Shown here: positions 1-64,000 of the stretch, piece after piece
Layout: each line of letters begins with the position of its first letter
How positions within the stretch are numbered: position 1 is the first letter of the stretch
Source of the DNA: Eledone cirrhosa
Lineage: Eukaryota
Length of the DNA stretch: 64,000 nucleotides
Direction: 5' to 3'
Assembly: GCA_964016885.1 (NCBI GenBank)
Contig: OZ024743.1
Span: forward strand, 12,028,001 to 12,092,000
The notes under the pieces: generated by a model
Seen by the model: only the letters and a program-made list of their open reading frames with translations
Databases searched by the model: none
Told to the model about the DNA's origin: nothing
Position numbers and translations under genes: made by a program

Positions 1-86
1 ACAGAGCATTTTATTCCCCACACAAAACATTTCTCGTTCGTAGACTATGCACAATTTTCATTAATTTATGTATGAGCGTTTGTTGT

Positions 87-141
<55 letters not shown>

Positions 142-157
142 AATATATATAAAACGG

Positions 158-194
158 CAGTAGCAGTAGTAGCAGCAGCAACAGCAGCAGTAGT

Positions 195-292
<98 letters not shown>
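158..292. repeat. Compound (CAG)n/(TAG)n trinucleotide microsatellite, preceded by (TA)n at ~89-137
   Basis: Directly visible; the ORFs 11..328 and 61..333 are translations of this repeat. Confidence 0.95.
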
Positions 293-792
293 ATGAAATA
301 TAACATTTTCAAAAAAAGGTGAATGCACACCACACGCGTAATTGCGTTTACTTATCGAATCGATATTTTAGATTTTCAGATGTTGCAAAATCATTATTTT
401 GAGTACAGTCAGCAAGAGGTAAGGTCACCTTGAAAAACTTTCGTAAAGAATGACGACAGAAACTCGTTTACTATGACCAGTCTCATTAATCACAATTAAT
501 GCGGTAGTCTTACAACAATGTAACGTTCTTGCTAGTTATTTGTTGTAACACTAGAATATGTAAGCGTTGTGGGTCATAAACAAGAGGAGGAAACACCAGA
601 CAAGACAAACCATTAACAATGATAGAGCATCTATGTGATCATTTGACTTACTAAAAATATACTGCCACATCTTCCACAAATCACACACAGATGACTTAAA
701 AATGTAAGGATGCATTAAACAATGTTATCTCAGATACTGAGTCGATAGAACATCAGAGAGAATGCTTTGCAGTATTCGAATTATCTCACTGC

Positions 793-880
793 ACTCTTGA
801 GTTCAAATCCTGCCGTGGTTAACTGTGCCTTTCAACCTTCCGGGGTAGATAAAAAAAAAAGTACTAGCTCTGCACTGGTG
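793..880 (+). mobile_element. tRNA-derived SINE fragment (family A, Meta/MESC-like central domain)
   Basis: B-box GAGTTCAAATCC followed by GTTAACTGTGCCTTTCAACCTTCCGGGGTAGATAAAA, matching fuller copies at 18680-19520 and 60590-61030. Confidence 0.7.
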
Positions 881-1119
881 TCGGTTTTTCTACTGTATCC
901 CTTTCTTAATTCCTTTCTCTCTCTGCCCCCTCACTTTCTCTTGGAGAAATTTGCTGTATTCATACTTGAGAGTGGATGGACTCCAGCAGGTTTTTAATGT
1001 CCAAGACACGCCGTATGTAACGGTGGTGCTCCTTTGACTCCATCAAGATTTACGGTTCCAAAAGAAGAAGTCCTATATATACGTGTGTGTGAGAGAGAGA
1101 GTGTTTGTATACATATAGG

Positions 1120-1265
1120 GTGAGCTTCAGCACATTTTTCCTCTACTAGATTTCACCCACAAGGCATTGGTCAAGACGAGGCTATAATAGAAGACACTTG
1201 CTAAAGCGTCACGTGGAACTGAACCCGAAACCACATGTTTGCAAAGCGAACTCCTTAACCCCATA
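1120..1265 (-). mobile_element. tRNA-derived SINE, CORE-like, degenerate
   Basis: Minus strand reads GGTTAAGGAGTTCGC...GGGTTCAGTTCC...TTTAGCAAGTGTCTTCTATTATAGCC: tRNA-like head plus CORE-like motif. Confidence 0.55.
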
Positions 1266-1473
1266 ACTCTCTCTCCCATCTCACTTTCCCTTATATATAT
1301 AGATATGTGTATGTGTGCGTGCGTGCGTGCGTGCGTGCGTGCGTGTGTGTGTGTGTACACCCACATGCATGCGCGATTTATGCTACGTATCAATTCCGCT
1401 TTGTGATAATCACAGTCAATATATGCCAGTAGACTTCAAACTCAAACTTTTTTACCCCCGTTAATGAGATTAA

Positions 1474-1860
<387 letters not shown>

Positions 1861-2301
1861 CTGTATATAAATGTATGCTTGGTTAGGTATATATGTAACT
1901 AAGAACGTCAATTGCCATCACTTGGACGTAAATACACTAGAATAAACCAAAGCTATACCCCAATTCAAGCAAATGTAATCCATAAGCGTACATTCGACCT
2001 CACTCAGCAGACACACACCGCAAAAGGAAAAGGAAAAATCACACACTCCTCCAACGTTATTCACAAACACCATCAAATGCAGCAACAACGATCCCACAGA
2101 CAGACCTTTCTGTATATGGTTAGTTATGCTTTGATTTGATTTCTTGTGCCACGTCATTTAGATATACATAACATAATAATTATTGACATAGCATGGTTTG
2201 GAGGAGTTGTTAAAACGGAGACGTTTAGCAGTATCTGTTCCGGCTCCTTACGTTCTGAGTTCGTAAACGAGTAAATAATAGAAAGATAGAGGTTATATGT
2301 C

Positions 2302-3105
2302 TTAACCCTTATGGTAAGAAAATGGGGTCCCACGTGCTGGCCTCCCCACAGCCCCGGCGGACAGAATGAAGAAGGCGTTTCCCCGGAGGATGGTAAGGGA
2401 GATGCGCTGGAAGAGCCATTCCAACTCGCGAGGCTCACATCTGCAGCTGGCCAGCTCAGCAGCTATGGTGGTGAATAGGGAGGTAGCCCTAGGGCCAAGG
2501 ACATCAGAAGTCTCCACTGCCAAGGGCACGACCGCAAACCTGTCGGAGAGCGACCGGTACTTGGTAAGTTTGGCCTCCTCAGCCCGACGTGCAGCAGTAT
2601 CTGCGGTAGTCGCAGACTGCACCAGGTTGCGGCTGGAGAAAGTGTCGCTGAAAGTGGTATTCCCGCGGAACGGGAAGATGATCATACCGTCTGGCCTTTT
2701 GCCGTCCTCTCGGCCCAACCCCACCGGATCGAGCTGAGAGGGGAAGCCTGCAGGGTCAAAGCCATGCTTTATGACCACGTTCAGGGCAGCATGGCGTAGA
2801 AGGCGGCCAGCAATGTGGCGACAGGAAAGCGGGTGGAGACCGAAAGAGTTCACAGTGGATCCACAGCGACATTTATGTGGCTCGCAGATCCCGAGTCCAA
2901 GCCTCAGGGAAACGCCGATGCACAGGTTATCATTATCCAGCTGCGTGCCAGTGGAGAAGGAGGGCAAGGCATGGAGCCAGGTACTACTGTGGGGTTTTGA
3001 AGCCGCGCGAAAATAGGCAGTGCTGGTCGAGCTGGCGCGTGAGCCTGTCTGAGGCCAGGCTGCACTGGATGGCATCCCAAATGCTTTGGGGGGACTTGAC
3101 GTCCT
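2302..3105 (-). mobile_element. CRE-clade-like non-LTR retrotransposon, 3' fragment (zinc knuckle plus restriction-like endonuclease)
   Basis: ORF 2302..3075 has WLHALPS...LRLG...CEPHKCRCG...HPLSC...RHAALN...DGKRPDG...PLAVETS...LFQRIS..ILRGNA, the typical RLE C-terminus of CRE-like elements. Confidence 0.85.
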
Positions 3106-3119
3106 AATATGACTCTATA

Positions 3120-3200
<81 letters not shown>

Positions 3201-3336
3201 CACACACACACACACACAGACACACACACACACACGCACACACATCGCACACACACACATATATATATATACATGCATACATATATATATACATACATAT
3301 ACATATGAATACACACACACACACACACACACACAG

Positions 3337-3367
<31 letters not shown>

Positions 3368-3410
3368 CACATACATACATACATACATACATACATGCAT
3401 ACATACATAT

Positions 3411-3489
<79 letters not shown>

Positions 3490-3495
<6 letters not shown>

Positions 3496-3780
3496 TCTTT
3501 CCCGTCGAATATCAACGTATGGGGGTTCAACAGTTTGCTCGATTCATGTTTTATGGCACTTTAGTCCAGCAGCTGATTTGCACATCAAGCAGCATTTAGT
3601 GCAGATGACAGGATTTTGAGTGGAGCAGGGTGGCATGTTTGATCGGATCTTGGTATTAGATCTTAGATCTCGATCATAAACCAGACGAGATTTAACAAAG
3701 TTCTTTATATCTTCATGACAGACAGTATATTGGGTGTGCAGTCCTCGGTCACCCGTAAGACCTGACCAGCCCATCTGAGT
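3490..3780 (-). mobile_element. RTE-clade LINE 3' remnant with C2H2 finger
   Basis: [17 protein letters not shown] resembles the C-terminal fingers of the RTE at 37328-40423. Confidence 0.55.
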
Positions 3781-4397
3781 TATGATTGCATCAGAAATTA
3801 CTCAATCCCACCAATGTTGCACCTCTTGAAGAGATCGATATTGGAGATTCTGTCAGAAAGTGCATGACCATAGATAGAGTAAAGAGAATATTTGTGGAAG
3901 ACATCAAACTTATAAATGTGGGTGCGATAAAGTCTCTATCCAAAAAGCACCCTCTTCAACAAGCAAGCTTAGTGGTGTTGGCGATTTAGTCACCGACAAC
4001 TCGATCATGTGACAAGTTGTGCAGTTGTACTCGGTTAATATTGTGTTGTTATTGCCTTGAGGAACTGGAATCATATGATTCCAGTTCCTCAGAGAAATAA
4101 CAACACAAGCTGGACATATCGATGTATTGACGGAGTAAAACACACTTCAACAACATGTGTACCTGTCTCTCCCACACCAATTAGGACTGCCTGAGAGGTT
4201 ACAGCCAATGATGGCTGTCACCGAAATATATATAGCAGTATATCTATAATTTATAATAAACGAAGCCAAATTTTACATATTTGACTTAATTACTTTACAT
4301 TACTCCGGAGTAAACAAACCAACCTGCGTACTTCGTCGAGTGCTCCAATCTGCATACTGAGGTGTCGGTAAATAACCAACATATACTCAAAATATAT

Positions 4398-4477
<80 letters not shown>

Positions 4478-4479
<2 letters not shown>

Positions 4480-4666
4480 CGAAGGAAATGTGGTAAGGAA
4501 CCAATTGGACCATAACGCACCAAAGTACTCAATACTTAGGGTAGTAGAGTGGGTATTAGGAACGAGTAGGACCCCGACGGCTGAGCTCAAGCCGTTTCGA
4601 CGGCTAATTCTGGACTTAATTAGCCGTCGAAACGGCTTGAGCTCAGCCGTCGGGGTCCTACTCGTT

Positions 4667-4670
<4 letters not shown>
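4478..4670 (-). mobile_element. Short palindromic element (family P1) carrying the 3' half of a hammerhead ribozyme, inserted in (TA)n
   Basis: Inverted repeat 4557-4670 containing GAAAC-GGCT-tgagctc-AGCC-GTC; other copies at 5120-5190, 10991-11195 and 17180-17352. Confidence 0.75.
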
Positions 4671-4701
<31 letters not shown>

Positions 4702-4707
<6 letters not shown>

Positions 4708-5060
4708 GAGAGTAAAACAAAGAAGCCTTCAATACATCAAAAGTCTTTATTAGCCGACAATGTTTCGTCTTATTAAGGACTCATCAGGGCAATTAAAACA
4801 ACAAGAAGTAATATCGGCAGATACAAGCTTCCGGCTTGTATCTGCCGATATTACTTCTTGTTGTTTTAATTGCCCTGATGAGTCCTTAATAGGACGGCGA
4901 AACATTGTCGGCTAATAAATGACTTTTGATGTATTGAAGGCTTCTTTGTTTTACTCTCTTAATTTTTCGGCTCTGTTTTACTACATTGAGCTATACCTTT
5001 CACTGTCATTTCTATAATACGAAGAGGGTGTTTAACTCTAACACACTCCAGTATTTTAAC

Positions 5061-5063
<3 letters not shown>
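4702..5063 (+). mobile_element. Fold-back PLE-type terminus (family P2): ~130-bp arms with an HHR in each arm
   Basis: Arms 4702-4828 and 4834-4964, loop TTCCG; flanked by (TA)n on both sides. Confidence 0.8.
4753..4790 (-). ncRNA. Minimal type I hammerhead ribozyme (mirror copy on + at 4872-4912)
   Basis: Minus: GCC-CTGATGA-GTCCTTAATAAGAC-GAAAC-ATT-GTC-GGC. The plus copy has a perfect stem II (GTCC/GGAC) but a 3-nt insertion before GAAAC. Confidence 0.8.
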
Positions 5064-5115
<52 letters not shown>

Positions 5116-5188
5116 AAAAGTGTGGTAAAGAACCAGGTGGACCATAGCGCACCGAAACAGCCGAAGCTTAGCCGTCGGGGTCCTTACT

Positions 5189-5439
<251 letters not shown>

Positions 5440-5461
5440 AAGAGAAGAGGAAGAGTTAATT

Positions 5462-5519
<58 letters not shown>

Positions 5520-6133
5520 TTGTGTATGTGTGTGTGGAGGTAACAAGTCTTTGAATCAAACTATTATTCTTCCATATATTCAGATTCTGATAAATCGAGT
5601 ACAATTTCCACTGAAAATCGATACATAACGTAAATGTATGTATATGTATCGATGATGTATGCATATTGGCTTTGTAATTTTCTCTTTATTCGCTGCAGGA
5701 AAATCAAAGATGTTACATGTTACTACCGTACATAGTCCCATGCATTAATGTGGTCGTCTGCATGTGTTTGTGTGTGTTTGTGTGTGTATGTGTGTGCTTT
5801 TAAGTATGTGTATGTGTTTGTGTGTACATGTGTTTGGGTATGCAGGCAAGTACATATTTGTGTGCATGTTTGTGTGTTTTGTGTGTGTGAGTGCATGTAC
5901 ACATCTGTGTGGGTGTGACTTTGTGTGCATGCTTAGATGTGTGTGTGTGTGTGGTAGTGTTTTGTGAGTTAATGTTTTTGTGCTTGTGAGTGTATATGCA
6001 TACACACGCATACAAACACACAATCATGTACATACATGATTGTGTGTTTGTATGCGTGTGTATGTTTATGTATGTGTGCGCGTATGTACAATGTTTGTAT
6101 GCATGTGAATGTATGTGTGTATGTTTGCCAGTA

Positions 6134-6168
<35 letters not shown>

Positions 6169-6486
6169 GTATAACGATATCCCATTTAATTACAGCGACG
6201 TATCGTCTCTGCTTGAAACCGGAAATTAAGTAAAACAAAGCCTCGATCCAGTTTTTGTGTAAACTTATGCTACTAGAGTGTCAAGGTGAATTATTTAATA
6301 TATCGGTTACATATGCAGTAATTTCATTACATCAACCGTAGCTCTATATTCCTGATTACTCAAGAAAATATTGCGTACTTATAGTTTATTGATTTCTAAT
6401 TTAGGTATAAGGCCAGCAATTTGTGTGGAGAGAGAAGTCAAATATACCGACACCAGTACTTTACTAGAACACAGCTGATTTCTTAT

Positions 6487-6605
<119 letters not shown>

Positions 6606-6609
6606 AGGA

Positions 6610-7145
6610 GAATTGACCCCTGTACTTTATTTATCAACCTCGAAAGAATGGAATGCAAAGTTAACCTCGGCGTGATTTGAGCCCAGAACGTAAAAAGTGT
6701 GAACAAATACGACTAAGCATTTTTACGATGCTCTGACGACCCTTCTAATCCACCGCCCTAACGTTCTTACAGTATAATGAATGATTTTTCTGGGAGGATT
6801 TATCAACTTCTATACCAATTATAACATTAGTAGTCTCTTGACTTGCAAGAAATATCAATCAAAAGTCCCTCAAGTCATTTCCACCCGTTTTAAAAAGAAA
6901 GGGTGTACTGAAACATCTATTCCTAGTATTTAATTCTTTCCAAAATTGACACAAGGCCAGTGATTTAGGTGGAGGGAAAAGTCAATTGTATCGAGCACAG
7001 TACTTAACTGATACTTTATTTTGCTCGACCCTCAGAATAATGAAATGTGAAGATGACCTCGGCGATATTTGAACTCAGAACGTAGAAAGTCGTAACTAAA
7101 TTCTGCAAATCATTTTCTCCTACGCTCACCCAATACTGGCTAGTT
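6610..7145 (-). mobile_element. Two degenerate family A SINE copies (~6610-6760 and ~6945-7145)
   Basis: Reverse complement of the TGAGTTCAAAT...GAGGT..CTT..CATT...GGGTCGA...AAAATAAAGTA motif. Confidence 0.65.
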
Positions 7146-9959
7146 ATATTGAAATTGATGTTGGTAGAGTTGTAGCCAAAACATCTTCATTATAGGTCTG
7201 GCTTAACATGACTGACCTGCTGTTAAACAGCAACAATGATCTCATTTGCAGACCACGCTCTGCCATGGCACCAAGAAAGTTATAGAAAGCCGAAGTAGTT
7301 AAAGGTTGATTTGATTCGTATTTCATTGCTGGCACTGCATATTTTCCATGGCCACTAAACTCAAATTTGACATAGAAAGGTCAACAAGAGAGCTACGACG
7401 TGACCTACTAGAACTAACAGCGGAATCAACCATAAATCCCCTTGAATCACTCTAAAAGATATACCGAAAAATCAAACACTAGATATTATATTCTGCTCGA
7501 GAAAAAGTGCTCACAAGTTTGAACATGTCTGATAGAGTGGTTTGTTACATTTTATGTCATATCGATACGGCTTGAGAATTACGTTAATAACGAATATCTT
7601 TGACGAGTAAATTAACGAACAAGTAGTGCAGTTGCTCGAACAACTAAATAGTCATCGTTGAAACCGACGGAGGCTCCATCACATTTTACAACTTTCGCAT
7701 ACTATGAAGAAATCAATAGTTAACATTTCACTGACGTTAATTCATTTCATTTTTCGCTGTAAATACACTTGGGAAAGTGAAAATTATATGGTCTTCTTCA
7801 CTTACTAAAATTTAGTGTTTAATGTAATGAATTCAGTATTTCGAAAGTATTCATTGGGTCTGTGCGTCACTTATGATTATAATGGTCACAGGAATTGCAT
7901 GAACATCACAAAATCGTATTTCGATTTCAAATATTTGTTAAACGTTTTGTTAGTGTATTTTCGAAAATAGAAACAAAATATTAAGGATGTTAGCAATTCT
8001 CTTTAACTAATTGTTGTTTTGTCCTCGAACAACCTTGATTCAAAGGTCAAAATTATTCCAGACATTTTTATGATCTTCTTTTCACAGACTCATGTTTCTT
8101 TTTTATAAAAATGCTAGGGAGTGATGTGGGGTGGAATTTGACTGCTATTTCTAACAGTTCGAGTGACCAAATAGAAATTATCATGATGGCTGAATCAAAT
8201 ACGAAGGGTGCCAGATTGGGACACAAGTAGCAGATTAAGCAGCTTTACAAAACTTCGCGCTATTTTAAAAGAAACTTCTTACTTTAACATTTTGTCTTTT
8301 AAAATTAACTATGCGACTTGACAACATACTGTATGCTAAACTAATACACACACATACACATTCACACACACATACACACACATGTATAAACTTTAAGACT
8401 CTCTTCTATTTCAAGCGTTAAGCTAATATATTTCTTCCATGTACCGTGCCGTTTGTTTTGTTAGTTTTGTTATTTCTGTTTACCTTTTATATAAATATAT
8501 ATATATATAATTTGTTTTCATTCTGACATAGCGGATATGTAAATGTATTCGTGAGTGAATAATGATATTAATAATATTATTAATATTATTATTATTACTA
8601 TTAATAATGATAATATTGTTATCATTCACTGACGAATGCATTTATATATAATTTATTTCGTACGAACTAATTTCTTTTGGTTTTCACCACAATCCACTAC
8701 GTTTTATAAAATTGACCTGGCAACTCTGACAGTAACTAGTTGTAGCCTTTTCAATCGATTTGCATCACGAATGTACCCCGTGGTGTATACACATTGCGAC
8801 ATACAATACTCCTTTCCTTGTAAATCTCCGATGCTTTCTTATGTAAATACGTTCACTCCGCAACATGGTTCAATTTTTATGAACAAATGACAAGCAAACT
8901 TTGCGACTAGATTTTCCAGTTAATGCTTTTGGGAGAAGAAAGAAAATTTCAATATAAATCTGAAATCCTTTGTCTAGCACAAGAAATTTGTATTTTCGTT
9001 GACCATTATTTCTTTTTTTCTCTTATTTTTATTGAATTATCCGAAATACAATTGTGTTTTATTATGCTCCAATAACTTACCATAATACATAACACATTTA
9101 CAAAAGCTTTTGATTTAATTTACTAAAACTAAAAAGTAATACCCATTTGACGAAATTAAATGCAATACTAGACTACAAATCGGAAAAACATTAATATTTA
9201 ACAGCCAAAATATTCTATTCTCTCTTCATATGTTTCCATTATAGTTTTGTCTTCCGAAAGCTATAATCGAACTAAAATACATTTCAAAATGTTCTTTAAA
9301 AAAAAGAAGAAAAGAAATCGATAATACGTAAATTGCATACTGAAAGTAGCCGAAATCAAGATATAAATAATTACTAAGAATTCATTTGATTTCCAGAAGA
9401 GCAGGATTTGTTTATTTGCTTTTCCCCCGGATATTGAATATTTTCAAAGCATTAAGTCAAATCAACTATTTGTTTAGATTAATTGATTACTGTCGATTAA
9501 ATGTCGATATAATTGGGAAAAGCTAGATCGATAAGACTCTAAAAATGATTTTTATTGCTACTTATTGAATTTACTGTTGGCTATGATAGAAGAAATAGTA
9601 TTATCTTCCTCTTGTTTGTTTTGTTTAGCTGTAGTGCTTTAAGTCCATTAAGTAAGATTGTATTTTGATTATCTCGGATTTTCTGTTGAAAGACATACCG
9701 TACTAACTCTATATTTCTTCCTTACACTCAACCACTACCCCTCCCCCATCTCTCCCTACTGACTGATGTATCTATCACTGTATGGAAGTGAATTTTCTAG
9801 TCTTTATGTGCAACATGTTATACATTCTCCCTATCCCACAAACTCGCAACTTCTCTCTTTAGCTCTTCCCACATATTTTATCTCAGTTTATATACATTAT
9901 ATAGACACACACACATACATAGATACATGCATGCATAGGCACATGTACACATGCTGATT

Positions 9960-10612
9960 GCTACTTCTTGTCAGAAGAGTGTCAGCCCTTCACCTCTTCA
10001 TTAAATATTGCACGATCATTTGAACGCAGGTGACTTTTCAAACCCGCTTTTGTGTCTTCCTACATTTTCTCATGTCTGGGCAGACCACCCTCTGACTTGC
10101 AAATTAAATCACACTTACTGCAAATGTACCGTGGAGTGTGTGGCGGTAGAACTATCCCACAGTTGATTCGATTTCTCCCCGGCTCGTGTGATTTCAGATA
10201 GTTAACAAAACGTGCTCTTGCTAGAAGAAATCGGTCACATACATTGCACCTCAATTCCTTCTGGATTTTTGCAGGCACTATACTTGAATTTCGCTTACGA
10301 AATGAACGCTTCAAAACAGCATACACCACTCGCTTTTTCTCAAAGACATCACATCCATATTTGATGATCTTTCTCCATGATGTACGGCCTTCAGCCAGTC
10401 CCTCCCAGCTTTCCATATCAATTTTCATAGCTTTAAGATTGTCTTTTATGACACCCTTATACCGCTTCTTTGATTTATGCTGTAGCCTTTTTCCTCTGGT
10501 CAGTTTCCCATAAATTAACTGCTTAGGCATCTTCCATCCTGACCACATGACCAGCCCAACGCATCTGGTTCATAATAATTCTCCTTTCAATACTGGTGCT
10601 ACCCGCTTGAGT
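9960..10612 (-). mobile_element. RTE-clade LINE 3' fragment
   Basis: QMRWAGHVVRMED / MPKQLIYGKLTRGKR..HKSKKRYK..IKDNLK plus C2H2 fingers; clearly homologous to the C-terminus of the 37328-40423 ORF. Confidence 0.85.
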
Positions 10613-10897
10613 ATGTACACATACATACATACATACATACATACATACATACATACATACATACATACATACATACATACATACATACATGCATGCGTGC
10701 ATACGTACGTATGTACACACATACTAGAAGCTGAAACATCTTGAACAAAATTTTCAAAGAATTTGATTACTCAGAAATGTGAAAGTTCCAGTTACAACTT
10801 AAGTCATGTAAGCATTTAAGGAAATCTGTAAATTTTATTTTATGTATGGAGTAAATTGTCCCCTTTTACACAGACAAAGGTTCACCTGTGTGTGTGT

Positions 10898-10952
<55 letters not shown>

Positions 10953-10990
10953 TATGTGTGTGTGTGCACATATATATATATATATATATA

Positions 10991-11192
10991 TAGGAAGAAG
11001 TATGACCCTGACGGCAGAGCTCAACCCGTTTCGACGGCAATTTCTGGAGTCCAGAAATAGCCGTCCAAACGGCTTGAGCTCTGCCGTCGGGGTCATACTT
11101 TTTCCTATTACCCACTCTACTACCCTCAGTATTGAGTACTCTGGTGCGTTATGGTCCATCTGGTTCCTTACCACATTTCCACATTTCCTTCG

Positions 11193-11195
<3 letters not shown>
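10991..11195 (+). mobile_element. Family P1 palindromic half-HHR element in (TA)n
   Basis: Inverted repeat 10991-11107 centred on TTTCTGGA-G-TCCAGAAA; 3' end CCACATTTCCTTCGTTA abuts (TA)n. Confidence 0.75.
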
Positions 11196-11251
<56 letters not shown>

Positions 11252-11445
11252 AATGGAAGTTTGGTAAAATTGAAGTTTTGGCTGTGGCTAAGCTGACGAT
11301 ATACAATTCGGAATGTGCAGCAAAGCACCCAATAAGGCTGTGTCACCTCAGAGTAATTAACATACGTTACGTAGCGTGATAAATTGAAAACTGCGGCAGG
11401 TGAGGCCTAGGCAAATAACACCAAAGCAACGAAAATACGATCAGG

Positions 11446-11551
<106 letters not shown>

Positions 11552-11805
11552 TGCCAAAACTGGAATTGAACCATCAGCACAGTTGAGGTATGTCAGACAT
11601 CAATTTATTTTATCTGATGTCAACACTTCCGGTTTTACGCCATTCCTCACTTTTTCTTATGACGTCGCACAACACCCGCCCCCCTTTTTTTAGTCAGTCT
11701 TTTTAGATAGATACATAGCTATAATGTAGCGGCCTTATAATATGTCTCTGCATTAGATAACGTTTTTCGAAATATCTACTTCTGTCTTCACATATTGATT
11801 TTTTT

Positions 11806-11849
11806 AGTTTCAGAAGATCCCGTTAAGGGTGAAAGCCTTTGCTTAAACT
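11806..11849 (+). ncRNA. Hammerhead ribozyme variant (CAGAAGA core) in a PLE 3'-tail remnant (~11758-11865)
   Basis: AGTTT-CAGAAGA-TCCC GTTAA GGGT-GAAAGC CTTT GCT-T-AAACT; flanks are homologous to 29565-29675. Confidence 0.7.
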
Positions 11850-11934
11850 TTAATCTGTTATTTATATATATATATTCGTGTACAGATATTTTTGCATACA
11901 CAAAAACAAAAACCTATTTATTTCACGAAATCAC

Positions 11935-12372
11935 AGACGGCTTATTGTCATTGTTACTGTTGGAGGTTAGAGGACCACAGTCTTTCCAAGATCTGAGAAC
12001 CATCAATGTCCATCAATGTTCCACTTACCGTTTGGCTTGCCAGATGCGTGGTATGTTACACGATGACAGCCATTAGCACCTCACCCTGCAAGAAGCAGCA
12101 AATGCTAAAGTCCCTTCTCAGCTGCGAAAACATTTTGCTATTTATTATGCTGCACAATTGCGATCTCGCCGACCCTCTCGCACTGTGGAACAACCACCGC
12201 GACAGTCTAGGTGAGGACATCCTCCACCGCACACGCAGACACAATCCGAACGTAACATACGATGTCGTTTTCAATGAGGCGCTCATTTGTCTTAAAAAAA
12301 GTGTCCTGGAGATTGGTGGTAGGCCTCTAAGTGAATACAGCTTACCTGCTCATGACAACTAATTCATCGCCG
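11935..12372 (+). mobile_element. Helitron RepHel internal fragment (pseudogenised)
   Basis: LLLLEVRGPQSFQDLRTIN..CSTYRLACQMRGMLHDD and DPLALWNNHRDSLGEDIL...NEALICL match the linker between Rep and the PIF1 helicase in Helitrons. Confidence 0.8.
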
Positions 12373-12373
12373 C

Positions 12374-12537
<164 letters not shown>

Positions 12538-12553
12538 CATACATATATAAATA

Positions 12554-12627
<74 letters not shown>

Positions 12628-12662
12628 GATATATATATACACATACATATATATATATTTAT

Positions 12663-12693
<31 letters not shown>

Positions 12694-12704
12694 CACACAC
12701 ATAC

Positions 12705-12771
<67 letters not shown>

Positions 12772-12776
12772 CACTC

Positions 12777-12807
<31 letters not shown>

Positions 12808-12893
12808 CACATACATACATACGTACATTTATCATCCAAGAGTATGTATGTATGTATGTATGTATGTATGTATGTATGTATGTATGTATGTGC

Positions 12894-12946
<53 letters not shown>

Positions 12947-12978
12947 CATACATAGATACATACATACATACATACATA

Positions 12979-15068
12979 CTCTTGGATGATAAAGGCCCTC
13001 CAACTTGCTAAAGTCCCAGACATTATTGTCAGAGCGATAGAGAGGCTGTCTTTTTCTTGGGCTACTATCCTAGGGTTAAAGACAGAGGGAGGACTCTATT
13101 TTCACTGATAAAATAAAATATTGCAGGGGTATATTTCAGGGGGACAGTCTCTCTGTGATATTGTTCATCTTGCATTAAACCCCTTGTCCTTTCTGCTCAA
13201 GAAATGTGAGGGATACATCATTGGCTCACAGGAGGACAGAAATACGAACCTAACCCATAACTTCTTTGTGGACGATCTGAAACTCTATGCCAAGAATATG
13301 GATGGGATGAAGAAAAATCTTGACCTGGTTACAACGTTCTCAAAGGATATAGGAATGGAGTTTGGCCAAGATAAATGCTCATACATGACTGAAAAGCGGG
13401 GAAAAACAACAACCCAATCTAGCAACATTGTCATCAATGGTCTAACTGTTTCACCGATATCTGATGAGGACTGCTACAGATACCTGGGGATAGATGAGAA
13501 CATATCCTATAATGGTATCTGTAATAAAGAACGCGTAATCAGGGAATACTACACCCGATTAAGAAAGATCTGGTCATCGGAACTCTCTGCGCAAAACAAA
13601 ACAGTGGCTCACAATGTGTTTGCTGTGCCTGTCCTAACACCAACGTTTGGAATACTCAATTGGACGATAGACGAAATCCGAGCAGTTGATGTTGGAACTC
13701 GAAAAAATACTGAACAACACCGGAAACTTCCACATCAACAGTGACATAGACCGCCTTTACTTGAAACGTAAGCAGGGAGGCAGAGGCCTAATATCAGTCC
13801 AGACAACATTTGAATGTCGCATCATATCTCTCCGACAACATCTACGAACCTCGAAGCGTAGGAGCCCGCTTCTCGAGCAAGTCTATCTGCACGAAACAGA
13901 TAAGATCATGAGAGTTGGGAAGGAACTCCTTGAGAGATATTCCCTGTGTGATAATCAAAAACTCACACCCAGGGATGTCGCTCAGCAGTATCGCAGTGAA
14001 TCCATGGATGAAAAACTACATGCCTATCAGCAAAAAATCATGCATGGATATGTTGCCAGGAAGCTCCAGAGTGAGAGTAATATAGATAAGGAAAGTAGTC
14101 TATCTTGGACCAACAACCGCTATATTGGCTCCCACTTTGAAGGATACGCTTTTGCAATCCAAGAACAGGAGATTAGCACTAAATACCTGATTCACAAAAG
14201 AGATAGGGATGCAGGCAAAACACCTAGATGTGATAACAAGTGCAGACTCTGCAGAACTAACATCGAGGATATCACCCATGTCATCAGCAGCTGCCCAAAG
14301 ATGTCATCGCGGTACTATCTACCTATGAGGCATGATGTAGTGGCCAAAACACTACAATGCAGTTCGTAAAAAAGATAGCCCCGATAATAAACACATTAAA
14401 AGCTACAACAATGTGGAAGACATCCATGTACATAATATGAAAGAGTACTGGTGGAATGTTCCAGTAAAAACCCCGATAAAATGCAGGCATAACATACCAG
14501 ATATTATGATATGGGACAGGGAGAAGAAAACATGCACAGTAGTGGAAATTAGCTGCCCAGCAGATGCCAATATAATATCAAAGATTAGTGAAAAGGAGAA
14601 TATTTAGGCATAACTGATGAGAAATCTGCAGATACTCCACCCTGATTACACCTTCAGATTTATGCCTGTGATTATTGGGGAACTGGGGTATGTTAGTAAC
14701 TGCCTCAATACAAATCTTGAGAAGCTAGGCTTCACAGGAACAGAAAGAACACAACTAGTTAGGAAATTACAAGTACAATCCATTAATGGAACAGTAAAAA
14801 TATGTAAAACATTCCAAAAATGTTGCATCTAATAACTGCATATACACATGTACAGATACAACGCATATACATATGCACACATACAACTCAAAACATACAC
14901 ATCCACACATACAATAACATCCATATCTACACATGCATGCATGCAGGCATACATACATATCTACCTAGTTGATGTTGTGTAAATTCCAATGAGAGAGTCT
15001 TGTGTCTATGTTAGAAACCGACTCTCTCTCTATTGGTAAAACTTTGTGAAATTATAAAACCAGAAGAA
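12979..15068 (+). mobile_element. 5'-truncated R4/Dong-like non-LTR retrotransposon (RT plus CCHC plus RLE), frameshifted, in (TACA)n
   Basis: GIFQGDS-type motif near 13126-13150, HNFFVDDLKLY, GMEFGQDKCS, YRYLG, RLYLKRKQGGRGL, CRLC...THVISSC...RHD, HNIPDIMIWD...VVEISCP; 3' end TTATAAAACCAGAAGAA directly followed by (CATA)n. Confidence 0.88.
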
Positions 15069-15098
15069 CATACATACATACATACATACATACATACA

Positions 15099-16682
<1,584 letters not shown>

Positions 16683-16788
16683 CTACATTTTCTCCGGAAT
16701 ATAATTTATACTCGTTGAGCAAACCTACACGTACGCTGTTCATCTCTAACGTGACGATATATTATCACTACATTATTGATAACTTGAA

Positions 16789-16863
<75 letters not shown>

Positions 16864-16889
16864 TTATGTACGTATGTATATATATATAT

Positions 16890-17162
16890 ATTAATTAAAA
16901 AGTGAACAACACAATATATAACTACTCCCTTGCCAAAGGTTTCTGGATCTAGACAATATTAATATAATATACGTCTGGATCGTTCATCAGACAGAGATGT
17001 TATAACATCAGAGATATTATAACATCTCTGCCTGATGAACGATCCAGAAACCTTTGGTAATAGAGTAGTTATATGTTGTATTGTTGACTTTCTAATTAAC
17101 TAGCTCTGTTCTATACATAGAGCATCCTCTTTTCCTTGCCTTTTCTTCGGAATTTCCTAACA
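16890..17162 (+). mobile_element. Fold-back element (family P3) with an HHR in each arm
   Basis: Plus 17026-17065: CTCTGC-CTGATGA-acgatcca-GAAAC-CTTTG-GTA-ATAGAG. Minus 16926-16996 retains the full stem II GATCCAGAC...GTCTAGATC. Confidence 0.7.
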
Positions 17163-17179
17163 TATATATATATATATAT

Positions 17180-17352
17180 AACGAAGGAAATGTGGTAAGG
17201 AACCAGGTGGACCATAACGCACCAAAGTACTCAATACTTAGAGTAGTAGAGTGGGTAATAGGAACAAGTAAGATCCCGACGGCTGAGCTCAAGCCGTTTC
17301 GACGGCCGTCGAAACGGCTTGAGCTCAGCCGTCGGGGTCTTACTTGTTCCTA
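17180..17352 (-). mobile_element. Family P1 palindromic half-HHR element in (TA)n
   Basis: Near-identical to 4478-4670, with the palindrome centre shortened to GTTTCGACGGCCGTCGAAAC. Confidence 0.75.
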
Positions 17353-17376
17353 TATATATATATATATATACTTGTT

Positions 17377-17435
<59 letters not shown>

Positions 17436-17440
17436 TTGTT

Positions 17441-17476
<36 letters not shown>

Positions 17477-17479
17477 TAC

Positions 17480-17510
<31 letters not shown>

Positions 17511-17558
17511 CGTGTGTGTGCGCGTGTGTGTGTGTGGTGCGTATGTGTCTGTGCGTGC

Positions 17559-17628
<70 letters not shown>

Positions 17629-18275
17629 GCATTGGATTCTATTTATCACCAGGTCAGCTATGACCAAGAAGACCTATGTATGGTTAAAGGCATTTCACCG
17701 CAATTCTCTCATCTTATTTTCAAATACACTCCATCTAGAACACCAATGTCTAACATGTTCGTTCTTTTTTAAGGATGTGACTGGAAGATTTGGCTGTCAT
17801 TTTTAGTAGATCGATCAGCCATGTAGAATCTCATTAACTCGTTGCAATGGGTTGTTTTTGTTGTCGTTTTGTTTAATCTCAGATCATCCCTAAACCCAGC
17901 GGCGAATACATAAAGTCTTTAGAACATCTGAAATAATTTTTTTGCGGTATTCGTTCTGGCCCTTAGCAATCTGAGTTCAAAGCCGGCCGTGGTCGACCTT
18001 ACCTTTCATCCTTTCGGGATCAACAATAATATACCTGACTAATACTGGGATTGATTCTTCCTCTATATCCTTTTCTTACAACTCCTCTCTCCCCACTCCG
18101 GAAGAAATAGGCTATGATCATCGTTAGGCACCCATACAAACATACATCCTTATTCAAACAGACATATGATCAAACGCATGCTAGCAGTGACCGAAGTGTT
18201 AAAAACACTGAAACACATTGACCAATGTTTTGTTTTTTTAAAGGTGCAGTATGTGGCTTCTATTTCTAGCAGAAT

Positions 18276-18312
<37 letters not shown>

Positions 18313-18659
18313 GTGTGTGTGTGTGTGTGTGTGTTTTCGCATTGGATTCTATTTATCACCAGGTCACATATCTTCATTGATTATTGTTTAATTTTGTAAC
18401 AATATGTTCTAAGTTTTTCACACATCCATGGATGCAAAACTTTGAATACACCATCAGTATTGTATCTTAGAGTCACTGAGGTTTTTGGGGTCTTACATCA
18501 TACATACTCGTCCTGATGTCCCCATCGAGGTTGATAAAGTCTCAGTCTGTGTTCAAATGACCATCTACTAACTCCATCAGTCTGTAGCATGTATTTTCCA
18601 AGTAGATTATTTAGTAAATTAAATAATTCAAAGATTTATAGATTGCGAATCTACATAAG

Positions 18660-19525
18660 CCATTATTATATCATAGAGGAGGGTGGTGGATTGGCAGTAT
18701 CGGTAGAGGGTCGAACGCCATGCTCTGCAGCATAGAGTTACAACCCTTTATGATCTGAGTTCAAATCCCGCCGAGGTTATCTTTGCCTTTCATCCTTACG
18801 GGGTCGATAAAATAAAGTACCAGTCACGCACTGGGTCGATTTAATCGACTTTCCCCTCCCCAAAAATTGCTGGCCTTGTGCCTATATAAGAAACCATTGT
18901 AAATTGGCAGTATCGGTAGAGGCTCGGACATGCTTTCCAGCATAGTTACGTCCCTTTATGATCTGAGTTCAAATCCCGCCGAGGTTAACTTTGCCTTTCA
19001 TCTATACGGGGTCGATAAAATAAAGTACCAGTAATGTACTGGTAATTGCTGGCTTTGTCCCAAAAGTAGAAACAATTATTATATCATAGAGGAGGGCGGT
19101 GGATTGGTAGTATCGATAGAGGGTTGGACGCCATGTCTTGCAGCATAGAGTTACGGCCCTTTATGATCCGAGTTCAAATCCCGCCGTGGTTAACTTCGCC
19201 TTTCATCTTTACGGGGGTCGATAAAATAAAGTACCAATCATGCACTAGGGTCGATTTAATCGACTTTCCTCTCCCCCCTAATTGATGACCATGTGCCTAT
19301 ATAAGAAACCATTATTATATCATAGAGGTAAATTGGCAGTATCGGTGGAGGGTTGGACACCATACTTTCCAGCATAGTTACGACCCTTTACGCTCTGAGT
19401 TCGAATCCCGTCAAGGTTAACTTTGCCTTTCATCCTTACGGGGTCGATAAAATAAAGTACCAGTCATGTACTGGGTAATTGCTGGCCTTGTGCCTAAAGT
19501 AGAAACAATTATTATATCATAGAAG
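18660..19525 (+). mobile_element. Head-to-tail cluster of four family A tRNA-SINEs (Meta/MESC-like domain)
   Basis: Each unit has A-box TGGCAGTATCGG, B-box GAGTTCAAATCCC, then GCCTTTCATCCTTACGGGGTCGATAAAATAAAGTACCAGT and tail GCTGGCCTTGTGCCTA. Confidence 0.85.
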
Positions 19526-20207
19526 TACACTTCCTACCATCCTCTTTATCTAGTATGTTTAGGTCACATCGGTGTAGAAATACTAGTTGAAGACCAACTT
19601 TGCCTTTCAATCTTTCTGTTCCCAGTCATGGATTGGCGGAATTATTAGGGTGACAAGGTGGCCTGCTGCATTTGTTACACTGCGCTTCCCGTGCTAATTT
19701 CAATTCCGCCGTAGCATCCTTGAGTGGGAGAAATAATCCGTCACCCAGTTTAACAACACCACATGACCCATGTGTATTTTTAGTGCAGGAAACTTTGATG
19801 CAAGCCTTTGGGTCAGGTCACTGATTTAAGGATAACTTCTCCTCTCCCAAATTCCTGTCTCGGAGGCTAAGAAAATGATTACGGACACTGCCCTTCCCTT
19901 CCTGGTAAAAGAGTAAAGAAATAACACTATCTTAAAAATAGTAAGGACACATTGGTCAATGTAGTTTTATATATATATATATATAAAACAACATTGACCA
20001 ATGTGTCCTTTCTATATATGTGGAACCAACCAACCAACCAGAAATTTATAAATTTATAAATTTGTAAATTTATAAATATATAATAAATTGAAGTGAAAGC
20101 AACTGGTGCGTGTGTTTCTTATTGGCAACATGACCCTCTCAAAGTATAACAATAACGGTTTCAACACACGATTTCAGATAAAGAATCTTGCTAAACAAAT
20201 TCAGAAA

Positions 20208-20244
<37 letters not shown>

Positions 20245-20760
20245 AGGCATGGTTATGATTGGAATGCCTTTGATGATAGATCTGGTTGACCAGAGTTGAT
20301 TAGACATAAACAGCAACAACCAGTTATTCCCATTATCTATATTAATGCTGCTTTTACATTATAGATAATGAGAAGGCTGTAGTAATAACAATTTCACGTT
20401 TAGTCAGAATATTCTATGAAATCTTGTTTTTCACCATCTAACATATTATTTGTCTGAATTCTTCGTTATTTTTAGTATTATTACTGTATATAAGCTGTGT
20501 TTCTATGCCTTTTCCCTTGAGATTGTGTGTGTGTGAGTGTGTGTGTATGTATGCGTACACGCAAATAGATATTTTAAAAAGCCGAAGAAACAGATCATCA
20601 ATAAAACCAACTAAATACCAATACATACGCTGCATATATATATGATCATGTGCACAATATAAAATTGATTTTGTGCCGACAAATAAGTAATATTTCATTT
20701 ATCTTTTGATCTAAGTATCGCCGCCTTTTCTTACCCCCTACTCAATCTACACACGCAGAC

Positions 20761-20833
<73 letters not shown>

Positions 20834-21005
20834 ATTAGTATATCTACCAACGTATGTATACAGATGTATACCTATGCTAGCAAATATATATGTTATGTCT
20901 TAGTACCTTTGTGGTTCTATGCAAGGGGATGCAGAACAATTATATTATTATTTTTATATGGGTTCCTAGTGTCCGCGCATTGCCTGGGAACTTAGCTGAG
21001 AATAG

Positions 21006-21087
21006 ACTCCCTGATGACGTAAGGATTTCTCTATAGTTGCGTTGCGTAACTATATTTATTCCCTTACTGAAACTAATTAGTTGGAGT
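21006..21087 (+). ncRNA. Type I hammerhead ribozyme (family P4); further copies at 23023-23102 and 23925-24006, partial at 23409-23467
   Basis: ACTCC-CTGATGA-cGTAAGG...CCTTACt-GAAAC-TAATTA-GTT-GGAGT; palindromic stem III AACTAATTAGTT; compensatory changes in the 23023 copy. Confidence 0.85.
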
Positions 21088-21145
21088 GAAAATTTTAGTA
21101 AATTTTAGTAAGTTAATTTTAAAATTTTCTTATTTTACGTCTTTC

Positions 21146-23008
<1,863 letters not shown>

Positions 23009-23167
23009 TAGCTGAGAATAGGCTTCCCTGACGACGAAATGCTTCTGAATATTTTCTTCGGAAACTATATTTATTCCATTTCAGAAACTAATTAGTTGGG
23101 AGTGAAATTTTAGTAAGTAAGTTAATTTTATAATTTTCTTATTTTACGTCTCTCATATATATATATT

Positions 23168-23201
<34 letters not shown>

Positions 23202-24062
23202 CATATATATATACATATATATATATATACATATATATATAGAGAGAGAGAGAGAATTAGTATATCTACCAACATATGTATACATATGTATACCCATGCT
23301 ACCAAATATATATGTTATGTCTTAGTATCTTTGTGGTTCTATTCAGCGGGATGCAGAACAATTATATGAAAGACGTAAAATAAGAAAATTTTAAAAATGA
23401 AAAATTAACTCTATAGTTATGTTACGTAACTATATTTATCCCCTTACAGAAACTAATTAGTTGGAGTGAACATTTTAGTAAGTAAGTTAATTTTTAATTT
23501 TTTAAATTTTCTTATTTTACGTCTTTCATATAATTTTTCTGCACCCCCCTGCATAAAACCACAATTGTACTAAGACATAACATATATATTTGCTAGCATG
23601 GGTATACATCTGTATACATATGTTGGTAGATATACTAATTCTCTATATTTATCTCCAAATTATTTGTTGAGTAAAACTTGCCAAAATTTACTGCTGTGAT
23701 TCATGGTAGTAGTAGGCTCTTGTCATAATACCACCCCACTACTCACTGATTAACCTCAGTGTCACGTGATTGATCCTTTAGAATCTGCCACTGACCAAAG
23801 AGGCAGTGAATTTTTTCAGTGCTTTGGAATTTAGTCCCCGCTAGCTTTATTCCATCCACTAAATTATTATTTTTATATGGGTTCCTAGTGTCCGCGCATT
23901 GCCTGGGAACTTAGCTGAGAATAGACTCCCTGATGACGTATGGAATTCTCTATAGTTATGTTACGTAACTATATTTATCCCCTTACAGAAACTAATTAGT
24001 TGGAGTGAAAATTTTAGTAAGTAAGTTAATTTTTAATTTTTTAAATTTTCTTATTTTACGTC

Positions 24063-24169
<107 letters not shown>

Positions 24170-24214
24170 TAATACATATATATATATACATGTATATATA
24201 TACATTTATATAGA

Positions 24215-26414
24215 GAAAAACATTTTAGCCATCACCCAACACCAATCTTGCTGTCACTAACACACATTCACAAAACAAGCCCCCTGCAACAGTCAAAACA
24301 AACCAGCCACCATACTAACCTCCAGATTCTTACTCAATACACAAGGTATCAGCCCATCCATCAATGCACAGAAATGGAAGATCCAATTCATTGAGGATTG
24401 GGTTGGCAACCATCCATTTCACATCCCCTTCTTCATTCTTACTGAGACCCACTATGACAACTCCAGCTTGGAGGCCGAAGTAAGAGTGAGAAATTTCACA
24501 ACCATGCGTGCGGATCGTGTTGGCAGAAGGAAGGGTGGAACTGCTTTTTCCTGCATGATTCCTTTACGGTAGTTGGCAACAAAACATTCTCCAATGGCTA
24601 CTGTGAATCAGTCACTGTGCACAATAAAGCCAATGACCTGACATTAGTTGGGCTCTATAGGCCGCCACAAACACCCATAATCTGCTTCAAAGAATGCCTC
24701 AACAGTATTAAATGCTTTATCAAACGGTGCCATTCTAGCAACATACTTTTGATGGGAGACTTTAATCTACCCTGTGTCGATTGGTATACATGTAGTTTGA
24801 AACCAGGCTCCACAGCCTCAACCACTGACAAAGAGGGTGTCGAGTCACTTCTTGACTTCATGAATGAGTTTTTCTTGTTACAACTTGTCCTTGCACCAAC
24901 GAGGCATCAGAAGAACATTCTGGATCTAGTGTTTAGTAACCACACTAACACTATACATAATATTACAGTGGAAAAAACCCTTCTCTCAGACCATGACATG
25001 GTTCTTTGTAGCCTGAGATTCCACCAACCGAAAGCTAATCCCAGGGTCCTCTTTCCAGCCCGCCCATTTATAACATGGGTCTCTACAATGCCAACTGTGA
25101 TGCAATTATGAACGAACTATCACATGTCGACTGGTCTTTTACACACGCACACACTTCCACCAACATCAAAACATCTTGGCAGATCTTTGTAGACACTGTC
25201 ACAAATATATGTACAAAACACACCCCACCAAAACCTGTGAAAAAAACCAAGTGCAGTATCCCCCAAAACAGAAAAACAATTATCAAAAAAATAAAAAGAA
25301 CAAACAAATGATGACCATCATCAATAACCAGAGAATAGCTGAAGAGAGGTGGGCTATTGAGAAAATAAAACTCAACCCCAAAGTGTTCTTCTAATTCGCT
25401 AAAAAACACAAAGTCACCGTCTCCACTGTTGGCCCCCTAGTTGATGAAAATGGCACACTAGGGGTCATCAATGAGGTGGGTGACCGGACTTGCCTTCAGT
25501 CAGACCTATTGGCTGTTATCCAATGGGCAGAGATGAATAATATGCTGTTGAATGAGGATAAATTTGAAATAAACCACTTTGGAGAAAAGGATGCCCTGAA
25601 ACTACCATACTCTCTTCCTTCGGGTGAAACTCTAGTGGCTTTCAACAACATCAGAGACCTGGGAGTAATTGTGGACAACAATATAAGCTGGGGCACTCAT
25701 ATAAACAGCAAAGTTGATATGGCCCGCAGAATGTGTTCCACGATTCTCAGAACTTTCCAGTCGAGAGATATCCACACTGTTGTCCTTCTCTTCTCCACTT
25801 TGCCCGACCCCACCTTGAATACTGTTGTCCACTGTGGTCAGCCCACACGAAACAATGTATCATAAAAGTTGAAGCACCCCAAAGGTCAATTACAAAAAAG
25901 ATAGTTGGTATGACAGGCCTTGACTATTGGAGTCAATTAGAAAAGCTCAAACTTTATTCTCTTCAACGTCGCCGTGAGCGCTACATTATCTGTATGATGT
26001 GGAAAATATTCTATCAGCTTAGCTCAAATGATGTTGGCATCACCTTTAGTGTACACCCAAGGTTTGGTCCCCGTGCTATCCGCGCACGACAAAAGTCCCA
26101 CTCGCATCACATAACAACAATACGGCACAATTATTTCACCTCAATTGGCCCTGCACTCTTTAACATTACACCAAAACACAACAAAGCAGAGACAGACCCC
26201 ATCAAGTTCAAGATGTCTTTGGATAAATTCCTTCAAGAAATCCCGGATAAGACTCCTACACCCGGATATGCCTCCGTAAACAATAACTCTCTGCTCGAGT
26301 GGGCCACGGTGCCCAAACACTGATTTGAAAGACTTCGCCAGGTCGTGCTATTAAGTTAGACATGGCCTGGGCCAATACTGGCCGAAACCTATCAAAGTTA
26401 TCAAAGTTAAAGTT
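24215..26414 (+). mobile_element. CR1-group LINE, internally deleted (APE endonuclease plus post-RT C-terminus)
   Basis: LTETH, GLYRPP, LMGDFNLP, PTRHQKNILDLVFSN, LSDH, then LQSDL..WAEMNNMLLNEDK, RDLGV, RPHLEYCCPLWS, LYSLQRRRERY; short tandem 3' tail (TATCAAAGT). Confidence 0.85.
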
Positions 26415-26439
26415 ATATATATATGTATATATATATATA

Positions 26440-26872
26440 TAAATATTGTTATACTTGGGGAGGGTCATATTTGTGTAATATTGCCAGAATTAATAACAGA
26501 ACACGCTCACTGTTTGGTTGGTTTTCGCTTCTCACTTCTGTATCGGTAATCTAACTTACTCGGTCCTCAATGTTGCCATTGACTGACCGACGGTCAAAAA
26601 TAATACAGATACAATATAGACACAATATAGATACAATATAGATACAATATAGACACAAACACATTTATATATGTGTTTGTGTCTATATTGTATCTGTATT
26701 ATTTTTGACCGTCGGTCAGTCAATGGCAACATTGAGGACCGAGTAAGTTAGATTACCGATATAAAAGAAACAGAAGCGAAAAGCGAAAACCAACCAAACA
26801 GTGAGTGTGTTTTGTTATTAATTCTGGCAATATTACACAAATATAACCCTCCCCAAGTATAACAATATTTGT
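26440..26872. repeat. ~200-bp-arm palindrome of a short dispersed element (family P5); single-arm copy at 34424-34622, related piece at ~20130-20200
   Basis: 26440-26665 is the reverse complement of 26670-26872; flanked by (TA)n. Confidence 0.8.
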
Positions 26873-26929
26873 TTCGACACACGATTTCATATAAAAAACG
26901 TCGCAAAACTAATATATATAAATACATAC

Positions 26930-26960
<31 letters not shown>

Positions 26961-26963
<3 letters not shown>

Positions 26964-29767
26964 TTATTAAAATAACAGATTAAAGTTTAAGCAAAGAATC
27001 GCTGCTTTCACCCTTAACGGGATCTTCTGAAACTAACAAAGTCAATCTGTAAACGCAGAAGTGGATATTTCAGAAAACGTTGCAACCGGAGGAAGACAGG
27101 AAGACGATACTTTGGTTCGTGGAAATGTTCGCTGGCAAAGAACGGGAAAAAACGAATAAGATACGTCATTAATAGGAGCGGTGAAAAACAATTACGCGCA
27201 AAGACAGAACCACGTTTATGGTATAAAAGAGGTCGTAGACTAATGTTCTCTTCGGTGGTTCATAGAGACTTTCTCTGGCAATGAACGAAAAAAACGAAGA
27301 AAATACGTCATATGTGGAGCGTGGAGAACAATATCACGCAAAACACTCACAGTGGTTAAGGATTTCGAAGTTGATGTCATCCTCAATGCCCGAAAGTCGG
27401 TGATTAATTTCGACGACTCTATTTGGATTAAAAAATCCAATAGTACCCCATTCGACGTGAGCATGGGCGCCAGTGATTCTGCGGAGGTTACTGATCTTAT
27501 CGGCCTTTTCCTTCTTTTCTCTATCAAGGACGAATTCCCCAACGCGGGCGGTGGTTTGTACCGTGACGATGGTGTTTTAACCATGACAAAGTGCGGACCT
27601 CGTGCTTGCGACAGGTTCAGAAAAGAACTCACAGACTTCTTTAAAGGCTTCAACCTCTCTATACAGGTTGAGGCCAATCTCTCGGTCGTTAATTACCTTG
27701 ACGTTACCCTCAATTTATTGAATGGATTGTATTATCCGTATAGAAAGCCGAATGATACGCTTAATTACATAAGTAAGCATTTCAACCATCCTGCCAGTAT
27801 AACCAAGAACCTGGTAAGAAACGTTTCGTTGAGGCTTTCACGTCTTTCCACCAACGAGCGTATTTTCAACGACCATTCCACTTATTACAATTAAGCTCTT
27901 ACTCGAAGTGGATTTGTCGATAAGGTAGCATATACAGAGTACGAAAATAGACATAGAAGAAATAGATCCCGTCGCATTTGTTGGTATAACCCACCATATA
28001 ATATGGAGGTGGCCACACCATTAGCTAAGATCTTTCTTTCCCTTATTACGAAGCATTTTCCCCCTACACATAAATATAGTAAAATTTTTAATAGAAATAC
28101 TATTAAAATTTCTTACTCAACGACTCCTAACCTTGCACATAACATCACAGCTTGAAATTTAGCTAAACTACCTAGCCGTAGGAACACGTGCAACTCTGTA
28201 GTTAGTACTAACTGTAATTGTAGGAATCGGGCTGATTGCCCCCTATCCGGGAAATGCCTCTGTAGTAACATTGTCTACAAATGTAAGGTTGTAACACCCA
28301 CGTCCCGTAGGGCCTACATAGGGTTAACCGCCAATATATTCAAGCAGCGTCTTTACACGCATACCTATTCTATTCGTTACCCTCTAAGAAGGAATATGAC
28401 GTCACTTTCAGCTTATATCTGGAGTCTAAAAGACAACCACACCCAATATAAGTTACACTGGGAGATCCTAGCTAGGGCTAGATCGTATAACGGAAATAAA
28501 AGACCATGTGACCTCTGCGCCGCTGAGGCCTTGGAAATACTCTACGCCACAGACCACATCTTAAACAAAAAATCTGAGGCAATTTCGGCTTGTAAACATA
28601 AATTGCACAAAACTTTCCTGTATTACAGCCCCACGTTATACCCTAATGGATAGTATGATCTATACGTGGATATTTTACGTCTTGATGTGGGAGCTAAGTA
28701 TATGTTTTATTTATACCATTACTTATTTGCATAGGTTAGTATATATTACCCGTATGTTTCGTGAAGGTACGTATACCTTCTCGTACGTATATTTGATTGT
28801 TTATGTTATGGCGTAAAATTTATTTATTTTTTTATTTTTTTTATTCTGGTACATATGGTTTGGCTATGTGTATACGGGAGTTTTGCGTCTGTGTGAGTAT
28901 GCTGGTTTGTACGTATGTAGGGTGTGTGTATATATTACTTCATGTTTTGGTTGACTTACGTCTCCGAATATTCGTGTATTTACATGTAGGTATGTGTGTG
29001 CGCTTGTTATATACGTATTTATTTATTTATATACGTTTATATATTTATTTATTTATTTATTTGTATACACGCATACACACACACACATATTTATATGTGC
29101 GTGGTTTTGTATACCTATGGTAAGTGTTTTGTGTATGCTTGTGTATGTACGTATTTGTTTGCGTGTATGTATTTAATTATTTCTATTACTTCTGTATTGT
29201 ATTTATTTACTTTGTCCTTAACTCTGTAGCGGAGATTCATTCGGTCTCCTAGTTAGAATTTTAGTCTACGATTTCTGCTATACCATTTACATGGTTTTGT
29301 CTTTGCGTGCTATTGTTCTCCGCGCTCCACATATGACGTATTTTCTTGGTTTTTTTCGTTCATTGCCAGAGAACGTCTCTATGAACCACCGAAGAGAACA
29401 TTAGTCTACGACCTCTTTTATACCATAAACGTGGTTCTGTCTTTGCGCGTAATTGTTTTTCACCGCTCCTATTAATGACGCATCTTATTCGTTTTTTCCC
29501 GTTCTTTGCCAGCGAACGTTTCCACGAACCAAAGTATCGTCTTCCTGTCTTCCTCCGTTTGCAACGTTTTTTGAAATATCCACTTCTGCGTTTACAGATT
29601 GACTTTGTTAGTTTCAGAAGATCCCGTTAATGGTGAAAGCAGCGATTCTCTGCTTAAACTTTAATCTGTTATTTTAATAAATATTTGCTCTACGGTTCTT
29701 ATATATTTGATATATATTTATCCTTATCGAGCCCTCTTTGGATTTTTGTCTTGAAATTTATTATTAT

Positions 29768-29770
<3 letters not shown>
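26961..29770 (+). mobile_element. Penelope-like element (Naiad-type RT plus GIY-YIG), 5'-truncated, with an inverted 5' pseudo-LTR
   Basis: FDVSMGASDSAEVTDLIG, GLYRDDG, NYLDVTLNL, YRKPN, HP; CNCR..DCPLSGKCL..NIVY...YIGLT..FKQR..H; CDLC. 26961-27342 is the reverse complement of ~29302-29683. In-frame stops are present. Confidence 0.92.
29610..29660 (+). ncRNA. Hammerhead ribozyme variant in the PLE pseudo-LTR (mirror copy on - at 26984-27034)
   Basis: AGTTT-CAGAAGA-TCCC GTTAA (T/G)GGT-GAA-AGCAG cgattct CTGCT-T-AAACT. Confidence 0.7.
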
Positions 29771-29822
<52 letters not shown>

Positions 29823-30637
29823 AAATGAAAAAGATATATGTGTATATATATAAAGAGAAAGAACCATATATCGTATAAGAAACACAGTATATTGTATATA
29901 TACCAAATACAGATATGCATGAATCTTATTATGTTTATATGTAGGTATCTGAATGGCTAGTTGAGTTCTTTACTTGGCGCGAATTCCATTGTTTGAATTC
30001 AACTGCCAAATCACGTGTTATAGTCTTCAATAAATGTCTTCCTCTTTTAGACGCACGGTGTAAATTTAACTAGGACTACTGGATTCCTTATCCTGTAGCA
30101 ATGGCTAACACACACTGTATGGAACAATCCTATGACATGAGCATCCTTGCTGCTGAATGTAACAGCCCAGTTACGTAAATGTCTGCATATTACGTGATTT
30201 TCTGTGCATTGAGGATCTATATCTGCATTTGTGAACATATGTTGTACAGAAACGATATCGTCCAAGGGATGAGAATTTTACCTTTCTCTCTAGCTAGACA
30301 CTGCCACTGCATCTGCTATTAACTAAATGTGTCCACTCTGAATGGCTGATTGCAACTGCATTACAGCAATTCGGCAAATTCATCGAGTGGGCCGGAGACC
30401 GTTGAATTAATACCATCGATCTTCGTCAATTTTATATAAATGTTTCTACGTTAGGCACAAGGCCAGCAATTACCCAGTACATTACTGGTACTTTATTTTA
30501 TCGACCCCGTATTTTATATAATATATACAAATATATGTATAAACGCCTAAAACTTTGGTTACAATCTGGAGATATGGTCACTATTGGACTTCGAAACCTA
30601 AGGTAGTGTTTTTGCTCCGTGTATGAGCAAATAAAAC

Positions 30638-30750
<113 letters not shown>

Positions 30751-31332
30751 TCATACATAGATTAGATGTTGTGGACACACACATATCTATACATATGTAT
30801 AGATTGATACATCAACACGTGTATGTGAGTATAAATGTATGTCTTATTTGTGTGTAGACTGTTTAGTCTTTGTATGTATGTATGTTCTTCTGGTTTTATA
30901 ATTTTATAAATTGTCCGTATGTATGTATGCCTTGTATGTATGTATGCAGGGTATGCATGCATGTATGTATGTATGTATGTTTGTATGGTATGTATGTATG
31001 TTTGTATGTATGTATGTAGCCTTTGAAGGTCTGAATTCATTAGGTTATTTATCTTCTGTTTTTCTGTATAGTGTTATATTTCCAAGTCAACTTCAATAAT
31101 CGATAAGCCATAACAATAGTTCATTTACTTGCGCAAACATCAACTTTGAAATTCAAATGTTTTAGTTAAATATTTCATCTCCAAACACAAGCATATTGAA
31201 AAGTATAGCACCAGTGCCATTTCTTTGTATACACAACACAGTAAACACACGCACAGGGAAAGCAGACGTTAAAACGACAATGAAGATGATGACAAATACA
31301 TACACGCGCGCGCGCACGCACACGCACACACG

Positions 31333-31423
<91 letters not shown>

Positions 31424-31429
31424 GTATAT

Positions 31430-31860
31430 ATAAGTTGTAATATAATGAAACGAAATTTCATTTCTCACTCTTAGTATGGCACTTACTTAAATGTAAGTAT
31501 GTATGTATACGTACATACATATATGTATACAGACGTACAGTACCATGCATATATATATATATATATATATATACATACAGGTACACATATATATATGTAC
31601 GTATCAGTTTAGCGAACGTTTATTATAACGCCCGCTTTGTCCGTTTGTAAACAAGCAACAGTCTGATTTATGCCATACGGTGTTAAGGCAACCACGTCAC
31701 CTTTTTGTTCAACACTGACACAGGAACGATGTACTAGTTTCAAGCTTGTTAGCTATCATCAGCACCGTATACCCTTCTGCCAGATAGTTGAACGTTCGAA
31801 AGTATATACTTTCCTTATGAAAATTAACGGCTGAGCAGCCTAATTTGCATATCGAGTGGA
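31430..31860 (-). mobile_element. Dispersed, diverged monomer of the 500-bp HHR repeat (HHR at ~31725-31768)
   Basis: Collinear with the 42045-42530 unit; starts at the same ATAAGTTG position after (TA)n. Confidence 0.9.
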
Positions 31861-31929
31861 TTTTTTCAAGGTGATATAAAGTAAGAATATATTGTACTGT
31901 GTAATAATTGTTTCTAGGTTAGGCACAAT

Positions 31930-33700
31930 CAGAAAAGGTACAGATTAGGGGTTAGAAATTTAAAAAAAAAAAAAAAATAAAAGGAAAAGGAAGAAAGGGA
32001 AGTGATAAATAGGAGTGATATAGAATGAGTAACTAGTATTATATAATGTATAATAAATAACTTTGAAATAAGGTAGAAAGATGGGTATATTTTTAAAAAG
32101 TATATATATTTATATATATATGTGCCTTTGAGAAAAGGATTTTAAATTGATAAAGTATTAGATATTAGCTGTATACTTTATGGAATGTTCTGTGGAATTT
32201 ATGCAAGCAGAGAGAAAACAAGTCAGTGCGTCTATTTATTATAGAATCTAAATTAGATATAATGGTAAATTTTTCATTTAAACAGAGATTGCAAGTCTTG
32301 GATAGAGAACTGTTCAAGTATGAAGAAGCAGAAGAAACCTTTTTCTAAGAGATGTTATATTTAATATTTTTGTCTTTCAAGGACCATATGAGTTCTGAGA
32401 GTGCCGTGTTGGTTCTTTTAGGTTGGTATTTAAAAGACGAATGATGATTATAAAGACGAGCTTTAAAGGAGGTGGAAGTGGAGCCAAAATAGGTGAAGGA
32501 ATTGGTGTTAGTTATAACTTTACATTCGTAGATTAAGTTTTTTTCAAGACAATGGTTGTTGAGAGGACATTTATTTTTAACAGGGCAATTGCAATTGCGA
32601 TTAGAGAGATTATTAACGAGTGACCTAGTGTTATCTATAGAAGGAATTGGATTGGAGAAGTTATTTGCGATAGGAATAATAGTTTCTTGATTTAGAATGG
32701 GATTAAGAACATTTAGCGAAGTTGTGTTTGACGTTGTCTTTGGGCTTGCAGAAATTAGCCTAGAATTTACAATGACGTCGGGAGTACTATTACTATTATT
32801 ATGATATTCAGTGATGGAAGGAAGAGATTTAGTATTTTATTGTTGTGTTTAGAGATAATGTTGGAAATGTTGGAGGAGGTCGAATAGGAACATTTTATAG
32901 TGTGTTTGTTAAATATTTTACTATAGATATGTGAGGGAGGGAAGCATTTATTTAAGGCACTAAAGAATAATTTAGGAATATTATTATTAATAGAGATGGA
33001 GAAAGGAGCATTATACCAGATTATGTTTTTGTATCTAGGTCTTTTATTAAAGTTATTGGAATGATCATGATTAATTATTCTACTGTAAGATCTTCTAGAA
33101 TTTGTTTCTTTACTATATTTGATTTTATCAGGATAGCCGGCTTTAGAAAGCGCGTTATTATAGTAATTGGCGTTAGCATCAAAGATGTTTTTATTAGAAG
33201 ATAGGTTAGATATTCTTTTTCCAATATTACTAACTATAGCATTCTTAATATTAGTGGGGTGGTTAGATTTAAAATTAACATAATTTAGGTTCTCATTGTT
33301 TTTATGGTAAGGGTAATATAGGCCAGTGTCAAGATTAAGAGATACATCCAAGAAATTAGCTAGTTTGATGCTGTTATCAAATTCAATTTTTAACTTCAAT
33401 CCCTAACTTTTGGGCCCTTTTCAAATTCTCTTAATTCCCTCTAACCCATCCCTTTTACAACTCCTACAACTATTATAAAAGAGCCCCCTTAGAATATAGA
33501 CCCCAGATAAACAGGCTGAGCTGTTGATGTATACCACGATTTCAAACTGCTAATCTTGAGTGAAACGTTGATGAAAATAATGAACTTACAATTACCTGTT
33601 ATATGCCTTGAAAATTCCACCATATGGTCGGACGAAACGGCTGTCGCCAATAAACTTGTTATAATGTCATAAAAGTTCCTTTGTTCTTTTTCCTTAATAT
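31930..33700 (-). mobile_element. Second Penelope-like element (Naiad-type), 5'-truncated, with a probable inverted 5' tail segment at 33400-33700
   Basis: NFLDVSLNL..YYPYHK..YVNFKSNHP, IIWYNAPFS, KIFNKHTIKCSYS; minus-strand CNCPVKNKCPLNNHCL..LIY...YFGSTSTSFKARLYNH GIY-YIG-like region. Confidence 0.88.
33604..33649 (+). ncRNA. Degenerate HHR of the C3U/G8A core variant
   Basis: TGCC-TTGAAAA-tTCC ACCATATGGT c GGAc-GAAAC-GGCT-GTC-GCCA; stem I is imperfect. Confidence 0.5.
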
Positions 33701-33724
33701 ATATATAAATATATATATATAAAT

Positions 33725-33755
<31 letters not shown>

Positions 33756-33840
33756 AATATATATATATATAAATATATATATATTTATAAATATATATAA
33801 ATATATATATAAATATATATATATTTATAAATATATATAA

Positions 33841-33989
<149 letters not shown>

Positions 33990-34016
33990 TATATATATAA
34001 ATATATATATATAAAT

Positions 34017-34105
<89 letters not shown>

Positions 34106-34199
34106 AATATATATATATATATGGTATACTGTTGGCTTCTTGCTACAATACTTTCTATACCTTTCATTTATATATATAACTATATATATATATATAAAT

Positions 34200-34270
<71 letters not shown>

Positions 34271-34295
34271 AATATATATACAAATATATATAAAT

Positions 34296-34350
<55 letters not shown>

Positions 34351-34634
34351 AATATATATTGCATATATATATGTAAACTATATATATATTGCATATATAT
34401 ATGTAAACTATATATATATATATATGTGTTTGTCTATATTGTATCTGTATTATTTTTAACCGCCGGTCAGTCAATGGCAACATTGAGGACCGAGTAAGTT
34501 AGATCGCAGATATATATATATAAAAGACAGCGAGAAGCGAAAACCAACCAAACAGTGAGTGTGTTCTGTTATTAATTCTGGCAATATTACGCAAATATGA
34601 CCCTCCCCAAATATAACAATATAAATATATATAT

Positions 34635-34703
<69 letters not shown>

Positions 34704-34932
34704 AATATATATATATAAATATATATTGGTAAACGGAATAGAAAATGCTGACAAATTGTTCACAGTTGAAAAATGGTTTAATTAGGAATAAAAGAGTATT
34801 AGTGATCGTATGGGTTAGTATTCAGTTGTCGTTTTAAGTTTTTAAGTTTTTACCGGTTGCGGATTTCTAAATGCTTTTCAAAAATAATTTTGAGATAGAG
34901 TGTCCGTGCTATAAATATATATATATATATAA

Positions 34933-35615
<683 letters not shown>

Positions 35616-36456
35616 TCATGAGAGTGATAATTTGTGACATTGCCATAGCTTTAAGGAAAGAGAACAGAGCATGCTGGGATTATCAATAGAGTGTCTTCTA
35701 TTTATTCAACAAATCTTAGTTGAATTATGTAATGTTGCAATAATAAAAAAAGAAAGAATTACATTGCGAAAGTAAGGGAAATAGGAGAAGGAGCAGCAGA
35801 CTTTATACACCAGTCTATGTGACATCTGAGCTGCTGCTCCAGGAGACACCCGCTGCATTAGCCCCTCCAGATGAATCTCACTTCTATCAATTACAAGCAA
35901 AATATTTGCCTGGATTCATCTCTACCGGATCACTACACGAAATAATATTACTGGTTACAATGTGATACAGTATACATGGTAGTCTACCACCGAAAACTTC
36001 AGAAGAAACATTCACTACCCTGACTAAGTCCGCCCTATGGTAACTATGAAAGAGATATGGTTGTCCTGAGAAATTCACATCTACAGTGGAATGATGGCAA
36101 ACGTTAGAAATACAGGAGACACATTAGAATTATTTGCGATATTGCTGTTGTTTAATTCCATGACACTGACCGAGGAAACCAATGACTGGAGCCATTCCTC
36201 ACGTAATAGTAAGAGGTAGGGGATATTTTAAAATACACCTTCAAAACACACAAATATATCACGTAGATTGTCTGTCATTCGTTTGTTGGTAATCAGTTAA
36301 AAACCTCAGTGTGATCCACAAACCCTTTCTTTCAAATATACTGTACTTCCACTCGAAGAGGAAATTATAAGAGAAGTATAACACAATATAATAAGATTTA
36401 AAACAAAACCGAAGAAAAATAAAGGTTACATACATACACACACACACACACCCACA

Positions 36457-36497
<41 letters not shown>

Positions 36498-36574
36498 CAT
36501 ACATACATACATACATACATACATACATACATACATACATACATACATACATACATACATGCATACATACATGC

Positions 36575-36910
36575 GTGATGAATGAAGACACTCCGTCGCT
36601 TACGACGACGAATGTTCCAGTTGATCTGATCAACGGAACTGCCTACTCATGAAATTTACATGCAAGTGGCTGAGCATTCCACAGACACGCGTACCCTTAA
36701 CGTGGTTCTCAGGGAGATTGAGCATGACACAGAATGTGACAAGGCTGGCCTTTCGGATTAAAGGTACAACTCATTTTTTGCCAGCTAAGTGGACTGGAGC
36801 AACGTGAAATAAAGTGTCTTGCTCAAGGACAAAATGCACCACCGGGAATCTAACTCCCGACCTTGCGATTGTGAGACGAATACCCTAACCATAATGCCAC
36901 GTGTCTTCAC
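36575..36910 (-). mobile_element. tRNA-derived CORE-like SINE
   Basis: Minus: GTGGCATTATGGTTAGGG (A-box), GAGTTAGATTCCC (B-box-like), GTCCTTGAGCAAGACACTTTATTTCACGTTGCTCCAGTCCAC; related copy at 63045-63290. Confidence 0.75.
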
Positions 36911-37011
36911 ATGCATATGTACATACATACATACTTACAAACATACATACATACATACATACATACATACATACATACATACATACATACATACATACAT
37001 ACATACATACA

Positions 37012-40000
37012 TAATGGCTGCCCCCTCGTTATCGAGTATGGCCATTGCACGAGAGAAAGAAAAAAAAAAATAATAATAATAATAATAAATTAAAAAAAAA
37101 ATTAAAAAAAGAAATATATATATATACATATACATACACATATACACACACAAACACACACTCACACACACATATACACACACACATACATTAATAACAA
37201 TAATAATAATAATAATCATAACAACAATAATAATAACGACAACAACAATAATAATATACATATACATATATATATACACACACACGCACACACATAAGCA
37301 TATCTACACACACATACACGATAGCAACTAACAGCGCTGCGATCGAATGTGGCTTTTTAGCCCAGCCAATGATCTAAAATGTCTTGCATAGAGTCGGCAA
37401 CCAAAACATTCACTGGGAATAGTCGGCTGTGGTTGGAGTTCGTGTACTTTTGCATGTCGCTTGAGCCCTCCTGCTGATTTACATTCTCTACCACATGTTT
37501 GGCAAGCAAGATGAGTAGCATCTCCAACAGCAGCTTGGTAGTCAACCACTAGTCTTACTTTATGACTGCGAAGATGACTTTCGAATCCAGCTTTGCTTAG
37601 GCAGAGTCTCGCACATACGCTGCATGTCAGCACCATAGGAGGACCCTCGCCGTCTGGAAGTGCAACAGCAATGCCCTTCCTCACATCCCGCTTTACTTTC
37701 TCGTATGCGATTCGAGATGCCTCAAAGGCAACTTTTCCCTCATATACAGTCTTTCTCCATTTATTACGATCCGCAGCAATATTCTCCCATGTATCAGCAG
37801 AGATGTTAGCGTCTTTCAGAGAGGCTTTCAAGGAATCCTTATACCTCTTTTTTGGTTTATGTGGCGGTCGTTTTCCTTTAACCAACTCTCCATAAAAGAG
37901 TTGTTTTGGTATTCTAGAATCCTTCATCCTGGCAAGGTGACCACTCCAACGGAGTCGTTGCTTAAGCACAAGAGCTTCTATACTGTCACACATAGATCTT
38001 TCCAAAATCTCGACATCACTGATGTGGTCCCTCCAGTGAACGCCATGGATCCGTCTGAGACACATCTGATGGAAACGCTCCAATTGCTTAAGGTGGTGTC
38101 GATATGTGACCCAGGTCTCGCAGGCATAAAGAAGACAAGAGAGCACACATGCCCTGTACACCTTTACCTTTGTCCTCCTGCATATATCTCGCCGACCCCA
38201 GAGTCGCCTTTCTAGCTTTCCGAAAGCATCACTTGCTTTCCTAATCCTAAGTGAGATTTCACTGTCAAGGTTGCTGCATCGATTGACAGTGCTTCCCAGG
38301 TAGACAAATTGATCAACCACTCCAAGTCGTTTGCCATACACATAGATGTTTGGTTCAGTGTACTGCTTACCAGGGGCAGGTTGGTACATGACGACGGTTT
38401 TCTTGAGACTGACAGTCAGACCTAGGGCAGTGCAAGCGTCAGAAAATGTATTCAAAATGTGCTGCATATCACTCTCTGTGTGCGCTACAAGATCGCAATC
38501 ATCTGCATACAAGAGGTCTCTTATGATTGATGTAAATACTTTTGTCTTCGCAGCAAAGCGCCTGATGTTAAATATGCTGCCTGAGGTTCGATATCGGATG
38601 TAAACACCATGCTCGCAATTCCTGAATGCAATACAGAAAACCATTGCAAAGTATATGGCAAACAGGGTCGGTGCTGGAATATCCCCCTGTTTCACTCCAT
38701 TTTTTACTGAGATAGGCTCCGACATGTTACCCCCGACATTAACCCAAGTCTTCATGTCGTCATGGAAAGACCTAACTAAAGCAAGGAACTTATCAGGGCA
38801 ACCAAGTTTCTGGAGAACCTTCCATAATGCATCTCTGTTAACAGTATCGAAAGCTTTTGTCAGATCGACAAAAACCTGATACAGATCCAAGCCTTGTTCC
38901 ATGCACTTCTCCTGGAGCTGTCTAGCTGAGAAGATCATATCAGTAATGCCGCGTCCAGCACGAAAACCAGATTGACTTTCAGGAAGAACACAATCTGCAA
39001 TGTGTGTCAGCAGACGGTCCAGAAGCACCCTACATAAAACTTTCCCTACGACAGAAAGCAATGATATACCTCTGTAGTTCCCACAATCGTTCCTGTTACC
39101 CTTTCCCTTGTACAAGACCACCATTACTGCATCTCTCCAGTCCTCAGGTACGGATTCATTAGCCCATATCCTGCCAAACAAAGAGTGCAGATGTTGCAGG
39201 AGTCTCTCACCACCATATTGTAGAAGCTCAGCATGTATGCCATCCATACCTGGAGATCTTCCACTGTTCAGCTTCGAAATAGCCACTGCAACCTCCGTAA
39301 GCGTCGGAGGTTCTGCGAGAGCTACTTTCACAGGACTTTCTGGAATGAGATTGAGGAAATCTTCACTGACGACAGACGGCTGATTCAAAAGATCATCAAA
39401 GTGCTCTTGCCACCTTCGTAGAATTCCTTGTGAGTCACGAAGAAGTTCTTTGCCATCCTTGCTGCGAAGCGATGTCACCAGAGAAGAAAACGGTCCATAA
39501 ACCTCACGCAAGAGACTGTACAACAGCTTTGTGTTATTGGAATCAGACGCAGTTTGTATCTCACCAGCCTTCTCACTCCACCACTGATCCTTCATCTGAG
39601 AAAGAATCCGCCTAACACGTGATTTTACATCCCTGAGTTTCTCATGCAACGTATTCCTCTCCTGTGGTTTTGCCGTCAAGTAGCGTGACAGAGCACGCCT
39701 CTTATCAGCCAACAAGTCTTCTATATGTACATCATTCTCATCAAACCAGTCCTGATGTTTCCTCTGCGCCAATCCCAGAACACGCCTGCCTACATCATAA
39801 ACCGACTTTTTAAGGGTCGGCCAATCCTCACCAAGATCTGCAGCCTGCATCTCTTCTTCCAATGTCCTCTTCATATTTTTATCCTTAAGACGAGCAGCAT
39901 TCAATCTTTTGGGCAGGGCAACACCAGGAGCCCGGATTTTACGTTTAGTGATTAGCTTCACTTTTGCGCGTACCAGGCGGTGGTCCGTCCAGCACTCAGC

Positions 40001-40899
40001 TCCACGAAGAACACGAACACACTGCACATCCTGTCTGTCACGCATCCTGACTAGGACGTAGTCCAAAAGATGCCATTCCTTAGATGCAGGATGCATCCAT
40101 GTGGTCTTGAATTTGTTCTTTTGTTGGAACATGGTGTTGGTAACACACAGATCCAGCTCTTCACACATCTGCAGCAGGAGCATACCATTGCTGTTACACT
40201 TTCCCACCCCATGCCTTCCGATTACATTCCATGTGTTAAAATCCCTACCCACTCTAGCATTAAAGTCACCAAGCACGATGACTTTGTCTGCCTGAGGGAT
40301 ATTTCTTAAAACACCTTTCAAGGCATGGCAAAAGGACACCGTTTCCTCATCGACAGAACTCATAGTTGGAGCATACACACTCACCAGGGTAGCATATCTT
40401 CCCTTGTCCAGCGCAACTCTCATGGACGCTCACTAATCCCTACTGGGAATTCTTCTAATTTGTTCACAAGCACAGTCTTAACAGCAAATCCCACCCCAGC
40501 CTCTCTTCTGGTTCCTTCATCTCTTCCTTTCCAGAAGAATGTATATTCTCCACAAAATTCCGTAAGATGACCATCTCCAGCTAGCCTCGTCTCAGATAAA
40601 GCCACGATGTCAAGATCGTAACGTCGAAGTTCCTTTGCAACAAGAGCGGTCCTTCGTTCAGGACGCCCCAAGGAATCCCTGTCAAGCAGCGTCCGTACGT
40701 TCCAGCAGCCAAGACTAAATGCCTTGTTTGGCTCTATTACAATGGCACGATGACGAGCGGGCCCAGGCTGTGATAACCAGGGTCCCCTGCCCTTATTGCC
40801 AATGATCTGTTTTGTTCCAGAACCTAAATTGCCAATTATCTCTTTTATATTGTTCTGGAACATCATTGAATTGGAAAAAAAAAAAAAAAAAAAAAAAAA

Positions 40900-40950
<51 letters not shown>

Positions 40951-41255
40951 GTACACTATTAATAATTATTAATGCACTCGTGCAATGCCTGTGCGTGACG
41001 AATATTTTTAAAGTGAGGAAAGACTGTGTACTGAGCCAATCCCACCCTCTGAGCGACAGTAGCTATAACCCGAAAAGAAGAAAAGATCAACATCATCGGT
41101 AACTACTGAGCCGCAGGTTTTATGTCGGAGTTAACCCAGTTTCCTGAGATGCCTTCTCCTAGAAGAATGCCCTGACAAGGGCTAGGGGTTCTTCACTCCC
41201 AGTGGTTTAACTGCGCGATCGGGCATCCAGCCCGATTATTTCTATGTCCTCGCGC
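37012..41255 (-). mobile_element. Near-full-length RTE-clade (BovB-like) LINE
   Basis: 5'UTR motif CCTTGTCAGGGCA..CTAGGAGAAGG; APE-RT ORF; 3' hairpin ATGGCC..CTCG-ATAA-CGAG..GCCAT followed by a (TATG)n tail. Confidence 0.95.
37328..40866 (-). CDS. RTE LINE ORF: APE endonuclease, reverse transcriptase and C-terminal C2H2 zinc fingers; one frameshift near 40423
   Basis: WNVRTL, ALSETR, VYAPT, LGDFNARVG, LDYVL, TDH; NYRGISLL, FVDLTKAFD, GVKQGD, LLYADDC, YLGS; CxxC-x12-HxxxH fingers. Confidence 0.93.
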
Positions 41256-41363
41256 AAAAAAAAAAAAAAAAAAAAAAATCACTTATTGACACTTATACGT
41301 ACGACACACACACAGCAACACCCATACATACAAACAAACACACACACGCTACTCTACTCACTT

Positions 41364-41397
<34 letters not shown>

Positions 41398-41459
41398 TAC
41401 CGTCATTACGGATAAAAGATTACAAAATTATGTCAACTGTTGACTTTCAAGAGTTTGTA

Positions 41460-41655
41460 TAGTTGAAGCCGATCGTACTACAGTCCAGTATTATTATAAT
41501 TGCTTTACAGCATAGAGTCACGGCCCTCCACGCTCTGAGCTCAAATCCCGCCGAGGTCAACCTTGCCTTTCATCCCCACGGCGTCAACAAAAGAGAGGTA
41601 CCAGTGATGCGCTGGGCCAGTCGCTGGATCCGTGCCAAAAGCAGAAAAATTATTA
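41460..41655 (+). mobile_element. Degenerate family A SINE; further remnants at ~17940-18060, ~48225-48340 and ~59150-59285
   Basis: GAGCTCAAATCCCGCCGAGGTCAACCTTGCCTTTCATCC motif. Confidence 0.65.
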
Positions 41656-42160
41656 TTAAACTTTTTTTCTTAAGGCCCGGTCGCGGGTGATGGTGATGGC
41701 GGCGGCGGTAGTGGTGGTGGTGGCAATTGATGTTGTTGTTGTGTTGTGTGCGTGTGTGTTTTGTTATTTTGAGTTGTTTTTTTTTTCTTTTTTTTCCCTT
41801 CCCTTTCTTTTTTTTATCTTTTGATGCCGCTGTTGTTGTTGTTGTTGTAAATGTTCATTTCAGTTCATTCTGAAGCTGTTGTTGCTGTAAACATTAGTGC
41901 CGGTGTTGTTGTTGTAGATGTTGGGGTTGAAATCTGGTCGTTTGCCTGAGTGATGTATATACACACATACACATACATATATATGCAAAAGTTTTATTTA
42001 AAATTGTTGGGTTACAACAAGTAAATATTTTATAACATATATATATAAGTTGAAAAAAATGAAAACGAAATTTCATTTCTCACTCTTAGTATGGCACTTA
42101 CTTAAATGTAAGTATGTATGTATACGTACATACATATATGTATACAGACGTACAGTAGCA

Positions 42161-42234
<74 letters not shown>

Positions 42235-42393
42235 TGCACACAGGTACACATACATATATGCACGCATCAGTTTAGCCGACGTTTATTATAACGCAGCTTT
42301 GTTCGTTTGTTTGTCAACAAACAGAACAGCCTGAATTTATGCCATACGGTGTTAAGGCAACCACGTCACCTTTTTGTTCAACACTGACACAGG

Positions 42394-42672
42394 AACGATG
42401 TACTAGTTTCAAGCTTGTTAGCTATCATCAGCACCGTTTACCCATCTGCCAGATAGTTGAACGTTCGAAAGTATATACTTTCCTTATGAAAATTAACGGC
42501 TGAGCAGCCTAATTTGCATATTGAGTGAGTTAAATCGGTCAGGCATACCGAAAACGATAAGTTGAAAAAAATGAAAACGAAATTTCATTTCTCACTCTTA
42601 GTATGGCACTTACTTAAATGTAAGTATGTATGTATACGTACATACATAAATGTATACAGACGTACAGTAGCA

Positions 42673-42733
<61 letters not shown>

Positions 42734-43162
42734 GTACACATACATATATGCACGGATCAGTTTAGCCGACGTTTATTATAACGCAGCTTTGTTCGTTTGT
42801 TTGTCAACAAACAGAACAGCCTGAATTTATGCCATACGGTGTTAAGGCAACCACGTCACCTTTTTGTTCAACACTGACACAGGAACGATGTACTAGTTTC
42901 AAGCTTGTTAGCTATCATCAGCACCGTTTACCCATCTGCCAGATAGTTGAACGTTCGAAAGTATATACTTTCCTTATGAAAATTAACGGCTGAGCAGCCT
43001 AATTTGCATATTGAGTGAGTTAAATCGGTCAGGCATACCGAAAACGATAAGTTGAAAAAAATGAAAACGAAATTTCATTTCTCACTCTTAGTATGGCACT
43101 TACTTAAATGTAAGTATGTATGTATACGTACATACATATATGTATACAGACGTAGAGTAGCA

Positions 43163-43236
<74 letters not shown>

Positions 43237-43674
43237 TGCACACAGGTACACATACATATATGCACGGATCAGTTTAGCCGACGTTTATTATAACGCAGCT
43301 TTGTTCGTTTGTTTGTCAACAAACAGAACAGCCTGAATTTATGCCATACGGTGTTAAGGCAACCACGTCACCTTTTTGTTCAACACTGACACAGGAACGA
43401 TGTACTAGTTTCAAGCTTGTTAGCTATCATCAGCACCGTTTACCCATCTGCCAGATAGTTGAACGTTCGAAAGTATATACTTTCCTTATGAAAATTAACG
43501 GCTGAGCAGCCTAATTTGCATATTGAGTGAGTTAAATCGGTCAGGCATACCGAAAACGATAAGTTGAAAAAAATGAAAACGAAATTTCATTTCTCACTCT
43601 TAGTATGGCACTTACTTAAATGTAAGTATGTATGTATACGTACATACATAAATGTATACAGACGTACAGTAGCA

Positions 43675-43735
<61 letters not shown>

Positions 43736-44164
43736 GTACACATACATATATGCACGCATCAGTTTAGCCGACGTTTATTATAACGCAGCTTTGTTCGTTT
43801 GTTTGTCAACAAACAGAACAGCCTGAATTTATGCCATACGGTGTTAAGGCAACCACGTCACCTTTTTGTTCAACACTGACACAGGAACGATGTACTAGTT
43901 TCAAGCTTGTTAGCTATCATCAGCACCGTTTACCCATCTGCCAGATAGTTGAACGTTCGAAAGTATATACTTTCCTTATGAAAATTAACGGCTGAGCAGC
44001 CTAATTTGCATATTGAGTGAGTTAAATCGGTCAGGCATACCGAAAACGATAAGTTGAAAAAAATGAAAACGAAATTTCATTTCTCACTCTTAGTATGGCA
44101 CTTACTTAAATGTAAGTATGTATGTATACGTACATACATATATGTATACAGACGTAGAGTAGCA

Positions 44165-44240
<76 letters not shown>

Positions 44241-44678
44241 TGCACACAGGTACACATACATATATGCACGGATCAGTTTAGCCGACGTTTATTATAACGC
44301 AGCTTTGTTCGTTTGTTTGTCAACAAACAGAACAGCCTGAATTTATGCCATACGGTGTTAAGGCAACCACGTCACCTTTTTGTTCAACACTGACACAGGA
44401 ACGATGTACTAGTTTCAAGCTTGTTAGCTATCATCAGCACCGTTTACCCATCTGCCAGATAGTTGAACGTTCGAAAGTATATACTTTCCTTATGAAAATT
44501 AACGGCTGAGCAGCCTAATTTGCATATTGAGTGAGTTAAATCGGTCAGGCATACCGAAAACGATAAGTTGAAAAAAATGAAAACGAAATTTCATTTCTCA
44601 CTCTTAGTATGGCACTTACTTAAATGTAAGTATGTATGTATACGTACATACATAAATGTATACAGACGTACAGTAGCA

Positions 44679-44739
<61 letters not shown>

Positions 44740-45168
44740 GTACACATACATATATGCACGCATCAGTTTAGCCGACGTTTATTATAACGCAGCTTTGTTC
44801 GTTTGTTTGTCAACAAACAGAACAGCCTGAATTTATGCCATACGGTGTTAAGGCAACCACGTCACCTTTTTGTTCAACACTGACACAGGAACGATGTACT
44901 AGTTTCAAGCTTGTTAGCTATCATCAGCACCGTTTACCCATCTGCCAGATAGTTGAACGTTCGAAAGTATATACTTTCCTTATGAAAATTAACGGCTGAG
45001 CAGCCTAATTTGCATATTGAGTGAGTTAAATCGGTCAGGCATACCGAAAACGATAAGTTGAAAAAAATGAAAACGAAATTTCATTTCTCACTCTTAGTAT
45101 GGCACTTACTTAAATGTAAGTATGTATGTATACGTACATACATATATGTATACAGACGTAGAGTAGCA

Positions 45169-45232
<64 letters not shown>

Positions 45233-45670
45233 TGCACACAGGTACACATACATATATGCACGGATCAGTTTAGCCGACGTTTATTATAACGCAGCTTTGT
45301 TCGTTTGTTTGTCAACAAACAGAACAGCCTGAATTTATGCCATACGGTGTTAAGGCAACCACGTCACCTTTTTGTTCAACACTGACACAGGAACGATGTA
45401 CTAGTTTCAAGCTTGTTAGCTATCATCAGCACCGTTTACCCATCTGCCAGATAGTTGAACGTTCGAAAGTATATACTTTCCTTATGAAAATTAACGGCTG
45501 AGCAGCCTAATTTGCATATTGAGTGAGTTAAATCGGTCAGGCATACCGAAAACGATAAGTTGAAAAAAATGAAAACGAAATTTCATTTCTCACTCTTAGT
45601 ATGGCACTTACTTAAATGTAAGTATGTATGTATACGTACATACATAAATGTATACAGACGTACAGTAGCA

Positions 45671-45735
<65 letters not shown>

Positions 45736-45938
45736 GCACACAGGTACACATACATATATGCACGCATCAGTTTAGCCGACGTTTATTATAACGCAGCTTT
45801 GTTCGTTTGTTTGTCAACAAACAGAACAACATGAATTTATGCCATACGGTGTTAAGGCAACCACGTCACCTTTTTGTTCAACACTGACACAGGAACGATG
45901 TACTAGTTTCAAGCTTGTTAGCTATCATCAGCACCGTT
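42394..45938 (-). ncRNA. Eight minimal type I hammerhead ribozymes (42394-42438, 42884-42928, 43396-43440, 43886-43930, 44400-44444, 44890-44934, 45392-45436, 45894-45938)
   Basis: AACGGTG-CTGATGA-tAGCT AACA AGCTt-GAAAC-TA-GTA-CATCGTT; 7-bp stem I, intact core, palindromic stem III ACTAGT, GUA cleavage triplet. Confidence 0.92.
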
Positions 45939-45987
45939 TACCCATCTGCCAGATAGTTGAACGTATATGTACGTGTACCTGTGTGCA

Positions 45988-46031
<44 letters not shown>

Positions 46032-46265
46032 TGCTACTGTACGTCTGTATACATATATGTATGTACGTATACATACATACTTACATTTAAGTAAGTGCCA
46101 TACTAAGAGTGAGAAATGAAATTTCGTTTTCATTTTTTTCAACTTATCGTTTTCGGTATGCCTGACCGATTTAACTCACTCAATATGCAAATTAGGCTGC
46201 TCAGCCGTTAATTTTCATAAGGAAAGTATATACTTTCGAACGTTCAACTATCTGGCAGATGGGTA

Positions 46266-46460
46266 AACGGTGCTGATGATAGCTAACAAGCTTGAAACTA
46301 GTACATCGTTCCTGTGTCAGTGTTGAACAAAAAGGTGACGTGGTTGCCTTAACACCGTATGGCATAAATTCAGGCTGTTCTGTTTGTTGACAAACAAACG
46401 AACAAAGCTGCGTTATAATAAACGTCGGCTAAACTGATGCGTGCATATATGTATGTGTAC

Positions 46461-46521
<61 letters not shown>

Positions 46522-46800
46522 TGCTACTGTACGTCTGTATACATTTATGTATGTACGTATACATACATACTTACATTTAAGTAAGTGCCATACTAAGAGT
46601 GAGAAATGAAATTTCGTTTTCATTTTTTTCAACTTATCGTTTTCGGTATGCCTGACCGATTTAACTCACTCAATATGCAAATTAGGCTGCTCAGCCGTTA
46701 ATTTTCATAAGGAAAGTATATACTTTCGAACGTTCAACTATCTGGCAGATGGGTAAACGGTGCTGATGATAGCTAACAAGCTTGAAACTAGTACATCGTT
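46266..46800 (+). ncRNA. Two minimal HHRs in the inverted part of the array (46266-46310 and 46756-46800)
   Basis: Same sequence read on +; CTGATGA at 46273-46279, predicted cleavage after 46303. Confidence 0.92.
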
Positions 46801-46959
46801 CCTGTGTCAGTGTTGAACAAAAAGGTGACGTGGTTGCCTTAACACCGTATGGCATAAATTCAGGCTGTTCTGTTTGTTGACAAACAAACGAACAAAGCTG
46901 CGTTATAATAAACGTCGGCTAAACTGATGCGTGCATATATGTATGTGTACCTGTGTGCA

Positions 46960-47007
<48 letters not shown>

Positions 47008-49560
47008 TGCTACTGTACGTCTGTATACATATATGTATGTACGTATACATACATACTTACATATATATATATATACACATTCAACAGAGAGTAGAGAGTT
47101 TGACAACAGGTCGATGACTTTAGTCTAGATAGGGTAATGACATATGATGGTGGGGAGATAGTGTAGGAGTTATTGTGGTGGCGGGGGGCAGTGCGATGTA
47201 TCTAGTTTATTTGACCGTTTTCTTCTCTTTGCAAAATTTGAATTTTAGCCATGTTATATTGAGATGTAAGTAAATGTAAAATGTAAAATATAAATAAGGA
47301 TTGCTCTGCTAAAATATACTAAAATATTTGTGTAACTTCCACAAACTGTCGTGACATTCCCGAGTCCAGTGACCAACAAATTGTTGTATTTTGATGTTTC
47401 AGAATACAAAAATTAATTAAAAACTTACCCCACGAAAAGACAGCGTGTGTTGTCCTATCTATAAGCCTCCTCATACATACATACATACATACATACATAC
47501 ATACATACATACATACATACATACATACATACATACATACATGCGAAGAAGAAATTATGCAGTTTGACGTAGTTTATCGTATGCACACATACAAACACAC
47601 ATACACACACATACACACACACGCACATACACATAGATACATGCGAACCCCACATAAAAGCAAATAATAAGGAAATGGGTACACAAAACAAATGTATATT
47701 TATATTATAAATACAAATATTATAATTTAAATTTATATTTAATTTCCGGTTCTATGAATATATTATCAATCATATAAATAGTATTCTTCTGAAAATATAA
47801 AACATTTTTGCTTAAATGTTCACAATAATGATGACATTAATCATTCATATATTCGTTTATTCGTTCGCTCACTCGTAAATCCTTTTTTTTAAAAATTCAA
47901 GTAAGAAACAGCTATAGTGCAATATATGAGATGCATGTGGATATTGATTGTAAAGGAAGGTATAAACGGAAGACTAGTATATGGCTAGCAAAAGAAATGT
48001 TTGGTAAACCTAACTTTCAATAGAATCTTTGATAAACCTAACTTTCAATAGAATCTTTGAGCATAACGAATTCTTGCATGTGACACTTTATTCGAAGCCT
48101 AGAAACACTCATAATTCATATTGCTTGCTTCCTTTGTAGCCGATAATAGAACCTGGGCTAACGACCAGGGCTGCTAAGAAATAGCAATAAAATCTCCATC
48201 AAATAGTGATATAATGTGGCAAATTGGCACAGTTCTTAGAGTATAGGAACAAATTACCTAATGATATTTGTTTCAGGCTTCTATACGCCGAGTTCAAATC
48301 ATGTCAATTTTCCATTTCGTCATTTCTCGGTCGATAAAATGTATTTTTATAGGTAGCAGGATGCAACATACGCATGTGGGAGTTGTTGCTACTGGGGTGT
48401 ATAAAACATGTTAGCAGGCGACAAATATAACGAAGAGAAGGAAACTGTAACTAAATGAATCGTGACGGATGAGAGCTACCTTTCTAATAATTTAATAGGG
48501 ATTCCAATTAAGACTAATCACTATAGTCAGATCTAGTTTGAAGTATATAAGGCTACCCTTTCTTGCGTCGCTGCTAATAATAATATTCAAATCATGTACT
48601 TTAAACATGTATATCAGATCTTTTCTAACGTCAACTATGCAATAGTTGGAGAATTTTATAGGTAACTGCTAAGATTTGTGAGCTGGTGATTTTCTTGATG
48701 GTGTCTCATATAAATAGTTCGATTAGTTGAGACTCATAGAAACATTGGATAGTGGGGCACATTCGTGTTTATCCCAGTTGGAATCGTCTTAATTCATTAG
48801 GCTGTAAACCCCTCCTCTGCATCAAACATGTAATGAGTTTGCTAGTCTCAAGACGTTATCTGTTAACACAGACAGTTATTGCCATAACGTGTTGTCCTCT
48901 TCCATGTGACTCTTCTTAACAAATCAAAATCGATCTAACCGGTGTTTCCCACCGATCCACAGGATGTCCCTTCATCAACTGAACCTTTGTCGCTTGAACG
49001 AGCAAACCACCATATCTTTGGTAACTGCGAGAAAAAAGTTTCCAAATAGTTTCGTATTTATTAATATTCACTACACATTACTTGTTTCACCTCTAAACTA
49101 CCAAACGTAGGAAGAATATATTTTGTTACGAAGAAAGTAAACAAACTATTTATTGGCGCAATCAAATTTACATAAAAGTTCAACGTCATCGACCGGAATA
49201 TAAATACAACTACCAATGCAACTAGATTAAGAATGTGGATAGGGAAATCATATATAATAGCTTACATCTCAACTGTCAAATGTAAAAAAAGATATACGTC
49301 CTCATTAACTTTGTCAATCTTGTACCATTACATAAATAATTTTATACCAGTAACAGTTTGCTTACATTTTTCATTACAAGATATATTCTTCTTAACAGTA
49401 ACGGTTCAGAGGTGAAGTAAGGGAGCACTGATGGATATAAATAATAAGAAACTAGACTAACACTATCTCACTAATCTACCGAAATTTCTATGATTTGTAC
49501 ACATAGTAGATATACGTTTATCAAATATATCATATATGATTTTATATATACATAATTATT

Positions 49561-49628
<68 letters not shown>

Positions 49629-49814
49629 AAACAATCTACTTTTAGAATCGATGAGCGATAAGAAGTTTGAGAATTTGAATGTGCCCAACTAATAAGACTA
49701 TTTTTCATAGTCAAACAACGTTGATGCTTCTGTGTGTCTGTATTTCTGTGTATACGTTGTGTGTGTGTGTGTACGGATATGTGTGCATGTCTATGAGTTA
49801 ATATTTCCACTTAC

Positions 49815-50103
49815 CAGGTACTCCGGGTAGTCCGGGTACTCCAGCTGTACCAGGTTCCCCTTTCTCACCATCAAGACCAGCCGGTCCTCGCGGTCCCCTT
49901 ATCGGCAGTTTTATAGGTACAGTCGTTTCTCCGCGGCAGGACAGTTCCAGATCACACATACCCTCGTCTATGTCACCATCACGAGGTTTGCGTAACGCGC
50001 TTGCCCCTCTGCTGCGTGCACGTGGTTCCCCTCGTCTAGCAACAGCAGTGTATACCACAAAGAGAGCCGTTAAAACGATGATGAGCTGTTGTTTATACCT
50101 CAT
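49815..50103 (-). CDS. First coding exon of a secreted short-collagen protein (C1q/CTRP-like candidate)
   Basis: ACCATG start, hydrophobic signal peptide, CDLELSC pair, nine Gly-X-Y triplets; upstream acceptor TTTCAG (AG at 50131-50132) and phase-1 donor G|GTAAGT at 49814. The C1q domain itself is not seen in the window. Confidence 0.8.
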
Positions 50104-50837
50104 GGTTAGTTTTTTCCTGGATTACTCACTCTGAAATATATATAGAAACGTACACATATAAACAAATATGAAATATATATATATATACATATGTATACAG
50201 AGAGTGAGAGAAATATATTTATATGAATATATACGTGTGTGCTTGTATGTATGTTTGTACGTACGTCTGCATTTATGCACGTATATATGTATGTGTGTAT
50301 GTATGTATGCATGTAGCAAAAACAAAAAGAACTTTGGGATTATGTTCAGTTTTTCTCCTTGATGCTCGACGATATAGAACACCGTAAACTAACTTTAGTG
50401 GTCAATCCAATGAAAGAATATCTACGCCGCCATTCAGCTGATAGAAATAGCAAATCTATCCTTAAGTCATCAAAAAGTAAAGGCCCATAGAAAAATGGAA
50501 GTCCTAGATTTACCCTCGAAGACTTTAGTATGATCGTGTGGAGCTACACAGCAACAACCACTTGCCTAGAGGCTTTTGATTTGAATCCTGTCACCGTCAC
50601 CAGGTTGTGCTCATAATACAGACATATTAATTCTCAAATATACCAGTCAACGGAGTTGGTTATAGGTGCACAGGTTAGGAATAGCTAGTTACTCCAAGTA
50701 ATGGTGTAGCATTGTAAATTCAGCAAGTATTTTTTTAGCTTACGATGCTAGATTTAAAATTTCTTGTAAGTACGTAAGCTCTGACATTCTCTTACAAATG
50801 CTATGTAAAGATGAAGTTTTCAGTAGTTCATTAAACA

Positions 50838-51310
50838 TTCGCCATACTGCCCTCAACGAGGTCATAAAGCATGGCTTGGACGCTGCAGGCTTCCCTTCCC
50901 AGCTCGAGCCGGTGGGGCTGGACCGAAGGGACGGCAAAAAGCCAGATGGCATGACTATCTTCCCGTTCCGCGGTGGTAAACTTCTCGTCTGGGATGCCAC
51001 CTGCACCTTAACTTTCTGCAGCCGCAACCTGGTGCAGTCTTCGATTAAGCCGGGTTCTGCTGCACGTCGGGCTGAGGAGGCTAAACTCCTCAAATACCGG
51101 TCGCTCTCCGACAGGTTTGCGGTTGTACCCCTGGCAGTGGAGACTTCTGGTGTCCTTGGCCCTAGGGCTACCTCCCTACTCACCACCATAGGCGCTGAGC
51201 TGGCCAGCCGCAGGTGTGAGCCCCGCGAGTTGGAGTGGCTTTTCCAACACTTTCTCCATTCTGACCGCCGGGGCTGTGGTGGGCCCCATCGCGTACCATT
51301 CCATATTTAG
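50838..51310 (+). mobile_element. CRE-like RLE 3' fragment (second copy)
   Basis: RHTALNEVIKHGLDAAGFPSQLEPVGLDRRDGKKPDG...LVWDATC; homologous to 2302-3075. Confidence 0.85.
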
Positions 51311-51412
51311 TTGTGGTCGGTGTGTGTGTGTTTGTATATATCGCTTTTGTTTTCATTCAGCAACATGTCATTCTTCATTGCTTTTCTCAACATTCGATTC
51401 GCTACGATATGT

Positions 51413-51488
<76 letters not shown>

Positions 51489-51859
51489 AGAGAGAAATAG
51501 CAATTTTTGCTCTAAAGTGTAAAAATTACACCGTGGTCTTAAAAACTTAAACATAGTTGGCGAGGTTTTTATAGTTCGCCACCCCACTAACAAGAACATT
51601 TGTTGTTTATTTTTAGCTGATCTGTTGTCCTTTAACTGGGCCAGAGTGCTGCATCCAGTACCTTTCTCAACGATACAGCAGCTATTAATACAGCAGCTGG
51701 GGAATCTAATAATAATTTCATTTTATATTTAAAAAAGCACATTATGTATGACAAAAGAACATTACAAGAAATCCCATATTTACGAACGTACAATATACAA
51801 TTACTGACTTCCCAAGAACCCCCCCCCCCCTCCTATTATTTATAACCCAAGAGTGCCAC

Positions 51860-52338
51860 CAAACTCTGCTCCTCTCTACGTCTATCGCACAAAACTCTCT
51901 TTTAACCCCCCTCTCTGTATCTACTAAAACCAAACTCTACCCCTTTCTATATCTACCACGACACGCCTCTCTTACCCAACTCTCTATATCTAAGACTAAT
52001 ACACTCTCTCACTCTTTATAAATATCAACATTTATCTCTCCCAATATCCTTCTGTGTATCTGTAAACTCTCCCTTTCTATATCTACTACACGGCAGTCTC
52101 CCATTATCCCTCTCTGTATACCAACAACCACCAAATTATCCCCTCTCTATATCTACTACACGGAACTCTCTTCCAATAACCCCCTCTAAATCAATTAAAA
52201 CCAAACTCCCCCCTCTCTATATCTACTACACGGAACTCTCTTCCAAACCCCCTCTCTATATCAATAAGCATCAATCTCTTCCCCTCTCTATATCTAATAT
52301 ACGGCACACTCTCCCAACCTTTCTCTCTATATCAATTA
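51860..52338. repeat. Degenerate ~40-bp minisatellite (CTCTCTATATCTACTACACGG...), resuming at 57994-58062
   Basis: Repeated CCCTCTCTATATC units on both sides of the Tx1 element. Confidence 0.8.
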
Positions 52339-52507
52339 ACACTTGATATAGACGTGATTTACTTTGCTCCGGATTTTTACGGATTTTTGTCAAAAAAACT
52401 GTGAGTTTATTGATCAATTTAATAACATTGTTTGGTTTAGCCCCTTGCCTTGGCCGTCAGACGTTAAGTCAACAAATTTTCATCTAAATACTGTAGACTT
52501 GGTGGCA

Positions 52508-54273
52508 ATGGATGCCATTTCCACCTCGCACACTGTCGTGAGTGCCACGCCCACTAAGAAAAGTGGTGGAGGGAAGGTAGGAGTGCAAAGCTTGCAGCCA
52601 TCCCCCCTCGCATCATCGAAAAACGTGGAAAATATCGAAACCGCGAAAGCAAATCCGGCAAATAATAGCAGCACCAACAACAAGAACAATGACAACAACA
52701 CCACAACCAACAACTGCAACAATAGCAACACCAATATTACCAACAGTGACAGTAACACGAAAGACAACAACACCAAAACAACATTTGCACAGACCGTAAA
52801 AAAAAACGAACTATACACGCCAATAGACATAACAAATGCTAAACAACTATTACAAGACGCAAAACAATTTGTGACTTTTGGTGAAAACGGTGCTTTTAGC
52901 ATTAATTCTCCACAGGAATTACGTAGAGAGGCTGTCCTGAAAACTGTGGTTTTCAGGACAATATCGAACGTAACAAGAAAACCAGCGCAATTATCACAAA
53001 ATGAGATTGAGCTGGTTCTAAAAGACGCAATGAAGGACTTAACCTTCATACAAAAAGGTAAACTGTTTGGTAGCATTTCGGTGCTGATGAACAACCAGTC
53101 AACAGCTCAAAAGTACTCGATAGCACCCATTGTGTCCCCCCACTTCACCTTTTACCCCACATACAGGGGAAAAAGGACACAAAGAATAAAAATAATGAGT
53201 ATCACACCAAATGTAAACATTTGGTGGATACTATGTGGAATAATAAACTTGGACGAAGACAATATAATTTCAATAGGAAAGTGCTCCGGAGGTGTATTTG
53301 GTGGGACCACAGTAGAAGTTCTGGTGCAAATGAGCCCAGAACGAATAGCGAATATCCCACAACGCGTGCCTCTGGACAGGCTAACTTATATAAACATTTC
53401 AGTGGAGGGAAGGCGGCCGTCATGTTTCCACTGCTTAAGCAGGGGTCACCTGAGGGCTGCCTGTCCTCAATTAACGAGTCAAAATAAAAAGGCTCTTCTG
53501 CCAACCCCGAACACAACAACACAACCACCACCACAACAACAACAACACGGAAAAATAACAACACAAAACACTGTTCCACCCAACCCCTCCCCACCTAAAA
53601 CAAATACAAAAGCAACCACAGCAAAACCCCAAAATATACCCCTCCCCAACAACACGGAAGAGGACTCCGTATCAACGTCACCCAGTGACGACGAGGGAGA
53701 ACCCTTTCAACAGGTGAAAAGGAAAAAAAAAGGCACCACATTAACAAAAATGCCACAAACACACAGCCACCAGCACAAACAGAACAAACATCACAAATAA
53801 AAAAACCCACCCCTCCCCAAAACATAACACGTACTATAAAACGCAAACACCCGCAAGAACAACAAACAAAAACAAACACAACACAACAAAAACTCTATAC
53901 ATACATTAACAAGAACAATAAAACGTTGATGAAAGCGATAGAAAATAACCCTTCGGTGGAAACCGAAGGGATCACTTTCACCTACGCAGCGAACAAACCG
54001 CACCTAATGATGATTAGGGTCCCAACGGAAACCTATGTAACTTTGAAAAACAACCATCCAATGCATGTGGGGACCAACTGCACCAAACCACATAACAGCG
54101 TCCTATTGAGATGTTTCCCCACCCCCACACCAGACACCCACACCCCACCAAACACCCTAATCCCACCACACACTGATGTCCTCACCCCACTACAAACCAC
54201 CACCCCACCAAACAACCCTTCCAACACCCCCATGGAAATTGTGCAGCCTGGCCCCCAGGAAACGAAGAGGTAA
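52508..54273 (+). CDS. Tx1/L1 ORF1 (gag-like, zinc knuckle CFHCLSRGHLRAAC); one frameshift in the A-run at ~53723-53731
   Basis: TFAQTVK, Asn/Thr-rich and Pro-rich linkers, VEGRRPSCFHC; the second frame is open from ~53700 to TAA 54273. Confidence 0.8.
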
Positions 54274-54315
54274 GTAATTTCCTTTCCTCTTCCTTTTTAC
54301 CTCTTCAGCACCAAC

Positions 54316-57300
54316 ATGGCCAATATAAGAGTTGGATGTGTGAATGCACGCGGCTTGGGGATGTCCTGGAAACAGGGCAAACTCTTAAATGACCTCAGGT
54401 CGCACAGAGTGGATGTAATGGTTATTTGCGAGTCCAGGATCAGCAGCGAGCGCCAACTGGCCCCCATCTTCGACGACTTTGAGATCTACGCATCTCTCTG
54501 TCAGCCGAGGGGTGGGGGGTGGGGTTGTCGTTCTGCTGCGAAAATACCTGGGTCTCGCCACACAGAAGGTACACCTGGACCCGGAGGGTCGACTGGTGGT
54601 TTTAGACGTCGGCAGTGGTGAAGGTGGAGCTTTCAGGCTGGTGGCAGCGTATGCCCCATCGGGGACACCGCGACCAGACTTCTTCCGACGCCTGGAGAAT
54701 TTCCTGGGAACGTCTCGCTCCTTGCTTTTAGTGGGGGACTGGAATGGTATCCTGGATGCACGTTGGGACTATGTAGGGGCATGTCCCGATAGAGGGGGTG
54801 TAACAGCCTCAAACGATTAATCGGCCGATTTGATCTGGCCGATAGATATCGACTGGATTTTCCGACTGTGCCACGGTGGACGTGGAGTAATCGCAGTGGA
54901 ACATCCAGGTCGTACCTAGATAGGTTCCTAGTTAGAAATAAGGATAGGGACATATTAAGCTGTCCACGAATGTTCATGGTTGACTATTCGGATCACAAGT
55001 TGTTGACCGGAGTGGTCAACCTTGATAGAACTCATAGACAGGGACCCGGTTACTGGAAGCTAAACTTGTCTTTACCGACAATCAAAGCTTACAGTAAGCG
55101 GATTAGCACACTAGTTAAGCAGCGTTTGACGGGGGCAATTGTCAACAGCAGGTGGTGGGGCTCTCTCAAGAGAGAAATTAGAATAGAATCGATAGGTTTT
55201 AGTCGGGAATTAGCATCAGATAGGAATAGAACTGAAAGGGAATTAACAAATAGAGTAGAAGAGGCGATTAGGAGTGGCAACGTGGCCGGCGTGCTGGCGT
55301 CAAGAACGGCCCTAGACCAGTTCTTTGATGCGAAGCACGAGGGCTGCGTTGTCAGGAGTAAAATACGTGCTCTGGGTAACGAGGGAGCCAAAGCTGTTAG
55401 CTGGGCCCGAGTGACAGAGGCAAAAAGTGGAAACAAGTCCACGATTCGGTCTTTGAAGGACCAGGATGGACGCGTGATCCTTGAACCTGAGCGGATGAGC
55501 GCGGCCTTTCAACGGCGCTTTGCACGACTGTTCGGGAGGGGCGGCGGGCCGGGTGGGGCCATGGATTTCGGTCCATACCTCGACGGTCTGGCGCGGCTCT
55601 CGGACGGGGAGGCGAAGTCCTGCGAGAGGCCGATTTCAGCCTCTGAAATAGGGAAAGCGCTGAGCCAATGCGGCAAACGCAAATCTCCGGGTCTCGATGG
55701 TCTACCATACGAACTTTATGTAGCGATGCCGGGCTTGTTCTCCGGTCTCCTCGAGGCGGGTCTACTGCAACTGGCAACAGAACGGGAGAATTCCCAGTTC
55801 TGTGACCAAGGGCGTAGTCACGCTGGTGAGGAAGGACGAGAACAAGGGGGATGACATAGATAACTTCAGGCCCATAACTCTGCTAAACACAGAGTTAAAG
55901 ATTTTGGCCAAGGTGTTAGCGAAGAGGTTGGCGCTTGTCGTCGGGAACCTGGTGGGAGAAGCGCAGACATACGCAATCCCGTCCAGGTCCATACACGACA
56001 ACCTCCACCTCATGCGATACATCGTAGAGAGGGTAGGGAACGAACCCGGCTTTGGTGGGGCCCTGATCAACTTGGATCAATCTAAAGCGTTCGATAGGGT
56101 TGACCATCGGTACCTGGATGCGGTGCTCGCGGCGGCAGGCTTCCGACCCGTTTTCAGGGGCTGGATTGCTGCAATGCACAGCAGCAACACCTGCTCGAGG
56201 GTCAAGGTGAACGGCTACCTCTCAGAGCCGTTCCAAATCACGCGATCCATTCGACAGGGATGCCCTCTCTCCTCCCTCCTGTATGTGCTGGCTCTCGAGC
56301 CACTACTGAGGAAGCTGGAGCTGTTGCAGGGCATCCCCTTGGAACCGGGATTGCGGAAAGCGGTGTCGGCCTACGCCGATGACGTGACAGTAATGGTGTC
56401 GTGCGCCTCGGAAATCGGGCAGATCGGCACCTTACTGGAGGAATATGAAAGGTTCACAGGAGCCAAGCTGAACCGGGACAAGTCCGTCGGTTTGCAACTC
56501 GGGACGTGGAGGGGGCAAAACGATGCCCTCCGACGGCATCGTCGGACGCTGGACGGAGGGACCGGTGAAGCTGCTCGGGGTCTGGTTCGGACCGGACCTC
56601 CAGGTGGAGAAAAACTGGGACGAGGTAACGGGCAAGGTGTTTGCACTCGCCCAGAAGTGGGCCGAGTGCAAACTATCCCTGAAAGGTCGAACGGAGGTGG
56701 CGAACGCTTATATAGCGTCCGTCATCTACTACCGCTTGACCGTCGTGCCTTGCCCAGAGAAAACACTCGCCAAAATGGAGCGCGCGCTCTTCCGATTTCT
56801 TTGGAAGAAGCGGGCTCCTTTGGTGAGAAGATCCATCTGCTGTCAACACCCTTCGAACGGAGGGCTGGGGATGCCGTGGCTGACGATGCGTAGACACGCA
56901 TTAAGGCTACGGCCCCTCCAGGTATTCCTGACCGGTCAGCCGGTGTGGGCCCTGTTTGTGAGGCGAGCCTTTCCCAGACTCGTCTCACTCACCGAGCTGC
57001 AATCCTGGATCAAGCAAAGACCGAGAAAAATGGGCGACTGGCACATTGAATGTGCCCAGGCGCTCACGGCCCTCTGGCAAGCGGATCCGGCAATCAGTGG
57101 AGACTCAACCTCAACATTCTATAGAGGGTTGGTGCGCAGTAAGTGCGACGACGCTCTCGGACAGGCTCTGGGCATGGAGGAAGACGAGCTGCCCAGTCTG
57201 TTCGGTAGGACGTTTGGCCCGGGACCGATGGACAACTTCCAAAAGTCCCTGGCTTGGCAATGTTACCGAGGAGCTCTACCCGTTCGGGACAAGCTCTACA

Positions 57301-57755
57301 GACACGGGCGCCCGGGTAGGGACCCCTCGAAGAAGATCTGTCCAAGATGCGTGCGTGACGAGGAAACCGTCGCACACGCATTCGTACACTGCCCGGGCGT
57401 TGCTGACCTGTGGGGCTATGTAGAACGACTACTGTCGCGGGTGGGACCAATCCGGTTGACCACCGAGAACATTGTCACAATCAAACCGCCTCCCCCTTTC
57501 AAAAACGAAGGAGAGGCGGTTTTCCTCTGTGTGATAGCCATGGCGAAAGAAGTTGTATGGTGGACAAGGTTGAAAGGGCTGAGGTCAGACACCTATCTCT
57601 CCGGCCAACAAGTGGTCTTTTTTTTCAAGTACCACTTTAGAAGAAGGATCAGAATGGAGAGAGAGGTGCTGTACCCCAGCAAGTTTTATGAAAGATGGGT
57701 GAAAGTAGCGAGAATGGCCCGAGTGAATGGGCCTTCTCTCTATATCAGCCTGTAG
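54316..57755 (+). CDS. Tx1/L1 ORF2 (APE-RT-CCHC) with four frameshifts
   Basis: VNARGL, ICESR, AYAP, VGDWN, SYLDRF, SDH, GPGYWKLN, KSPGLDGLPYE, NFRPITLLN, LDQSKAFDRV, RQGCPLS, AYADDV, CPRC...ETVAHAFVHC. Confidence 0.9.
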
Positions 57756-59769
57756 GTGAGAGAGAAGAATGAGGAGAGGAAGGAAGCACCCGCTCTTTGT
57801 GCTCCTGAAGAGGAGGGTTGCACATCTTTTCGGGGGTGTGTGCGACCCATGTCAACGCCCCTCCCTATTGAGGACATCGACTGTTAAATTTAATTTGTTA
57901 TATGTTTTTTACACGTCTTTTTAAATGTATGTAAACTCCCCCCTTTGTATTTGTCCCAATCTTTGATGCCCTGGTGGCAAATAAATAGAAATATATATCA
58001 ATTACCACCAAACTCTCCCTCTCTCTATATCTATATCTATCACTCCCATCTCTCTATATATAACATGTACATAAATTGTAGCGTATTTACAAATAGATGT
58101 GTGCTTTGGTAGTTTGGGGAGAAAAATAAAATTATGGGGAGGGGGGCATCCCCCATCCCTCAGCTCCACCACCCTTTTTTGTCCGACCTCTAGTGGGGCA
58201 TCCTAAACTATAACGTCTATGATTTTTTTTTACCGCAAATGCCTTCAGCTTCAAACAAGTAAATATCTCCCAATAAGAAGCCAATGTTCACGATGGAACT
58301 TCTATATTTTCTTGCTTATGAAAGCACACACCTTTGCTGTCACGTATAGAGTTAACAACTAATGCTATTATAGCAATCATATTCAGCATATGGTTATTAT
58401 CTTAGATATCAATATTTGAAATCTAAAACTCAGAACGGCTCTTCTTTAGAGATAACCGTGTGTTTACAATATTTACTCCTTCGGAGAAAACCGTTCGCGA
58501 GAAATATCCCATATTCTTTCACAAAAGCTAACTCAATTCAAAAATTGACACCTCTTAGACTATAGACTATTTTTTCCATATATATATTCCATTTATATTT
58601 CTCCATTGGATGAATTACTTTAGTTTATGCCGTCTTCTCATCAGTTAGATAGATAAGATTATATTATTTCCAGGTCTTCTTAACAGGTAGATAGATATGA
58701 TTATAGTATTTCCATGGTGGAAAATAACTCCCATATGGAACCATTTACTTCATTTTGTCTTTTATATTTAGACCTACATTTCTGGGGCATAAATAAATCA
58801 CAATATTCTGCTACAATTATCTGATGGGCTTGATATCCACGCCGTTCTATCATTCTGTCAGATTTAGATTAAGGATTGTTCAGCTTCCAGTTTTCATGTA
58901 TTGTCATTGATACTGCTGTTGTTGGTAAACAAAAGCCTAATTTCCCCTGCCATAGCAACTGCTTTGCCTACAAGCATTGTCAATTTCCTTGTTAATACTA
59001 TTATTGTCACTCACCGTTTTTATATTATCATTACCAATTTCTTATTTGCTGCTCTGATCCTGATGTTACTACTGCTGTTATTATAAATGTTGTCGTTACT
59101 TTCCATCACATGCACATTTCATGCTGTTTGACGCAGGTATTTTTTTACTTGGGCAGCGAATTGGCAGAGACAGTAGAGTGTTACATTAAATGCCTCAGTA
59201 TTTGTCCCAGCTCTCTTTCAAATCCTTCCGAGCTAAACTTTGCCTTCCATCATTTCGTGATCGATAAATAAAATACCAATCCAGATGTTTTGCAGTATCT
59301 GAACTAACTTTCTGCGATCTGAATTCAAATACGGCCTCCTTCTACAAAGTGTTACGACCGGTAGGTAGATAATATCAGCAATGGAAAGATCAGTTGGCCT
59401 GATATGACGATTGCTTCGTTTCCCTTTTTATTGATTTAGGCAAACACTTTTGAAACAAACGATATTATCTTTCTTGTTCGGAGTAAGATTGATCTCTTCC
59501 TTATTTGAATTGTATCCCCAGAGAAATGTTTCTTGGATAAATTCCTCATGCAAAGAAGCACCGCCTTTTTCAACATATCTCGTTCATATTTGTTTTTCCT
59601 TTGTTAATACTAGCTCATATTCAGGAATCCCTATGTATAAATTATTACATAATAAATGATCTTTCGATATCATTTCGCAAATAGAAAATAAACATATACA
59701 TATACACCAGGTCCGAACACAAAGACACCGAACTTCCACTGTCACCGCCTCCGTCTCTCCCGCTCTCTC

Positions 59770-60065
59770 CATTATGAGGAAATGGGGGCCCACACGCTGG
59801 TCGCCCCGCAGCCCCGGTGGACAGAAGAGAGAAGGTGTTTCCCCAGAGGATGGTGAGGGAGACGCGCTGGAAGAGCCATTCCAGCTCACGAGGCTCACAC
59901 CTACGTATAGCCAATTCTGTCCTGATGATGGTGAGTAGGGAGGTGGCCCTAGGGCCAAGGAAACTAGAAGTCTCCATTGCTACGGGCTCTACTACAAATC
60001 TGTCGGAAAGCGACAGGTATTTGGATTGTTTACAATCCTCGGCTCGAAGTGCAGCAGAGACTGGG
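59770..60065 (-). mobile_element. CRE-like RLE 3' fragment (third copy)
   Basis: ETSSFLGPRATSLL...RCEPRELEWLFQRVSLTILWGN. Confidence 0.8.
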
Positions 60066-60587
60066 CCACAACGTTACCAAAAGATGAAATGATTTTTTAG
60101 TTATTGCTCCTACTTTTTATAGTTTTTGCTTTGGATTCAAATAAATATTTTCAGCACAATTATATTTGTGTTTTCCATTGTGAATCTGTAAATGAATCTG
60201 TAATGCGTGAAGCTTGTTTGTATGTTTAATTTTTACCTTGTATGCTTCTTTTGTTTAGCCTGTTTTATGTTTGCAAACAATTGTTGATTTCTGTACAAAA
60301 TTACTGCTACCACTGTTGTCGTGAGAGTGTTTTATTGTTATATTTGTGGCGGCCAACATGCAATGTGATTAGATATTCCAAATAACGTATAGCACAAATA
60401 TGCATATTTAAATAACAAAGTTTTTTTCACTCCAGGTAACTGTAGCGAATCCTTAATTAATCCGGAATACTTTGTCAATATTCCAGAATGAAAAACAAAA
60501 ACAAATAACATAAATAGTCGTGGTTTAATCCACTTTTTATCTGACACGTCCGTTTGCTTGGTTGTTATTATTATTATTCTCCCGAGT

Positions 60588-61030
60588 GTGGCGGTGGATT
60601 GGCAGTATCGGTAGAGTCGGACGCCATGCTTTGCAGCATAGTTACGTCCCTTTACGGTCTGAGTTCAAATCCCGCCGAGGTTAACTTTGCCTTTCATCCT
60701 TACGGGGGTCGATAAAATAAAGTACCAGTCACGCACTGGGGCCGATTTGATCGACATTCCCCTCCCCCAAAATTGCTGGCCTTGTGCCTATATAAGAAAC
60801 CATTATCATCATTATTATTATTAAGGACGGTGGATTGGCAGTATCGGTAGAGCGTCGGACAACATGCTCTGTGGCATAGAGTTACGGCCCATTACGTTCT
60901 GAGTTCAAATCCCGCCGAGTTTAGCTTTACCTTTCATCCTTACGGGGTCGATAAATAAAGCACAAGTAATGCACTGGGGTCGATTTAATCGACCCCCTTC
61001 AAATTGCTGGCCTTGTGCCTTAAAACAATT
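60588..61030 (+). mobile_element. Two tandem family A SINEs
   Basis: A-box, B-box and central domain as at 18660-19525. Confidence 0.85.
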
Positions 61031-61664
61031 ATAATGATTACTGGTGGTATTTAACATGAGGGAATGTTACTCATCTGCTCCCATTTACCAAACCGGAAAT
61101 ATTGTTGAAGGATAATTGTTTATGTAATACATGTAAACTTTATAGATCATAATCTCATGTAATTAATGTATTACAATGTTCATGGGGGCTGTTTGTCTTT
61201 GTGATGTTTAAACAAACTATCGGGCCACGTTTCACATCAACAGGAAATCGATTCTTGTCCCATACCACAAAAACAAAAAAAGTGTTAATAATAAGGGAAT
61301 ACGTACTTTGACTCTAATACATGTAATATACCAAAATGTGAGCATGCGAAAGACGACATCACAAAAAACTAATAATCTAATACCTGACGAAAATGATTCA
61401 CAATCTAAATACTAGATTCTACTTTACTCCTCGTGTCAAACATAAAAGGCATAATTAAACACTAGAGACATGCTTCTATTTTATATGCATATTTTACAGC
61501 GACACTTTATGCCCATGACGAATATCAATCAATATGATCCTACAAACTTTAACACGGATCTAAACGTAACGTAACAGCTAACACAAAAACATATTCTTAA
61601 AGGAAAGAAAATCTTAAAATTCGAAATAAAACCGCTAAAAGTATAAACCTAAGTAAGTATAAAC

Positions 61665-62095
61665 AATTGTTTCTATTTAGGTACAAGGCCAGTAATTTGA
61701 AGGTGAGTGGAAAGTCGGTTAAATTGACCACAGTCCATTACTGGTACTTTGTTTTAAGGATGACAAGCAAAGCTAACTTCGGCAGGATTTGAACTCAGAA
61801 CGTAAAGGGCCGTAACTCTATGCCGCGATGCATGGTGTCCGGCGCTCTACCGATACTGCCAATCTACCACAATAAATATTGGTTTCTTATATAGGCACAA
61901 GGCCAGCAATTTTGGAAGAGGAGTAAGTCGATTAAATCGACCCCAGTACGTTGCTGGTGCTTTATTTTATCGACCCCGTAAGGATTAAAGGCAAAGTTAA
62001 CCTCGGCGGGATTTGAACTCAGATCATAAAGGGCCGCAACTCTATACTGCAAAGCATGGCATCCGACTCTACCGATACTGCCAATCCACCGCCCT
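61665..62095 (-). mobile_element. Two tandem family A SINEs, opposite orientation to 60588-61030
   Basis: Reverse complement of the same motifs, e.g. GGCGGGATTTGAACTCAG and CCGATACTGCCAATCCACCGCC. Confidence 0.85.
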
Positions 62096-62759
62096 GAGAT
62101 TTTACATAATGAAAGCTATACCTATTTTCACAATAAAAGACATCTCTCACCCACCCAAAAGTGGGTGGAAAATCACCCCGTTCGATGGGGAGAGTTGACA
62201 GATCTATATCTACTATAGGTATATCGAAACTCAAGTAAAAAAAAATAAATAAAAAGTTATTATAAAGGAAATGATAGATAATAATCTGAAATGAAATAAA
62301 CAAGGAAACAACAATGCTGAGAAAAAAGGAGATACAAGTATTACAGAAATATAACAAGGGATGTTTTAAGAGATATTTGAAATCAAAGAACTCCCAGATT
62401 TACAGGACCTCGTAAAAATTGGAAAGAATACTTCATTATGAAAAGCGACAACGATTTGTTTTTCAATTTGAGCCCCCAAATGATTATATCTCGAACTTGA
62501 TTTAAGATAAAATAGAATTAATTGTAACACCAGCAACAAGAGAAGTGGTAGAAATCTATAAGGGGGAGTATGAACAGCGAGGAAATCCCAACGGGCCAAG
62601 ATTTGTCAAAACAATGAACGCAGCATCTGAATAATAGCGCCGAGGTCAGATCCACATAGGATGCTACCCAGATACTTAAAATATAAACAACTAAAATGCA
62701 TCAGAACACATGGTCTTGTGGTTACGGCGTCTTCTTATATGTTGTAGCTAGAGTGGCAG

Positions 62760-63040
62760 ACCGAGACCGGCGAGTCAGACCAAACCGTCATTTGCAGCAT
62801 TATGGATTGTTTCCGGGACGCTGGGAAAACGCCTGAAGAGATACCCATTTCTTTCTGGGGAAGTCAAAGCCGGCTGGTATAGTTGTTGGATCCTGGACGA
62901 GGTCTTGATTGGCAAATTTGGACCCATTCCATGATCTTCGCCACTCTTCCTCCAGATCAAAATTATTACCCCGAAGGGTTTTCAATGATTCCCAGAAGCG
63001 AATATTGGGAAAGTTTTCCAGGTCTTCATGGATGAGAAAA
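62760..63040 (-). mobile_element. Degenerate LINE C-terminal fragment, Ingi/Vingi-like
   Basis: EEWRRSW...LVQDPTTIPAGFDFPRKKWVSL resembles the DPT..PPGFDLPR..W motif recalled from Ingi/Vingi elements. Confidence 0.45.
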
Positions 63041-63044
63041 AGAA

Positions 63045-63290
63045 GGTTACGGCGTTGGACTTATAATCCTAGTGCCGTACGTTCGATTCACTGACAGGGT
63101 GCCGCGCTGTGTTCTTGAGCAAACACTTCATTTCATATTGTTCCAGTACACTCAGTTGCAAATGAGTGCCAGAAATTAACTTAGTTATCCCTGCGATCGA
63201 CCAGGGTCCTCTTCCGAGCCAGAGTAAGTCATGTACTCTCAGTCGCTTAATTGATAAGCACCGGCCTGATGTGTTTCCGGGCTTCAGACA
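63045..63290 (+). mobile_element. Degenerate CORE-like tRNA SINE
   Basis: GGTTACGGCGTTGGAC...GTTCGATTC...GTGTTCTTGAGCAAACACTTCATTTCA. Confidence 0.6.
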
Positions 63291-64000
63291 GACTTTAACT
63301 ATTTTTTAACTATAAAGTACAAGCATAAGATAGTATCAGAGTCAAATACAACAGCTGACTGCTAACTGAGGGGAAATCATCTTAATATCTGATATTGGAA
63401 TAAATATCTGGAAAGGTACCCTGTTACATGAAGAGCAAAAGGAATACTTCAAATGCTTATATGACTATTACAATAAACTGATCAACAAAGTCATATGTGA
63501 AAACTTTAAAATAGAAAAATGTTTGAGTATGATAAGGACTTACTAATAGAAAACTGTTGAATATGCATAGATCATGGAAACTTTAGGCACGAGAAAGGTA
63601 GCACCAATAATAAGCAGATACACCAAGCACATAGTGAGTAAATAGTAAACAATTTTGAATATGAAGGAGATATAGTGATAATATTTTCAATTGGACGCTA
63701 AACTAATTACACAGGAAAATAAGAAAAATAATGACTACATTCAAAGTGCATCGCTCAAGATCTGAGGTTGAGGGATTATATTTACTATGAATAGAAGGAG
63801 ACAGAGTCTTTATGCAACTAGAAAACTATTATAAAGTATTCAAAGGTGACTTTAAGATATATATTTCGTATGTACATATGAACTCATGCATGTGTACACA
63901 CACATTCATATAAGTATATAAACGCATTCTTCTAGTTTACATACCCACTCCATTCTCAAACTACTTAACATCACCTAAGCATTAGCATATTCTCTTCACT

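What the first reader, a model, noticed from the sequence alone, without database searches (positions are those of the whole stretch)
42045..45964. Array monomers alternate A/B, implying a ~1-kb dimeric template
Seen: the marker CATATATG versus CATAAATG alternates strictly through units 1-8 and continues alternating in the inverted units. Units 3-8 also alternate GTAGAGTAG/CACGGATC versus GTACAGTAG/CACGCATC. HHR spacings are 490, 512, 490, 514, 490, 502, 502. Inference: the amplified unit was a two-monomer molecule, which fits rolling-circle copying of a dimeric circle. A dimer is also what the palindromic stem III needs. Unequal crossing-over of a DNA dimer is the alternative.
Basis: partly seen in the sequence, partly recalled or inferred. 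Interest (0 to 1): 0.72.

Follow-up and report, generated by a model that had tools for sequence, protein, structure and literature searches.

The report
Alternating retrozyme array, two-layer origin
Eleven near-identical copies of a 0.5-kb repeat carrying a predicted self-cutting RNA motif alternate between two versions in both arms of a mirror-image insertion, which likely means that the RNA copied into the genome already held two different copies, and that later DNA duplications likely added further pairs to one arm.

Summary
The alternation is real. The T/A marker alternates through all 8 direct and 3 inverted units, and the TA-tract type follows it in 10 of 11. The array is one insertion of a hammerhead retrozyme family (10,391 exact core copies). 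Its two diverging arms end at two fixed sites 58 nt apart, as in Penelope-like elements; this scan had already noted that geometry in sister families. One dimer circle read round and round does not fit: two C>G markers sit only in units 2-7 of the long arm, so DNA-level 2-unit duplication after insertion probably built part of the array. Such partial higher-order repeats are common at other loci. What remains is a layer shared in phase by both arms. It is seen with two markers only here (1 of 22 insertions readable on both arms). A heterodimeric RNA circle is the likeliest source (0.42), ahead of arm-to-arm conversion (0.28) and a linear transcript of an already alternating array (0.2). The palindromic stem III argues against stable dimer circles, not for them. 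No reads verified the array.

The parts
42045..45964 (-). Long arm, 7.8 units of 490-514 bp; RNA sense on the minus strand; RNA 3' end at the left, at the family's fixed 'long' end (unit position 334 counted from the hammerhead cut site)
45964..47065 (+). Short inverted arm, 2.2 units (A, B, A); RNA 3' end at the right, at the family's fixed 'short' end (unit position 276)
42045..42102 (-). 58-nt tail: present at the end of the long arm, missing at the end of the short arm
   Evidence: 334 against 276; compared with the PLE tail in PMC11167929 and PMC8557442
42394..42438 (-). Type I hammerhead of unit 1: 7-bp stem I, CUGAUGA, 4-bp stem II, GAAAC, palindromic ACUAGU stem III; predicted cut between 42401 and 42400. 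Same motif in all eight units of this arm (predicted cuts next to 42400, 42890, 43402, 43892, 44406, 44896, 45398, 45900)
   Evidence: sequence; (Rfam Hammerhead_HH9 18.5 bits, E 0.027, below the gathering score of 52)
46266..46310 (+). Hammerhead in the short arm (second copy 46756-46800)
42137..47031 (.). Layer 1: T/A marker and TA-tract type, alternating on both arms (B allele at 42649, 43651, 44655, 45647, 46545)
   Evidence: the exact B word has 11 genome hits, 5 here and 6 elsewhere; 5 of those 6 lie in units with other-subfamily changes, the sixth (L054) in a poorly parsed unit flanked by such units
42755..45263 (.). Layer 2: C>G markers confined to the long arm (43155, 44157, 45161; 42755, 43267, 44271, 45263)
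   Evidence: the second marker has 5 genome hits, 4 here; the first has 43 hits across the genome
45829..45831 (+). Two changes private to unit 8
45960..45970 (.). Inversion junction (long arm stops at unit position 427, short arm at about 143)
42037..42046 (.). Left (TA)n flank; the right flank 47061-47074 is also (TA)n; a target-site duplication cannot be told from the microsatellite

Best explanation
The array alternates between two unit types on both arms of one inverted insertion, likely because a Penelope-type reverse transcriptase copied a circular RNA of two slightly different units from both sides of a break, after which DNA duplications of two units at a time likely lengthened the long arm. 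Steps: (1, shown) a non-coding hammerhead repeat of over 10,000 copies; (2, shown) two diverging arms ending at two fixed sites 58 nt apart in (TA)n; (3, inferred from PMC11167929) these are the two internal start sites of a PLE reverse transcriptase acting in trans; (4, inferred) both starts fell in an A unit of an A-B template, giving A-B-A-B and A-B-A; (5, inferred) the template was a dimer circle, made by one skipped cleavage or by ligation of two monomers; (6, inferred) two C>G changes then arose in an inner A unit, and about two 2-unit DNA duplications made units 3-8, with one short conversion into unit 2. Dimer templates would be a minority route: most long young insertions are uniform.
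For: Both outer units are A and both next units are B, with two concordant markers. The long arm must have held at least A-B-A-B before any 2-unit duplication could act (geometry; inference). The insertion is very young (0.5 private changes per kb), which leaves little time for a chain of conversions. The smallest-loop hairpin register would pair inverted A with direct B, the opposite of what is seen. Outer ends fall one at each fixed site in 54 of 83 untruncated arm pairs; 5 have both ends in one class and 24 were nested or mis-parsed. Junction ends do not pile up at the cut site (5 of 140 at positions 1-12, about 3.4 expected), so templates are circular or uncut. Linear and circular dimers form as minor products of RtcB ligation in vitro (PMC7229834). 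Layer 2: partial lag-2 sharing at L075, L071, L031, L131 and a nested 2-then-8 repeat in one arm of a 31-unit array show that DNA-level multi-unit duplication acts on these arrays. ORFs with RT and GIY-YIG matches exist in the genome.
Against: No source locus with the B unit was found in this subfamily in the assembly. A-unit TA runs differ by arm (32, 32, 33, 27 against 19, 17), while a contraction of 40% or more was seen in only 1 of 23 units of comparable young arrays. B units have exactly (AT)25 on both arms, as a recent conversion would leave. Cross-arm sharing also occurs out of phase (L112+L095, two SNPs and a TA length), so in-phase sharing is not the only kind. Only this locus, and L069 with one SNP, share a derived state at matched index among 41 insertions with power, against 166 discordant sites. 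A dimer circle carries two hammerheads and is predicted to be able to cut itself (PMC4209133). A circle and a linear transcript of an alternating source give the same DNA. No partner PLE was identified (32 stretches around GIY-YIG hits).
Confidence: 0.42

Rival explanations
1. All in DNA: a uniform (monomer-templated) insertion gained the B changes in one unit; 2-unit duplications spread them in the long arm, and one arm-to-arm conversion put B into the short arm.
For: Needs no missing source locus. Uniform arms are the rule in young long insertions (L171 with 9+9 pieces, L179, L114+L104, L056+L106+L115, L097). Lag-2 sharing confined to part of one arm is common. The identical (AT)25 on both arms and the arm-specific A lengths fit. 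An out-of-phase cross-arm case exists.
Against: Needs about four more events in an array with almost no other mutations, in a register with a 700-nt rather than a 200-nt loop, and by chance in phase. Cross-arm shared SNP states are rare: 7 states in 5 of 70 insertions against 1.39 expected from recurrence; only two cases are robust.
Confidence: 0.28
2. The template was a long uncut linear transcript of a source array that had already become an A/B higher-order repeat in DNA, primed at two places (twin priming).
For: Read as one RNA, the 11 units alternate without a break across the junction, with a 150-nt gap, and A-unit TA runs form a gradient (17, 19, 27, 33, 32, 32). Uncleaved RNA is the main substrate of a PLE in vitro (PMC11167929). 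The minimum-energy fold does not form the active hammerhead. Alternating arrays exist as possible sources.
Against: Such a source is absent from the assembly, and long arms are rare (one run of 4 or more same-strand hits among the first 100 core hits listed). Matched-index sharing, which heterogeneous linear templates would leave often, is seen in 2 of 41 insertions.
Confidence: 0.2
3. The number of A/B pairs is inflated by mis-assembly (reads overlapped two units out of register).
For: Units 3-4 and 5-6 differ by one TA repeat only. No reads or contigs spanned the array.
Against: Units 1, 2, 7, 8 and the short arm each have distinct marker sets, so the alternation itself survives; the ends match the family's fixed sites.
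Confidence: 0.07
4. One reading: all 11 units were copied from one dimer circle with no later change in unit number.
For: T/A marker in phase everywhere.
Against: Predicts six identical A and five identical B units; the two C>G sites depart from this in seven places, all in the long arm, which would need the same two errors repeated.
Confidence: 0.03

Closest known systems
Metazoan non-LTR retrozymes (Cervera and de la Pena 2020, PMC7229834: passages and part 4 of 6 read; Li, Clavereau and Pollet 2026, bioRxiv 10.64898/2026.07.22.740005: part 1 of 5 and passages read)
   Same: Non-coding tandem units, each with a type I hammerhead with a short palindromic helix III; low GC; thousands of dispersed copies; proposed PLE mobilisation through circular RNA.
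   Different: Unit of about 490 nt with an internal TA tract (170-400 nt RNAs reported); two diverging arms; unit-level alternation. The parts read propose monomer circles as templates and do not discuss dimeric templates or higher-order repeats.
Penelope-like elements (Frangieh et al. 2024, PMC11167929: parts 1-2 of 4 read; Craig et al. 2021, PMC8557442: passages; Cervera and de la Pena 2014, PMC4209133: passages)
   Same: Inverted copy joined at the 5' side, tail on one end only, two internal start sites, AT-rich or (TA)n target, both strands extended, hammerhead in the repeat.
   Different: No ORF; tail of 58 nt rather than 30-40; both arms are multi-unit.
Higher-order repeats of satellite DNA (general knowledge, recalled; no paper read for this)
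   Same: Variants shared by units two or more apart, nested periods (2 within 8 at one locus), confined to part of an array.
   Different: Here they arise in very young, dispersed retroposon insertions of 5-30 units; at this locus the period-2 layer crosses an inversion made at insertion.

Membership tests
Non-LTR retrozyme | Head-to-tail units each with a type I hammerhead | tested here: met
   Core and stems in all 10 copies; weak Rfam HH9 match below gathering; no match at gathering
Non-LTR retrozyme | No protein coding; low GC | tested here: met
   No ORF of 150 aa or more between 40965 and 50702; GC 0.33
Non-LTR retrozyme | Dispersed, high copy number | tested here: met
   10,391 exact 36-nt core matches, 0 for the reversed control
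Non-LTR retrozyme | Self-cleavage of the transcript | not testable with these tools
   Predicted minimum-energy folds do not show the active core
Non-LTR retrozyme | Expression as linear and circular RNA | not testable with these tools
   No RNA holder listed
PLE-mobilised insertion | Inverted arm plus tail on one end (two fixed RT start sites) | tested here: met
   334/276 ends here and in 54 of 83 untruncated pairs
PLE-mobilised insertion | AT-rich or (TA)n target | tested here: met
   Both flanks of this insertion are (TA)n; not tallied for other loci
PLE-mobilised insertion | Shared pLTR or tail with an autonomous partner | tested here: inconclusive
   RT and GIY-YIG ORFs exist; among 32 stretches around GIY-YIG hits, L214 and L213 hold family copies, as chance could give; no tandem pLTR link seen
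Autonomous PLE | RT plus GIY-YIG ORF | tested here: not met
   No ORF in the array
Dimer-circle rolling copy (strict) | Perfect period 2 at every marker on both arms | tested here: not met
   Met for T/A and, bar unit 8, the TA type; not met for the two C>G markers or TA lengths
Dimer-templated insertion (with later change) | Derived state shared at matched index on both arms | tested here: met
   cannot separate circle from linear multimer or conversion
DNA-level higher-order repeat | Variants shared at lag 2 in part of one arm only | tested here: met
   C>G markers in units 3, 5, 7

The most novel reading that the evidence does not exclude
This insertion is a genomic fingerprint of a heterodimeric 1-kb circular RNA on which a Penelope-type reverse transcriptase primed twice in the same unit and ran round in register from both sides of the break. 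Dimer RNA may also drive the later 2-unit expansions, seeding higher-order satellite repeats directly from RNA.
Probability: 0.35. Interest if true: 0.62.

Novelty: new member of a known kind. Interest (0 to 1): 0.42.

Why it matters
The circular-template route of retrozyme and PLE insertion is proposed but not shown in the papers read. Uniform arrays cannot tell a circle from a uniform linear multimer; an array whose two arms carry the same A/B phase can, once its source or its population alleles are found, so this locus is a rare test case. The survey also shows higher-order repeats forming within very young retroposon insertions, a small model of satellite birth. It warns that alternation inside one arm is no evidence for a dimeric RNA.

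Tried and rejected
Search for the source locus by the B word and by the second C>G word: none found in this subfamily. Public data: no RNA holder listed; contigs and RAD reads laid on the left flank and on one unit were swamped by other repeat copies and spanned nothing, so neither the empty site nor the private letters were verified. Idea that arms stop at the hammerhead cut site: rejected after exact extension (retracted in the notebook). Idea that DNA steps of two units are specially favoured: the discovery set supports it (31 arms without the window: lag 2 73 observed against 38.6, lag 1 51 against 52.5, lag 3 15 against 27; in 24 arms after dropping four arms of one repeated cluster and three of one giant array: 27, 20, 3, parity P 0.034). 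Geometric step-size models fitted poorly (P at most 0.027, thresholds set after seeing the data). But that set was partly found with alternating queries, a few patterns come from nested older copies, and a hold-out of 7 arms picked by a subfamily word showed no lag-2 SNP or indel sharing (lags 1, 4, 5, 5), so it is left open. RNA editing as the origin of the markers: none is A>G in RNA sense. A tree of the units was not built: three shared SNPs and one tract type give only a haplotype table. A nucleosome explanation for 2-unit steps was considered and not tested. The partner PLE was not found. Four paper searches (titles and abstract starts only) listed nothing on alternating retrozyme arrays or dimeric templates; supplements were not read, and subscription papers are not covered.

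Full report
1. Observation. The stretch 42045-45964 holds 7.8 head-to-tail units of 490-514 bp, followed directly by 2.2 inverted units to 47065. With the TA tract set aside, the units differ at three shared sites and a few private ones. The T/A marker alternates through all eight direct units and continues T, A, T in the inverted arm. The TA tract follows it in 10 of 11 units. The two C>G markers occur in units 3, 5, 7, one of them also in unit 2, and nowhere else. Strict alternation has a chance of 0.029 over 8 units and 0.002 for a given phase over 11.

2. What the repeat is. Each unit carries on the minus strand a type I hammerhead: 7-bp stem I, CUGAUGA, 4-bp stem II, GAAAC and the palindrome ACUAGU as stem III (sequence). 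Rfam finds nothing at gathering score and a weak HH9 match at E 0.027. The minimum-energy folds of the isolated motif, the monomer circle and the dimer circle all pair the core into an inactive form. There is no ORF of 150 aa. The 36-nt core has 10,391 exact matches in the 3.0-Gb genome; a word typical of this subfamily has 130. This fits the non-LTR retrozymes of PMC7229834 and bioRxiv 10.64898/2026.07.22.740005. Cleavage and expression were not testable.

3. How it was inserted. Counting from the cut site, the outer ends lie at unit positions 334 and 276, RNA 3' ends outward, both running into (TA)n. Of 92 diverging arm pairs parsed, 9 were truncated by the fetch; of the other 83, 54 have one end at each site, 5 have both in one class and 24 were nested or mis-parsed. 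A PLE protein starts reverse transcription at two internal sites that bound the 'tail', extends both DNA strands and prefers AT-rich DNA (PMC11167929); inverted copies with a tail on one end are typical of PLEs (PMC8557442). I infer PLE mobilisation in trans. ORFs with RT and GIY-YIG matches exist, but no partner sharing the repeat was found in 32 stretches around GIY-YIG hits. Earlier notes of this scan describe the same geometry in sister families; I had measured it here before reading them. Junction-side ends show no stop at the cut site (5 of 140 at positions 1-12), so templates are circular or uncut.

4. The strict dimer-circle reading fails. It predicts six identical A units and five identical B units. 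Instead unit 1 and the short-arm A units lack both C>G letters, unit 2 has one of them, and A-unit TA runs are 32, 32, 33, 27 in the long arm but 19, 17 in the short arm. The second C>G word has 5 genome hits, 4 of them here, so it is local. The simplest account is that both letters arose in an inner A unit and were multiplied by about two 2-unit DNA duplications, with a short conversion into unit 2 (inference). Other loci show this process plainly. In L075 one pair of units shares five SNPs and the interleaved pair one to two, while outer units and the other arm share none of them, and total divergence is similar. L071 has nested lag-2 sharing. A 31-unit arm has one SNP at indices 2, 6, 8, 10, 14, 16, 18, 22, 24 and an insertion at 3, 11, 19, 25: a period of 2 inside a period of 8, in one arm only. 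So alternation within one arm is no evidence for a dimeric RNA. Whether 2-unit steps are favoured stays open: lag 2 was enriched in 31 discovery arms (73 against 38.6) and geometric models fitted badly, but a hold-out of 7 arms showed lags 1, 4, 5, 5 only.

5. What remains: the layer shared by both arms. Both outer units are A and both next units are B, at two markers. Among 59 clean two-armed insertions, 41 had at least 100 informative bases at matched index; a derived state was shared there only in this locus and, with one SNP, in L069, against 166 discordant sites. Among the 70 clean insertions of the enlarged set, 22 had the TA tract read in two or more units on both arms; by inspection only this one alternates in phase at two markers, and the longest young ones are uniform. 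Cross-arm shared SNP states number 7, in 5 of 70 insertions, against 1.39 expected by recurrence; the two robust cases are this one (in phase) and L112+L095 (out of phase). Uniform, probably monomeric, templates are therefore the rule and this locus is an exception.

6. Three ways to get B into both arms. A dimer circle needs only a source with one changed unit and one skipped cleavage or a two-monomer ligation; circular dimers appear as minor ligation products in vitro (PMC7229834). It explains the phase and needs few events in a very young insertion (0.5 private changes per kb), but not the arm-specific TA lengths (a contraction of 40% or more in 1 of 23 comparable units). Arm-to-arm conversion needs no source and explains the identical (AT)25, but needs more events and the larger-loop register. 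A linear transcript of an already alternating source explains the unbroken alternation across the junction and the TA gradient, and uncleaved RNA is the main PLE substrate in vitro, but such sources are rare. For both template models no source was found: of the six other B-word hits, five lie in units with other-subfamily changes and one in a poorly parsed unit among such units. My odds are 0.42, 0.28 and 0.2; these are judgements, not computed values.

7. The stem III argument points the other way. A short palindromic helix III makes single hammerheads slow and pairs of them active, which is thought to allow cleavage of multimers and spare monomer circles (PMC4209133, passages; Forster 1988 seen only as a citation there). 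A dimer circle holds both partners and is predicted to be the less stable species, in line with its rarity here.

8. Limits. The array was not verified by reads. The loci are a sample of about 150 places out of thousands, drawn from capped hit lists, and partly by similarity to alternating arrays. Variant calls come from pairwise alignment to one reference unit, with the TA tract and the poly-T run masked. Four paper searches listed nothing on alternating retrozyme arrays; only listings were seen for most papers, and no supplements were read.

9. Verdict. Observation confirmed; interpretation partly supported. A new member of a known kind, with one uncommon and testable feature: the same A/B phase on both arms. 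Interest 0.42.

Noticed in passing
G000:C7:76110875-76125480 (L186, L111, L092): 31-unit arm of a very young subfamily with a nested higher-order repeat (period 2 within period 8, about three copies), opposite a one-unit arm.
   Followed up: partly
G000:C2:330828800-330839750 (L177, L178): 20-piece arm with a variant at indices 2, 6, 11 and short TA runs at 3, 7, 9, 12: periods of 4-5.
   Followed up: partly
L112+L095 (G000:C2:317295800-317300700): Two SNPs and a 5-repeat TA run shared between the outer unit of one arm and an inner unit of the other, out of phase (the next inner unit shares the SNPs only); unexplained.
   Followed up: partly
L171 (G000:C1:84357840-84365735): Two arms of 9 pieces each with a single private SNP in about 7.9 kb: a near-perfect case of a uniform template copied on both sides.
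   Followed up: partly
L074:1184-2051: The two outer units of one arm belong to another subfamily than the inner six: nested insertion or template switch.
   Followed up: no
G000:C4:212915000-212966000 (L087, L088, L094, L096) and C2:369404000-369417600 (L151, L152): Old, long arrays repeated in blocks, with units that have lost half the monomer at the TA tract: retrozyme arrays turning into satellite.
   Followed up: partly
window 31430-31858 (-) and 35271-35577 (-): Two further partial copies of the family, one with an intact hammerhead core.
   Followed up: no
window 37328-40965 (-): LINE-type ORF of 1033 aa with RT and endonuclease matches, its 5' part in another frame; further RT remains at 55724-57755 (+) and an endonuclease piece at 24458-25111 (+).
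   Followed up: partly
L203:2809-5622 (-), L204:1488-4019 (+), L205:1275-4562 (+): Open frames of 938, 844 and 1096 aa with RT matches that contain GIY-YIG hits: candidate intact PLEs; my hammerhead pattern found no match in these loci.
   Followed up: partly
window 41998-42043: The left flank is itself a high-copy repeat; other copies continue without the (TA)n in which the array sits.
   Followed up: no

What the first reader, a model, noticed from the sequence alone, without database searches (positions are those of the whole stretch)
45940..47060. Array has PLE-style architecture: fixed 3' end at (TA)n and a 5' inverted segment
Seen: orientation flips at 45964/45965 (…AGTTGAACGT|ATATGTACGTGTACC…), and both outer ends abut TA-repeat sequence. 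The dispersed copy at 31430 begins at the same ATAAGTTG position after TA repeats as the array does. The autonomous PLE at 26961-29770 has the same layout of an inverted 5' copy of its tail. Inference: the whole 5 kb is one PLE-mediated insertion of concatemeric cDNA.
Basis: partly seen in the sequence, partly recalled or inferred. Interest (0 to 1): 0.7.

Follow-up and report, generated by a model that had tools for sequence, protein, structure and literature searches.

The report
Two-armed ribozyme repeat, Penelope footprint
This 5-kb back-to-back array is one of over a thousand insertions of a 490-base non-coding repeat with a predicted self-cutting RNA motif; it sits in a TA tract that is empty in sister copies of the flanking DNA, and sampled two-armed copies pair one long and one short fixed end, so a Penelope-type transposon enzyme likely wrote it in from both sides of a DNA cut.

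Summary
The layout is real. A 490-bp unit with a type I hammerhead core (10,384 exact core copies) forms two head-to-head arms: 7.8 units ending at a fixed 'long' end, 2.2 units ending about 60 nt earlier at a fixed 'short' end. Both flanks belong to one host repeat; 6 of 7 paralogues are empty across a TA tract, which excludes a fold-back artefact. In 130 loci, 42 of 73 head-to-head pairs are long+short, none long+long or short+short; 31 have an unclear end. Two coding Hydra-type Penelope families follow the same rule, as do 5 of 7 cross-family composites. Best reading: a non-LTR retrozyme likely inserted by two-sided priming by a Penelope enzyme. Corrections: the nearby PLE copy is broken, not autonomous; the 31430 copy is the end of a three-family chimera; a 52-bp piece of another element separates the left end from the host; about 2 kb of the left arm may be later expansion. 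The junction was not confirmed in reads. The scan reported this layout before for other families in this genome.

The parts
42045..45964 (-). Long-end arm: 7.8 head-to-tail copies of the 490-bp unit; 3' end CAACTTAT at unit position 489; 5'-truncated at unit position 92
45965..47062 (+). Short-end (inverted) arm: 2.2 units, starts at unit 298, ends CTTACAT at unit about 428, about 60 nt before the long end
45964..45965 (.). Head-to-head junction; asymmetric (unit 92 vs 298), 1-nt overlap, no mirror
46259..46321 (+). Type I hammerhead motif of one unit (core 46273-46304; second plus-strand core 46763-46794; eight minus-strand cores 42400-45931); short palindromic stem III; activity untested
   Evidence: Rfam HH9 18.5 bits, E 0.04, below the gathering score of 52; cores located; conserved core and a stem-I G-U/U-G swap in the older copy at 35.3 kb
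46149..46638 (+). Reference monomer, 490 bp, 34% GC, longest ORF 64 codons, internal (AT)25 tract
41401..41984 (.). Left half of the host repeat, ending in (AT)4
   Evidence: 89-98% match to 7 paralogues, contiguous with the right half in 6 of 7
41985..42036 (-). 52-bp 3' end of another TA-targeting two-armed element (called V here); likely a separate insertion in the same tract
   Evidence: 87-88% to inserts in L127 and L130; L127 insert printed
42037..42044 (.). (AT)4 between V and the array
47061..47542 (.). (AT)7 and the right half of the host repeat
31430..33697 (.). Three-family composite: unit copy with long end (31430-31858, minus), joined without spacer to an internal piece of coding PLE-B (31858-33396, minus), then head-to-head to the short end of family X (33397-33697, plus), then (TA)n
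26960..29770 (+). Broken copy of coding Hydra-type PLE-A: inverted short-end arm 26960-27342; 5'-truncated body 27343-29770 with two stops; long end at 29770 plus (TA)25
35057..35574 (-). Older, about 78-88% copies of the same unit

Best explanation
The array is a young member of a high-copy, non-coding, hammerhead-bearing repeat family (a non-LTR retrozyme) lying in a TA tract of an older host repeat, and it was likely inserted in one event by a Hydra-type Penelope enzyme that primed DNA synthesis from both sides of the cut. Shown: empty paralogous sites, head-to-head arms, two fixed TA-abutting 3' ends about 60 nt apart, and one end of each kind per classifiable insertion. Inferred steps: (1) the GIY-YIG endonuclease cuts both strands within (TA)n; (2) one freed end primes reverse transcription at the long site and the other at the short site, usually on the same RNA; (3) each cDNA runs a random length, through several units if the RNA is circular or multimeric, sometimes jumping to another PLE-system RNA; (4) the two truncated 5' ends are joined head to head. 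Here the template likely had two unit variants in alternation (a dimer circle or dimer-period multimer). About 2 kb of the left arm may have been added later by dimer-step duplication.
For: Empty site in 6 of 7 paralogues. 73 head-to-head vs 2 tail-to-tail pairs in 130 loci; 35 long+short by the strict classifier, 0 long+long, 0 short+short, p 3e-11, plus 7 pairs called short. Genome-wide 910 long-end+TA and 1,632 short-end+TA pattern matches, controls 0. Same rule in coding PLE-A (8 of 9 inverted pairs) and PLE-B (6 of 6). Both carry DKT, CxCX5C and CxxC..E..N..CxH motifs that PMC8557442 section 11 gives for the TA-targeting Hydra clade. Arms of one locus are closer to each other than to other loci (median rank 0.115, 42 pairs); 7 of 41 pairs share a variant seen in no other locus, against 77 of 8,447 control pairs. 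6 of 33 pairs cannot be made by one cDNA folding back. Spacer-free chimeras with coding PLE-B at 31858, L083 and L086. The short PLE-B end predicted for L086 was then found. PMC11167929 shows a PLE protein cutting and extending both strands from two internal RNA sites that bound the tail.
Against: No coding PLE with sequence similarity to the unit was found among the two families tested, so the partner rests on 3 chimeras. 31 of 73 pairs have an end that is unclassified, cut off, or lies in the unit's own TA tract. L038 is a long+long composite and L045 is unclear. The microhomology test gave no clear signal: 15 of 24 junctions had at least 1 nt, against 63% of simulated blunt joins. In vitro the two start sites were used alike on both strands, which does not by itself predict strict pairing. 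No donor carrying the 397T variant was found among 55 loci. Arm similarity could also come from gene conversion. 27 of 33 pairs, this locus included, are also compatible with fold-back.
Confidence: 0.75

Rival explanations
1. One priming event plus fold-back: a single cDNA (or a self-primed RNA, as proposed in PMC3846280) snaps back and copies itself, and the second end is set by an endonuclease cut at the tail.
For: Explains one-long-one-short pairing and arm likeness. This locus and 26 other pairs of 33 are length-compatible. Two of 53 junctions are symmetric palindromes. PMC3846280 passages argue for self-priming from palindromic junctions.
Against: In 6 of 33 pairs each arm holds sequence that the other lacks (8.6 expected if lengths are independent, 0 under pure fold-back). 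In L077, L099, L083 and the 31430 composite the two arms end in different families. 51 of 53 junctions are asymmetric.
Confidence: 0.12
2. L1-style twin priming on one long linear transcript: the second primer anneals upstream and stops the first cDNA.
For: Gives head-to-head arms from one RNA; the A/B phase at this locus also fits this reading. The mechanism is recalled from L1 work, not from a call.
Against: It predicts that long arms stop just downstream of the short site. Only 6 of 44 do and 5' ends are uniform over the unit (KS p 0.70).
Confidence: 0.05
3. Two unrelated insertions side by side, or a DNA-level inversion inside a satellite, with no single retrotransposition event.
For: This TA tract was hit at least twice (V fragment; another insert in L127). 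Local dimer-step changes are visible in the left arm.
Against: Adjacent independent insertions leave a TA spacer (as between V and the array, and in the tail-to-tail pair of L097) and would not give 73:2 orientation or 42:0:0 end pairing. An inversion would not create a second fixed TA-abutting end.
Confidence: 0.05
4. Assembly artefact from chimeric fold-back reads.
For: The junction was not seen in contigs of runs X1, X3, X4 and was unresolved in raw reads of X14.
Against: The mirror length at the junction is 1 nt. The right arm exits into the correct continuation of the left flank. 52 other junctions in the first set lie at differing breakpoints. Strand-switching reads within the unit occur in raw reads of another sample (three joints; 12, 12 and 53 reads; 5, 2 and 1 starts).
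Confidence: 0.03

Closest known systems
Metazoan non-LTR retrozymes (PMC7229834, passages; bioRxiv 10.64898/2026.07.22.740005, parts 1-3 of 5)
   Same: Non-coding tandem unit with one type I hammerhead per unit, GC under 45%, monomers to multimers, coexisting with PLEs. PLE mobilisation through a circular RNA template is proposed there.
   Different: Unit of 490 bp against about 170-400 nt in PMC7229834 (within the 51-972 bp range of the preprint). The word 'inverted' does not occur in PMC7229834, and two fixed ends or TA targets did not appear in the parts read. The preprint finds pLTR homology in Xenopus; none was found here to the two PLE families tested. RNA, circles and cleavage are not shown here.
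EN+ Penelope-like elements, Hydra clade (PMC8557442, passages and section 11; PMC3846280, passages)
   Same: 5' truncation, partial tandems, an inverted 5'-truncated copy, a tail on only one end, a hammerhead, (TA)n targets.
   Different: The array encodes no protein. Tails here are about 60 nt (unit), 86 (PLE-A), about 95 (PLE-B) against 30-40 bp in print. Strict one-long-one-short pairing, also across families, is not stated in the passages read.
PAc Poseidon element in vitro (PMC11167929, parts 1-2 of 4)
   Same: Both target strands cut and extended; two internal start sites bounding the tail; AT-rich target; hammerhead cleavage not needed. Here too the ends lie far from the predicted cleavage site, and the short end falls in a predicted hairpin loop.
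   Different: A different clade and an autonomous RNA; no difference of start site between strands was seen in vitro, whereas the genomic pairs here are one of each.
Non-autonomous Chlamys elements such as MRC1 (PMC8557442, passage)
   Same: Non-coding PLE dependants in multicopy head-to-tail insertions.
   Different: Those generally share 3' sequence with their autonomous family, and most Chlamys lack hammerheads.

Membership tests
Non-LTR retrozyme | Type I hammerhead in every tandem unit | tested here: met
   10 intact cores in the array; Rfam HH9 E 0.04 but below the gathering score; U-U at the base of stem II and a short stem III
Non-LTR retrozyme | Non-coding tandem unit of a few hundred bp, low GC, dispersed | tested here: met
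   490 bp, 34% GC, longest ORF 64 codons; 10,384 cores genome-wide
Non-LTR retrozyme | Self-cleavage of the RNA | not testable with these tools
   needs in vitro transcription; 8 of 9 predicted elements did not cleave in the preprint
Non-LTR retrozyme | Expressed as linear and circular RNA | not testable with these tools
   no RNA run was available to lay
PLE-type insertion | Inverted 5'-truncated copy, head to head | tested here: met
   73 head-to-head vs 2 tail-to-tail pairs in 130 loci
PLE-type insertion | Tail present on one end only | tested here: met
   42 long+short, 0 long+long, 0 short+short; 31 unclear; tail about 60 nt rather than 30-40
PLE-type insertion | Insertion into (TA)n with an empty pre-insertion site | tested here: met
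   6 of 7 paralogues empty; 108 of 115 long or short ends TA-flanked
PLE-type insertion | Target-site duplication or junction microhomology | tested here: inconclusive
   net gain of TA units cannot be told from slippage; microhomology not above control
Autonomous PLE (the array itself) | ORF with RT and GIY-YIG | tested here: not met
   no ORF in the unit
Hydra clade (PLE-A and PLE-B families) | C-terminal EN, DKT, CxCX5C linker, CxxC and CxH around E and N | tested here: met
   against PMC8557442 section 11; RWK reads RWI or RWR; no tree was built; Pfam gave only a weak GIY-YIG hit, E 0.023
Autonomous copy at 26960-29770 | Intact full-length ORF | tested here: not met
   5'-truncated, two stops; other PLE-A copies have 713-aa open frames, PLE-B copies 808 aa
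pLTR derivative of a coding PLE | Sequence similarity to the UTR of a coding family | tested here: inconclusive
   none to PLE-A or PLE-B beyond TA repeats; other PLE families in the genome were not screened

The most novel reading that the evidence does not exclude
Penelope enzymes insert as an asymmetric pair: one active site always starts at the long site and the other at the short site, each on a target strand, and the two RNAs need not be of the same family. Retrozyme circles ride this pair, and the in-phase A/B alternation in both arms here records a two-unit RNA circle copied round and round from both sides of the break. This would explain the PLE tail, the inverted 5' copy and retrozyme spread by one mechanism.
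Probability: 0.35. Interest if true: 0.78.

Novelty: new variant of a known kind. Interest (0 to 1): 0.52.

Why it matters
How Penelope elements make their inverted, tailed insertions is an open question (PMC8557442), and the link between animal retrozymes and PLE enzymes has been proposed from co-occurrence and pLTR similarity (PMC7229834; bioRxiv 2026.07.22.740005). This family supplies many dated footprints with two mapped start sites, an empty target, and chimeras that point to a candidate enzyme with open 808-aa frames. That makes two-sided priming directly testable in the published in vitro assay. The locus itself is one ordinary member of a large parasitic family, and the scan has noted the layout in sister families.

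Tried and rejected
Rfam scan of 26-47.5 kb returned only microsatellite-driven miRNA hits among the 150 of 175 rows shown; the narrow scan found HH9 weakly. Pfam did not recognise the PLE-A pieces or the 808-aa PLE-B protein. Sequencing runs: no RNA holder listed. Laying contigs on the right flank could not show an empty allele because the flank is itself a high-copy repeat and the TA-rich boundary was skipped. Laying on the junction was inconclusive: no contig cover beyond 45967 in X1, X3, X4; in X14 depth of 13-37 beyond the junction is largely explained by ordinary unit reads, and at most 5 reads carry the locus letter at 45972. The microhomology test was noisy; a p of 0.0008 appears only after dropping 8 negative values and was not used. 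The donor search for the 397T variant found only other subfamilies and one uninformative short piece. The first self-BLAST was swamped by microsatellites and redone masked. A sequence look-up in earlier findings returned nothing. The idea that the unit is the pLTR of the PLE piece at 31858 was rejected: that family's 3' UTR continues differently in 19 of 19 other copies. Supplements of the cited papers were not read and may list this family or its layout.

Full report
Observation. The finding covers the right arm of a 5-kb array of a 490-bp unit. Mapping gives a left arm at 42045-45964 (7.8 units) and a right arm at 45965-47062 (2.2 units) in opposite orientation. The junction reads as quoted and has a mirror of only 1 nt. 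Both outer ends touch TA, and the 31430 copy starts at the same ATAAGTTG. The PLE near 27-29.8 kb has an inverted 379-bp copy of its 3' region.

The unit. Each unit holds a CUGAUGA...GAAA core with stems I and II and a short palindromic stem III. Rfam matches HH9 at E 0.04, below the family threshold. An older copy keeps stem I through a G-U to U-G swap. The unit is 34% GC with no ORF over 64 codons. The 35-nt core occurs 10,384 times in the 3.0-Gb genome, control 0. The hammerhead sets the sense strand: both arms point outward, so both outer ends are 3' ends and the junction joins two 5' ends.

Family sample. I fetched 24 best-hit loci, 50 stretches covering the clusters among the first 100 listed core matches on contig C1 (two further clusters were already in the best-hit set), and 55 stretches for the 61 outside matches to a rare variant (six near-duplicate matches were left out). 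In the first 75 loci, window included, 143 arms were found: 68 end at unit 478-489 (long), 47 at about 425-435 (short), 14 in the unit's own TA tract, 14 elsewhere, of which 5 proved to be short variants. TA follows 63 of 68 long and 45 of 47 short ends. Genome-wide patterns give 910 long-end and 1,632 short-end matches followed by TA (the long pattern misses this locus's own 7-T variant). Over 130 loci there are 73 head-to-head and 2 tail-to-tail pairs. A strict classifier gives 35 long+short, 0 long+long and 0 short+short; 7 more pairs were called long+short, making 42. The other 31 have an end that is cut off, unclassified, or in the inner TA tract, which may reflect later TA-to-TA deletion (inference). 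L048 contributes three near-copies. 5' truncation points are uniform over the unit.

Empty site. The right flank is itself a high-copy repeat. In 6 of 7 paralogues the sequence left of 41984 runs straight into the sequence right of 47062 across a TA tract of about seven units (longer in one). The seventh holds a different two-armed element at the same tract. The 52 bp at 41985-42036 match the end of that element, so the tract was likely hit twice here. Read data did not confirm the junction.

One template, two primers. Arms of one locus resemble each other more than other loci (42 pairs tested, 11 skipped; median rank 0.115), and 7 of 41 share a variant seen in no other locus, against 0.9% of control pairs. 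Conversion could add to this. In 6 of 33 long+short pairs each arm holds sequence that the other lacks, which a single folded-back cDNA cannot give; 8.6 are expected if arm lengths are independent. Only 6 of 44 long arms stop just past the short site, against L1-style collision (the L1 model is recalled).

Is it all cDNA? Units alternate A (397A, mixed tract) and B (397T, 50-nt pure tract in four of five) in both arms, in phase from the 3' ends. The 397T pattern has 66 matches in the genome, and only this locus has it at 1-kb spacing. No donor of this subfamily was found. A two-unit template explains the phase. But 381C sits in left copies 2, 4, 6 and 291C in 1, 2, 4, 6, in neither the outermost A unit nor the right arm, and in no other of 75 loci. 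Copying one circle cannot give that; later dimer-step duplication or conversion can, as can consensus error, which I could not test. About 3 kb is the minimum original insertion; I put the whole-5-kb claim near even odds. Period-2 patterns also appear in L050, L073, L121 and L218, while other arrays are uniform with private variants in every unit (L073, L091, L092).

The enzyme. The 27-kb PLE (PLE-A) is 5'-truncated with two stops, but its family has 713-aa frames. PLE-B has 808-aa frames. Both show the motifs given for the TA-targeting Hydra clade. Both follow the end rule: 8 of 9 inverted PLE-A pairs in 24 loci chosen by their long end, and 6 of 6 PLE-B pairs. Neither resembles the unit beyond TA repeats. 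The 31430 copy is not a solo copy: it is joined without spacer to an internal piece of PLE-B, which meets the short end of a third family head to head, with 9 nt shared at that join. Of 7 cross-family composites, 5 have one long and one short end (31430, L077, L083, L086, L099), L038 has two long ends, and L045 is unclear. For L086 I predicted a short PLE-B end and then found it. Spacer-free joins to coding sequence involve PLE-B three times and PLE-A never in the first set, a weak pointer to PLE-B.

What is known. The inverted copy, one-sided tail and TA bias are described for PLEs (PMC8557442, passages and section 11; PMC3846280, passages). Cutting and extension of both strands from two internal sites is shown in vitro (PMC11167929, parts 1-2 of 4). 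Retrozyme mobilisation by PLEs on circular templates is proposed (PMC7229834, passages; bioRxiv 10.64898/2026.07.22.740005, parts 1-3 of 5). My seven searches listed no paper that, by title or abstract, reports two-armed retrozyme insertions or strict end pairing; supplements were not read. Earlier notes of this scan report the layout for 310-, 316-, 318-, 541- and 592-bp families in this genome; these are unchecked AI notes, and I had reached the reading before seeing them.

Verdict. A real, young retrozyme-like insertion with a Penelope footprint. What this locus adds is the empty site, the in-phase two-unit pattern in both arms, and the end rule holding across families. Novelty: new variant of a known kind; interest 0.52.

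Noticed in passing
window 49813-50103 (-): First coding exon of a collagen-like gene (hydrophobic N-terminus, Gly-X-Y start, Pfam Collagen E 4.4e-05). The array may lie in the intron that follows; later exons were not sought.
   Followed up: partly
window 37328-40965 (-): LINE with a 1,033-aa open frame (RT, endonuclease remnant, C-terminal C2H2 fingers) and an upstream 181-aa frame that looks like the endonuclease start.
   Followed up: no
window 52358-57755 (+): Second LINE-like element: a 480-aa first ORF and frameshifted endonuclease and RT pieces.
   Followed up: no
window 4478-4668, 10992-11180, 17186-17350; 26441-26870; 15198-16681; 23251-23644: Further inverted-repeat elements, several between (TA)n tracts. 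The one at 4478 has an 81-nt tail on one side only. These look like other non-coding PLE dependants.
   Followed up: partly
L127 1014-1497: A different two-armed element sits at the same TA tract of the host repeat, suggesting a hot spot; its tail shares a TATACTCCA...GAGTGCTT pattern with the PLE-B tail.
   Followed up: partly
L033, L040, L042, L073, L081, L103: Unit ends lie within 50 bp of PLE-A sequence across short TA tracts: these families stack into each other's TA tails.
   Followed up: no
window 46545-46645: The region of the two ends folds into three hairpins (z -4.3); the short end lies in a loop and the long end just past a stem. The PLE-A tail shows no such stability (z -0.76).
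   Followed up: partly
L235, L236: Full-length PLE-B copies have a direct 5' copy of the 3' end including the tail just before the ORF, and an Asn-rich linker before the endonuclease; Asn-rich inserts are described in PMC3846280.
   Followed up: no
L134 about 500-1500: Family X has about 1 kb of very T-rich sequence upstream of its 3' end, with an endonuclease match about 1.6 kb upstream in L135.
   Followed up: no
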